NCBI RefSeq assembly: GCF_964204645.1
Contig: NC_134032.1
Coordinates: forward strand, 868,001-932,000
DNA length: 64,000 nucleotides
Origin: Tubulanus polymorphus
Lineage: Eukaryota > Animalia > Nemertea
Direction: 5' to 3'
Below are positions 1-64,000 of the stretch, piece after piece. The notes under the pieces were generated by a model that saw only the letters and a list, made by a program, of their open reading frames with translations, was not told the DNA's origin and searched no databases. The translations under genes were made by a program, and so were the position numbers. Each line of letters starts with the position of its first letter. Positions within the stretch are counted from its first letter, which is position 1.

Positions 1-651
1 GGTCCGGTCTTTTTCCGAGCTGAAAGGTCGTTCGGTTCCTAATTCTAGGAGAACAATTCTTAAGATTTTGAAGTCAAATTTGTTGAAATTTGACTTTTCT
101 TTTTTGCGGTCGAAATCGGAAATTTCAGACTTTATTAGCTAGCGATAGAAATGGTATTCGTTTCAGAGATTGAGTATTTGATGCATCTTAAATCTTCGTC
201 ATTAGTATCGGTGAAATTTAGAATGAGTTAGTCTTTATTTTGAATGTAGGTAATAAACCCCCCCTCCCAACCCCCCTGGTAAAAATCCCCTAAGTTCAGT
301 TTTTTTTTTTTATCAAACAAGTATTTCAAGGATTTTGACAAGGGGGATTTTTACCAGGAGGATATTTCATGCTTTATTTTCTCTTTGAAAATTCTCTATT
401 TCGTTCGAAAAAGGTCTATATTTAGAGTAGACCTTTGCCACTTTGAACCGTGTCTATACGGCGAGCAACGAGGAACCTTTTACATCCTGGCAGCGAAGCA
501 GATTTATTTGAACACGAAATCCGGTTTATTTCCCAGAGTTGTGTTTAGAATATCGCCGAACAAAAGCCACGAAATAATATCCCATTCCTCTTATACGGCC
601 AGTAATACGTGCGCGTCTGCGATTTTATATTATAGGTACAGACTTGTCAAA

Positions 652-776
652 AACAATCTGATAAGAATGTTTACCTGCACTGATAAGCGCCGGGGCTTAC
701 GACTTGAAATTTCGAAACTTTACCTTTGATGGCCGTTCGGCTGATAAGCTTATTGATCCGACCCATAAATTTTGAT
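652..776. promoter_or_regulatory. Candidate intronic enhancer (GATA x3, Forkhead, TCF, Sox, Cdx/Hox13 motifs)
   Basis: TGATAAG at 659, 681, 742; TGTTTAC at 668; CTTTGAT at 724; AACAAT at 652; CCATAAA at 763. Motif match only. Confidence 0.4.
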
Positions 777-1194
777 GGCTGTCGAAATTCGCAGGGTGTC
801 TCCGGGTTCTAATGAGTCCACAGGTCGCCGCGTAGTGTAATACATAAAATAAATTGGACGTTTTGGAGTGGGCTAACACAGAATTTTAGAAAGTCTACAC
901 AGCCAAGACGAACTCGGCGAAACTATATTTATATGTTTAGCGACGTTTAGACTTGACTCATCTTAAACGCGTGATCTTTGAGTGATTCACGCTCGAGGCC
1001 AAAACAATCGCTACTTCAATTTTATTCGTCCGATTTCTTCCTTAAGTTTTTCGTATAAAAAAAAATGAGGTCGATCTCGATGGAACACTCCACAGAGTCC
1101 GTGGTGTAAAGATTGGTAAAAATCCCACGGTTATAAAAAGGAAAAAAAAAAAGAAAAATGTTTCCTTGAGCTAGTAGTTTTATACCAACGAAGA

Positions 1195-1612
1195 TTTCTC
1201 TATTCCTTTAGATGACTATTAGGATATAGTTGAAAAGTTGAATAAACTACACTAGATCAAGGAAACATTTCAGACTATTCTTATTGTGCAGGGATTTTAT
1301 ATTATCTTTACAACACGGACTCAGAGTGTTTCATCAATGGTTATAATGAGGACAACATCAGTATTCCTGAAGATGACTATTAGGATATAGTCGAAACGTT
1401 GAATAAACTACACTAGCTCAAGGAAACATTTCAGACTCTTTTTATTCTTAGTGTGCAGGGAATTTATATTATCTTTACTACACGGACTCAGAGTGTTTCA
1501 TCAATGGTTATAATGAGGACAACATCAGTATTCCTGAAGATGACTATTAGGATATAGTGGAAACATTGAATAAACTACACTAGCTCAAGGAAACATTTCA
1601 GACTATTTTTAT
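1195..1612 (+). mobile_element. Penelope-like terminal-repeat/retrozyme tandem (167-bp unit) with minimal hammerhead motifs
   Basis: Three head-to-tail copies of TATTC-CTGAAGA-T-GACTAT-taggat-ATAGTC-GAAAC-GTT-GAATA at 1201 (degenerate), 1362 (intact) and 1529 (2 changes). Confidence 0.8.
1362..1405 (+). ncRNA. Minimal type I hammerhead ribozyme
   Basis: Stem I TATTC/GAATA, core CUGAAGA, stem II GACUAU/AUAGUC, GAAA, palindromic AACGUU stem III, GUU cleavage triplet. Confidence 0.7.
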
Positions 1613-1773
1613 TGTTATTAGCAATTATTATTATGGTGTTGCTATAATTAATGTACTTTGTACCTGAGCAAACCTTAAACATTATAATTTTTTTTGTCAA
1701 ATAAAGTCATATATATTAAATTTAAGAAAAAAGACAGAATTTAGTAGAATTGAATTTGTAGGTCGTAAGATCT

Positions 1774-1866
1774 GGATCCAGTTCCACAGTTGTGAGTTAA
1801 AGTTAGTTCATTTTCAATGAGTTAGCCCAGAGTTATATCTTAACTCGGAACTGTGGAACTGGACCT
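1774..1866. mobile_element. Short PIF/Harbinger-like MITE
   Basis: TIRs GATCCAGTTCCACAGTT / AACTGTGGAACTGGACC. Confidence 0.55.
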
Positions 1867-2082
1867 TGAGTTAAAGTTAATTAGGTCGTACGAAATCTAC
1901 CAATCAAACGAATAACAAATGGCTGTTAGCTGAAACCACTGCGGTTCCATTTCAATAATTTTACCTGAAAAGAAAATGAAATCTGCTTATTGTAGCGAAC
2001 ATTCTTATTTTCTCTAATTCGAAATCAACGAAATTCTACTTTTTCGCATCTAATCGTCGTCTGAATTTGTTCTTTTTTCTAG

Positions 2083-2264
2083 ATCAAGGTGATGGATATA
2101 CGTTATTTCCTGATATGGAAGGTCGCGAGTGCGTGAACTGCGGCGCGATATCGACGCCGTTGTGGAGACGAGACGGAACCGGTCACTATTTGTGTAACGC
2201 GTGCGGTCTCTACCACAAGATGAACGGACTCAATCGACCGCTTATCAAACCGCAGAAGAGGCTA
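2083..2264 (+). CDS. GATA4/5/6: GATA N-terminal zinc-finger exon
   Basis: Pyrimidine tract plus AG at 2081-2082; CxxC-x17-CxxC; donors GTAGGT (2265) and GTAAGT (2271). Confidence 0.95.
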
Positions 2265-5200
2265 GTAGGTGTAAGTCTTGAATATCAAACTCCTTGATGA
2301 AACGCTTGTTGATGGATAGATACTAAAAGAAAAGAAAAAAATGATCCTTGAGCTAGTGTAGTTTATTCAACGTTTCGACTATATCCTAATTGTCATCTTC
2401 AGGAATACTGATGTTGTCCTCATTATAACCATTGATGAAACACTCTGAGTCCGTGTTGTAAAGATAATATAAAATCCCTGCACACTAAGAATAAAAAGAG
2501 TCTGAAATGTTTCCTTGAGCTAGTGTAGTTTATTCAACGTTTCGACTATATCCTAATAGTCATCTTCAGCAATACTGATGTTGTCCTCATTATAACCACT
2601 GATGAAAAACTCCGTGTCGTAAAGATAATATAAAATCCCTGTAAACAAAAAATATTAAGGAATATTGATAGTGGGATAGTCGTAAAATGGAAAATAACAT
2701 GTCCTACATTGCCAATTAGTTCTTAACGGTATTTTCGTACCAAAACTTATCCCGCATCCTAGCCCTATGCTCGCTGCTCGTAAAAATAACCCAGATTGAC
2801 CATAGCCCTAGTCATAGCCGGACTCGAACCTGCCACCAGCCACATACTAGCCGAGCATGCTCGCCGCTAGACCATAGACCAGTAACGGTTGACGTGGTTT
2901 GTAAGTTTGCCTACTTAGGGTGGCGACCATTAAGCTTTGGTAACCAGTCAGGTGTGGTGACTGGTGACTGGTCGGGCGTGGTGACTGTATTCAACAAAAG
3001 AAATACAGGTTTAAGGTTTTACTCTGAAAAAACCACCGTCCTGCTACAGACCTGTTATCATCATTCGACCATTCTGTATGTCCTTGTGTCTTGCGCATTT
3101 CAATTAAAGTCGATTAAAAATTGTACAGTCTAATGGCGTGAAGATGATATAAAATCCCTTCAAACAAAGAACAAAAGCCTATCTAGAAATCCGGGTGGCA
3201 TCTCAGAAACTATTCGCGTGAGACTGCAGCGATAGTCTAACAGTCGTTTCCATTTCTGTATCTGTACACAATCGTTCGAGTATTTCAAAATAGCGGGTAA
3301 GGATGGGTGTGGGGGTTGCTTCATTCAACGATGGCCACCAAGCGCCAGCTATTCTGGTCGTTCTTTCATGGGATTTCAGCTAAATCACGAAAAGGACGGT
3401 TCAAACATGTTTTAGCCTAGATCTAGCTAGTAGATAATCGTATAGACTCGAAAACAAGTATATGTTTACGAAGACTTTATGCGATTAATTTCATTTTCAT
3501 TTGATAGAGTTTTAACACGCATCAAAATGATAAAAATGGGTATCTTGTGTCCATGGACGTATCTAGTTTATGCACCCATGCAGTCGTCAGAAATCTTCTC
3601 AATGAAACTCGTCAATTAGGACTCGCAATTAAACCTGTCGTTAAGATTAGAATTGAACGATTTTTTGAAATGAACGAGTATTGAATTAAGTTTAGCTGAT
3701 GTCGTCTGAACCTAAAAACTTGTCATTCAATATACATAGGATAACGTCCTAGCTAAAACTATTGTAGGTTATGGGGGATATATCGTTACCCTAACCTTAC
3801 CCTAATAATTTTACTGGTTAAATAGTGAAAGTTTTCTAATGAACAGTGTTATCTAAAATGTCTTTTTTTATGAACTCCCTGAAATACCTTTAAGTATTTT
3901 GTCGCTACGTCACATTTTTGCTCGCAATAAAAACAGTTATGCATATGTTTATTGACAGAGACTCTTAAACTCTCAAACCAGGAAGTTTGTGGACTTGAAA
4001 TAAATTTGTTTTGAAAGTCGTAAATTTGCCAGTAATTGTAGTCCCGGGTCTGAGGGGCGGATCTAGGAATGTTTGAACAATTCATAATTTTGATAAATTG
4101 ACATATACCGAGTTTTTTGCTAAGAAACAGACGAAAATAAAGAATAATTTATTAGGGTTGGGCCTGGAAATTGGAATGGGAACTTTGGCAATGCGAGGGC
4201 TACATGTGAAACATCGGTGGAGGTTCTGGTGGCCCAAAAACAATTTCGGAAAAAAGGGGCTTCTCGGCCGATTTAGATTCATTTTTCTTTTTTGTTTTAA
4301 AATTTCTTTTCAAAAATGATTTTCCAGACTTGTTGGATGTCACATTAGAAATTTGAGCCCCCCTTATATCCGCCCCTGCCGGTCTACTGCACCACATACT
4401 GGCCACTAACTGGGTTAGAGTTCATTAGCTACGAATTAAAAATCAAAAACTTGATGGCGATTTTATGGCGCCAGATGTTGTTGTTGCGCGGTGGTTGTAA
4501 ATCGTAAACTCTCATAAAACCCTTTATGCATCGTATGTCGACTATATGAAATTAAACTATCGGATACAGGCGGCGCAAATAATAGGCTAATTGATATCTA
4601 TATTGGTTTTGACAGCGGAATATTGCGGGCACTTAGTCAGCAGGAAATGTTAACTGATAAAGTTAATGCACGATCAATTAATTAACTCGATTCGGCACCA
4701 GATGTCGCTACGTCATAGCTTAACTATTGTTTATTCCTTCGCATACCATGAAAATGGAAGTTGAGTATGACATGTATCTTATCTTATCTATTGATCGTAA
4801 ATTACTTACTGAATTCAGTGAAAAACTTTTCAAACTTGAAATACCTTTAGGAATTTTGATTTATGGAAAAACTTAGATCGAAAATCTATCAAAACAGGGT
4901 TTAACATATATAGATCCTGCAATAGAATGCATATCGTTATTATTGAAGGGTCGTTATGGCTCCTTTATTCCTTAAAAGTTCCTTCAAAACGGCCGACAAA
5001 TGCTTGTGCTTGAGACTCCTTTAATTTGAGCGAAATGTGAGAAACTCCTTAATAACTCCTTTCAACTTTGAGAAATTGGCAATAAGATATTTGATTAGTT
5101 GTACTGTTGGAACCAGGAACTTTTTGATACCCTACTAGGTGGTTTCGGAATTAGAAACCTGGTTTAGTAGTGTCAAGGTTAGATATCTGCTTACAAAAAC

Positions 5201-7518
5201 CACTGGATTAAAGGTTTACCGAAATAAACATTATGAATTTACGAGTCTACAGTAATCGGAATATGAAGGTGATGCAGTCGCTTCCTTAAAGTATTAGATC
5301 TTCTACTTGGAAACTACTTGGAAACTCCTTATATCCAGGAATGACTGATTATTTGGAACCCTGAATTGAAAACTTAAATAAAAATTCATTTCTAAAAAGG
5401 GCTTTGCAATAAGAACAATCTCAAAGCTCTAAGTAATGACTTAATGACTTTTTAAGTATTTTTATTTTCTGTTTTTCTTATTGTTATTTTCTCTTCCTCC
5501 ATGGAAATGGTTTGAGCGTAGATAAATCTATTTCTAAATCATACATATTATCATTATTATTATTATACCTTTCAGTCGACTGGTCGCCGAGTTGGACTCC
5601 AGTGCGCAAACTGCGGCACTTCGACTACCTCCCTCTGGCGGAGAAATAACGAAGGAGAACCAGTGTGCAACGCTTGTGGTCTATATTACAAACTCCATGG
5701 GGTAGGTTATTAGTCTCACTGTGCGCATTAGGCCTTAATGAAAATGTTATCAAGCTTTCATCAAAAAAATATACTTAGCCCACTCCTTGGTTCCAACTTA
5801 TCGCTGTGACTAGCGCCACCAAGCGAGAGAACTGGAAATTGAATGACCGTGTCCATCCTCGCTAGCCAGGGTTTGATAACCGCCCGCCGAAGCTCACGCC
5901 AACGCCAACCCAGGCCGCAAACCCTTCATTGGTCTATAGATAACATTGCTCACAATTCTGTTTCTCGATTTAATGGGATAAGGCAATCAGATGCGTTGTT
6001 TTTCACTGCCAGATTCGGTATATAGACTGGTGTCGGCCCAGGAAACCGTGGGCAATTCTAATAGATCAATTAAGGGCTTTTTGCCAGGGTTTGTGTTGGC
6101 GTGAGCCTCGGCGGGCCGCAATAAAACCCTGGCAAGCGAAGATGTACTGTGTCGATATCTTCCGTTGTATAAAGATATCATACTCACTTACCAGGGGCCG
6201 AAGCCCACGTCAACGCAAACCCTGGCCACAATTCCTCCATTGGTCTATGACACCGCTCAAGATTTCTTGGGCGGACAGGAGGACAGGAAAATTGAGTTAT
6301 GTTTATGGCATACCAACGCTGTTCTGCGGATTTACAGAAATACAATTTGCTCTGCCGTTTATCAATGATACAATTTGTTCTGCAGATTAACCGTCCGTTA
6401 TCGATGAAAAAAGACGGAATACAGACGAGAAAACGGAAACCAAAGTCAGCGCCACCTGGTAAAGATTCCTCTCACAACGTATCGCCGTTAAGTCACCAGC
6501 ATCAACGCGATTCAGGCATCGGTGGGTTGAGTTCGATAGCGGGTCGTCTACAGTTATCCCGGTAGATGGCGCGCTTATCTATACGAAAACTCATATTGAG
6601 ATTTATTTCATTTTCAATGAGCTTTCAAGGGAATTTTTAGCCTCCGACAAATTAGACAAATCCTGCCTCTTTGATAAACTAAGATTGATCATTAAGGTTT
6701 AAATCCGTATAAGCGCGACTTTTATTCATGTTCCATAGAATTTGAGAAAAATGGATGGATTTTAATTGAATCTGATAAACAAATCTGGCATCGTTGGCCT
6801 ACCGCTCACTAGCGACACCTGGTGGATCCTCACTTGCCACAAGTGGAATCCTCTATTGCCACAGTAGTTGTTATCCTACAGCACACTAGCGTTCGACACC
6901 TGGTGGATCCTCACTTGCCACAAGTGGATTCCTGGATTGGCGCTATAGTTGATGTCCTACAGCACACTAGTGACACTTGGTGGATCCTCACTTGCCACAA
7001 GTGGAATCCTCTATTGCCGCAGTTGTTGATATCCTACAGCACACGAGCGTGCGACACCTGGTGGATCCTCACTTGCCGCAAGTGGAATCCTCGATTGCCG
7101 CTATAGTTGATGTCCTACTGCTCACTAGCGACACCCGGTGGATCCTCACTTGCCACAAGTGGAATCCTCTCTCGTCGCAGTAGTTGATATCCTACAGCGC
7201 ACTAGCGACACCTGGTGGATCCTCACTTGCCACAATTGACTGTGGAGATAATTTTGTTATCATCAATTTCAGATTTTTCTTTCTCTTATTCCAGATATGA
7301 AAATGGGATCCTCGCTGCCGTCCCTTGCGTCCGGTATGGATCAACAGTCCGCCTACGCCAGTTACCTCCTACCCGCAAACGCGCAGATGACGTCATCGCT
7401 GAGCTCGGCGCTCATGCACCAATCGCTAGACCTACAGCATCATCATCCGTCTCATCATATGCATCATCATCCGCATCATCATCAATCGGAGATCCCGCAG
7501 ACCGTGACGAATCTGTGA
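2083..7518 (+). CDS. GATA4/5/6: GATA4/5/6-class zinc-finger transcription factor, 3' four coding exons (5' exon(s) outside the window)
   Basis: Exons 2083-2264 (or -2270; N-finger [49 protein letters not shown]), 5576-5701 (C-finger [42 protein letters not shown]), 6386-6521 ([20 protein letters not shown]...; alternative donor 6458) and 7295-7518 (His-rich end, TGA). GT-AG boundaries and phases 1/0/0/1 are consistent. [15 protein letters not shown] is typical of the GATA456 subfamily. Confidence 0.95.
2345..2645 (-). mobile_element. Same 167-bp hammerhead repeat, two copies, inverted orientation
   Basis: Reverse complement of the 1195-1612 unit; ribozyme motifs at 2364-2407 and 2531-2574. 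Confidence 0.8.
2790..2880 (-). mobile_element. tRNA-derived SINE head
   Basis: Minus-strand A-box TGGTCTAGCGG and B-box GGTTCGAGTCC; no complete cloverleaf. Confidence 0.55.
4052..4378. mobile_element. hAT-like MITE
   Basis: Termini AGGGGCGGAT...ATCCGCCCCTG with an imperfect ~8-bp flanking duplication. Confidence 0.5.
5576..5701 (+). CDS. GATA4/5/6: GATA C-terminal zinc-finger exon (missed by the ORF track)
   Basis: tttcag|TCG ACT GGT...CAT GGG|gtaggt; 42 codons, CANC...CNAC. Confidence 0.95.
6386..6521 (+). CDS. GATA4/5/6: GATA basic tail/NLS exon
   Basis: ctgcag|ATT AAC CGT...; [20 protein letters not shown]; phase-1 donor after 6521 (or 6458). Confidence 0.85.
6807..7234 (+). repeat. 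77-81-bp intronic minisatellite, 6 copies
   Basis: Unit cactagcgacacctggtggatcctcacttgccacaagtggaatcc... recurs near 6821, 6902, 6979, 7060, 7137, 7214. Confidence 0.9.
7295..7518 (+). CDS. GATA4/5/6: GATA last coding exon (His-rich)
   Basis: Strong pyrimidine tract ttccag|AT ATG AAA, phase 1 matching the previous exon; ends ...QTVTNL-TGA. Confidence 0.8.
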
Positions 7519-8956
7519 GACAGTAATACTGTGTGGTCGTGTACGCACACGATGAGGCAGTGCGCCCTATACGTGACGCACACGACGTAGCGCACACTAC
7601 TTAGTGTGACGAGAGAGCAAATACATGGCGTTACATAACTTTCCTTCTAGTATATAAACACGTTAATGATAGGGAAGCGTGAACAAGATATCATCCAGTA
7701 TTATTGTTAAACCGAAGTTGAGTCGCAGTCAAAAAAAAAACTCTCGTTTTTTTATGCGAAGTTGAGAGTTTAGTAATGTGCATTCTCCTTCGCCGGGATT
7801 CGAACCTGATGGCATCGAGAGACTCTGCCGATCAGCTGCGCGGGATTCGAACCCGGTGGCATCGAGATAATCTTGCCTTCTTTATAGAAAACCTGCTCTG
7901 GCAGCCAGCCTCGATCGCAACCAGAAAAATTAAAGCTTGAATATATAAATCACGCGTTGGCTAAAAATACAGCGAGCTGGTTTCGAAACAGTGAATTCGC
8001 CGATATTCAAATATATTCAGCTTTCGAGGAATAAGCGCAATCCGTTTTATCAATGACACTTTTCGCCGTCCTAAAAAAAAAAATATTTCGATTCCTTTAA
8101 TTTATATGTGTATGACTTGGTGGGCTGGGTTTAAATCGCTTGTGCACATTCCAAGAATAAATAAATGCTTATATATATATATATATATATATATATAATG
8201 ATAATATTAATTGATAGTAATAACCTATTTTGTAAATAATAATAGTCACAAGAAGAAGTTAGTGTAGTTTGATGATAGTCTAGATGCAATTGTTGAAATA
8301 TTGCATATAAATGTACATAGGTCAAACTGTTGGGATACGTTATGTTGACGGGGATCTTGTACGGGGGTTTATTCGTGCTTTGTACTTGTTTACTTTAAGA
8401 GATTGTTCACTCTAACGTTTTCGATCAGCTTTGGTCGATTCTTGTTCACGATGGCGAGATGATATCTTACCCGAATTGCGACGTTGATTTCAGTCGAAAT
8501 CGAGATCACCGATATGGTGTCGAATTCCGCAGTTTTGATGTCGTTACTAGGTTTTTAATCTCGCTTGACTTCGTTCAGATCTAGCTTTGCCGGGACTATA
8601 ATCGCGATTGGATTGTTCATTCAAACTCACCACGCGGTTTTGAGGTGAAAGCAGCCTGCGGGACTCGAACCCGGGACTGCCGGGTTTTAAATCGGCGCAT
8701 TATAGGTAAGTATCTAAACTCGCGACTGTGGAACTGTGACGCTTATGATTAAGATTGCAATCGTTACTTTGGTAAACATCGAGAAGAAGTATATCTGAGT
8801 TTAAGTTTAGTGGTTTCCAATATTTCAAGTCACATATCGGTGAACTGCATTCAGATACTTTTACTTTCAATGTTATATTCGTTCGGGTAGACTATCAATC
8901 GACACTGCTTTTTTTCTGTTTAAACGGTAAAATCGCTTTAAAAGTGGGAACTGCTA

Positions 8957-9470
8957 CACTGGAACCTCGTTATAACGATTCATCGGATATTGCAGATATA
9001 GAACTTTGTCCCAAGCAACACAATTTGATTAATTTCATACTGGATATAACGAACTATCGTTTATAACGAACAGATTTTCTGGTCTCCTGAAGTTCGTTGT
9101 AACGAGGTTCCTCTGTATATAGAACTATCGGTTATAACGAACTGATTTTCTGTTCCCGTGAAGTTCGTTGTAACGAGGTTCCTCTGTATATAGAACTATC
9201 GGTTATAACGAACAGATCTTCTGGTCCCCTGAAGTTCGTTGTAACGAGGTTCCGCTGTATATAGAACTATCGGTTATAACGAACAGATCTTCTGGTCCCC
9301 TGAAGTTCGTTGTAACGAGGTTCCTCTGTATATAGAACTATCGGTTATAACGAACTGATTTTCTGGTCCCGTGAAGTTCGTTGTAACGAGGTTCCTCTGT
9401 ATATAGAACTATCGGTTATAACGAACAGATTTTCTGGTCTCCTGAAGTTCGTTGTAACGAGGTTCCGCTG
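8957..9470. mobile_element. pogo/Tc1-mariner-type MITE with six tandem 71-bp copies of its right end
   Basis: TA|CACTGGAACCTCGTTATAACGA...TCGTTGTAACGAGGTTCCGCTG|TA; unit starts at 9051, 9122, 9193, 9264, 9335, 9406. Confidence 0.8.
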
Positions 9471-9627
9471 TATATTCAAACGGTTCTTGATCTCAGAGTG
9501 AGGGTGAATTTATATGTAATAGAAATCGGTGGAATTACTGCTGGCAAAATGTATTACATGTACGGTATATTATAGATTGGTCGGCAATAGACACTGTAGA
9601 GACATCTAGCGCGCTGTATTCACTATA

Positions 9628-10213
9628 GGGTCCAGTTCTACAGTCATGACCAATGTCTAAAGTTGTCACAAATTATGAGATTTGGCCTTGTTGATTGTTT
9701 ATGGAGCCGAAGTGAGCTTGGACTGGTCTAAAGTTTAGATCGGTTATAGAACCAAAATCAGTTTAGACCGGTCTTAAGTTATTACATTGGTTATTAGAAC
9801 CAAAATTAGTTTGGACTGGTCTTGAGTTGTTAGATTGGCTATAGAATCAAAATGAGCTTAGACTGGTCTCAAGTTGTTAGATTGGTTATAGAACCAAAAT
9901 GAGCTTAACTGGTATTAAGTTGTTAGATTGGCTATAGAACCAAAATGAGCTTAGACTGGTCTCAAGTTGTTAGATCGGTTATAGAACCAAAATGAGGTTA
10001 GACTGGTCTTAAGTTTTTAGATTGGCTATAGAAACTAAATGAGCTTAGACTGGTCTTGAGTTGTTAGATTGGTTATAGAATTTAAATGAGCTTGATTATA
10101 TTATTATTATTGGTTATAGAATCAAAATGGTCTCAAGTTGACAGATTGGTTATAGAACCAAAAAGCTCAGACTGGTCTCAAATATAAGCATTGCATGGCT
10201 GTGCTACTGGCCC
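9628..10213 (+). mobile_element. Harbinger-like MITE with internal 47-bp tandem repeats
   Basis: TIRs GGTCCAGTTCTACAGTCATG / CATGGCTGTGCTACTGGCCC; unit tagattggctatagaaccaaaatgagcttagactggtctcaagttgt. Confidence 0.7.
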
Positions 10214-10924
10214 CTGTATCACGGGTGTTAAATGGCAGTAAACTGTTACTGAACCCTTTTTAGTCGTTGTGACGCCTAGTGGCGCCTAAAGTGAGTGAGT
10301 ACTTCTCTACTGCAAAGTTGAACCAAGCTCGAGAACGAATAACTCAATGAAGTTATATATTGTAAATATACATATCAATTTATGAAAAAATATCAAAAGA
10401 AAAACATGTCAGGCTTTTATTGCTACCCTAGGGAGTTTCGATCGACGTATGTCGAATGTCGAATGTCTCATATCGTATACGACATCCGACATAAAACTTA
10501 TCTATGCAAGTCACAAGGATAGCAGATGATCGTCCCCCCTCGAGTACGGCGTTTAAATAAGATGTAAATAACGCGATATGGAGTTGTTTAATTGTGTAAA
10601 TCGAATTGGGTATCAATTAATTTATGGATTAAAATGAATAAAATATCTTTTTAAAGTTCCGTATTACTTTCTTGTCGTTTGGTAGATTGGTTTAACCAGC
10701 TATCCCAAACAGTACGCATACAAATATTAGTGGGTGGCACCAGGACACGGGCCTGTTCTGACGTCATGGTGGCTTAGGTGTTCGACCGGGAGATGTTGAT
10801 TCCGTTCGGTTCACGGTATAGTCAGAAAATTAACTTATACCTATTTCAATCTTGCTTCAGAAATACTGTGGTCTAGCCCAGTCAGCGCATGCGGTACATC
10901 TGTAGGCCGAGTACCGTTTTCGTG

Positions 10925-13900
10925 GGTGTCCCGGGTTCGAAACCATTAATTATTTCTGATTATTATACTGATTATTATACTGTTTCAGAGTGGTCCAGTA
11001 CAGGGGTGTCTAGGGTTCAAACCCAGTAATTACTGACACTTATTTAGAGTGGTCCTGATGCTGAATAGAGGATGTACAGGGGTGCCCAAGGTTCAAACCC
11101 AGTAATTACTGACACTTATTCAAGGTGGTCCTGATGCTGAATAGAGGATGTACAGGGGCCTCCCGGGATCGATCCCGGTCTATTGGTACTGATCCAGAGT
11201 GTTCCTGATGCTGAATAGATGATGTATTGGCGTGTACCGGCCGTACGGTGCTGCCGCTATGCTCATCGTTAGCGGGTTTTTCATACCCGAAAAATTTTGA
11301 TATCTTAACAAAAGTAATTTCTGGCACTTATTTAGAGTGGTCCTGATGCTGAACAGAGGATGTACAGGGGTGTTCCGGGTTCGATCCCGGTCTATTAGTA
11401 TTGATTCTGAGTGGTCCTGATGCTGAATAGAGGATGTCCAGGGGTTTCCAGATTTCAAACCCAGTAATTACTGGCACTTATTCAAAGTGGTCCTGATGCT
11501 GAATGGAGGATGTACAGAGGCCTCCCGGGATCGATCCCGGTCTATTGGTACTGATTCTGAGTGGTCCTGATGCTGAATAGAGGATGTACAGGGGTGCCCA
11601 GGTTCGATCCTGGTCTATTGGTACTGATTTTGAGTGGTCCTGATGCTGGATAGAGAATGTACAGGGTCGTCCCGGGTTCGATCCCTGTCTATTGGTACTG
11701 ATTCTGAGTGGTCCTGATGCTGAATAGAGGATATACAGGGTCGTCCCGGGTTCGATCCCGGTCTATTGGTACTGATTCTGAGTGGTCCTGATGCTGGATA
11801 GAGAATGTACAGGGTCGTCCCGGGTTCGATCCCTGTCTATTGGTACTGATTCTGAGTGGTCCTGATGCTGAATAGAGGATGTCCAGGGGTTTCCAGGGTT
11901 CACACCCAGTAATTACTGGCACTTATTCAAAGTGGTCCTGATGCTGAATAGAGGATGTACAGGGGTGCCCAGGTTCGATCCTGGTCTATTGGTACTGATT
12001 CTGAGTGGTCCTGATGCTGGATAGAGGATGTACAGGGGTGCCCAGGTTCGATCCCGGTCTATTGGTACTGATTCTGAGTGTTCCTGATGCTGAATAGAGG
12101 ATGTATTAGCGTGTACCGGCCGTACGGTGCTGCCGCTATGCTCATCGTTAGCGGGTTTTTCATACACTAACGTAAGTCAACTCTGGCAATCGACGTGCTC
12201 TCCAGTAATATTCCGTAACCCTTGCTTGCCAGAGTAGACTTAAGTTAGTGTATGAAAATCCCGCTAACAATGAGCATAGCGGCAGCACCGTACGGTAAAA
12301 TTTTGATATCTTTACAAAAGTAATTTCTGCCACTTATTTAGAGTGGTCCTGGGCCTGATGCTGAATAGAGGATGTACAGGGGTGTCCCGGGTTCGATCCC
12401 GGTCTATTGGTACTGATTCTGAGTGGTCCTGATGCTGGATAGAGGATGTACAGGGGTGTCCAGGGGTGTCCAGGGTTCCAACCCAGTAATTACTCACACT
12501 TATTCAGAGTGGTACTGATGCTGAATAGAGGATGTACAGGGGTGCCCAGGTTGGATCCCTGTCTATTGGTACTGATTCTGAGTGGTCCTGATGCTGAATA
12601 AAGGATGTACAGGGGTGCCCAGGTTCGATCCTGGTCTATTGGTACTGATTCTGAGTGTTCCTGATGCTGAATAGAGGAGGTATTAGCGTGTACCGGCCGT
12701 ACGGTGCTGCCGCTATGCTCATCGTTAGCGGGTTTTTCATACACTAACGTAAGTCAACTCTGGCAATCGACGTGCTCTCCAGTAATACTCCGTAACCCTT
12801 GCTTGCCAGAGTAGACTTACGTTAGTGTAGGCAAATCCCGCTAACAATGAGCATAGCGGCAGGACCGTACGGTAAAATTTTGATATCTTAACAAAAGTAA
12901 TTTCTGGCACTTATTTAGAGTGGTCCTGATGCTGAACAGAGGATGTACAGGGGTGTTCCGGGTTCGATCCCGGTCTATTGGTACTGATTCTGAGTGGTCC
13001 TGATGCTGAATAGAGGATGTACAGGGGTGCCCAGGTTCGATCCTGGTCTATTGGTACTGATTCTGAGTGTTCCTGATGCTGAATAGAGGATGTGTTGGCG
13101 TGTACCGGCCGTACGGTGCTGCCGCTATGCTCATCGTTAGCGGGTTTTTCATACACTAACGTAAGTCAACTCTGGCAATCGACGTGCTCTCCAGTAATAC
13201 TCCGTAACCCTTGCTTGCCAGAGTAGACTTACGTTAGTGTATGAAAATCCCGCTAACGATGAGCATAGCGGCAGCACCGTCCGGTAAAATTTTGATATCT
13301 TAACAAAAGTAATTTCTGGCACTTATTTAGAGTGGTCCTGATGCTGAACAGACGATGTACAGGGGTGTTCCGGGTTCGATCCCGGTCTATTAGTATTGAT
13401 TCTGAGTGGTCCTGATGCTGAATAGAGGATGTACAGGGGTGCCCAGGTTCGATCCTGGTCTATTGGTACTGATTCTGAGTGGTCCTGATGCTGGATAGAG
13501 GATGTACAGGGGTGCCCAGGTTCGATCCCGGTCTATTGGTACTGATTCTGAGTGTTCCTGATGCTGAATAGAGGATGTATTAGCGTGTACCGGCCGTACG
13601 GTGCTGCCGCTATGCTCATCGTTAGCGGGTTTTTCATACACTAACGTAAGTCAACTCTGGCAATCGACGTGCTCTCCAGTAATACTCCGTAACCCTTGCT
13701 TGCCAGAGTAGACTTACGTTAGTGTATGAAAATCCCGCTAACAATGAGCATAGCGGCAGCACCGTACGGTAAAATTTTGATATCTTAACAAAAGTAATTT
13801 CTGGCACTTATTTAGAGTGGTCCTGGGCCTGATGCTGAATAGAGGATGTACAGGGGTGTCCCGGGTTCGATCCCGGTCTATTGGTACTGATTCTGAGTGG

Positions 13901-16900
13901 TCCTGATGCTGGATAGAGGATGTACAGGGGTGTCCAGGGTTCCAACCCAGTAATTACTCACACTTATTCAGAGTGGTACTGATGCTGAATAGAGGATGTA
14001 CAGGGGTGCCCAGGTTGGATCCCTGTCTATTGGTACTGATTCTGAGTGGTCCTGATGCTGAATAAAGGATGTACAGGGGTGCCCAGGCTCGATCCCGGTC
14101 TATTGGTACTGATTCTGAGTGTTCCTGATGCTGAATAGAGGATGTATTAGCGTGTACCGGCCGTACGGTGCTGCCGCTATGCTCATCGTTAGCGGGTTTT
14201 TCATACACTAACGTAAGTCAACTCTGGCAATCGACGTGCTCTCCAGTAATACTCCGTAACCCTTGCTTGCCAGAGTAGACTTAAGTTAGTGTATGAAAAT
14301 CCCGCTAACAATGAGCATAGCGGCAGCACCGTACGGTAAAATTTTGATATCTTTACAAAAGTAATTTCTGCCACTTATTTAGAGTGGTCCTGATGCTGAA
14401 CAGAGGATGTACAGGGGTGTTCCGGGTTCGATCATGGTCTATTGGTACTGATTCTGAGTGGTCCTGATGCTGAATAGATGATGTACAGGGGTGCCCAGGT
14501 TCGATCCTGGTCTATTGGTACTGATTCTGAGTGTTCCTGATGCTGAATAGAGGATGTGTTGGCGTGTACCGGCCGTACGGTGCTGCCGCTATGCTCATCG
14601 TTAGCGGGTTTTTCATACACTAACGTAAGTCAACTCTGGCAATCGACGTGCTCTCCAGTAATACTCCGTAACCCTTGCTTGCCAGAGTAGACTTACGTTA
14701 GTGTATGAAAATCCCGCTAACAATGAGCATAGCGGCAGCACCGTACGGTAAAATTTTGATATCTTAACAAAAGTAATTTCTGGAACTTATTTAGAGTGGT
14801 CCTGATGCTGAACAGAGGATGTACAGGGGTGTTCCGGGTTCGATCCCGGTCTATTAGAATTGATTCTGAGTGGTCCTGATGCTGGATAGAGGATGTCCAG
14901 GGGTTTCCAGATTTCAAACCCAGTAATTACTGGCACTTATTCAAAGTGGTCCTGATGCTGAATGGAGGATGTACAGGGGCCTCCCGGGATCGATCCCGGT
15001 CTATTGGTACTGATTCTGAGTGGTCCTGATGCTGGATAGAGGATGTACAGGGGTGTCCAGGGTTCCAACCCAGTAATTACTGACACTCATTCAGAGTGGT
15101 ACTGATGCTGAATAGAGGATGTACAGGGGTGCCCAGGTTGGATCCCGGTCTATTGGTACTGATTCTGAGTGGTCCTGATGCTGGATAGAGAATGTACAGG
15201 GTCGTCCCGGGTTCGATCCCTGTCTATTGGTACTGATTCTGAGTGGTCCTGATGCTGAATAGAGGATGTATTAGCGTGTACCGGCCGTACGGTGCTGCCG
15301 CTATGCTCATCGTTAGCGGGTTTTTCATACACTAACGTAAGTCAACTCTGGCAATCGACGTGCTCTCCAGTAATACTCCGTAACCCTTGCTTGCCAGAGT
15401 AGACTTACGTTAGTGTAGGCAAATCCCGCAAACAATGAGCATAGCGGCAGCACCGTACGGTAAAATTTTGATATCTTAACAAAAGTAATTTCTGGCACTT
15501 ATTTAGAGTTGTCCTGATGCTGAACAGAGGATGTACAGGGGTGTCCCGGGTTCGATCCCGGTCTATTGGTACTGATTCTGAGTGGTCCTGATGCTGAATA
15601 GAGGATGTGCAGGGGTGCCTAGGTTCGATCCTGGTCTATTGGTACTGATTCTGAGTGTTCCTGATGCTGAATAGAGGATGTATTAGCGTGTACCGGCCGT
15701 ACGGTGCTGCCGCTATGCTCATCGTTAGCGGGTTTTTCATACACTAACGTAAGTCAACTCTGGCAATCGACGTGCTCTCCAGTAATACTCCGTAACCCTT
15801 GCTTGCCAGCGTAGACTTACGTTAGTGTATGCAAATCCCGCTAACAATGAGCATAGCGGCAGCACCGTACGGTAAAATTTTGATATCTTAACAAAAGTAA
15901 TTTCTGGAACTTATTTAGAGTGGTCCTGATGCTGAACAGAGGATGTACAGGGGTGTTCCGGGTTCGATCCCGGTCTATTAGAATTGATTCTGAGTGGTCC
16001 TGATGCTGGATAGAGGATGTCCAGGGGTTTCCAGATTTCAAACCCAGTAATTACTGGCACTTATTCAAAGTGGTCCTGATGCTGAATGGAGGATGTACAG
16101 GGGCCTCCCGGGATCGATCCCGGTCTATTGGTACTGATTCTGAGTGTTCCTGATGCTGAATAGAGGATGTATTAGCGTGTACCGGCCGTACGGTGCTGCC
16201 GCTATGCTCATCGTTAGCGGGTTTTTCATACACTAACGTAAGTCAACTCTGGCAATCGACGTGCTCTCCAGTAATACTCCGTAACCCTTGGTTGCCAGAG
16301 TAGACTTACGTTAGTGTAGGCAAATCCCGCTAACAATGAGCATAGCGGCAGCACCATACGGTAAAATTTTGATATCTTAACAAAAGTAATTTCTGGCACT
16401 TATTTAGAGTGGTCCTGATGCTGAACAGAGGATGTACAGGGGTGTTCCGGGTTCGATCCCGGTCTATTAGTATTGATTCTGAGTGGTCCTGATGCTGAAT
16501 AGAGGATGTACAGGGGTGTTCCGGGTTCGATCCCGGTCTATTGGTACTCATTCAGAGTGGTACTGATGCTGAACAGAGGATGTACAGGGGTGTCCCGGGT
16601 TCGATCCCGGTCTATTAGTATTGATTCTGAGTGGTCCTGATGCTGAATAGAGGATGCACAGAGGTGTTCCGGGTTCGATCCCGGTCTATTAGAATTGATT
16701 CTGAGTGGTCCTGATGCTGAATAGATGATGTACAGGGTCGTCCCGGGTTCGATCCCTGTCTATTGGTACTCATTCAGAGTGGTACTGATGCTGAATAGAG
16801 GATGTACAGGGGTGCCTAGGTTCGATCTTGGTCTATTGGTACTGATTCTGAGTGGTCCTGATGCTGGATAGAGAATGTACAGGGTCGTCCCGGGTTCGAT

Positions 16901-19900
16901 CCCTGTCTATTGGTACTGATTCTGAGTGTTCCTGATGCTGAATAGAGGATGTACAGGGGTGCCCAGGTTCGATCCTGGTCTATTGGTACTGATTCTGAGT
17001 GGTCCTGATGCTGAATAGAGGATGTATTGGCGTGCACCGGCCGTACGGTGCTGCCGCTATGCTCATCGTTAGCGGGTTTTTCATACACTAACGTAAGTCA
17101 ACTCTGGCAATCGACGTGCTCTCCAGTAATACTCCGTAACCCTTGCTTGCCAGAGTAGACTTACGTTAGTGTAGGCAAATCCCGCTAACAATGAGCATAG
17201 CGGTAGCACCGTACGGTAAAATTTTGATATCTTAACAAAAGTAATTTCTGGCACTTATTTAGAGTTGTCCTGATGCTGAACAGAGGATGTACAGGGTTGT
17301 CCCGGGTTCGATCCCGGTCTATTGGTACTGATTCTAAGTGGTCCTGATGCTGAATAGAGGATGTACAGGTGTGTCCTGGGTTCGATCCCGGTCTATTGGT
17401 ACTGATTCTGAGTGGTCCTGATGCTGGATAGAGAATGTACAGGGGCCTCCCGGGATCGATCCCGGTCTATTGGTACTGATTCTGAGTGTTCCTGATGCTG
17501 AATAGAGGATGTATTAGCGTGTACCGGCCGTACGGTGCTGCCGCTATGCTCATCGTTAGCGGGTTTTTCATACACTAACGTAAGTCAACTCTGGCAATCG
17601 ACGTGCTCTCCAGTAATACTCCGTAACCCTTGCTTGCCAGAGTAGACTTACGTTAGTGTATGCAAATCCCGCTAACAATGAGCATAGCGGCAGGACCGTA
17701 CGGTAAAATTTTGATATCTTAACAAAAGTAATTTCTGGAACTTATTTAGAGTGGTCCTGATGCTGAACAGAGGATGTACAGGGGTGTTCCGGGTTTGATC
17801 CCGGTCTATTAGAATTGATTCTGAGTGGTCCTGATGCTGAATAGAGAATGTACAGGGTCGTCCCGGGTTCGATCCCTGTCTATTGGTTCTGATTCTGAGT
17901 GGTCCTGATGCTGGATAGAGAATGTACAGGGTCGTCCCGGGTTCGATCCCTGTCTATTGGTACTGATTCTGAGTGGTCCTGATGCTGAATAGAGGATGCA
18001 CAGGCGTTTTCAGATTTCAAACCCATTAAACACTGGCACTTATTCAAAGTGGTACTGATGCTGAATAGAGGATGTACAGGGGTGTTCCGGGTTCGATCCC
18101 GGTCTATTAGTATTGATTCTGAGTGGTCCTGATGCTGAATAGAGGATGTCCAGGCGTTTCCAGATTTCAAACCCAGTAATTACTGGCACCTATTCAAAGT
18201 GGTCCTGATGCTGAATAGAGGATGTACAGGGGCCTCCCGGGATCGATCCTGGTCTATTGGTACTGATTCTGAGTGGTCCTGATGTTGAACAGAGGATGCA
18301 CAGGGGTGCCCAGGTTGGATCCTGGTCTATTGGTACTGATTCTGAGTGGTCCTGATGCTGAACAGAGGATGCACAGGGGTGTTCCGGGTTCGATCCCGGT
18401 CTATTAGTATTGATTTTGAGTGTTCCTGATGCTGAATAGAGGATGTATTGGCGTGTACCGGCCGTACGGTGCTGCCGCTATGCTCATCGTTAGCGGGTTT
18501 TTCATACACTAACGTAAGTCAACTCTGGCAATCGACGTGCTCTCCAGTAATACTCCGTAACCCTTGCTTGCCAGAGTAGACTTACGTTAGTGTATGAAAA
18601 TCCCGCTAACAATGAGCATAGCGGCAGGACCGTACGGTAAAATTTTGATATCTTAATAAAAGTAATTTCTGGCACTTATTTAGAGTGGTCCTGATGCTGA
18701 ACAGAGGATGTACAGGGGTGTTCCGGGTTCGATCCCGGTCTATTGGTACTGATTCTGAGTGGTCCTGATGCTGAATAGAGGATGTCCAGGGGTTTCCAGA
18801 TTTCAAACCCAGTAATTACTGGCACTTATTCAAAGTGGTCCTGATGCTGAATAGAGGATGTACAGGGGCCTCCCGGGATCGATCCCGGTCTATTGGTACT
18901 GATTCTGAGTGGTTCTGATGCTGGATAGAGAATGTACAGGGTCGTCCCGGGTTCGATCCCTGTCTATTGGTACTGATTCTGAGTGGTCCTGATGCTGAAT
19001 AGAGGATGTACAGGGGTGCCCAGGTTGGATCCCTGTCTATTGGTACTGATTCTGAGTGGTCCTGATGCTGAATAGAGGATATACAGGGGTGTCCAGGGTT
19101 CGACCCCGGTCTATTGGTACTGATTCTGAGTGGTCCTGATGCTGGATAGAGGATGTACAGGGTCGTCCCGGGTTCGATCCCTGTCTATTGGTACTGATTC
19201 TGAGTGGTCCTGATGCTGAATAGAGGATGTACAGGGGTGTTCAGGGTTCGATCCCGGTCTATTGGTACTGATTCTGAGTGGTTCTGATGCTGGATAGAGG
19301 ATGTCCAGGGGTTTCCAGGGTTCAAACCCAGTAATTACTGACACTCATTCAAAGTGGTCCTGATCTGAATAGAGGATGTACAGGGGCCTCCCGGGATCGA
19401 TCCCGGTCTATTGGTACTGATTCTGAGTGGTCCTGATGCTGGATAGAGAGTGTACAGGGTCGTCCCGGGTTCGATCCCTGTCTATTGGTACTGATTCTGA
19501 GTGGTCCTGATGCTGAATATAGGATGTACAGGGGTGCCCTGGTTCGATCCTGGTCTATTGGTACTGATTCTGAGTGTTCCTGATGCTGAATAGAGGATGT
19601 ATTGGCGTGTACCGGCCGTACGGTGCTGCCGCTATGCTCATCGTTAGCGGGTTTTTCATACACTAACGTAAGTCAACTCTGGCAATCGACGTGCTCTCCG
19701 TAATACTCCGTAACCCTTGCTTGCCAGAGTAGACTTACGTTAGTGTATGAAAATCCCGCTAACAATGAGCATAGCGGCAGCACCGTCCGGTAACATTTTG
19801 ATATCTTAACAAAAGTAATTTCTGGCACTTATTTAGAGTGGTCCTGATGCTGAACAGAGGATGTACAGGGGTGTTCCGGGTTCGATCCCGGTCTATTAGT

Positions 19901-22900
19901 ATTGATTCTGAATGGTCCTGATGCTGAATAGAGGATGTCCAGGCGTTTCCAGATTTCAAACCCAGTAATTACTGGCACCTATTCAAAGTGGTCCTGATGC
20001 TGAATAGAGGATGTACAGGGGCCTCCCGGGATCGATCCCGGTCTATTGGTACTGATTCTGAGTGGTCCTGATGTTGAACAGAGGATGCACAGGGGTGTTC
20101 CGGGTTCGATCCCGGTCTATTAGTATTGATTCTGAGTGGTCCTGATGCTGAATAGAGGATGTACAGGGGTGCCCAGGTTCGATCCTGGTCTATTGGTACT
20201 GATTCTGAGTGTTCCTGATGCTGGATAGAGAATGTACAGGGTCGTCCCGGGTTCGATCCCTGTCTATTGGTACTGATTCTGAGTGGTCCTGATGCTGAAT
20301 AGAGGATGTACAGGGGTGCCCAGGTTCGATCCCGGTCTATTGGTACTGATTCTGAGTGTTCCTGATGCTGAATACAGGATGTATTGGCGTGTACCGGCCG
20401 TACGGTGCTGCCGCTATGCTCATCGTTAGCGGGTTTTTCATACACTAACGTAAGTCAACTCTGGCAATCGACGTGCTCTCCAGTAATACTCCGTAACCCT
20501 TGCTTGCCAGAGTAGACTTGCGTTAGTGTATGAAAATCCCGCTAACAATGAGCATAGCGGCAGCACCGTATGGTAAAATTTTGATATCTTAAAAGTAATT
20601 TCTGGCACTTATTTAGAGTGGTCCTGATGCTGAACAGAGGATGTACAGGGGTGTTCCGGGTTCGATCCCGGTCTATTAGTATTGATTCTGAGTGGTCCTG
20701 ATGCTGAATAGAGGATGTCCAGGGGTTTCCAGATTTCAAACCCAGTAATTACTGGCACTTATTCAAAGTGGTCCTGATGCTGAATAGAGGATGTACAGGG
20801 GCCTCCCGGGATCGATCCCGGTCTATTGGTACTGATTCTGAGTGGTCCTGATGTTGAACAGAGGATGCACAGGGGTGTTCCGGGTTCGATCCTGGTCTAT
20901 TGGTACTGATTCTGAGTGGTCCTGATGCTGAATAGAGGATGTACAGGGTCGTCCCGGGTTCGATCCCGGTCTATTGGTACTGATTCTGAGTGTTCCTGAT
21001 GCTGAATAGATGATGTATTGGCGTGTACCGGCCGTACGGTGCTGCCGCTATGCTCATCGTTAGCGGGTTTTTCATACACTAACGTAAGTCAACTCTGGCA
21101 ATCGACGTGCTCTCCAGTAATACTCCGTAACCCTTGCTTGCCAGAGTAGACTTACGTTAGTGTATGCAAATCCCGCTAACTATGAGCATAGCGGCAGCAC
21201 CGTACGGTAAAATTTTGATGTCTTAACAAAAGTAATTTCTGGCACTTATTTAGAGTGGTCCTGATGCTGAACAGAGGATGTACAGGTGTGTCCTGGGTTC
21301 GATCCCGGTCTATTAGTATTGATTCTGAGTGGTCCTGATGCTGAATAGAGGATGTCCAGGGGTTTCCAGGGTTCAAACCCAGTAATTACTGGCACTTATT
21401 CAAAGTGGTCCTGATCTGAATAGAGGATGTACAGGGGCCTTCCGGGTTCGATCCCTGTCTATTGGTACTGATTCTGAGTGGTCCTGATGCTGGATAGAGA
21501 GTGTACAGGGTCGTCCCGGGTTCGATCCCTGTCTATTGGTACTGATTCTGAGTGGTCCTGATGCTGAATAGAGAGTGTACAGGGTCGTCCCGGGTTCGAT
21601 CCCTGTCTATTGGTACTGATTCTGAGTGGTCCTGATGCTGAATAGAGGATGTACAGGGGTGCCCTGGTTCGATCCTGGTCTATTGGTACTGATTCTGAGT
21701 GTTCCTGATGCTGAATAGAGGATGTATTGGCGTGTACCGGCCGTACGGTGCTGCCGCTATGCTCATCGTTAGCGGGTTTTTCATACACTAACGTAAGTCA
21801 ACTCTGGCAATCGACGTGCTCTCCAGTAAAACTCCGTAACCCTTGCTTGCCAGAGTAGACTTACGTTAGTGTATGAAAATCCCGCTAACAATGAGCATAG
21901 CGGCAGCACCGTCCGGTAAAATTTTGATATCTTAACAAAAGTAATTTCTGGCACTTATTTAGAGTGGTCCTGATGCTGAACAGAGGATGTACAGGGGTGT
22001 CCCGGGTTCGATCCCGGTCTATTAGTATTGATTCTGAATGGTCCTGATGCTGAATAGAGGATGTCCAGGGGTTTCCAGATTTCAAACCCAGTAATTACTG
22101 GCACCTATTCAAAGTGGTCCTGATGCTGAATAGAGGATGTACAGGGGTGTTCCGGGTTCGATCCCGGTCTATTAGTATTGATTCTGAGTGGTCCTGATGC
22201 TGGATAGAGGATGTACAGGGGTGTTCCGGGTTCGATCCCGGTCTATTAGTATTGATTCTGAGTGGTCCTGATGCTGAATAGAGGATGTCCAGGGGCCTCC
22301 CGGGATCGATCCCGGTCTATTGGTACTGATTCTGAGTGGTCCTGGTGCTGGATAGAGAGTGTACAGGGTCGTCCCGGGTTCGATCCCTGTCTATTGGTAC
22401 TGATTCTGAGTGGTCCTGATGCTGAATAGAGGATGTACAGGGTCGTCCCGGGTTCGATCCCTGTCTATTGGTACTGATTCTGAGTGGTCCTGATGCTGAA
22501 TAGAGGATGTACAGGGGTGCCCAGGTTCGATCCTGGTCTATTGGTACTGATTCTGAGTGGTCCTGGTGCTGAATAGAGGATGTGTTGGCGTGTACCGGCC
22601 GTACGGTGCTGCCGCTATGCTCATCGTTAGCGGGTTTTTCATACACTAACGTAAGTCAACTCTGGCAATCGACGTGCTCTCCAGTAATACTCCGTAACCC
22701 TTGCTTCCCAGAGTAGACTTACGTTAGTGTATGAAAATCCCGCTAACAATGAGCATAGCGGCAGCACCGTCCGGTAAAATTTTGATATCTTAACAAAAGT
22801 AATTTCTGGCACTTATTTAGAGTGGTCCTGATGCTGAACAGACGATGTACAGGGGTGTTCCGGGTTCGATCCCGGTCTATTAGTATTGATTCTGAGTGGT

Positions 22901-25900
22901 CCTGATGCTGAATAGAGGATGTCCAGGCGTTTCCAGATTTCAAACCCAGTAATTACTGGCACCTATTCAAAGTGGTCCTGATGCTGAATAGAGGATGTAC
23001 AGGGGCCTCCCGGGATCGATCCCGGTCTATTGGTACTGATTCTGAGTGGTCCTGATGTTGAATAGAGGATGTACAGGGGTGCCCAGGTTGGATCCTGGTC
23101 TATTGGTACTGATTCTGAGTGTTCCTGATGCTGAATAGAGGATGTATTGGCGTGTACCGGCCGTACGGTGCTGCCGCTATGCTCATCGTTAGCGGGTTTT
23201 TCATACACTAACGTAAGTCAACTCTGGCAATCGACGTGCTCTCCAGTAACACTCCGTAACCCTTGCTTCCCAGAGTAGACTTACGTTAGTGTATGAAAAT
23301 CCCGCTAACAATGAGCATAGCGGCAGCACCGTCCGGTAAAATTTTGATATCTTAACAAAAGTAATTTCTGGCACTTATTTAGAGTGGTCCTGATGCTGAA
23401 CAGAGGATGTACAGGTGTGTCCTGGGTTCGATCCCGGTCTATTAGTATTGATTCTGAGTGGTCCTGATGCTGAATAGAGGATGTCCAGGGGTTTCCAGGG
23501 TTCAAACCCAGTAATTACTGGCACTTATTCAAAGTGGTCCTGATCTGAATAGAGGATGTACAGGGGTGTTCCGGGTTCGATCCCTGTCTATTGGTACTGA
23601 TTCTGAGTGGTCCTGATGCTGGATAGAGAGTGTACAGGGTCGTCCCGGGTTCGATCCCTGTCTATTGGTACTGATTCTGAGTGGTCCTGATGCTGAATAG
23701 AGAGTGTACAGGGTCGTCCCGGGTTCGATCCCTGTCTATTGGTACTGATTCTGAGTGGTCCTGATGCTGAATAGAGGATGTACAGGGGTGCCCTGGTTCG
23801 ATCCTGGTCTATTGGTACTGATTCTGAGTGTTCCTGATGCTGAATAGAGGATGTATTGGCGTGTACCGGCCGTACGGTGCTGCCGCTATGCTCATCGTTA
23901 GCGGGTTTTTCATACACTAACGTAAGTCAACTCTGGCAATCGACGTGCTCTCCAGTAAAACTCCGTAACCCTTGCTTGCCAGAGTAGACTTACGTTAGTG
24001 TATGAAAATCCCGCTAACAATGAGCATAGCGGCAGCACCGTCCGGTAAAATTTTGATATCTTAACAAAAGTAATTTCTGGCACTTATTTAGAGTGGTCCT
24101 GATGCTGAACAGAGGATGTACAGGGGTGTCCCGGGTTCGATCCCGGTCTATTAGTATTGATTCTGAATGGTCCTGATGCTGAATAGAGGATGTCCAGGGG
24201 TTTCCAGATTTCAAACCCAGTAATTACTGGCACCTATTCAAAGTGGTCCTGATGCTGAATAGAGGATGTACAGGGGTGTTCCGGGTTCGATCCCGGTCTA
24301 TTAGTATTGATTCTGAGTGGTCCTGATGCTGGATAGAGGATGTACAGGGGTGTTCCGGGTTCGATCCCGGTCTATTAGTATTGATTCTGAGTGGTCCTGA
24401 TGCTGAATAGAGGATGTCCAGGGGCCTCCCGGGATCGATCCCGGTCTATTGGTACTGATTCTGAGTGGTCCTGGTGCTGGATAGAGAGTGTACAGGGTCG
24501 TCCCGGGTTCGATCCCTGTCTATTGGTACTGATTCTGAGTGGTCCTGATGCTGAATAGAGGATGTACAGGGTCGTCCCGGGTTCGATCCCTGTCTATTGG
24601 TACTGATTCTGAGTGGTCCTGATGCTGAATAGAGGATGTACAGGGGTGCCCAGGTTCGATCCTGGTCTATTGGTACTGATTCTGAGTGGTCCTGGTGCTG
24701 AATAGAGGATGTGTTGGCGTGTACCGGCCGTACGGTGCTGCCGCTATGCTCATCGTTAGCGGGTTTTTCATACACTAACGTAAGTCAACTCTGGCAATCG
24801 ACGTGCTCTCCAGTAATACTCCGTAACCCTTGCTTCCCAGAGTAGACTTACGTTAGTGTATGAAAATCCCGCTAACAATGAGCATAGCGGCAGCACCGTC
24901 CGGTAAAATTTTGATATCTTAACAAAAGTAATTTCTGGCACTTATTTAGAGTGGTCCTGATGCTGAACAGACGATGTACAGGGGTGTTCCGGGTTCGATC
25001 CCGGTCTATTAGTATTGATTCTGAGTGGTCCTGATGCTGAATAGAGGATGTCCAGGCGTTTCCAGATTTCAAACCCAGTAATTACTGGCACCTATTCAAA
25101 GTGGTCCTGATGCTGAATAGAGGATGTACAGGGGCCTCCCGGGATCGATCCCGGTCTATTGGTACTGATTCTGAGTGGTCCTGATGTTGAATAGAGGATG
25201 TACAGGGGTGCCCAGGGTTCCAACCCAGTAATTACTCACACTTATTCAGAGTGGTACTGATGCTGAATAGAGGATGTACAGGGGTGCCCAGGTTGGATCC
25301 CTGTCTATTGGTACTGATTCTGAGTGGTCCTGATGCTGAATAGAGGATGTACAGGGGTGCCCAGGTTGGATCCCTGTCTATTGGTACTGATTCTGAGTGG
25401 TCCTGATGCTGAATAGAGGATGTACAGGGGTGCCCACGTTCGATCCTGGTCTATTGGTACTGATTCTGAGTGTTCCTGATGCTGAATAGAGGATGTATTA
25501 GCGTGTACCGGCCGTACGGTGCTGCCGCTATGCTCATCGTTAGCGGGTTTTTCATACACTAACGTAAGTCAACTCTGGCAATCGACGTGCTCGCTCTCCA
25601 GAGGCCTTTTTATGAACACTCGATTAGTATATTCGAGTATGCAAAACGTTTTTATGAGCATGGATTATGTCATAATCCGTCATTTTTATGAACATTGGTT
25701 ATCATAATCGATTAGCATACTCAGCATACTCGCTCGGCGAGCAAGTATGCCGATTATCTAATCCAACCGAAATGGTGTTCTCGGTAGAAGTCGCTGCTGA
25801 GTAGGCCATAAGTGAATAATTTCTACCTGGCGTTTTTATCAACCAACATACCCGGTTATGCTAATTGACACTAATCGGCTATATAATCTAAATAGCTAAT

Positions 25901-26612
25901 CTATTTCGATTTTGCTGGTTCATAAAAAGGCCTCAGTAATACTCCGTAACCCTTGCTTGCCAGAGTAGACTTACGTTAGTGTATGCAAATCCCGCTAACA
26001 ATGAGCATAGCGGCAGCACCGTACGGCAAATCTTTGATGTCTTAACAAAAGTAATTTCTGGCACTTATTTAGAGTGGTCCTGATGCTGAATAGAGGATGT
26101 ACAGGGGTGTTCCGGGATCGATCCCGGTCTATTGGTACTGATTCTGAGTGCCGGGGTCCTGATGCTGGATAGAGAATGTACAGGGTCGTCCCGGGTTCGA
26201 TCCCTGTCTATTGGTACTGATTCTGAGTGGTCCTGATGCTGAATAGAGGATGTACAGGGGTGCCCAGGTTCGATCCTGGTCTATTGTTACTGATTCTGAG
26301 TGTTCCTGATGCTGAATAGATGATGTATTGACGTGTATCGGCCGTACGGTGCTGCCGCTATGCTCATCGTTAGCGGGTTTTTCATACATTAACGTAAGTC
26401 AACTCTGGCAATCGACGTGCTCTCCAGTAATACTCCGTAACCCTTGCTTGCCAGAGTAGACTTACGTTAGTGTATGTAAATCCCGCTAACAATGAGCATA
26501 GCGGCAGCACCGTACGGTAAAATGTTGATATCTTAACAAAAGTAATTACTGGCACTTACTCAAGGTGGTCCTTATGCTGAATAGAGGATGTACAGGTGTG
26601 TCCCGGGCTCAA
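10925..26612 (+). repeat. 15.6-kb compound satellite: ~150 monomers of 73-75 bp interspersed with 23 hairpin (MITE-like) modules
   Basis: Monomer gagtggtcctgatgctgaatagaggatgtacagggg...ggttcgatcc.ggtctattggtactgattct. Hairpin left arm starts at 11241 (truncated), 12120, 12697, 13109, 13594, 14161, 14573, 15285, 15697, 16186, 17041, 17528, 18462, 19616, 20398, 21032, 21741, 22599, 23161, 23870, 24728, 25512, 26342. Confidence 0.97.
25602..25933. mobile_element. PIF/Harbinger-type MITE inserted in the loop of hairpin copy 22
   Basis: Perfect 16-bp TIR AGGCCTTTTTATGAAC / GTTCATAAAAAGGCCT; 3-bp TSD CAG (25599-25601, 25934-25936); the empty site is visible in the other full hairpin copies. Confidence 0.9.
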
Positions 26613-26889
26613 AACGGTGAAATGTATCTAGAAAACACCATATTTGGGATGCAAGCTACCCTTCCTTGTGTTTGTCGGGTCTTCCGCGTAAGATATTCAT
26701 GACGTCATCAAAACGACAGAAAAATAAAACGCTAACGACTGTTTAATGGTTATATTCAAATTATCTTCTGAAATTAATTCATTCCTTTTTAGTTCATACA
26801 ATCAATGAAAATATGGATCCAGTTTCATAGTGCTGAGATTTATCATAACATTTAAGATTTCACCGCGAAAAGTGGAACTGGAACCACCT

Positions 26890-27607
26890 GCCGGTTGCAT
26901 AGTCATTCATGGCTTAGACTTTCGACCAGACTAAGACCAGTTCTACAGCCAATCTGACATAAACTTAAAACAGTCTTAAGATTTAATATTAGACCTAAGA
27001 CCATAGTTCTATAGCCAATCTAACAACTTACGACCAGTCTAAACACATTTTGGTTCTATAACCAATCTAACAACTTAAGACCAGTCCAAGACCAACTTAG
27101 TTCTATAACCAATCTAACAACTTAAAACCAGTCTAAGCTCATTTTGGTTCTATAACCAATCTAACAACTTAAGACCAGTCTAAGACCAACTTAGTTCTAT
27201 AACCAATCTAACAACTTAAAACCAGTCTAAGCTCATTTTGGTTCTATAACCAATCTAACAACTTAAGACCAGTCTAAGACCAACTTAGTTCTATAACCAA
27301 TCTAACAACTTAAAACCAGTCTAAGCTCATTTTAGTTCTATAACCAATCTAACAACTTAAGACCAGTCTAAGACCAACTTAGTTCTATAACCAATCTAAC
27401 AACTTAAAACCAGTCTAAACTCATTTTGGTTCTATAACCAATCTAACAACTTGAGACCAGTCTAAGTTCATTTTGGTTTTATAACCAATCTAACAACTAA
27501 AGACCAGTCTAAGCTCATTTTGGTTCTATGGCCGATCTAAAAACTAAAGACCAGTCTTAAGATTGAAGACCACTTTTGGACTCAAGTCATGACTATGCAA
27601 CTGGCCC
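26890..27607 (-). mobile_element. Second copy of the 47-bp-repeat MITE family, inverted relative to 9628-10213
   Basis: Unit taacaacttaagaccagtctaagctcattttggttctataaccaatc; termini GCCGGTTGCATAGTCA / TGACTATGCAACTGGC. Confidence 0.7.
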
Positions 27608-27784
27608 CGGGTGGGGGGCAAAAGTAGTAACAATAAACTTTTAATTGTCACTATTAATAGTCAACTATCCACTGGTAACTATAACAACCAACTTAGAGGC
27701 AACTGACTCCTGCACAGTCATAAACAAACATTAGAAACATATTACAAATATACAAATATTAGACAGATAAATACTTATTTACAA

Positions 27785-27790
27785 TTTATT
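27785..27790 (-). terminator. Probable polyadenylation signal of the receptor gene
   Basis: AATAAA on minus, ~575 nt after the stop, followed by a GT-rich tract. Confidence 0.45.
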
Positions 27791-28033
27791 ATTATTTAAA
27801 GAATATGATGTCTTGATTTTTATAAAATTCGACTTGGACAAATTATTATTTATTATTATCATCATCATTACTTTATTTCCTGCATAAATTATGACATAGA
27901 ATAATCCTGTTCATCAGTTTTTTAAGACAGAATATGATTATATGATCATTATAAAAATCTTACAATATATCGGTGGGACAACATAAAGAAGCAAAGCTTG
28001 TCGCATATGCTGACCGAAAAATAAAAATAGTTA

Positions 28034-28254
28034 GGCTAAAAAAAATTGCTACCTTGTTTCTCCGCTCTGCTGAGCTTAAATGTTGACCCGGCCGGCCGCC
28101 TATCTACCCTATACATTACTTTTTTTTAAAATGGTGATCAATTTTACCATAACAGACCCGGCCGCTATAGAAATGAACTGTTTATAAATTTTATCATATT
28201 TTTAAAAAATGACCCGGCCGCTGCGGAGAAACAAGGTATCATTTTTGTTTAGCC
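28034..28254. mobile_element. MITE with 3-bp TTA TSD (Harbinger/Zator-like); further copies at 49989-50197 and 58190-58407
   Basis: TTA|GGCTAAAAAAAATTGCTACCTTGTTTCTCCGC...GCGGAGAAACAAGGTATCATTTTTGTTTAGCC|TTA. Confidence 0.8.
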
Positions 28255-28362
28255 TTACAGATAATAGATAGAAAAAACAAACAACACAAAAAAGAAATGA
28301 GAAAAGAAAATTCAAAACGATAGGAATTGATTGTCACGATTGGGATTTATAATTCACTGGTT

Positions 28363-31300
28363 TCAGTGTTTGTTTAGTTCTGTTAAAGGTATCGCAGGTC
28401 GACTGAAGTCTAATTCACCGTACAATCCGACGTCTTCCTCGGCGCCTAGGATCACTCGTGGAGCAGTACGCCCCCTAGAGGTGCTCGGTTGAAGCCTCGC
28501 GGTGTCCGGTCGGGACATGTTGTCTAGTCGTGCATAGATCGTCCCATCTTCACCGATATCCTGGAGACAAAAAAGATGTTTAATTATCTCGCAATTTATG
28601 CGGGTATTAACAACCGTTACCGCCCTCAGTGTGGACCCCTCACCCCCTCAGTGTGGACCCCTCACCCCCTCAGTGTGGACCCCTCACCCCCTCAGTGTGG
28701 ACTCCTCTGTCGAAACCCTGCACCCCCTCAGCCAGAAACTTGCATTCCCTTCAGATTGTTGAAGTGTTGGCTCCATGCTATAGATTGAGGGAGTGTGGGT
28801 GGCTCCACGCTATAGATTGAGGGGGTGTGGGTGGCTCCATGCGATAGATTGAGGGGATGTGGGTGGATCCATGCTATAGATCGAGGGGGTGTGGGTGGCT
28901 CCACGCTAAAGATCGAGGGGGTGTGGGTGGTTCCACGCTTTAGATCGAGGGGGTGTGGGTGGCTCCATGCTATAGATCGAGGGGGTGTGGGTGGCTCCAC
29001 GCTATAGATCGAAGGGGTGTAGGTTGTTCCATGCTATAGATCGAGGGGGTGTGGGTGGATCTAGGTCGGGATACAAACCTCAATATAAACACTTTCAGCC
29101 GTGAAATCATCATCTTCGGCATTCTCAACTAGAAAAAAAAAATACATTTCAGAAATAGAATCGGTTTAAGAAATTCAAAACGGATTCCGGCTGGACGCGA
29201 GGACCTGCGCGCGCACCTTCAATGAAACCGACACCAGCAGCAGGTGGAGTAGCTGGAGTAGATGGAGCAGCTGGAGGAACAGTTCGTCTGCCGATCCGAG
29301 CTACAAAACACAGAGAAATATCGCGTTATCACGGAGAATTCCGACGGAGTCAGTTAGGTCATTTCAAACATGTTAAAACACGAGTTACCACTAGCGCCAA
29401 CGGAACATTCATAAACGACATCCGGTTCAGAAACCACATCTGAAAAAAGAAATAGACGAATATTTAACAGTTCAGTGAAATCATCGCCACATTACAACCT
29501 GTCGTCTCTATATTTTGAGTCTCAATTTGTATTTCTAATTCATTTTACTAAGTGTAAGTCGTCATTTGGATAAGTCGTCACATTACTGAAGTCATCTCTA
29601 TTTTTTAACTCCTAATTCTTATTTCTGATTCATTTCACTCTAAGAGTTTCACTGTATTTCTCATCAACAGTAAACTTTTTTAGGTCAAGGACTCGATGAG
29701 TTTTAGGAATAGTTTGTTTCGGAATTAAGGAAGGACTAGTACCGGTACTAGTACTGAACTGTTCACTGCACTAGCCAAATCTACGGATTAGAACCTACAG
29801 TTTATAGTTAATTTACGGTTCATATGGTTGCCAGTTATTAAGAGTAAGACAAGAAAATAAGATAAAAACCCACTATCTACAAATTAAAAGAATTCAAAAA
29901 CAAGAATTAATTTATTCAATCTAAAATATATAGAATACTCGACGTTTCGATCTCACCCAAGATATCATCGTCAGGTGTCTGAGATCGAAACGTCGTGTAT
30001 TCTATATATATTTTAGATTGAATAAATAAATTCTTGTTTTTAAATTCTTTTTAATCTGTAAATAGTGGGATTTTATCTTATTATCCGTTCACCACGTTTG
30101 AGTGTGGTTATCGTTCTATTACAAGAAGTTTTGAGCACCAAATGATAGAACGATATCGGGTATTGTAATCAGGTCATCACACCTGACTGGTCACCACTCG
30201 ACTGTGATGATTGCTTAGGGCTAATTCCACACGTCTATGTCTTGCCTAGATCATAAATATTTGGTGATAATCTTCGAGTCTAAAAATTCATATTTCTAAT
30301 TCAATTTTCTAAGTGTAAGTCATCATTTGTATGAACTGTCAGCATCATTATCGGGTTCCTGACTAATATAGACAATCTCTAGATATTACAATAATTTATG
30401 CATGGAATATTCACTAGGTTCCGATGCTGATGAAACTGGATTTACAGCAATATTACGACATTGAGTGACGAGTTCTCAAACCCCGTGTAAAAGATAAACA
30501 ACAAACCAGTAGTATCCCTGTTATACATGTTTCTGCGGTGTATATACAACACGACCGTTACTACGATAATGATTGCGATCACAATTGTGAAACCGATTGC
30601 ACTGCCAACTGTTGCCCAGAAACTAGCCATCGCAGAACCAGCATTTTTAGAATCTGCAATTATATAAAACCCACCAGTATGTACACAGTTTCAAATTAAT
30701 TATTTTCGTGGCATTTTTGTTTCAAAAAAAAAAGTTTTTTGAGTAACATGATTTAATCGCGGTATTTATTTCGCAAATGAATGTAAACTTTCTAAACCTT
30801 TGGTGATCAATAAAAATAACTCACTTGATGTTGAGGTGGTTTCTGTGACTTGTGTCACTGTTGATGGTCCTACAATTATAAATATATATATGTTTGTTCA
30901 ATTTTAAAATGGTACCTAACCCAACCTGCAAGGGGCTCATGTAACCAATTGATTGTACACTTTTTAAACATCTGTAAAAATAACTCACTTGATGTTGAGG
31001 TGGTTTCTGTGACTTGTGTAACTGTTGATGGTCCTACAATGATATATTATGGATTTTGAATATGGTTCGACTCGTGGCGCCGCCGTGTTTTAACTGAAGT
31101 TCAAGTAACAGGACTTAGATTCAACTCCACACTATCAAACAAACTAACAACTTACGCAACCATTTTCGGGCTTAAGAAGTCACAACTGTGCAGGTTGTGC
31201 TACTCACCAAAACCTACAGTGTTTAACTCGATGTACTCATTGTGGTACTCACCAAACTGTACAGTGTTTAACTCGATGTACTCATCGTGGTACTCACCAA

Positions 31301-34300
31301 ACTGTACAGTGTTTTTTAACTCGATGTACTCATTGTGGTACTCACCAAACTGTACAGCGTTTAACTCGATGTACTCATTGTGGTACTCACCAAACTGCAC
31401 AGTGTTTAACTCGATTTACTCATTGTGGTACTCACCAAACTGTACAGTGTTTAACTCGATGTACTCATTGTGGTACTCACCAAACTGCACAGTGTTTAAC
31501 TCAATAAAAGCCACTTGATTCGATCTAATGTATGTGATGGCGGATGAGTAGATCATCGTTTTTGTTGTGTCAGCGACAAATTGTTGATTCGGGAAAATCT
31601 TACTGGAGATCATTGTGAACTACAATGAGAAAATCATCAGAGATAGATTTAAAAACCTGAGTGAGGTGTGAGGTGAGGGAGTGAGGAGAAGCGAGAGGGT
31701 ATGAGGAGGGTAGAGTAGAAGGGGAGATTGTGAGGGGTGAGGAGGTGAGAGAGTGAGAGGGTGTGAGGTGAGAGTGAGAGGGTGTGAGGAGGTGAGGGAG
31801 TGAGGAGTGAGAGAGTTAGTGAGGAGGTGAGGGAGTGAGAGGGTGTGAGGAGGGTAGAGTAGGAGGGGGATTGTGAGGGGTGAGGAGGTGAGAGAGTGAG
31901 AGGGTGTGAGGTGAGAGTGAGAGGGTGTGAGGAGGTGAGGGAGTGAGGAGTGAGAGAGTTAGTGAGGAGGTGAGGGAGTGAGAGGGTGTGAGGAGGGTAG
32001 AGTAGGAGGGGAGATTGTGAGGGGTGAGGAGGGGAGATTGTGAGGGGTGAGGAGGTGAGAGTGAGAGGGTATGAGGAGGGTAGAGTAGGAGGGGAGATTG
32101 TGAGGGGTGAGGAGGGGAGATTGTGAGGGGTGAGGAGGTGAGAGTGAGAGGGTATGAGGAGGGTAGAGTAGGAGGGGAGATTGTGAGGGGTGAGGAGGGG
32201 AGATTGTGAGGGGTGAGGAGGTGAGAGTGAGATGGTGTGAGGAGGGTAGAGTAGGAGGGGAGATTGTGAGGGGTGAGGAGGGGAGAGTGAGAGGGTGTGA
32301 GGAGGGTAGAGTAGGAGGGGAGATTGTGAGGGGTGAGGAGGGGAGATTGTGAGGGGTGAGGAGGTGAGAGTGAGAGGGTATGAGGAGGGTAGAGTAGGAG
32401 GGAGATTGTGAGGGGTGAGGAGGGGAGATTGTGAGGGGTGAGGAGGTGAGAGTGAGAGGGTATGAGGAGGGTAGAGTAGAAGGGGAGATTGTGAGGGGTG
32501 AGGAGGGGAGATTGTGAGGGGTGAGGAGGTGAGGGAGTGAGAGGGTGTGAGGAGGGTAGAGTAGGAGGGGAGATTGTGAGGGGTGAGGATGGCGGTGAGA
32601 GGGAGTAAGGGGAAGAGGGCAACTGGGAACCTGTATTACTTATTGTTCATCGAGAACTACAACAAGAAAATCATCAGAAACAAATTGTAAAATTTGAGAG
32701 AGGTGAGGGAGTGAGGAGGAAAGAGGGGTGAGATTTGTATTGATTATTTCAATCAATTCACCTGAAAAATGTAAATCGTTGATGATCCTCGATTCCAGAT
32801 AGCGACGCGAGTAGGTTGACCTATATTACGAGCAGGTTGACCTACATTACAGGTAGGTTGACCTAGATCACGAGTTTTGGTGGTTAGCATCTGTATCTGG
32901 TGACCTGTAGTGATGTGACCGAGTCGACTGAAACCAGATTGAACTCCATTCGATCCAAACAGATTCATATAAAGCTCCTCAGTTTCTTTATCAGTTTTAA
33001 TCTTGATTTTCCATTCAACTGAAACAATTAAAACTGTCATTAACAATCACTGTGTTTATAACTGATAGTTATATTCATCAATATTTGTGTTGAGAAATTC
33101 ATCAAATTCAGATCTAATTTTGCACCTTCTCTGGTTGTATTCGGGACCAGAGAAACTTCGTTGTAATCGTTTCTACCCAAGAGAACATTAAAACCGAAAT
33201 ACGTTTCAGTGACGTTATCAGATTTGAGTTCAACCTGAAATAATGTGCATAAACAAGTGTATAAACGACTGTGAATTCATTTTACCAGTCCGGACTACAG
33301 TTTAGGACTTATTGACAACTTACTCGTTTTAGGAACCACCAATTTTCTCCATATCCTGGTTCGCATTTTATTTTTACAGTTTTAGGTTTTCCAATATTTC
33401 TCGTGAAGATGATCACATCTTTTCGTTCTCTGTGTTCCCCGAATAGTGAACCTAGATATGTAAACTGTGATTCATTTCGGTCACCGATAATCTGAATATC
33501 AACTCTTCCACTGGTATAGTGTAACCTGGAACTACTCCGCTTGATTCCACTAAAAACAGCGATCTGCCATTTAACTAGAAATAACAGGAAAAAAATATGA
33601 CTTTTCACACTTGACCTCGATCTGTGAGGAGGGACCCTTTTACGACCTTTGAGGATAATTCAAACACCGGATAATCATCATTATCACCATTATTTCAGCG
33701 TGGAGCCTTAGTAGACTTTACACCTTGCCCGCTTGGGGCGTTAAGTTGCTCATAACTCAGGTTTTAAAAGAACAGGTTTGTTAGCCTAGGCTTACCGCCA
33801 CAGTCTAATTATAAGTTCAGTTCATAAGGTATTCTGCGTTCAATAATACGTTTTAACGAACCTGGTTTATGAATTCTTGATTGATAATTACAAGTCTTTG
33901 TGTCTGCATAGCTGTTAATACAGTTATACATGTACACAACATTGTCACCATCTATCACACCTACTAGCGCCACCTATTGAATATAAATATATGAGTTAAT
34001 ATCAAATTCACACCGGCCTCTCTCTCCCCTCCCTCTCCATATTTCTATAACCTGGATGACGCGCCAGTTTGTAGTCAGTGCAGTTTTCAGCATGAGTTTT
34101 CTCGGTGGATGTGGATTTGTGATGTTCACTGGTAACAACAGTTCGTGAGTCTTGTTTGACCCGGCCTTGAACTCGGTTCCCAGGTGGAAGTACGTGACGT
34201 CACTACCTGTCTCACCGAAACCTAACATGACAGTTTGTGTTGTACCTGTATCCCCTGTAAACACTATCACCTGCCAAACTGAACCAGAAAGAAATAACAA

Positions 34301-37300
34301 CTGATTTATGTGGTATCCATGGATCTCATCAGTTTCAGAATTTCGTTCAAATATTTCAGTTTTTACCATTTTTATCATTAAGCTATCTTTACCTTTCCCT
34401 CGTACAAACCGCCAGGACAGTTTGAACCCGACATAGTTTCTAGAGGTGTCTGATGTGAATTGTATTGTTATATTTCCAATGTATAATCGTTTACCAGGAG
34501 CTGTCCAGCCACAATACTTATCACTCCCTGATGAAGAAATAAATCTGATAAAACTTCATGAATCATAAAAATTATTCACGTTGTGAAGTGTTTAGATTTT
34601 TACCGGTTTCACTCCTTATCGTCAACTCGTCACAACAAACAACTTCACTTTTGGTCTCTATACGAAAATTCTTGTCAAATGATATTTCAACCAGCTGCAA
34701 AAATATATATATACGAACTTAGAATTAAATTATCATTCATTATCTATTTCAGGAACCGTTTATTTTGATCAATTTTAACTTAAACCCGGAATTATCGGTT
34801 AAACTAAATCCCGGGATAAGGTTAGACCTAATCTTAGCCCCATTGAGTTTCTACTAGTGCAAATATTACTCACTCCTGAGACCTGCTCGTGCAGAAATCG
34901 CGACAATATCATTTTTTTTTCTCTAGGATCAACATTTCACAAATATATATTTACCATGTTTTCAGGGGATTTAATTATCCAGTAACAGTTGTGGCCGGAA
35001 TAATAGTCGTCCGGATAATTGGGACTGGTAATGTAACCTGATGTATCATCCTGTACTCTAGGTTTCTTACTACAAGTCGAATCAACTACAAATAAATATT
35101 GAATTGAATTGTTTTATATGTGATTTACTGATTCCATGATAAACTTCTCATTATGAGCTACCTTTTAATATCCTCCAAATCAGTTTAAACCCTTTATAGT
35201 TTTCACTGTTGTCTGATCTAAACTGTATATACACATTACCGGTATAGAATAGTGTAGAGGGCGCTGTACTGCCACAATAGTACTTTCCCCTTACTGTAAT
35301 ACAATAATCATAATGATTCTAATATATCTTTATTCATCTCCACTTTTACTAAATAATTATTATATAAATACTGATAAAAGATGAAAGTTAAAAGTAAATA
35401 CACAAATATAATTCAGAGTTCAGTTTCACTGACAAGATTTAAAACCATTCTAAAGAGTGAAGACTATTTTTGGACTCATGCGAAATTAAATCATGATTTG
35501 TTTCGTAAAAAGAAAATAATGAAGAACGTAATTCGATTCTTACTCTCTATATAGTCAACGCAATACCCGTTATGTTTGGGCTGCAGGTCGAATGTTTCAA
35601 ACGATATTTTCAGTATCTGAAATAAAAATAATTTAGATTCATCGTTATTGAAATGTGTTCGCACCATTCTAACTGGTTGTAATCATTAAGGGTTAGCCCT
35701 ATTGATAATGAGTGATGTAATGTAATAGTTAAACAGTTCAGCACCCGATTGTCAGGTTCAAAGAGAAAAATATAAGTTCCGTTCCAAACTCGTACAAAAT
35801 GTGCTGACAAAAATATTCTTCCTAAAGCCCGGCGCAAACCTGTGCGATCGATCGTATGATTGCTTCATCACATGGTTTTATCGCTTCGCCGTAAAGGTAT
35901 GCGGTGGCATCCGGAGCCGATTACATCGCATCATCGCAACAAATCAAACATGTTCGATATTTTCGCATGCCATTTTTCCGTGCTATCAAAATCGTAAAGG
36001 TCTGCGGGCTACGCTGCCGATTTTCCGAACGAAGTTTTTTTTAGTAGCTTTTAGAAGTTTTTAGGGGATGATGCAATTTTCATTGTGTCATCGCATGCGA
36101 TGATATGATGATCGCAAAGGTGTGCGCACCCGGTTTAACAGTGAATATTTCTCACTCTTGAGATTCACAATTTCCTGTGTTTTATATTTACCGTGTTTAC
36201 AGGTACCGGAATCATCCATAAACAGTAATGGTTGTAACGATAACTGTCCGGAAACCCCGGACTAGTGATGTACCCTGATCTACCGGTCTGTTCTCTATAT
36301 GACCGACTACACGTTGAATCTGTGTTCTTGTCTGCTAATATAGAAAAAATATCAATGAACTTATACAGAAACTGCTGCCGCCTGATATCATGGCGCGGAA
36401 ATACTATCAAAATTAAAGCAGCAAATTAATTTTATTCAAAATTCTGTCTCATTTCACAACACATTTTATAGACATACGGCGCTGACTATTAGGGGTTAAG
36501 GTTAGGTTGAGGGCTGGTAAAAGATTCCGACTGTATTTGACTGTGCCACGGTGGTCTAGTAGTAAGTAACTGTGCCAGCGCTCGCAGGCCTCAGTTTCAA
36601 TACTGTTCTATTTTCTCTCCGCTGTATTTTCTGTACACATTTTTAAAGTCGCGCACCTCAGTGCGCATGCGCGGTGTAAATTAGCCAATCAGAGCGAGTT
36701 ATCGGCAAAATAGTGTTTACAGGAATAATTATGCTACGTCGGTGAATCATCGCTCGCCCCCAAAAACCTGACCTGGTCTGAATAAAGATGGCCGACTAGC
36801 GGCCATTATTCTTCGCTGAAATCCGCACTTTAACACATTCTAAAAATTTTTAAGGGAAATTTTAAAGATGCTTTGATCAGTTCATCTTTCTTACATTTGT
36901 ATCTCCCAAGCGCCGATCGGCTTACGAAATAGGTCGGTCGGCTGTGTGTGATCGTTTTGTTCCCAAAAAGGTCGACTGATTTTGGTTTCACCTTTTGCTC
37001 TACGATCCTAGACACTAGGTTCGCGGTGTAATTTATGCCTGAATTCAGAGACCTTCATCTATTCCTCGCTTGCAAGGGTTTGATTCCCTACCGCTAACAC
37101 AAACCCTTCAATCGACTACTATATTGCCTATGCTTTATTGAAATAAAAGAATTGCCCATGAAAACTGCTTGCTACAGGTCCGGAACAACGGGTCATATTG
37201 GCCATTTACTGAAGTAGAAAGTCACAGTTTTAACTGCTGTCAATGTGTAATGTATAAATGCGTCACGTCAAAATCTAATCTATTAATAGATTTACAATCA

Positions 37301-40300
37301 ACTTCCTATTTGATGTGATATATACGAATATGTGCTTGAAATCATTGAGAAAAATCATTTCAATCTATTTTGAATCTTGTGTTAAAATTAGCAGGACTGC
37401 AACCTATAAAAACTGCCATCAGTAACAAACTGAATTTTCTATTGAAATATGAAAGACAATTAATCAGTAATCGACAGTAAGACCCTCAGTAACATCTTTC
37501 ATATTTCTGTTCAAATTAATCAGTAATCAACAGTAAGACCCTCAGTAACATCTTTCATATTTCTGTACAAATTAATCAGTAATCAACGGTAAGACCCTCA
37601 GTAACATCTTTCATATTTCTGTTCAAATTGATCAGTAATCAACAGTAAGACCCTCAGTAACATCTTTCATATTTCTGTACAAATTAATCAGTAATCAACG
37701 GTAAGACCCTCAGTAACATCTTTCATATTTCTGTACAAATTAATCAGTAATCAACGGTAAGACCCTCAGTAACATCTTTCATATTTCTGTTCAAATTGAT
37801 CAGTAATCAACAGTAAGACCCTCAGTAACATCTTTCATATTTCTGTACAAATTAATCAGTAATCAACGGTAAGACCCTCAGTAACATCTTTCATATTTCT
37901 GTTCAAATTAATCAGTAATCAACAGTAAGACCCTCAGTAACATCTTTCATATTTCTGTACAAATTAATCAGTAATCAACGGTAAGACCCTCAGTAACATC
38001 TTTCATATTTCTGTTCAAATTGATCAGTAATCAACAGTAAGACCCTCAGTAACATCTTTCATATTTCTGTACAAATTAATCAGTAATCAACGGTAAGACC
38101 CTCAGTAACATCTTTCATATTTCTGTTCAAATTAATCAGTAATCAACAGTAAGACCCTCAGTAACATCTTTTATATATCTGTTCAAATTAATCAGTAATC
38201 GACAGCGAGACCCTCAGTAACATCTTTCATATTTCTGTTCAAATTAATCAGTAATCGACAGTAAGACCCTCAGTAACATCTTTTATATTTCTGTTCAAAT
38301 TAATCGGTAATCGACAGTAAGACCCTCAGTAACATCTTTCATATTTCTGTTCAAATTAATCAGTAATCGACAGTAAGACCCTCAGTAACATCTTTTATAT
38401 TTCTGTTCAAATTAATCAGTAATCGACAGTAAGACCCTCAGTAACATCTTTCATATTTCTGTTCAAATTAATCAGTAATCGACAGCAAGACCCTCAGTAA
38501 CATGTTTCATATTTCTGTTCAAATTAATCAGTAATCGACAGCAAGACCTGCAGTAACATCTTTCATATTTTTGTAAGCATCAAATCAAATCAGTATTTCT
38601 CTGGATAAAGAAGTAACAAATACTGAAAATCTAGAACAGTTCACAGTTCTGTATTAGTTCATCTTCGATGATTTAATCCTAGAATCATAAACTCAAGTGG
38701 AACTATGGAACTGGATGCTGATAATTATTAATCTAAATCTTTGAATAAAAGGATAGAGCCTGCACCAGTGGGGGGAGGGTTTATGAAGAGAGGATGCTAC
38801 AGTATCCTATCACAACCATGGAGGAGGGCGTGTTACAGGGATCCACACATCAGATATACTTGCAGTCTTCTATATCGTCTTCGGAGCCTCTGGCAATTTG
38901 AAAATTGATCATCAAACCCGACCCCAAATTTAATCATTAAGTGTATAAAATAAATCCTGGACCTTCGTAATCTGAATTGAAATACTCTATGATAAAGGAA
39001 CGATGACTGATATCTACCAGAATCTATTTATCACCTTGCCTTCCTTGTAAATGGTCTCTATTTTCGAAATAACTTAAAGCCCGGCGCACGCAAGTATTGG
39101 AGTCATCGAATCAACCTTTTTTGATCTCGTGACAAGTCGGGCAGCAGAGTTTTGGATAAGCCGCAACTTTTTTTTATATTGTACAGACTTGTACCAAGTA
39201 ACAGACTATTGCAGTAATCAAGTCTAGAAAACAATGAACTAATCTTTCTGTGATTGGATTATTTAAAAAATGTCTAATTTTGCCTATTTTGTAAAGACCA
39301 AAAGAAGCTGTCTTGCAGACTTGTTTAACATGGTGATCCATGGTCATATTGATGTCAAAATAATCACCCAGATTCCGTACCACTTTGCTAGGATGTATTG
39401 CACAATCTCCGATTTGTATAAACTCTAAAAACTCTGATCTACTTTTTCTTTGAGATTTTGAGGTAAAAACCATTAATCATTAGGTCATTAGACAGTAGAT
39501 CATTAGACAGTAGATCATTAGAACATTGAACAGTTCATCATAGTAGTGTTACATAACAGTAACATAACAGTTCATCAGTAGATCATTAGACAGTAGATGA
39601 TTAGACAGTTCGTCATTAAATCATTAGACAGTAGATCATTAGAACATTGAACAGTTCATCATTAGATTATTAGACAGTTGATCATGAGTGGAAAAGGATA
39701 AAACAATGATATTATAAATAAAAAATTATAAATAAAATATTATAAATTAAAAAAAATAAATAAAATAAATAAAATAATAAATAAAAATAATTAAAAAAAT
39801 AATTAAAAAAAAAGATCATTGGGCAGTTCATCATTAGATCATTAGACAGTAGATGATTAGACAGTTCATCATTAAATCATTAGACAGTAGATCATTAGAA
39901 TATTGAACAGTTCATCATTAGATCATTAGACAGTTGATCATTAGATCTTGGACAGTAGTTGGAAGCTAGAACTTTACTTCGGGTTTGAAAAACAGTATTG
40001 TTACTATCATAAGATCATTAGACATTTAAATAACTGGAACATGAAACAACAAACAACGGATTATTAGAACATTAGACATCAGATTAGACAGTTGATAATT
40101 GCATTTTAAAATATGGATCAAAACCTCTCCTTATTGTCTATAGTTCTAGATTATCTGTGACTTGCATCTGAATACATCAATTAATTAAAAATGATGTAGA
40201 TAATAAGGAGAGTGCCTCCTAGGTCGTCGGAGCGTTGAATCAAACGTGAGAATGAATCCATTGACATCGATCGCCCAGAGATATTGATATAAATATGCGC

Positions 40301-40365
40301 TTACCAAGAGAATTCCCGACGTATAAAAATACAGCGACTACAAACAAACTCTTCATCGACGCCAT
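28363..40365 (-). CDS. Type I membrane receptor: SP-CUB-CUB-PLAT-PLAT-PLAT-Thr-rich stalk-TM-tyrosine-motif tail (~826 aa, 20 exons)
   Basis: Exons (minus): 40365-40305 (MASMKSLFVVAVFLYVGNSL); 36334-36192, 35616-35544, 35293-35162 (CUB1); 35085-34955, 34694-34604, 34527-34393 (CUB2); 34278-34052, 33973-33862; 33574-33324, 33234-33126; 33018-32762, 31619-31481 (PLAT-like x3); 31033-30989, 30869-30825 (stalk); 30653-30507 (TM); 29439-29389, 29300-29217, 29128-29079, 28560-28363 (tail, TGA). All introns GT-AG, phases chain without frameshift, total 2481 nt. CUB motifs GYITSPGFP/GYITSPNYP, YCG, F.SD...GFKL are clear; the PLAT assignment is by pattern only. Confidence 0.85.
28623..29060. repeat. 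Adjacent 22-bp (C-rich) and 32-bp (G-rich) minisatellites in the receptor's last intron
   Basis: ccctcagtgtggacccctcacc x~3.5; ggctccatgctatagatcgagggggtgtgggt x~9. Confidence 0.9.
29856..30118. mobile_element. Penelope-like terminal repeat, family 2, as an inverted pair with a hammerhead motif
   Basis: ~100-bp inverted arms around CTGACGA-T-GATATC-ttgggt-GAGATC-GAAAC-GTC (minus); homologous to 54981-55205. Confidence 0.65.
31195..31503 (-). repeat. 45-bp tandem repeat spanning a splice donor, 7 copies
   Basis: Unit gagttaaacactgtacagtttg|gtgagtaccacaatgagtacatc. Confidence 0.9.
31658..32620 (+). repeat. ~960-bp purine-rich (GA) low-complexity repeat
   Basis: gaggggagattgtgaggggtgaggag... 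almost devoid of C. Confidence 0.9.
35826..36135. mobile_element. Harbinger-like MITE (TAA TSD)
   Basis: TAA|AGCCCGGCGCAAACCTGTGCGATC...GATCGCAAAGGTGTGCGCACCCGGTT|TAA. Confidence 0.55.
37458..38572 (+). repeat. 56-bp minisatellite, ~20 copies
   Basis: aattaatcagtaatcaacagtaagaccctcagtaacatctttcatatttctgttca. Confidence 0.95.
39090..39473 (-). mobile_element. Degenerate CR1/L2-group LINE ORF2 C-terminal fragment
   Basis: VRNLG.YFD.NMTM..HV..VCKTA...L.KIGKIR.FL....TERLVH, then frameshifted LDYCNSLL and IQNSAARLVTR. Confidence 0.8.
39475..40095 (+). repeat. Low-complexity tagatcattagacag repeat with an A-rich block
   Basis: Direct inspection. Confidence 0.7.
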
Positions 40366-40392
40366 ATTGAGACTTATCGATACTAAACAACT

Positions 40393-40427
40393 AACTGTGA
40401 ACCACTAACAAAAACTGTGTTTATATA
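40393..40427 (-). promoter_or_regulatory. TATA box plus initiator core promoter of the receptor gene
   Basis: TATATAAA at 40427-40420 and Inr-like CAGTT with A at 40396 (spacing -31), 31 nt upstream of the ATG. Confidence 0.6.
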
Positions 40428-40661
40428 ATATTCACACGGACATCGATATCATCAACTTTATAAATCAGAAAACTGCGTCGCACTGTGCGTTAAACTATCA
40501 GGACACCAACGTTTTTATATGAAAATTTCACTTCCTTCTACAAAAAACATGTCCATATAAGGAAGAATCATCGTTTAACAACTATCAGGGCGGATATTAA
40601 TAAATTAGACGAGAAGATTCACAATATTTGTGTATGATGATGATGATGAGAAATCCCACCA

Positions 40662-40826
40662 GGGATCATTCATTTATTACGTACGCATAAAATTTGACTT
40701 TATCAACCCCCCCTCCCCCTCTGTACGCAAAATCAGCCATTTTTTCATATACATTAAGCATTACAGTACGCAACTGCACTGACCCCTCCCCCTCCCCTAA
40801 TGCGTACGTAATAAATGAATGACCCC
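40662..40826. mobile_element. Short MITE
   Basis: TIRs GGGATCATTCATTTATTACGTACGCA / TGCGTACGTAATAAATGAATGACCCC. Confidence 0.7.
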
Positions 40827-40844
40827 CAATAATGAAGCTAAGAT

Positions 40845-41100
40845 TGAAAAATTCGTTGAACTTCACATTTGAATTGGAAGTTGATGGAAAAATCCCATTT
40901 TTAGATGTGTGCATTCATAATTATTTGTCGTGTTTGAAATTCTCAGTTTATAGGAAACCCACTCATTCTGGATCCTACTTGCATTATTTTCCCTTTACCG
41001 CTTATAGCATAAAACTCGGTGTTGCTCGGCGATTATTTCTTCGCGCTTTTAGGATTTGCGACCCCCTTTTTCTCGATGATGAACTCACCCAGATCAGGAA
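40845..41100 (+). mobile_element. Penelope-like element RT C-terminal fragment
   Basis: LNFTFELEVDGKIPFLDV...FSVYRKPTHSGSYLHY...K.GV...LFLRAFRICDP.FLDDEL. Confidence 0.85.
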
Positions 41101-41354
41101 TTCCCACGGATCACGGATTCTATGACACAAAAAATGGAAGGGTGGCAGGAGGGAAAAAAATTTAAAAAAAATTTTTCCAAAAGACCTTGTCAAAAAGTGG
41201 AAGGGTGAAGGGGAAAAAACAAACAAAAAATAGAAATTTTCCCATTTATTGCCTGCTATTATGGGATATCCTGGAAATATAAAAGAAAAAATATAACTTG
41301 AAAACGGGGGTGAGAAAAGGGCCCAGAGGGTTAGGTTTAGGGATCCCTTCACGG

Positions 41355-42171
41355 CTAGGGGAGGTTGGGGTAAACCTTCAGACGATTTGCGATCATCTCA
41401 GAGATTGAGATCTCGTTTTTGAATGAGAAAACTGCGTTGTATCAGTGCATAGGAGACCATCATTTTTTGGCAGATAATTTCACTTCCTTGTACGAGACGT
41501 TATTTTGTGAATGACCCGGGATCATTATCTCTCTCTCTCTTCTATTGACGCACTCTGATTAACTATTGGAAACTAGAACACATAATCGTCTCTGATTGAA
41601 ATATCAAGAGGGGTAGGTCTGAGGGGTAGGACCAGGAGAAGTCATATATACCCTAGGGGAGGTTAGGGTAAACCTTCAGACGACTTGCGATCATCTCAGA
41701 GATTGAGATCTCGTTTTTGAATGAGAAAACTGCATTGTATTATAGCATAGGAGACCATCATTTTTTGGCAGATAATTTCACTTCCTTGTACGAGACGTTA
41801 TTTTGTGAATGACCCGGGATCATTATCTCTCTCTCTCTTCTATTGACGCACTCTGATTAACTATTGGAAACTAGAACACATAATCGTCTCTGATTGAAAT
41901 ATCAAGAGGGGTAGGTCTGAGGGGTAGGACCAGGAGAAGTCATATATACCCTAGGGGAGGTTAGGGTAAACCTTCAGACGACTTGCGATCATCTCAGAGA
42001 TTGAGATCTCGTTTTTGAATGAGAAAACTGCATTGTATTATAGCATAGGAGACCATCATTTTTTGGCAGATAATTTCACTTCCTTGTACGAGACGTTATT
42101 TTGTGAATGACCCGGGATCATTATCTCTCTCTCTCTCTTCTATTGACGCACTCTGATAAACTATTGGAAAC
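41355..42171 (+). repeat. 298-bp tandem repeat (~2.7 copies; related fragment at ~43905-44100)
   Basis: ctaggggaggtt(a/g)gggtaaaccttcagacga at 41355, 41653, 41951. Confidence 0.85.
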
Positions 42172-43653
42172 GGGATACACCCATAATACCTCCACCCATA
42201 ATACCTCCGCCTAAAATCCCACACCCAGAATCCCTCCACCCAGAATACCCTCATATGTGTCCAAAATACCTCCACCCAGAATTAAAAAAGATACTATAAT
42301 AAAGAAGTTTCCAGTTTCTAGGCGCCATTTTGTGGCGGTCCCTCGAGGTCGCCATTGTTGCGATAATTTGCGCTCATTTTTGAAACAAAAGTTTAGATTG
42401 AATATCATATAGCTCTGCAGTCCCTTGATTAACTTGATTTATACACCGCTATGAAGGAAATGACATCTAGATTTTTCCTAGTGATTCTAAAATATTTTGA
42501 CTGCAACAATTGGGAGCAGTAATGATATTAAACCAGGGACCGCATATTTTAACCGCGCGTCAAAAAAATCGCAAAGTTCATGCATTTTAAAATATCTAAG
42601 TATCTGGTAAAGCTATCTTTCTCATTTTTTCTATGTTTAAAGAACATTATTTGCAGTTTTGGCCTGCGTTGAAATTTTTCAAATATCTTTCCTGACGACT
42701 GATCTGTGACCGCTTGAGTTTGAGATTACGCGCCGCGGGAATTTTCCACTGCGCACCGCCGTGTCACTGAACATGGAAATATGCGAACGAAATCGCTAAA
42801 AGTTCATATCGTTTTCATGGATACATAACGGTTTCGTAAGATTTACCAAAAATCGGGAAGAAAGATAATTGCTGCGTAAATGGCTGTCAAAATAGAAGAG
42901 ATAAACCAGATGAACAGAGCGCACGTAAAACGTTTGCAGTTCCATCGACCACCGGTCCCTGGTTTAATATCATTACTGCTTTATTCTATTATTTTAAAAG
43001 TACCACCAATATTAACTATAATACATTTATAGGATCATATATAATGTATAACAATATATATATATATATATAAACCTATACTGAATAATAATTGAATAAC
43101 AATTAATGACAATGAAATGTTCACTTCCAATTAGTTATGGCTGGGAAATTTACAAATCGACCCAATTTGAACAAACAAGGAGATAGGGATTGTAGAATAT
43201 TAATTAGTTCACCTCATGTCTTTAATCTGATACTAGATTTCTCTGGAAACAATTCAATATTTAGATTATAGAATATTGATTAGTCCTATAATCTAAGAAA
43301 ACAATGTACTACATTTCGGTTTACACAATGAATTCAGTTTATTTCCATTTAACTGCAACAATGATCTTCGAACAATATACTGAAATCAACATTATACTTT
43401 GTTAACTGCTTTTAAACTACAGAACTTTGGTTTATTTGAATATGGCCTGTAAATTCAAACATGGATGGGGACAAATTCTAAAAATTATATTACTAATAGG
43501 TTCCTAATTTTTGTCCTTCAGGCATAAACCCATTAGATCTAGGGCCTGGAGATATTTTGGAAACATATGAGGGTATTCTGGGTGGAGGGATTCTGGGGGT
43601 GTGGGATTTTGGTTGGAGGTATTTTGGGCGAAGGTATTATGACAAGGATTCTG
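42172..43653. mobile_element. Non-autonomous TIR element (MULE-like, 8-9-bp TSD) with a nested MITE at 42515-42980
   Basis: ~100-bp degenerate TIRs; ATTGGAAA(C) duplicated at 42163 and 43654; host repeat resumes after it; nested TIR AGCAGTAATGATATTAAACCAGGGACCG. Confidence 0.7.
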
Positions 43654-46499
43654 ATTGGAAACTAGAACGCATAAAATTGAGAGAGGGTTAGATTTAACTT
43701 TGTCATATACATCGGGTTTGTCTAAAAGAGATTTACATTATAATCATCAAGATCGAAGAAAATAATTTCTCCACCTTTATCCAGTTTTGAAATTCTAACG
43801 GATATTAATTTTTGGAGTTTTTGAAGAGCGAGGCAATGGGGTAAAAATAACTCGTTTTGAGTTTGAAACAAATCAGCTGAATGTTCATAAATATGACATT
43901 ATACGTTTTTGAATGAAAAAACTGCGTTGTATTATAGCATAGGAAACCATCGTTTTTTGACAAATAATTTCACTTCCTTGTACGAGACGTTATTTTGTGA
44001 ATGACCCGGGATAATTATCTCTCTCTCCTCTATTGACGCAATCTAATAATAAACTTTTGAAAACGAGAACACATAATCGTCTCTGATTGAAATATCTAGA
44101 AGGATAGGGGCTTGAAGGTGGGCAGATAATTGAACATAGCTTCCTTATATCATAGTCGATATTGCCAAAAAATGAATGATAAATTGAGAGATTTTTATAT
44201 GTATAATAATCAATTTCGATTCCTGCTCGAGTTGCGTGGTTTCAAAATGCTTCACAGATATATTTGCATTTTCTAAAACCCTTTCGAATTAATTCGCGTT
44301 ATTACCAATTTTCCTCAGGGCGAGAATCAATCTGCGAGGTCCAAACAGTCGACTTATTTCCCACTAAATCAACACGAGTTTCCATTTAATACTTATTGGC
44401 TTTCATTAGTTCATTAATTAGACGCGGTTATTTTCTAATCATATTTCTACTATCATCCATTCTATCTTTATACTAGTTACATTAAGTGTATAGAATAAAT
44501 CCTGGACCTTCCTAATCTGAATTGAAATACTCTATGATAAAGGAAGGATGGCTGGATATCTACCAGAATCTATTTATCATCTTGCCTTCCTTGTAAATGG
44601 TCACTATTTTCGAAATAACCTAAAGCCCGGCCCACGCAACCGCTCGGCAACCGGCGACAGAAATCGCTCGTCGTCGAGAGGATTTACTCCGCGTCGCGCC
44701 CCAATATCAAACATGTTTGATATTCATGCGCGGATCCAGACTATCGCACATGCAGCACGTGCGGTAGTCGCAGTTTTCAAATGCCCTCGAAAATTTTTGT
44801 TTCGGGAAAAAGTAAATAAAAAGGCACACAATTTGTGAGCCATAAAAAAATAATTACCTTTCTGTACTAGGACTAAAGCAAAATGTGAATGGAAATAAAT
44901 TGACCGAAATCATAAAAGGCAATCTAAGGCATTTTCCTTTACCCAAAAAGGCACTATTCTAAAAGACACATCATTGTTGCTCTATAAATATAATCGAATC
45001 TAAAAAAGGCACAAGCAAATTGAATGTTAACACAAGTTAAGTGGCATGATACCAATAAATGGCACTCAAACTCAAACTCGCTCGCTAGGCATTAATACTG
45101 GCCCTTTTCAAAGTTGGTGCCCTTTTTTCACTGTGCTGTAGTCAGCGAATGGCTCTGGATCCGCGCCTGATATTGGGAAATTGCGGTCGTGTGCGCGCTG
45201 CAGCTGGAAACGCCCGTCGACAAGCGAGTCATCGACTAGCCAATGAATGAGCGAATAATTATCACGTGATACTTTGCGGTCTGAAGCGCGCATAAATGAT
45301 AAATGATGGCTGTATAATAAAACACCCGCATCTATTAGAATCATCATCTTGTCACATTTCACACTAGCTGCGCCTTCCTTGTATATTGTCACTATTTTGG
45401 GAATGATACAAGAGATCATTGTCTCTGAAGAGCTTTTCCAAAAAACCCTCGGAAATATTATCTCAATTTTGCTGCCTTGCTTTTTATTCTAATCATTCGG
45501 ATTAAACTAAAGAACGTTTTTGTTTAAACAAACTTTCAATTTTGAAATCGAAACTTCATCATTTTTTTGATAATTCTTTTTCTTTCTCTGCTAAACCATA
45601 ATTAACTTCCAACTGTTATAGCAATCAAATAAACTATAGATTTCTACACATAACCATAACTATATCAGGAGCTGCAGATGCTGAAAGATTGGCTAAGAGT
45701 TAACCAGTCGATAGTTGACATAAGTCGCGATCACACGGAGACGATTTGCCTCGGGCCAAATTGGCACGGATCAGGCTCGGGTCAAATTGGCACGGATCAG
45801 ACCCGAGTCAAATAATACAAACCAGATAATACAACAGTAATTTCATGCTAAACAGTTCCTGGAAATTTCTGGAAAGACTCAAAAGTTTTCCAGAAAATTT
45901 CACCCTTTCGATATAGGCCTACTTATCGGTTATGATCTCTGCTCGCAAACCTGGGTCGCAAAAAAAAAACTACGTTCACCCGAATTCAGATTATATTTAT
46001 AACTCAACATTACAAACCCTCATATGATATAAGAGCGCATTTAAAGAACTTCTTAAAAAAGCTACGTCCGGGATGTTTAATGCGGCGACAATCGCCTATA
46101 TTTAAAACAAGATGATGGTGTAACCACGCGTAGCCACTAAGACCCAACTCTAGTAGCCGAACTCAATCCAGCAAATTCTGAGAGTTTGTTACCGTTTTAT
46201 TTCCAAACTCAAACCCGCATCGTACCTTAGAAAAGTCGATGATATTTTTTTCTATTTTTTTGGAATTAATTCTAATTACTAATTTGCACGTAGATATTTC
46301 GTTATTACTAAACTAGAAATATTTGTTAATAGAAATTTTTAAAACTAGGATAATATAATTTCTGATGCATGTATCGCGCGTGTTGCTTGCTGAGTCACAG
46401 AATGACGTCATTTTTGACGTGAGTAGCTAACTAAAAGTCACCGATTATCCAAGGCGAATATTCGGAAAAACGCCGCGGAGAATTTGACGATTGAAACTA

Positions 46500-47058
46500 A
46501 TCAAGTTTTCCGACGTAAGAATATCGCAGGTTCAAACACGCGTTCAATGCAGAGTTTTCCCGCAAAACCCGAGTTTTAGAAACATCGCATTTTTGCTGGT
46601 GTAGACAGTAAACCGGGATAGGTACCGGGTCTTGAGCGTTAAACACCTACGGAGTGAATGATATAAAATCACCGGTGTTAGATATATTGCTAACTCATAC
46701 TATTCCTGTTTTCAGGTGGTAGAATAAGCAAGTTTTCGCGGTAAATTGGACAGAAACGGATCGGGCCATTAACCTGTGTTTGAGATAACCGGAGACATTT
46801 AGATGGATGGACTCGTCTTACAGCAGTTATCAGCGGGAAACACGAATAACCAGTTTTCAGAGTAGAATTCCGAGGTGTAGATTCATTCTATGATATTGAG
46901 CCCCAGAATCCAAATTTAGAATTCTGGAGAAACTTTCGATCTGCAATATTTCATCAGAACCTAACCGCACTTTCAGGGTTAACGATGATACATTTGATGG
47001 ATTTACAAATATCCGCTATTTCTGATACTTGTGTGAAATAAGCTTCAGAATAACATAG
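46500..47058 (+). pseudogene. C-type lectin domain pseudogene fragment
   Basis: After the acceptor at 46715: ...IG..., TFRWMDSSYSSY, FRVNDD..., YLCEI with in-frame stops and frameshifts; weak upstream AE...SH..GVDS segment. Confidence 0.55.
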
Positions 47059-47989
47059 CATACGAATATTAGTGTTCCGTTTATGAGGATTGGTTTATGT
47101 TTCTAAGGATTATCTGGTCGAGGTTGTTCCAGGATTGACAGTAGTTCCAATTTCATGTAGTCATAACGTGGCTCATTTCATATCATTCTGTAGTTCAGTT
47201 TTCTCACTTTGTTTCTAGTCTCTTTCTAGTGTCTGTAAATCTTACTGTGAAGTTGTCACTTGCAGTGTATTTTTATGAGTGTTCTCAAACAGTGGATCAT
47301 TTAGTGAGTTGAATTGACTGTAGACGGCAGCACTAGCTGGTTAACGCATACATATCTCAAAACATCCTACAAACCAGTTTAATAAATTCCATCAAAATAG
47401 GATTAGATGTTTATAGATCCCTCTAATAGTTGATATATTGTAAATAGTGGATGTTTGTATCATTAACAACTTTGTTATATTTTATCGAGAAAAGTTCCTA
47501 ATTCCTAATACATTATTTTACCTATTCCGTTCACTCATAACATTATAATTTTATTGGCGTTTACTGTTAAAATTTGAATTTCTGGCGATTTGTTTACAAA
47601 TATTTTCACGAATTAAGAGAAAAATAAAAACATTTCAATGAAAAACATAACAAGGTTATTTACAATATATACAAATACATGTACTATTTACTAAAACACA
47701 CGACAGACAGAAGGATAGAGATTAGACTGGTTGCCGGTCTCTTATTACCGATTAGATTTATACAATTAAACCAGTCTTACCTGTGTTTGAGGAGATTGAG
47801 ATCCACTTACGTCCAGCACTATTCACAGAAGGCGAAATCAATTGACAGATTAAACGTCTGAATGAGTTGTCAATCATAAATCAAACTCCGCCTAAAATAG
47901 AAAATCATACATAACACAATAAGAAGTGTTAACACACGAGAGAGGGCCGTAATCTGGCGTGGACGTGTAATTTTTAAAATCTTTTTTTC

Positions 47990-48175
47990 AACCCGCTAAG
48001 CGCCACGCAGGGCATTAAAAGCGGGTTCGACGTTTCTTTCTCCCGATGGGGTAGAGACCGGAGAAGAACCTTCGACCGATAAACTCTGTCGCCACCGGGG
48101 TTTGAACCCATAAACCCTGGATTGACGAGACCAGTGACCGGCGGCTTAAACCAACTCGGCGACTGCGTCGCTTGT
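47990..48175 (-). mobile_element. tRNA-derived SINE
   Basis: A-box-like TCGCCGAGTTGG and B-box GGTTCAAACCC on minus. Confidence 0.5.
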
Positions 48176-48619
48176 ATCATTCCTCGTGTTTGTGGTCATT
48201 CGTAGAATTACCATCAAACTTCTCCTTATACGGGTAAGTCTCAGTTGTAGATCAGGCAATACCCGAGGTTAATCAATAAGAGTAGAATCCAATGACAAAT
48301 GAATTGATAGCTTAAAAGTTAATCTAAAATATTAGAAATATTTCGGGTTTCTTCGGTCTGAAAATGCATATTTCTAGACTGAAGAAGGATCTTAGGAAAC
48401 ACCTGCAATATTTCTAATATTCTAAATAAACTCTTTAGGTATCAATTCATTTATTGTGTAATTTTACGGGTAAGTCTTGTTTAATTGTATAATTCTACTC
48501 ATTTCCACGATTCACACGCAATTCTACGAGATTTCGAATGAAAAATTCATTTCGTCGATGAATAAAAAGTCCGTACCGACTACAGTTGTGCAGATCCTCG
48601 CCAGAGTATTCTCAGAAGT

Positions 48620-48820
48620 TCCGATCATCGGCTTATTATAAAACTGTGCAAACGTGTCTTCGCAGTACGACCATCTGAAAGTGTTCGCGTCGAGCTGCTT
48701 CAACAGCTGAAGCAACCGCTGCCCGAGTTGAATGACTCCCACATCTAGAAGTATCAGTTCCTGTATCCGACACAACATCTTTCATTCATGACGTATATAT
48801 TGTGTCTCTCGATACCCCGG
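48620..48820 (-). mobile_element. Degenerate DIRS-type tyrosine recombinase fragment
   Basis: VSRDTI...*MKDVV..TG.DTS..GSHSTRAAVAS, then frameshifted WS...TFAQFYNKP (HxxR and catalytic Tyr motifs). Confidence 0.7.
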
Positions 48821-48873
48821 CATCAGGCTCGATACGACCTATAAATAATTGATCACAAAAACCGGCTCGATTT

Positions 48874-49090
48874 TTAGCAGACGACAGTCAAATAGAACTC
48901 AAAATTAGCGGACGACAGTCAAATAGAACTCAAAATTAGCAGACGACAGTCTAATAGAACTCAAAATTAGCAGACGTCAGTCAAATAGAACTCAAAATTA
49001 GCAGACGACAGTCAAATAGAACTCAAAATTAGCAGACGACAGTCTAATAGAACTCAAAATTAGCAGACGACAGTCAAATAAAAATCAAAA
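48874..49090 (+). repeat. 31-bp minisatellite, ~7 copies
   Basis: ttagcagacgacagtcaaatagaactcaaaa. Confidence 0.9.
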
Positions 49091-51059
49091 TGAACTGATT
49101 CAAATTGTCCTAGAGTCACAGATCCTGTAAGTTACCTCTCACACGCCACACGTCAGCAGGCTCTGCATCTCGAGATCAATTTCTTCCTGCAAGGTTAAAC
49201 GTGAACTCGATTATTACACACCTCGCGATACAAGACCTGAGTAGTATATATTAGACAACTCGAGAAGAACGCCCTACTTTCCCGGTTCCTTGAAACAAAT
49301 CCGTGTTTAATGAATCAGTTTAGTTCAACTGTTTAGATTTATTTTACTATCAATCAATCAATACGCTCTGTTAGGAGCTGAGTTAGAGAGCTACTGTAGT
49401 TAACCTTAGTCTGATTTGTGAACAAATTATATTTTATCGAAGCCAGTGAAAAGAACAACATTCGAATAGATCGTTTAGAACCAATCACACTGACGTCTCC
49501 GGCTTTCCTGGAACCAGGGCAGGTTCAAATCCCAGAAAAAAGGCCATTTTCAAGGGGCACACAGGAGCCTCGAAGCCCCTAAGAGGGTCGGGGAATTTTT
49601 CGAATTTTAAAAGCCTCAGTCGCTAGAAGCCGTTTCCTGCATTCTGAACCTTGGAATATGAACAAGTTACTCACCACTTACACCGCTATTGTCTGTGTCT
49701 CCGTCAGAAAACTTTTAAACTGAAGCACCCCGAGGAGGATGATCATTCTGTATCGCTTGCTGATTGTGAACAGTATTGAGATCATTTGCCGGTTGTATCA
49801 GAAGTGTAATAGGATCAGCAATATGATTTGGCTGTGGTCGATTGTCAGATGATTGTGGAATTGGATTATCGAAACATCAGACGATTGTGGAATTGGATCA
49901 TCAACATGATTTGGCTGTGGTCGGTTGTCAGATGATTCTTAACTGAAATTATAAATAAACTAGAATTGTAAAAAAATCTTTGAAGTTAGGCTAAAAAGAA
50001 AATTGATACCTTGTTTCTCTGCTCTACTGAGCAGATAACTTGACCCGGCCGGCCGCCTATCTACCCTGTACATTACTTTTTTTTTGAAATTGTGATTTTA
50101 CCATCCAGCCGCTATAGAAATGAACTGTTTACATATTTTACAAAAATGACCCGACCGCTGTGGAGAAATATTAAGGTGCTATCATTTTTGTTTAGCCTCA
50201 TCTAAAAAAACCGATTCATGTAATTTCATTCGAAAGTAAGGGGAATCTTTTAATAAGAAAGGCAATTGACCGGGATGAATTACTACCTAAAGACCCTGTA
50301 TTAATGGACGACACATATCGACAATCAGAAGGTTTAGGATCTTAAAATCTAAATACTGAAGACAGCATGATTTTATTTTGTAATTTTCCGCAATGTGAAT
50401 GTCAGTAAAACGGCTGCTGCAGAAAGAGGCGTCTAATGGGATGAATTGAGGCAAAACTAGAGGCGCGTGATGGGACAGTGAGCCTCACGAGGGGAACTTT
50501 CCAGAAGTGACAACTTTGAAGGGAATATAAATCAGTGTTGAAACTAAGCTTAAAACAAAACAAATGCATTATCATTTAGTTATTATTATTAGTATTAATA
50601 TTATTGCCAGGTTTATGTTTCTAAACTGATTAATGTCATGAAGATGCTATTATGAATTTAAGAGGCCAAGTTTGATTTTCAGCTATTCTCTTTATGAAAT
50701 TGATAACAGATAAAATGGTATTTTTCATCGGAATTTAAATCAATTTGCGATCTAGCCTAAACTTTGCCCGCGAGTGCTACGAATGTAATGATCTTTACAT
50801 TTTTAGTCTATCTCCACGAGTTCAGGAGATATTGAAGTTTGTTTCTATGAAATATTGCCTTCTTAAGATCATTATTGTATTGAAACGTGAAGTCGACACT
50901 TTTCGCCGAAATTTTCAAACTTCAGATCGCGATATCTCGAAAACTACCGAAGATATTTCAAAAATGTGAAAAGCATATCGTTATTCGAGCCCACCCTGTT
51001 CTGACTAGTTTTATTTCGGTAAGATTGGAGCTATCTGAATTTTTTACAGAGGCTAGAAC

Positions 51060-52215
51060 CACAGGGGCTCGTTACGATAGCTGGGGGTCCAAAATCAAAG
51101 ATTTGACCCAGTATCCTAGGTACCACCTATAAAAAAAGAAAAGGGAGCTAACATTTTGACATACAAGAATTGACCTTCTCATTTCAACCCCTCATAACTT
51201 CGTAACCGATCGACCGATTTACACGAAATTAGATTCGTTTCATTCCCAAGAGGTGCCTTTTTCGTTTGAGACCTTCCCCGATGAAATCGGACCGGAGACG
51301 CCCGAGAAATCACGACTCAAATCCGAAAAAACGGGTCAAAATATCCAAAGCCGGAATTACTAGGACGGCTTGAAGTGCTCAATTTCCGACGAAAAACGAT
51401 GATTTGACGCGGTTCCCGGACGTTAATCTTCACATATCATACATCGCTGGAAAGCTTATGAACTGACCTTATTGAAAGACGCGTTTATTTGATAATCCGT
51501 TCCGATACCCGCGACTGGCGAGCTGATAATCCAGATTGATGCGATAAATACGATTTCCAAGTGTATTCCGGCCGCCATTAACTGCGTGACGTCATGAGAA
51601 ATCCCAGCATGCAACGCTAGATAATTGACATATTCAGTCGACCAATCACGTATCGCGAATTTATCAGTCCTCAGAGCCCGTGACGTCACACCCTCAATGG
51701 CGGTTCAGTGACGCTTAAAGTGCGTATTTATCGGTTCGGTGCGTATTATCACCTCGCTTGTCGCCGGTTTCGGAACGGATTATCAAATAAACGCATTTTT
51801 CAATAAGGTCAGTTCATAAGCTTTCCAGCGATGTATGATATGTGAAGATTAACGTCCGGGAACCGCGTCAACTCATCGTTTTTCGTCGGGAATCGACTAC
51901 TCCGAGACGTCCTAGTAATTCCGGCTTTGGCTATTTTGACTCGTTTTTTCGGATTTGAGTCGTGATTTCTCGGGTGTCTCTTATCCGATTTTGTCGCGGA
52001 AGATCTCAAACGAAAAAGTAACCTCTTAGGAATGAAACGAAACCAATTTCGAGCGAATCGGTCGATGGGTTACGAAGTTATGAGCGATTGAAATGAGAAG
52101 GTCAATTCTTGTATGTCAAAATGTTAGCTCCCTTTTCTTTTTTTATAGGTGGTACCTAGGATACTGGGTCAAATCTTTGATTTTGGACCCCCAGCTATCG
52201 TAACGAGCCCCTGTG
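51060..52215. mobile_element. Foldback non-autonomous DNA transposon (CA termini, 8-bp TSD; P-element-like)
   Basis: GCTAGAAC|CACAGGGGCTCG...CGAGCCCCTGTG|GCTAGAAC; ~465-bp inverted arms, outer ~128 bp perfect. Confidence 0.9.
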
Positions 52216-52855
52216 GCTAGAACAGAGACCAGCAATTAGTCTAGAAAATCAAAATCTATCGTTTATTTTATCATCACTAAACGATGACGCAATATTACTA
52301 GTGACACCTAGCGGATTCAACAGAAGTCAGCGGCTCTGACAGTTCTATGAATAGTCTATATGTACACGTGGCGATTTGAACACAGACTACACTGGACATT
52401 AAAATAGTGGATAAAAAGCGTCTTTCTTGCAAAATTGACGGGGAAAATGCTGATGTTTTTACATGTCGCTGTTGCATCGACTTGTTCCTTGTCTCATGCC
52501 GAAGCGAGCGGTCTTTAGTCGGCAGTTTTTATCTGAAAATCATGATTTTATGCGCAGCGACACAGAAACAAAACAAATCGGCGCCATCCATTTCCGACTG
52601 GTTGCCTGATGACCCATCCAATGAAGTTCTAGACTGGTTACCGGTCTCTATAGAATTAGACTGGTCGCCGGTCCTAACTTTCGAGCCGCGAGTGGTACTG
52701 GTTTCGATCATATCTTTTCCCGTAGATCAGTAAACGCAACTTCAATCCTTCAAATGTATTTAAATTAACTCTAATATCAGGATCTCGTGTGTTAATTAAT
52801 TCACTTTATTTAATTTCGCTCTGATCTAGGTAGAATTCATGTTAAATGTTGTGAA

Positions 52856-54864
52856 CTATGGAAGACCTCAGACGACATACAAGATATGAGATATAACATA
52901 CGAGATATGAGATGCAACATACGAGATACGACATATGACATACGAGATACGACTTATTTACAGTATGGGTGTCCGTCCGCTAGCGCCACCGCAGTGTATG
53001 TTTTTTCAATATTTACTGCATATAAATCGTTTAACATGGTGACGCGTACAGTCATCGTCAATTATATGAAAACCAACATAGTCAACATTTTATTCAAACC
53101 AGAAATAGATTTCTTTTGGATAATGGACACCTGGACCGGACACAACGATATTAGGCCATACTGTGAACACCCTGGACTAGGCGCGCCGCCGGCCGTTCCT
53201 CTCCCGCGGGCGACGAAAAGTTTTTCAAATCACAAAACTAAAAAGATATCAAACTGTTCAAGTTCATAATATTATGCTATTTCTTGTCTTCCTTTGGTCT
53301 TAAAACGGCCTGGTGTTCAGGAGCCGGGGTTCCGGTTACTCAATGCCTGCAGAAAAAATAACTACTGTTCACCGCCCGCCGTAACCGCCTGCTTTTCTGC
53401 ATCAGAAATCAAAATTCTAAAAAAAACTCCGCAGCCGGAAATCCCGGCCCCCTTGTACCCCTCATCCGCTGTTTGACACCCCTGCCTGAGTTCTTGAATC
53501 CCAAACAACCTGGGAACCCGTACATCGCCCTGGTATCCAGATTAAGAACTCCCGTGCTCTCTCTCAAGGTTTGAAATCCCCAGCTAAATTCCATCCCTAT
53601 CGAGCTACTGGGGCAGACTGGTGAGTCCACTAGACCAGCCATTGAGAGTCGAGACTGGCCAGTTTTCGCTAACCGCCAGGGCAGTATGCGGTACTGTCTT
53701 TCTGAAGCCATAGTCTGGGGTCCTCCCCTGAAAATTTGTTCAATTTAGGTACTTGTGTATTCTGAGTGCTTTTTGGCTATCTTTCTTTTCTGACATCTTT
53801 CATGAAAAGGGCCAATGGCTGAATCTGAATAACTTTCATAATCGGAGAATCCAATTTAAGATCATTCTTATCAATTGTCATGGTCAGTTTTAAAACTGTT
53901 TATTGACAAAAGTACAGGACCCACATGAATAAGTCTTCAGCAAAACACAACAGCTCTTACATTTGTAAAGATAAGAGATCCATGGAAATATCAAGTAACA
54001 TTTCTTTAGACCGGGGAATTAGCGGAACACCGGAACGTTGCTCGTATGGTGCGTTTGCACCCGTCGCAAAAAACGTCGTGATAAATGAAATCAGCTGGAC
54101 TAGGGCCAGGAGCTGAGAGTGATACAATGGAACTCCATTCTGATATTTAATGAATAATTCATTCAATAGATCTATGTTATCTTTAGTATTTTTAATTCAT
54201 GTCCATGTTTCAATTCATTCGTTGAAATCATAGTACACTAAACACAGATTCCGCGTGTGTCGGACTTTTTTTTAACTCTTTGGTCATCGGCATTCGTAAT
54301 ATACATACATCTTTCATTTTTCATCGAAAACCCTCGATCGAACGCGAAGTTTAAACCCTTGACTAGGCGCAATTCTTAGTGACCACCAATTTGAAGGGGC
54401 CATGGCTAACTCTTTTTGAGGGATTTTTGTACACTCAAAAATGGAATTTGAGGCGTTTTTGGTGGATTTAGGGGCTGTAGCCCCGTATTTGGAGCCAACT
54501 CGAATCACCGGACCATCGGTGTCTCACACTACTAAGAGTGGCCGCCCACTGATGTCACAGCGAGAAGCCGGTCCCCGGGAGTGGTTGATCGAATATTTTT
54601 AAATATTTTTCGTTTCAAATGAAACGTTTTTCGCATATTGATATTCATAGTTAATGTATACGCCACTGCCTGCGCACGTGTCGTAGTATACGCCGCAACG
54701 CCGAGTAGATGTTGAAAAATATACACTGCGGTGGCGCTAGCGGACGGACACCCGTACTGTAAATAAGTCGTATCTCGTATGTCATATGTCGTATCTCGTA
54801 TGTTGCATCTCATATCTCGTATGTTATATCTCATATCTCGTATGTCGTCTGAGGTCTTCCATAG
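52856..54864. mobile_element. 2-kb non-autonomous TIR transposon, ~150-bp TIRs, 4-bp TSD TGAA
   Basis: TGAA|CTATGGAAGACCTCAGACGACATAC...GTATGTCGTCTGAGGTCTTCCATAG|TGAA; no transposase ORF. Confidence 0.85.
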
Positions 54865-54980
54865 TGAACAGTGATTCACCACTATGAAACTCGTTCTCAC
54901 ATCCGCCTCATATCTTGACTGTCTGGTGCTGCCCGTGCAAATAACGACAGCGGGGAAAACGCGAACTAACGTAATACTCA

Positions 54981-55205
54981 GATAATAAGATAAAATCCCA
55001 CTATTACAGATTAAAAGAATTTAAAAACCAGAATTTATTTATTCAATCAAAAATATATAAAAGACACGACGTTTCGATCTCACCCTAGAGATCATCGTCA
55101 GGTGACGGTCGTCAATTCTGGTTTTTAAATTCTTTTTAATCTGTAAATAGTGGGATTTCATCTTATTATCCGTTCACCACGTTTGAGTGTGGTTATCGTT
55201 CTATA
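54981..55205. mobile_element. Penelope-like terminal repeat family 2 with a hammerhead motif (55065-55104, minus)
   Basis: CAC-CTGACGA-T-GATCTC-tagggt-GAGATC-GAAAC-GTC-GTG. Confidence 0.65.
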
Positions 55206-55539
55206 ACGTAATACTCGCTTGCCACAAACTTTGAACCTGTCAGCCAGATTAAGCGCCTATACGACAAACGAACTCGTGGTGTTACAGTACATACAGTACC
55301 GCCGCAAGTTTGAGGGGACCCGATACATGCAGCAAGTGCAAGAAATTAGTGGAGGGTCTTTTTCGTCTAAACCTCTCACAAACAACAGCATCACCCTAAC
55401 TCGTGACTAAGATATTTACACTATATACAAGTCTAAACGAGGTCTGTATAGGACATCAACTATGACGCAACGACTATTCGCAGGCAAAACCAAATGGGTA
55501 AAGTGACTTGAGCACTTACCGACAAGTATCTTATAGATT

Positions 55540-55885
55540 TAAGGACGCCCCAAGTTAGGCTATCTCATTGTCTAATACCACTTGGTGTCCCCTGACATGT
55601 TGAAAGTTGAAGGTGATGTTTTGCGACAGCTTATGCAGAAGTTTTTCATGAGTGGATCCACTAAGTAAGACCGAGTATGACGTATTTCGCCGTAACCCGA
55701 GTTTGAGCAACTGGCCCCTGTTGCCTGTAGAGGGCGATGATAACAGCGGTAAGTTCCCCCCTGTTATTTGTAGGAGAAAAAACGGGTCCGTTTGAGTTGA
55801 GAGTTTTGCGGCCCCAATCAATACCAAAACCGGCTTTGATTCCCCGTTTCTAATACATAAGCCGTCGGTGTAAATTTCAGAAATG
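55540..55885 (-). mobile_element. Degenerate retroelement RNase H fragment
   Basis: EIYTDG, (frameshift) AGFGIDWG, FQHVRGH, NEIA motifs with stop/frameshifts. Confidence 0.6.
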
Positions 55886-56931
55886 TCTTCAGGAAATGTA
55901 TCGAGGATATCGAATGAAGTTTGGTTGACCGGAAATTTGTTCGGGTCGGATTCGCTTGTTTACCGAAGCAGATCCGCTTGATGAAAACGTTGAGGTTTTT
56001 CTGTTCACAGGCTTCTGTAAATCGATATTTTTTGTATGGGCATTGTCAAACAAATCGGAGCACGTTTTCGGGTAATAGACCTTTAGACTGTTAAAACCAG
56101 TTTTTTTGAAAGCATTTATTTAGCGACTAGTGACTCAAATTGTTCGTGAACGAGCTATCGATTTGTGCCAGTTTGCCACGTCGAACGTTATTATCAATTA
56201 TCAAATTATCAAAGGTCACCGATAATGTGCTTTCAACAGCGTGATTTGCAGTGTCTATCCTCTAGATATTACCCGTTTGATATCCGACATTTGCAGTGAA
56301 CTTTACACTTATAAATAAAAACGTTAATATTTCTTAAAATGGTACGTTTTATAACACGATATTTAAAAGATTCAACCGTGGGGCCTTCGTTGTATGTTTG
56401 CCGGAAGAGCATTTACAAGCGTGGGACACAGATATTAAAAGCACAGTCGCCAAAAGAACGGTTTGAGACAGGAGGTAATTAATTAGACGGGTGCTATCCT
56501 GACTAGAACGAAGAGCCCGTAATTAAGGCTTATAAACTGCACGCCATAACATAAGATAAACAAAAGTAAAACCATGCAAACACTTATAAGAAGAATTTTG
56601 AAATGAACACGGGCGGAAATTAGAAGCCAATGAAGCGTAACCAAAGCTGCAGTAACATGGACACATTTTTTAGTTTTTATGATGAGGCGAGCTGCGTTGT
56701 TTCGGACTAACTGCAGACGATGAATTCGGGTTGTATTTGCACCAATGAGAAGAGAATCTGCCTAGTCCTAAAAACAAATATTAGATGATGCATTTTACCA
56801 TTAGAGTACAAATGAAACTTGACAGTTCTACGAAAGGAATTAAAACGTGATCTGTTAGAGAAAGGTTTTCATTTCTAATTTTGTATCATGGAAAAATTGC
56901 GCTCAGCAAATAGTAAGACGAAGATTAATAT

Positions 56932-57582
56932 CAGTTCTCAGTGTTATAGATTGTATTCCGGTCATCAGTCCTCAGTGTTATAGATTGTATTCCGGTCACC
57001 AGTCCTCAGTGTTATAGATTGTATTCCGGTCACCAGTCCTCAGTGTTATAGATTGTATTCCGGTCACCAGTCCTCAGTGTTATAGATTGTATTCTGGTCA
57101 CCAGTCCTCAGTGTTATAGATTGTATTCCAGCCACCAGTTCTCAGAGTTATAGATTGTATTCCAGCCACCAGTTCTCAGAGTTAATTGTATTAAGGCCGC
57201 CAGTCCACAGGGTTATAGATTGTATTCCAGCCACCAGTCCTCAGTTTTATAGATTGTATTCCGGTCACCAGTCCTCAGTGTTATAGATTGTATTCCGGTC
57301 ACCAGTCCTCAGTGTTATAGATTGTATTCCAGCCACCAGTTCTCAGAGTTAATTGTATTAAGGCCGCCAGTCCACAGGGTTATAGATTGTATTTGGGCCA
57401 CCAGTCCACAGGGTTATAGATTGTATTTGGGCCACCAGTCCACAGTGTTATAGATTGTATTCCAGCCACCAGTCCACAGGGTTATAGATTGTATTTGGGC
57501 CACCAGTCCACAGTGTTATAGATTGTATTCCAGCCACCAGTCCTCAGTGTTAATTGTATTAGGGCCGCCAGTCCACAGGGTT
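56932..57582 (+). repeat. 34-bp minisatellite, ~19 copies
   Basis: cagtcctcagtgttatagattgtattccggtcac. Confidence 0.95.
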
Positions 57583-58936
57583 TGAACTATACTTCCATTG
57601 AATGAGTGAACAAACAAATATAGTTTTAAATATGACAGTTTAATCAATATATATATATATATATATATGATCATATATTACTCAAAAATGTGTTTTGCTT
57701 TTATTCTATGTATATCTTTTAATCTGTTTTATCGATACGAATAAAGATATTAAAATCGAGATTATCATAATATCGAAAATAGAAACATGTCTTTAAACTC
57801 TTAATAGGTTATAAACACTACGGATGTACATACAATTTCATCATAGCTTTAAGCCACGCAAAGAAATACCATTGTTTCTCATCAGTCCTTTTTGGAAAAG
57901 TGACGAGGGCGGCAGCACTAGTCGATAGTAGCTTCGTCAGATAAATGGGTTCAAATCCTCCCCAGCTCTCTTTCCTGGGCGCGTCTTGCTGCTCGTGGGC
58001 GGCGTCTAAATTCTACACATTTCACAATGTTAATAAGATAAAAATCCACTATCTGATCGGAATAAATCGTGAGTATAGCACCGTAAATCATGGAAGCACT
58101 ATTTTGATATTCTATGTACAGATATAACTCTTCAGTATAATAGGCCTACTTATATTAATAACTAGAAATAAAAATATAATATATGCTTAGGCAAAACAAT
58201 ACCTCGTTTCTCCTAATCGGCCGGGTCGCTTTTGAAAACTGCAATATTTTTTATCAGATCATTTCAATATTGTCGAGTCTGTTTTTATTGTTAACTTGAT
58301 CATGATTACAATTTAAATGAAATGTACAGGGTACATAGGTGGAAGGGCCGGGTCACTTTTTTAAGCTCAGCCGAAAATGAGAAACAAGGTATCCATTTTT
58401 GTTAGCCTAAATATCACTCACTTTTTCATTTCATATCATGTCGAATATAATGTAGTCTGATTGCTTGGTTCCTACAGTTAGGCCTAAATCAGTTGAAAAT
58501 TCCCAAGATTTTCACGGGTGATTTTTCAATTTTTCCAAAAAAGAAGTGAAAGTACCAAGCACATGATTCTTTTGTCCAAGAGGTACAACAGAATCTCAGC
58601 ACACAGTTTGTATCATTCATACTAAGTATAATGAGCTGGCGAAAGATGGTGTGTGTCAAAGGCCGAGGCCGTATTTTGGAGTTTTCAATGACTTTCAGGT
58701 ATTTTGCTCAAATTCAAGGACCTTGAAAAACGTTTTTGGTTAAGAAATTTTCACGGAATCAAGGTTTCATTCTTCATTTTCCTTAACGTTGGGAGTAGAT
58801 AGGGCAAGCCCAAAACTGTATTCCTCTTCGACAAATTCAGTTAGTATCTCAGGTAGTTCGTCATAACCCCAATTAATCCCCAAACACTACCAGGCCTGTT
58901 AATGCAATTCAATCCTGAATTTAAGTAGCATCTCGA

Positions 58937-61900
58937 TTAAGATTTACGAGCAAAATACAAATCTTTCCTCAATGTGGTAACAACACACGGCATTTGTTTT
59001 TCTCTTCGCGCCGTTCCGAATTCATCCGCAACTTTACGCTGGACTCGTGTCAACATTCTTAGGAGGTCCAACGAACGATGATGTTCCTTCAAAACTTTAC
59101 ACAGGGTTTGTATAAACCATGATCCTTCCCCTGCATTCCTCCAGGAAACGTAACCTATGGAAAATAGCGAAACAATTGTGGTTCAAAAATGAAATAGGGG
59201 GTGAGGTTATAGGCCTACATAAATCTATTTAGAAATTTCCTTATTGGAAATGATGTTATTGGTATTTTTTAAGGCTTTGACAATGCGGTAAAAAATAGAC
59301 CCGGATACCAAAGATTTTTGATATTAATACAAAATTTTCTAACCCGCGGTTTCAATAGGTTTTTACCGATCTGAAGCAGATACATAACTCTTACCTGGAA
59401 CGGTTGCGTAGGCGATCAGGACATCAGCTTCATTCGGAATTCTCAAACCTTCATTACCATCAATTTGCTCAGAATCAGTGAATAATACACCTTGCTCTCG
59501 AAGCAGTCCCCGACAAGCCTGTCAATCAGAATATTACCAAAAATCAAAGTATGGTGCTCTTGAATAGTTTAGGTTTGGGTATCGCAAGGGGACAGTGGAG
59601 AGTAAGATATGATCCCCCGAACCCGAGAGACACGATTAGTTCATATTTATTCACTTCTCCACAACTTACACAAAACAACCTTTGATAGCATTTCATGAAT
59701 ATCAAAAATACACTAAAGAAGAGATACACGATGCAAATATACTACTGTGCATCCCTACGTCGATTACAATGGTAATGTTTATTCTATGAACCGCGTTCCA
59801 TATTTTTCCATACATAAACTATTTGTCCAGGGACACCACGCTAAAGCAAAAGTCCATAAGAATGTGTAAAAAATGCTCGTTTGACAAAAAGGGCTGACAT
59901 CGGCCATCTTGATTCTGACCTGGCCAGTTTTTGGGCTGAAGATGTGTCCTGGGTAGATACATGTATAAACCAAATATCAAGACATTACCTTGAATCGTCT
60001 TCAAAACTTCCCAAAATAACTGGATTCTATTAACGGAAGAAAAATGATTGCAATGGCAAACTGAGATTTAAGTCTCAAGTGGGCTTAAAATTTTCGAAAT
60101 TGTCAATTTCTCAAAATTCAAAAAGTTTTCGCGGACTCTTGGGAAATTAGCTGAAATTCATTTTTGGAGTTATCGAGGACACAAGGAATCGTAGCGAGCC
60201 ATCGTAACTTCCTGAATACTGTTTACCTGAATAAAGAATAGTTTTGGTTTTCCAGCTAAAGCTTCACACGCATCACCTTTGAATGGTTTGACTAGTTCTT
60301 CAACATGAACAGTGTTACCATCAGTTCCAATAACTTTGTCACCCTTTTGCACAGTGTTTAAATCGGTTAATTCCAATTTCGCATTAGAATCATATCCACA
60401 AATGGGTACAATATATCCTTTGAAACTAGCGATTCATGGATACTACGAGCCACTTTATCCACCCTGTCCATTATTACTCTTCCAAGTAATACTAGTAAGG
60501 GTGGAAGCAGATGGCTTGAGGAGTAATAGTCAGGGTGGATACAGGTGGCTTGAGGAGTAATAGTCAGGGTGGATACAGGTGGATTGAGGAGTAATAGTCA
60601 GGGTGGATACAGGTGGATTGAGGAGTAATAGTCAGGGTGGAAGCAGATGGCTGGAGGAGTAATAGTCAGGGTGGATACGGGTGGATTGAGGAGTAATAGT
60701 CAGGGTGGATACTGGTGGATTGAGGAGTAATAGTCAGGGTGGATACTGGTGGATTGAGGAGTTATAGTCAGGGTGGATACAGGTGGATTGATGAGTAATA
60801 GTTAGGGTGGATACAGGTGGATTGAGGAGTAATAGTCAGGGTGGATACAAGTGGATTGAGGAGTAATCGTCAGGGTGGATACAGGTGGATTGAGGAGTAA
60901 TAGTCAGGGTGGATACAGGTGGATTGAGGAGTAATAGTCAGGGTGGATACAAGTGGATTGAGGAGTAATAGTCAGGGTGGATACAGGTGGATTGAGGAGT
61001 AATAGTCAGGATGGATACAAGTGGATTGAGGAGTAATAGTCAGGGTGGATACAGGTGGATTGAGGAGTAATAGTCAGGGTGGATACAAGTGGATTGAGGA
61101 GTAATAGTCAGGGTGGATACAAGTGGATTGAGGAGTAATTGTCAGGGTGGATACAGGTGGATTGAGGAGTAATAGTCAGGGTGGATACAGGTGGATTGAG
61201 GAGTAATAGTCAGGGTGGATACAGGTGGACTAATACACCGCAGTGCTGTGTATTAGCCAAACCCCAATTCATGTAGACAAACTGATGGGTCCAATTGGAA
61301 ACCTCTCGTTCATTCTAGGAACCATTTTCGACCGGGGTCCGACCCTACGCGCTGACCTACTAGGTACTGATCTAGCCTAATTGTGGACTCGCTGAAAGTT
61401 GAAATAGTCGAACTCTTTCTTATACTTGCCGTCACGCATTTTCGATTTCATTTCCTCCGCAGTCAAATTCTCATGGACGACAACTTCGAAGCCTAAATCA
61501 CTAAACACCTCGCTTAAAGACTCCACATCAAACTCGGTGCCAATCCGATTTTTGCTGGTGTCAAATTCCTTATTTGATATAATAAGAGCGAGGCCTCGTT
61601 GTACATGATTCATATAGTATTGATCTATTCCACCCGATTCACACACATTCCCTCTGACATCTGGAGCTGGTTCCACAGTGTCTATATTGTAGAATCTCAA
61701 TGAGTACTGATTATCACTGGGATCATCACTGTAATCCCAGTGATTGATAACTACAGCGTTACTGTTAAACACGTGATGTATGTCACCTGTCCTACTGTCT
61801 GTAGAGTTCAGTATTATACGCGGGTGATCTATAAACCCCACATCATTATATCTGATACTAATAACAGCACCTCTTTTACCAGTATCAGAGTTCAACGATA

Positions 61901-62558
61901 GCAATACTTGATTATCATTAATGACACACGGGGATCCCATACATGGATTAAATGTTAAGTCGCAATCTTTCATCCAGATCAAACCAATCCGTTCTGCTTC
62001 TGGTGTTAGATACAATAATCTGTGTGTATGCATACAGTAGAGAAACATCCGTCCCTTTGAATCGACATCTAAACAGTTGATATATTTGTAATCTCCATCC
62101 GGGAGCTGATATTTCTTCACTCGGTTTCTATCAATCAATTTGTTTACAGGGTTTTCTATTAAACGTAAAACATGAACGTCACTAAATAACTGTATATAGA
62201 TATTGTGATCACGGATCACTAAGGATACACAGCCTCCAGGCAGGAGATTGATATTTTCTTCGAGGAGTTTTCTCTGATTTTTATATTTTCTCAGGATGTA
62301 TTCACTGTTTTTCCACGCGAGTACATTCAGAAACCCGTTACCATCAGCAGCGAGTCCATGTATCCAACCATCAATCTCTATGTATCTCTGTTTATTATCA
62401 CCATTCACACTATATATATAATCAATGGAGTTATACTGCGCACATATAACACGTGACTGTTCACCCACGTGTTCACCGGGTATTGACGTCATCAGTTCGG
62501 GTCTGAAGTCTGTATCTACCTGTTTATTCAGCGTCAATGAATCGATTTTCGCTTCCAT
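58937..62558 (-). CDS. Caspase-3/7-like protein with an N-terminal beta-propeller-like region; catalytic His segment absent (inactive caspase or disrupted allele)
   Basis: Exons 62558-61430 (...[19 protein letters not shown]...R.GT.FDV..L..VF..LGFEV), ~60343-60227 (GDKVIGTDG...[11 protein letters not shown]), 59518-59395 (ACRG...[16 protein letters not shown]), 59154-58937 (YVSWRN...GSWFIQTLC...KQMPC...LRKDLYF, TAA). Confidence 0.85.
60495..61230 (+). repeat. 34-bp G-rich minisatellite, ~21 copies, inside caspase intron 1, bordered by a short hairpin
   Basis: gggtggatacaggtggattgaggagtaatagtca; hairpin CTAATACAC...GTGTATTAG at 61230-61256. Confidence 0.95.
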
Positions 62559-63282
62559 GTTACGAGTTTAACCCCAACACAAGTTTAAAACAAACCAACA
62601 AATAACTGATGACTGATTGATGTGATCTCCTCTCCTCACCGACGACCGAGGTGAAATCTCCTCCGTTATAAAATGATCTTCTTCGGATTCACGATTAAAC
62701 TGCTAACAAATAGTTCACTCAGTTGTATTCACTGCGATTAACTGATTCCTAAAATTGGCGATAAAATACCGTCAGTGTCACCGCTGCACAAGGGCGAGTA
62801 CTGGATCGTAGAGCGGCTGCCGTTGAATGTGTTTGATCGGGTTTGACGAGCCGGTTTTAATTCGACACAGACTCAAGATGGCGTTTCACAAGAGAGGGCG
62901 CCACCAAACGACAGCTTCACAAACGTTCCACATCAGGAGCGCTCCGTCCAGGTTCGAGGTGGTACCGCTAGTAGGATGGCTTAGCGTTTGTTTTTGAATT
63001 GTTACCGGGTGGACGAATTCACGAAAATTGGCCCAGATGTTGATACAAACCTAACTATCAATTTTAGAAGCCGGGAGCCGGCGGGCTCTCCATCGGGATC
63101 CAATTTTTACGTTTCCTTGGCAATAGTTAGTTACCTAATCGTTGGTGGTAAGCTTTTTATAATCGGATGGGCTTATACCAACCAATATCCGATCGTGAAA
63201 CTAAACCACAGACAGGTTACTGACTACCATGGCAACTGAATGGAAATCCTATTATATTTCAGATGTATATAAGGAATAGGAA

Positions 63283-63936
63283 CACGATAGGTAAAACACA
63301 ATATCCGTGTTGACGCGATGAGGAGAGAATCCCACAATGATAATAAAAAGTCCGAAAATGAAACTTCGAGATAGTAGTTTATTCAACGTTTCGACTATAT
63401 CCTAATAGTCATCTTCAGGAATAATGAGATACTACAGAAATTATGAGTAAACCTTAACAATGGTTTTTCACCCCATAATAAACTTATATCAAAATTCCTC
63501 TGTAAACTGGTTAAACTCAACACTTGATTTCCCCTTTGATTATTTGTTATTTGTTCTCTCATCAATTTCGTCTCTGACTTAACTTGTATTCACCTTTGTT
63601 TTAAGTGCCCCCTAGTTTGTCTTTCTTTTTACTACTGACTTTAAGTTTCATTTATATTTATACTCACTATTGTTGTTTATAATCACCCCTTAGTTTGCTT
63701 CCCTTTAATCTATTTTAGCGTGTAACTGTTTCTACGTTAATTTTCCTTTAGTTTGTATCATCTCTGATTACTTGAATTAGTCTCTTTGTCCCTGGATTGT
63801 ATATATATCTCATAATTTCTGTAGTATCTCATTATTCCTGAAGATGACTATTAGGATATAGTCGAAACGTTGAATAAACTACTATCTCGAAGTTTCATTT
63901 TCGGACTTTTTATTATCATTGTGGGATTCTCTCCTC
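63283..63936 (+). mobile_element. 5'-truncated Penelope-like insertion with inverted terminal repeats and a 12-bp TSD
   Basis: AAGGAATAGGAA at 63271 and 63937; perfect ~129-bp inverted repeat (63319-63447 / 63809-63937), each arm holding the hammerhead motif. Confidence 0.8.
63832..63877 (+). ncRNA. Minimal type I hammerhead ribozyme
   Basis: TTATTC-CTGAAGA-T-GACTAT-taggat-ATAGTC-GAAAC-GTT-GAATAA. Confidence 0.7.
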
Positions 63937-64000
63937 AAGGAATAGGAAATTATAGAAAATTATTGAAATTTAGTCACATATTTATTCCAAAATAGATTTA

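Follow-up and report, generated by a model that had tools for sequence, protein, structure and literature searches.

We conclude that the genome of Tubulanus polymorphus, a palaeonemertean (Nemertea), encodes a real and undescribed receptor architecture, in which two CUB domains and three tandem units of predicted PLAT fold precede a single transmembrane (TM) segment, and that this family so far comes from one species. The CUB loops of the family have diversified, two tail types occur on shared ectodomains, and genes with the two tails are found together in three tandem pairs. Judged from their sequences, these genes are a good candidate for a paired recognition-receptor family.

Gene structure and transcript support

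The gene lies on the minus strand of the window, by which we mean the whole 64-kb stretch that was analyzed (C8:868001-932000, C8 being the window's own contig). It runs from an ATG at 40365 to a stop codon ending at 28363 through 20 exons, with GT-AG introns throughout and zero internal stops. With donor 33862 in the second exon of PLAT unit 1, the 826-aa product is identical to XP_074656138.1 (RefSeq isoform X3 of LOC141909575), which bears out the intact 20-exon frame with TM segment and stop proposed in the first-pass annotation; an alternative donor at 33892 was dropped, as 33862 gives this identity. Use of a NAGNAG acceptor at 36331 gives the 825 aa of RefSeq isoform X4. The gene is almost invisible among open reading frames, as the same annotation held, though NCBI already carries it as LOC141909575 under the product name "uncharacterized." A splice-site scan agreed with the earlier description of three-exon CUBs (phases 1-0-1-1) and two-exon PLAT-like units (1-0-1), so that phase-1 introns flank all five domains. 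The promoter and signal peptide claimed earlier fared less evenly: exon 1 is signal-like by eye, and the promoter is reduced to a TATA-like word. The features are as follows (window positions; PLAT-unit exons are written U1a to U3b below).

40420..40427 (-): putative promoter, a TATA-like word ~60 nt before the ATG, from sequence only
40305..40365 (-): exon 1 with the start codon and a signal-peptide-like segment; 95-100% identity in four close paralogs
47782..47877 (-): first coding exon used instead in RefSeq isoform X2, without a clear signal peptide
35162..36334 (-): CUB1 (exons 36334-36192, 35616-35544, 35293-35162); Pfam CUB and transcript joints; hypervariable loops
34393..35085 (-): CUB2 (exons 35085-34955, 34694-34604, 34527-34393); Pfam CUB and transcript joints
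33862..34278 (-): PLAT unit 1 (exons 34278-34052, 33973-33862); predicted fold, Z 9.9 to lipase PLAT
33126..33574 (-): PLAT unit 2 (exons 33574-33324, 33234-33126); predicted fold, Z 11.0 to 5-lipoxygenase PLAT
31481..33018 (-): PLAT unit 3 (exons 33018-32762, 31619-31481); predicted fold, Z 9.1 to alpha-toxin C-domain
30825..31033 (-): Ser/Thr-rich stalk, two duplicated 45-nt exons; S+T 51%
30507..30653 (-): transmembrane exon; hydropathy 3.0, helix uncharged, then basic residues
29079..29439 (-): three short tail exons (29439-29389, 29300-29217, 29128-29079); RefSeq match, paralogs
28363..28560 (-): last exon with TIYARLD and LYGELD, and stop; 91-97% identity in C8 paralogs

Several repeats surround PLAT unit 3. 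A GA-rich repeat (31673-32605) sits in its intron, and part of the U3b acceptor region recurs on the far side of that repeat (32610-32730 versus 31600-31700); this second copy ends in a stop and therefore looks like a decoy acceptor. Exon U3a contains an in-frame 21-bp tandem repeat (32808-32875), and a 45-bp repeat copies the U3b donor about seven times (31195-31502).

Four sequencing runs from a single study were compared with positions 32620-36450, long repeats being left out. Run X2, whose kind is not on record, behaves as the RNA-like one of the four: at seven predicted introns it shows joints with CT..AC ends, and a further three loose ends carry sequence of the following exon, among them those from the signal exon to CUB1a and from U3a to U3b. 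Support for the predicted junctions thus extends to 10 of the first 12, CUB2a-2b and U1b-U2a being absent among the matches listed. Many X2 contigs differ from the gene by 3-10% and so derive from paralogs; one 369-nt contig across CUB1a has no differences. This is a real, intact, spliced ribbon-worm gene, with some of its junctions supported via paralogs.

CUB domains and PLAT-fold units

The identity of the CUB domains is certain. Their exons score 25.7 and 30.3 bits against Pfam CUB (PF00431; cut-off, 21.4), the cysteines are invariant, and the best PDB match of the pair is cubilin (E 3e-35), with cubilin, neuropilin, and PCPE as the nearest solved CUB pairs. The calcium-binding CUB subtype is defined by acidic Glu/Asp/Asp ligands in the loops; both Asp positions are present here, and the Glu position is Gln in CUB1 and variable among paralogs.

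The PLAT assignment comes from structure prediction. Against PF01477, unit 2 scores 19.5 bits (E 0.0017), under the gathering cut-off of 23 bits, units 1 and 3 have no match, and single-exon Pfam searches found no PLAT; the gene's locus is not among the loci listed by a genome-wide PF01477 scan. Profile and sequence searches of the PDB with the units returned chance matches only, hhalign linked unit 1 to unit 2 weakly (Prob 20, E 0.0012), and language-model features gave PLAT values of 0.82-0.89, taken as a lead only. Sequence searches with the gene model were run one exon at a time, whereas work on several exons together (alignments, folds, and searches) drew on NCBI records (P0001, P0010, and P0017), that of the window gene among them. 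Fold models were built from such records without a PLAT template or PLAT sequence. For the three-unit model (pLDDT 45), the top eight fold matches are all PLAT (lipase, lipoxygenase, alpha-toxin, and R6IP1), with best Z of 9.9 for unit 1 and 9.1 for unit 3 and the next unrelated fold at 7.5. Unit 2 folded alone (pLDDT 60) gave nine PLAT matches at Z 8.4-11.0, with the first unrelated fold at 7.0, and TM scores of 0.63-0.71 to Atlas PLAT clusters. The beta-sandwich suspected in the first-pass annotation was therefore recovered for all three units, in low-confidence models with best Z of 9.1-11.0. On these models, the three units have eight-strand PLAT topology, although their sequence scores stay below the Pfam cut-off.

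Their position between signal peptide and TM segment, five N-glycosylation sequons, and a Cys pair in the last hairpin of unit 1, kept in all paralogs, are consistent with an extracellular location of the PLAT units. Units 2 and 3 are basic (pI 9.6).

A lineage-restricted family with two tails

About 12 loci, most of them on C8, carry exons of unit 1 or 2, and the PLAT-bearing paralogs have one to three PLATs and one to four CUBs. An assembly haplotig artifact was rejected as the source of the copies: a single contig carries them at megabase distances, and their exon content is not the same. The window gene and at least five PLAT-bearing paralogs share the tail with TIYARLD and LYGELD. A second tail type, with a different TM segment and a short acidic tail (DVYEDI-x7-YDDV), belongs to genes at C8 3.114 and 4.144 Mb; the gene at C8 2.268 Mb has the start of the acidic-type TM segment and is broken. 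The window protein shares 89% identity with the 3.114-Mb gene in PLAT1 and 46% in the TM segment, the tail value of 31% being alignment noise, whereas with the 3.142-Mb gene the values are 84%, 89%, and 91%. Near-identical ectodomains are thus carried on different tails, which is one of the criteria for paired receptors.

The tandem pairs are at C8 2.268/2.331, 3.114/3.142, and 4.144/4.122 Mb (acidic type named first). All three have the acidic-type gene 22-63 kb upstream of the ITIM-like gene on the same strand, and they may be copies of one ancestral pair. Two of the three acidic-type partners (2.268 and 4.144 Mb) are broken. The former (L009/L010) has a frameshift in U2a and has lost its tail, and the latter (L002) has everything upstream of mid-U1a lost or interrupted. 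An acidic-tail partner for the window gene was not found within the 64-kb window.

Among the copies found, only the window gene combines three PLAT units with the ITIM-like tail. At C8 3.142, 3.522, and 4.122 Mb (L007, L005, and L006), a single deletion takes U2b and half of U3a, so that U2a splices to U3b and yields a hybrid PLAT; a divergent gene on C12 is built alike, with two units. Several paralog isoforms (RefSeq records P0007, P0012, P0013, and P0023) are without the TM exon, and soluble forms may therefore exist. Tail-exon copies without a nearby PLAT match were seen at C8:4473943-4474134, C6:19050150-19052058, and C6:2.22-2.52 Mb, and a distant relative of unit 1 lies behind two CUBs at C9:11070639. 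Six more C8 genes consist of runs of closely related CUB exons with a tail match 1.0-1.5 kb away; from this spacing, which leaves no room for PLATs, relatives with no PLAT seem to exist. For the 2.331-Mb, 4.474-Mb, C6, C9, and multi-CUB loci, the description draws on RefSeq proteins and the coordinates of matches.

Two protein searches, of 1.84 and 5.8 billion sequences, yielded T. polymorphus relatives only and no CUB-PLAT receptor of another species, which upholds the earlier claim that the CUB2-PLAT3-TM architecture is restricted to this lineage; as query length and shared words restrict the reach of these searches, absence in other species is not proven. P0004, a repeat protein of a beetle, and P0006 looked like relatives but were discarded as low-complexity noise. 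The literature searched contained neither a CUB-PLAT receptor nor a paper on a CUB-PLAT family. On these searches, CUBs with tandem PLATs in a single-pass receptor are therefore not a known family, in line with the first-pass annotation, which did not recognize the arrangement.

Tyrosine motifs of the tails

The motifs of both tails lie near known consensus sequences. The window-gene tail has zero matches to the strict ITIM [ILVS]xYxx[ILV] and one to the extended ITIM/ITSM (shuffle P 0.26), where TIYARL fits (V/L/I/S/T)xYxx(I/L/V) (PMC11460946). The double YxxLD gives P 0.0004 for a motif picked after being seen. The tail of a C6 paralog reads TIYARI, a strict ITSM. The acidic tail departs from the strict ITAM, Yxx[IL]x6-12Yxx[IL], in that YEDI-x7-YDDV ends in Val, and it fits a relaxed ITAM at P 0.023. 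DVYxxV is the "core-2" motif of Botryllus FcoR, a co-receptor paired with an activating receptor (PMC12582321).

Diversification of the CUB loops

Genomic alignment of five copies shows that the CUB exons are 10-24% divergent, whereas the introns between them differ by 3-4% and the PLAT exons by 4-8%. The contrast of CUB exons with introns reaches p 1e-8 to 1e-32 for older pairs, and near-identical duplicates already have 14/339 differences in CUB1 exons versus 9/1216 in introns (p 5e-5). With loops delimited by CUB family anchors, 41 of 47 loop columns are variable, compared with 69 of 194 in the framework (p 7e-11), and the variation is concentrated in three loops. These loops are the ligand-binding end of CUB domains. 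Their changes include indels that are in-frame only, and reading frames and splice sites are kept. Loop pN is 0.32-0.43 and pS 0.10-0.36, with pN/pS of 1.2-3.2 (p < 0.05, uncorrected, in three of six non-independent pairs).

For the CUBs as a whole, dN/dS stands at about 1 without significantly exceeding it, PLAT dN/dS is also about 1, and dS is raised in the CUB exons too. Gene conversion of introns or relaxed constraint therefore contributes to the pattern, and, given the raised dS, the effect of selection may be augmented by old exon variants whose introns have been converted. Informative sites are mosaic, and since the runs test for recombination gives P 0.056 after thinning, this mosaicism is suggestive only.

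Proposed role and alternatives

The family, its diversifying CUB loops, and its two tail types, all of which go beyond the first-pass annotation, are stronger clues to function than the lipid binding suggested by the PLATs. Our preferred reading, which we judge about evenly balanced between right and wrong, is that the gene encodes an inhibitory-type member of a young, diversifying family of paired recognition receptors, a type I membrane protein in which the PLATs would act as stalk modules. Each CUB would use its three loops, grouped at one end, to bind a variable self or foreign macromolecule, and the one to three PLATs and the Ser/Thr stalk would set height and presentation rather than specificity. 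Upon engagement, a Src-type kinase would phosphorylate TIYARLD and LYGELD, 38 residues apart, and the two phosphotyrosines could then dock both SH2 domains of an SHP2-type phosphatase. The docked phosphatase would damp the signal of the acidic-tail relatives, whose DVYEDI-x7-YDDV might use Syk/Shark- or Nck-type docking. The likeliest setting would be innate immunity or self/non-self recognition.

Other readings were weighed. CUB domains work in fertilization, as in spermadhesins and sea-urchin EBR1, and gamete recognition, with fast-evolving CUB loops binding sperm or egg coat proteins and tails that signal to activation, would be expected to leave the same pattern of CUB diversification. We think it unlikely, however, as diversity among many paralogs in one genome, together with two tails, fits repertoire recognition better. 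Less likely again is a cell-identity or neuronal adhesion code, with homophilic binding by the paralogs and SHP2 docking as the source of a positive developmental signal. SHP2 docking can indeed activate (Gab/DOS type), we take the tandem YxxLD of the window-gene tail to resemble Gab/DOS sites, and cubilin, neuropilin, and PCPE are the closest solved structures; yet the protein searches found no orthologue in another species, several copies are broken, and such fast turnover is unusual in developmental wiring genes.

The first-pass annotation had proposed a lipid- or membrane-sensing receptor, that is, PLATs that sense lipid, an opposing membrane, or lipoprotein, with the CUBs as accessories. 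The secreted PLATs of lipases and alpha-toxin attach to lipid surfaces, and the modeled PLAT fold, which appears real, and the basic charge of units 2 and 3 would suit such a role. The proposal went unsupported, however, and we regard it as improbable, because PLAT number varies from one to three among close paralogs, with multi-CUB relatives that, by their spacing, seem to have no room for PLATs, because the variable surface lies in the CUB loops, and because the PLATs are membrane-proximal, less variable than the CUBs, and carry the five sequons. Least probable is that a recently amplified family is drifting under weak constraint and that patchy gene conversion makes the exon/intron contrast, as ectodomain dN/dS near 1, broken copies, and mosaic sites would allow, since change is focused in anchor-defined loops, indels keep the frame, splice sites are intact, and even near-identical duplicates differ more in CUB1 exons than in introns.

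Relation to known systems

A paired recognition receptor of this kind would share much with the paired ITIM/ITAM families (KIR, LILR, SIRP, and Siglec of vertebrates, Alr, and FF/FcoR), namely, clustered paralogs, a variable distal ectodomain, alternative tyrosine tails, and mixing of ectodomains and tails. Hydractinia Alr (10.1101/2022.03.04.482883) and Botryllus FF/FcoR (PMC12582321) are the precedents. In contrast to them, the CUB-PLAT genes have an ectodomain of CUB and PLAT rather than Ig or lectin domains, near-consensus motifs, an uncharged TM segment, and the motif within the tail. Because there is no Ig or lectin fold and the strict motifs fail, we place the family outside known paired-receptor families.

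Lipoxygenases, lipases, the alpha-toxin C-domain, LOXHD1, PKD1/REJ, and CCp3/LAP1 have the same eight-strand beta-sandwich that is modeled for the PLAT/LH2 units here (Z 9-11, rmsd ~2.7-3.0), at 7-21% identity to the window-gene PLATs, which remain below the Pfam cut-off. What differs is the arrangement of one to three tandem copies in a single-pass receptor ectodomain. The PLAT of PKD1/REJ is cytosolic; those proteins have REJ, GPS, and many TM helices, whereas the window gene has one TM segment with its PLATs before it and is not a member. Extracellular PLATs as such have a precedent in Plasmodium CCp3/LAP1, which is secreted and adhesive and carries an LH2 domain (PMC10892792).

Cubilin, neuropilin, NETO, and PCPE have the tandem CUB pair in common with the window gene but are without PLAT units and a tyrosine tail. 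Pfam searches of the paralog records found CUB only (no EGF, coagulation-factor, MAM, or LDLa), and the gene's precomputed domains are likewise CUB only. Within T. polymorphus itself, multi-CUB receptors with an acidic tyrosine tail (C8 11.9-16.3 Mb) have CUB exons among the closest in the genome, and their tails show a weak match to the acidic type (58-61% over ~48 aa); unlike the window gene, they have two to eight CUBs and apparently no PLAT.

Hydractinia and Botryllus supply most of the paired tyrosine-motif receptors described so far outside vertebrates, and those have Ig-type ectodomains. A nemertean CUB-PLAT version, if true, would extend the notion that wiring of the ITAM/ITIM type is redeployed with whichever binding fold is available. 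In a phylum with little-studied immunity, it also provides named genes for testing, and it adds a new setting for the PLAT fold that domain databases miss. We consider it possible, though we lean against it, that this is a lophotrochozoan activating/inhibitory system built independently from CUB and PLAT, with a germline repertoire for self/non-self recognition and the first tandem-PLAT ectodomain of a signaling receptor.

Other features of the window

Exons of a GATA transcription factor lie at 2067-7520 (+), with a zinc finger (Pfam GATA, E 1e-16) that is GATA4/5/6-like by eye; GATA words upstream of the receptor gene are not enriched within the window. A 393-codon open reading frame at 61377-62558 (-) combines a long unassigned N-terminal part with the beginning of a caspase domain (E 5e-14). 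A satellite of about 15 kb (11335-26327) is built of 73- to 74-bp units with higher-order periods of 371-487 bp.
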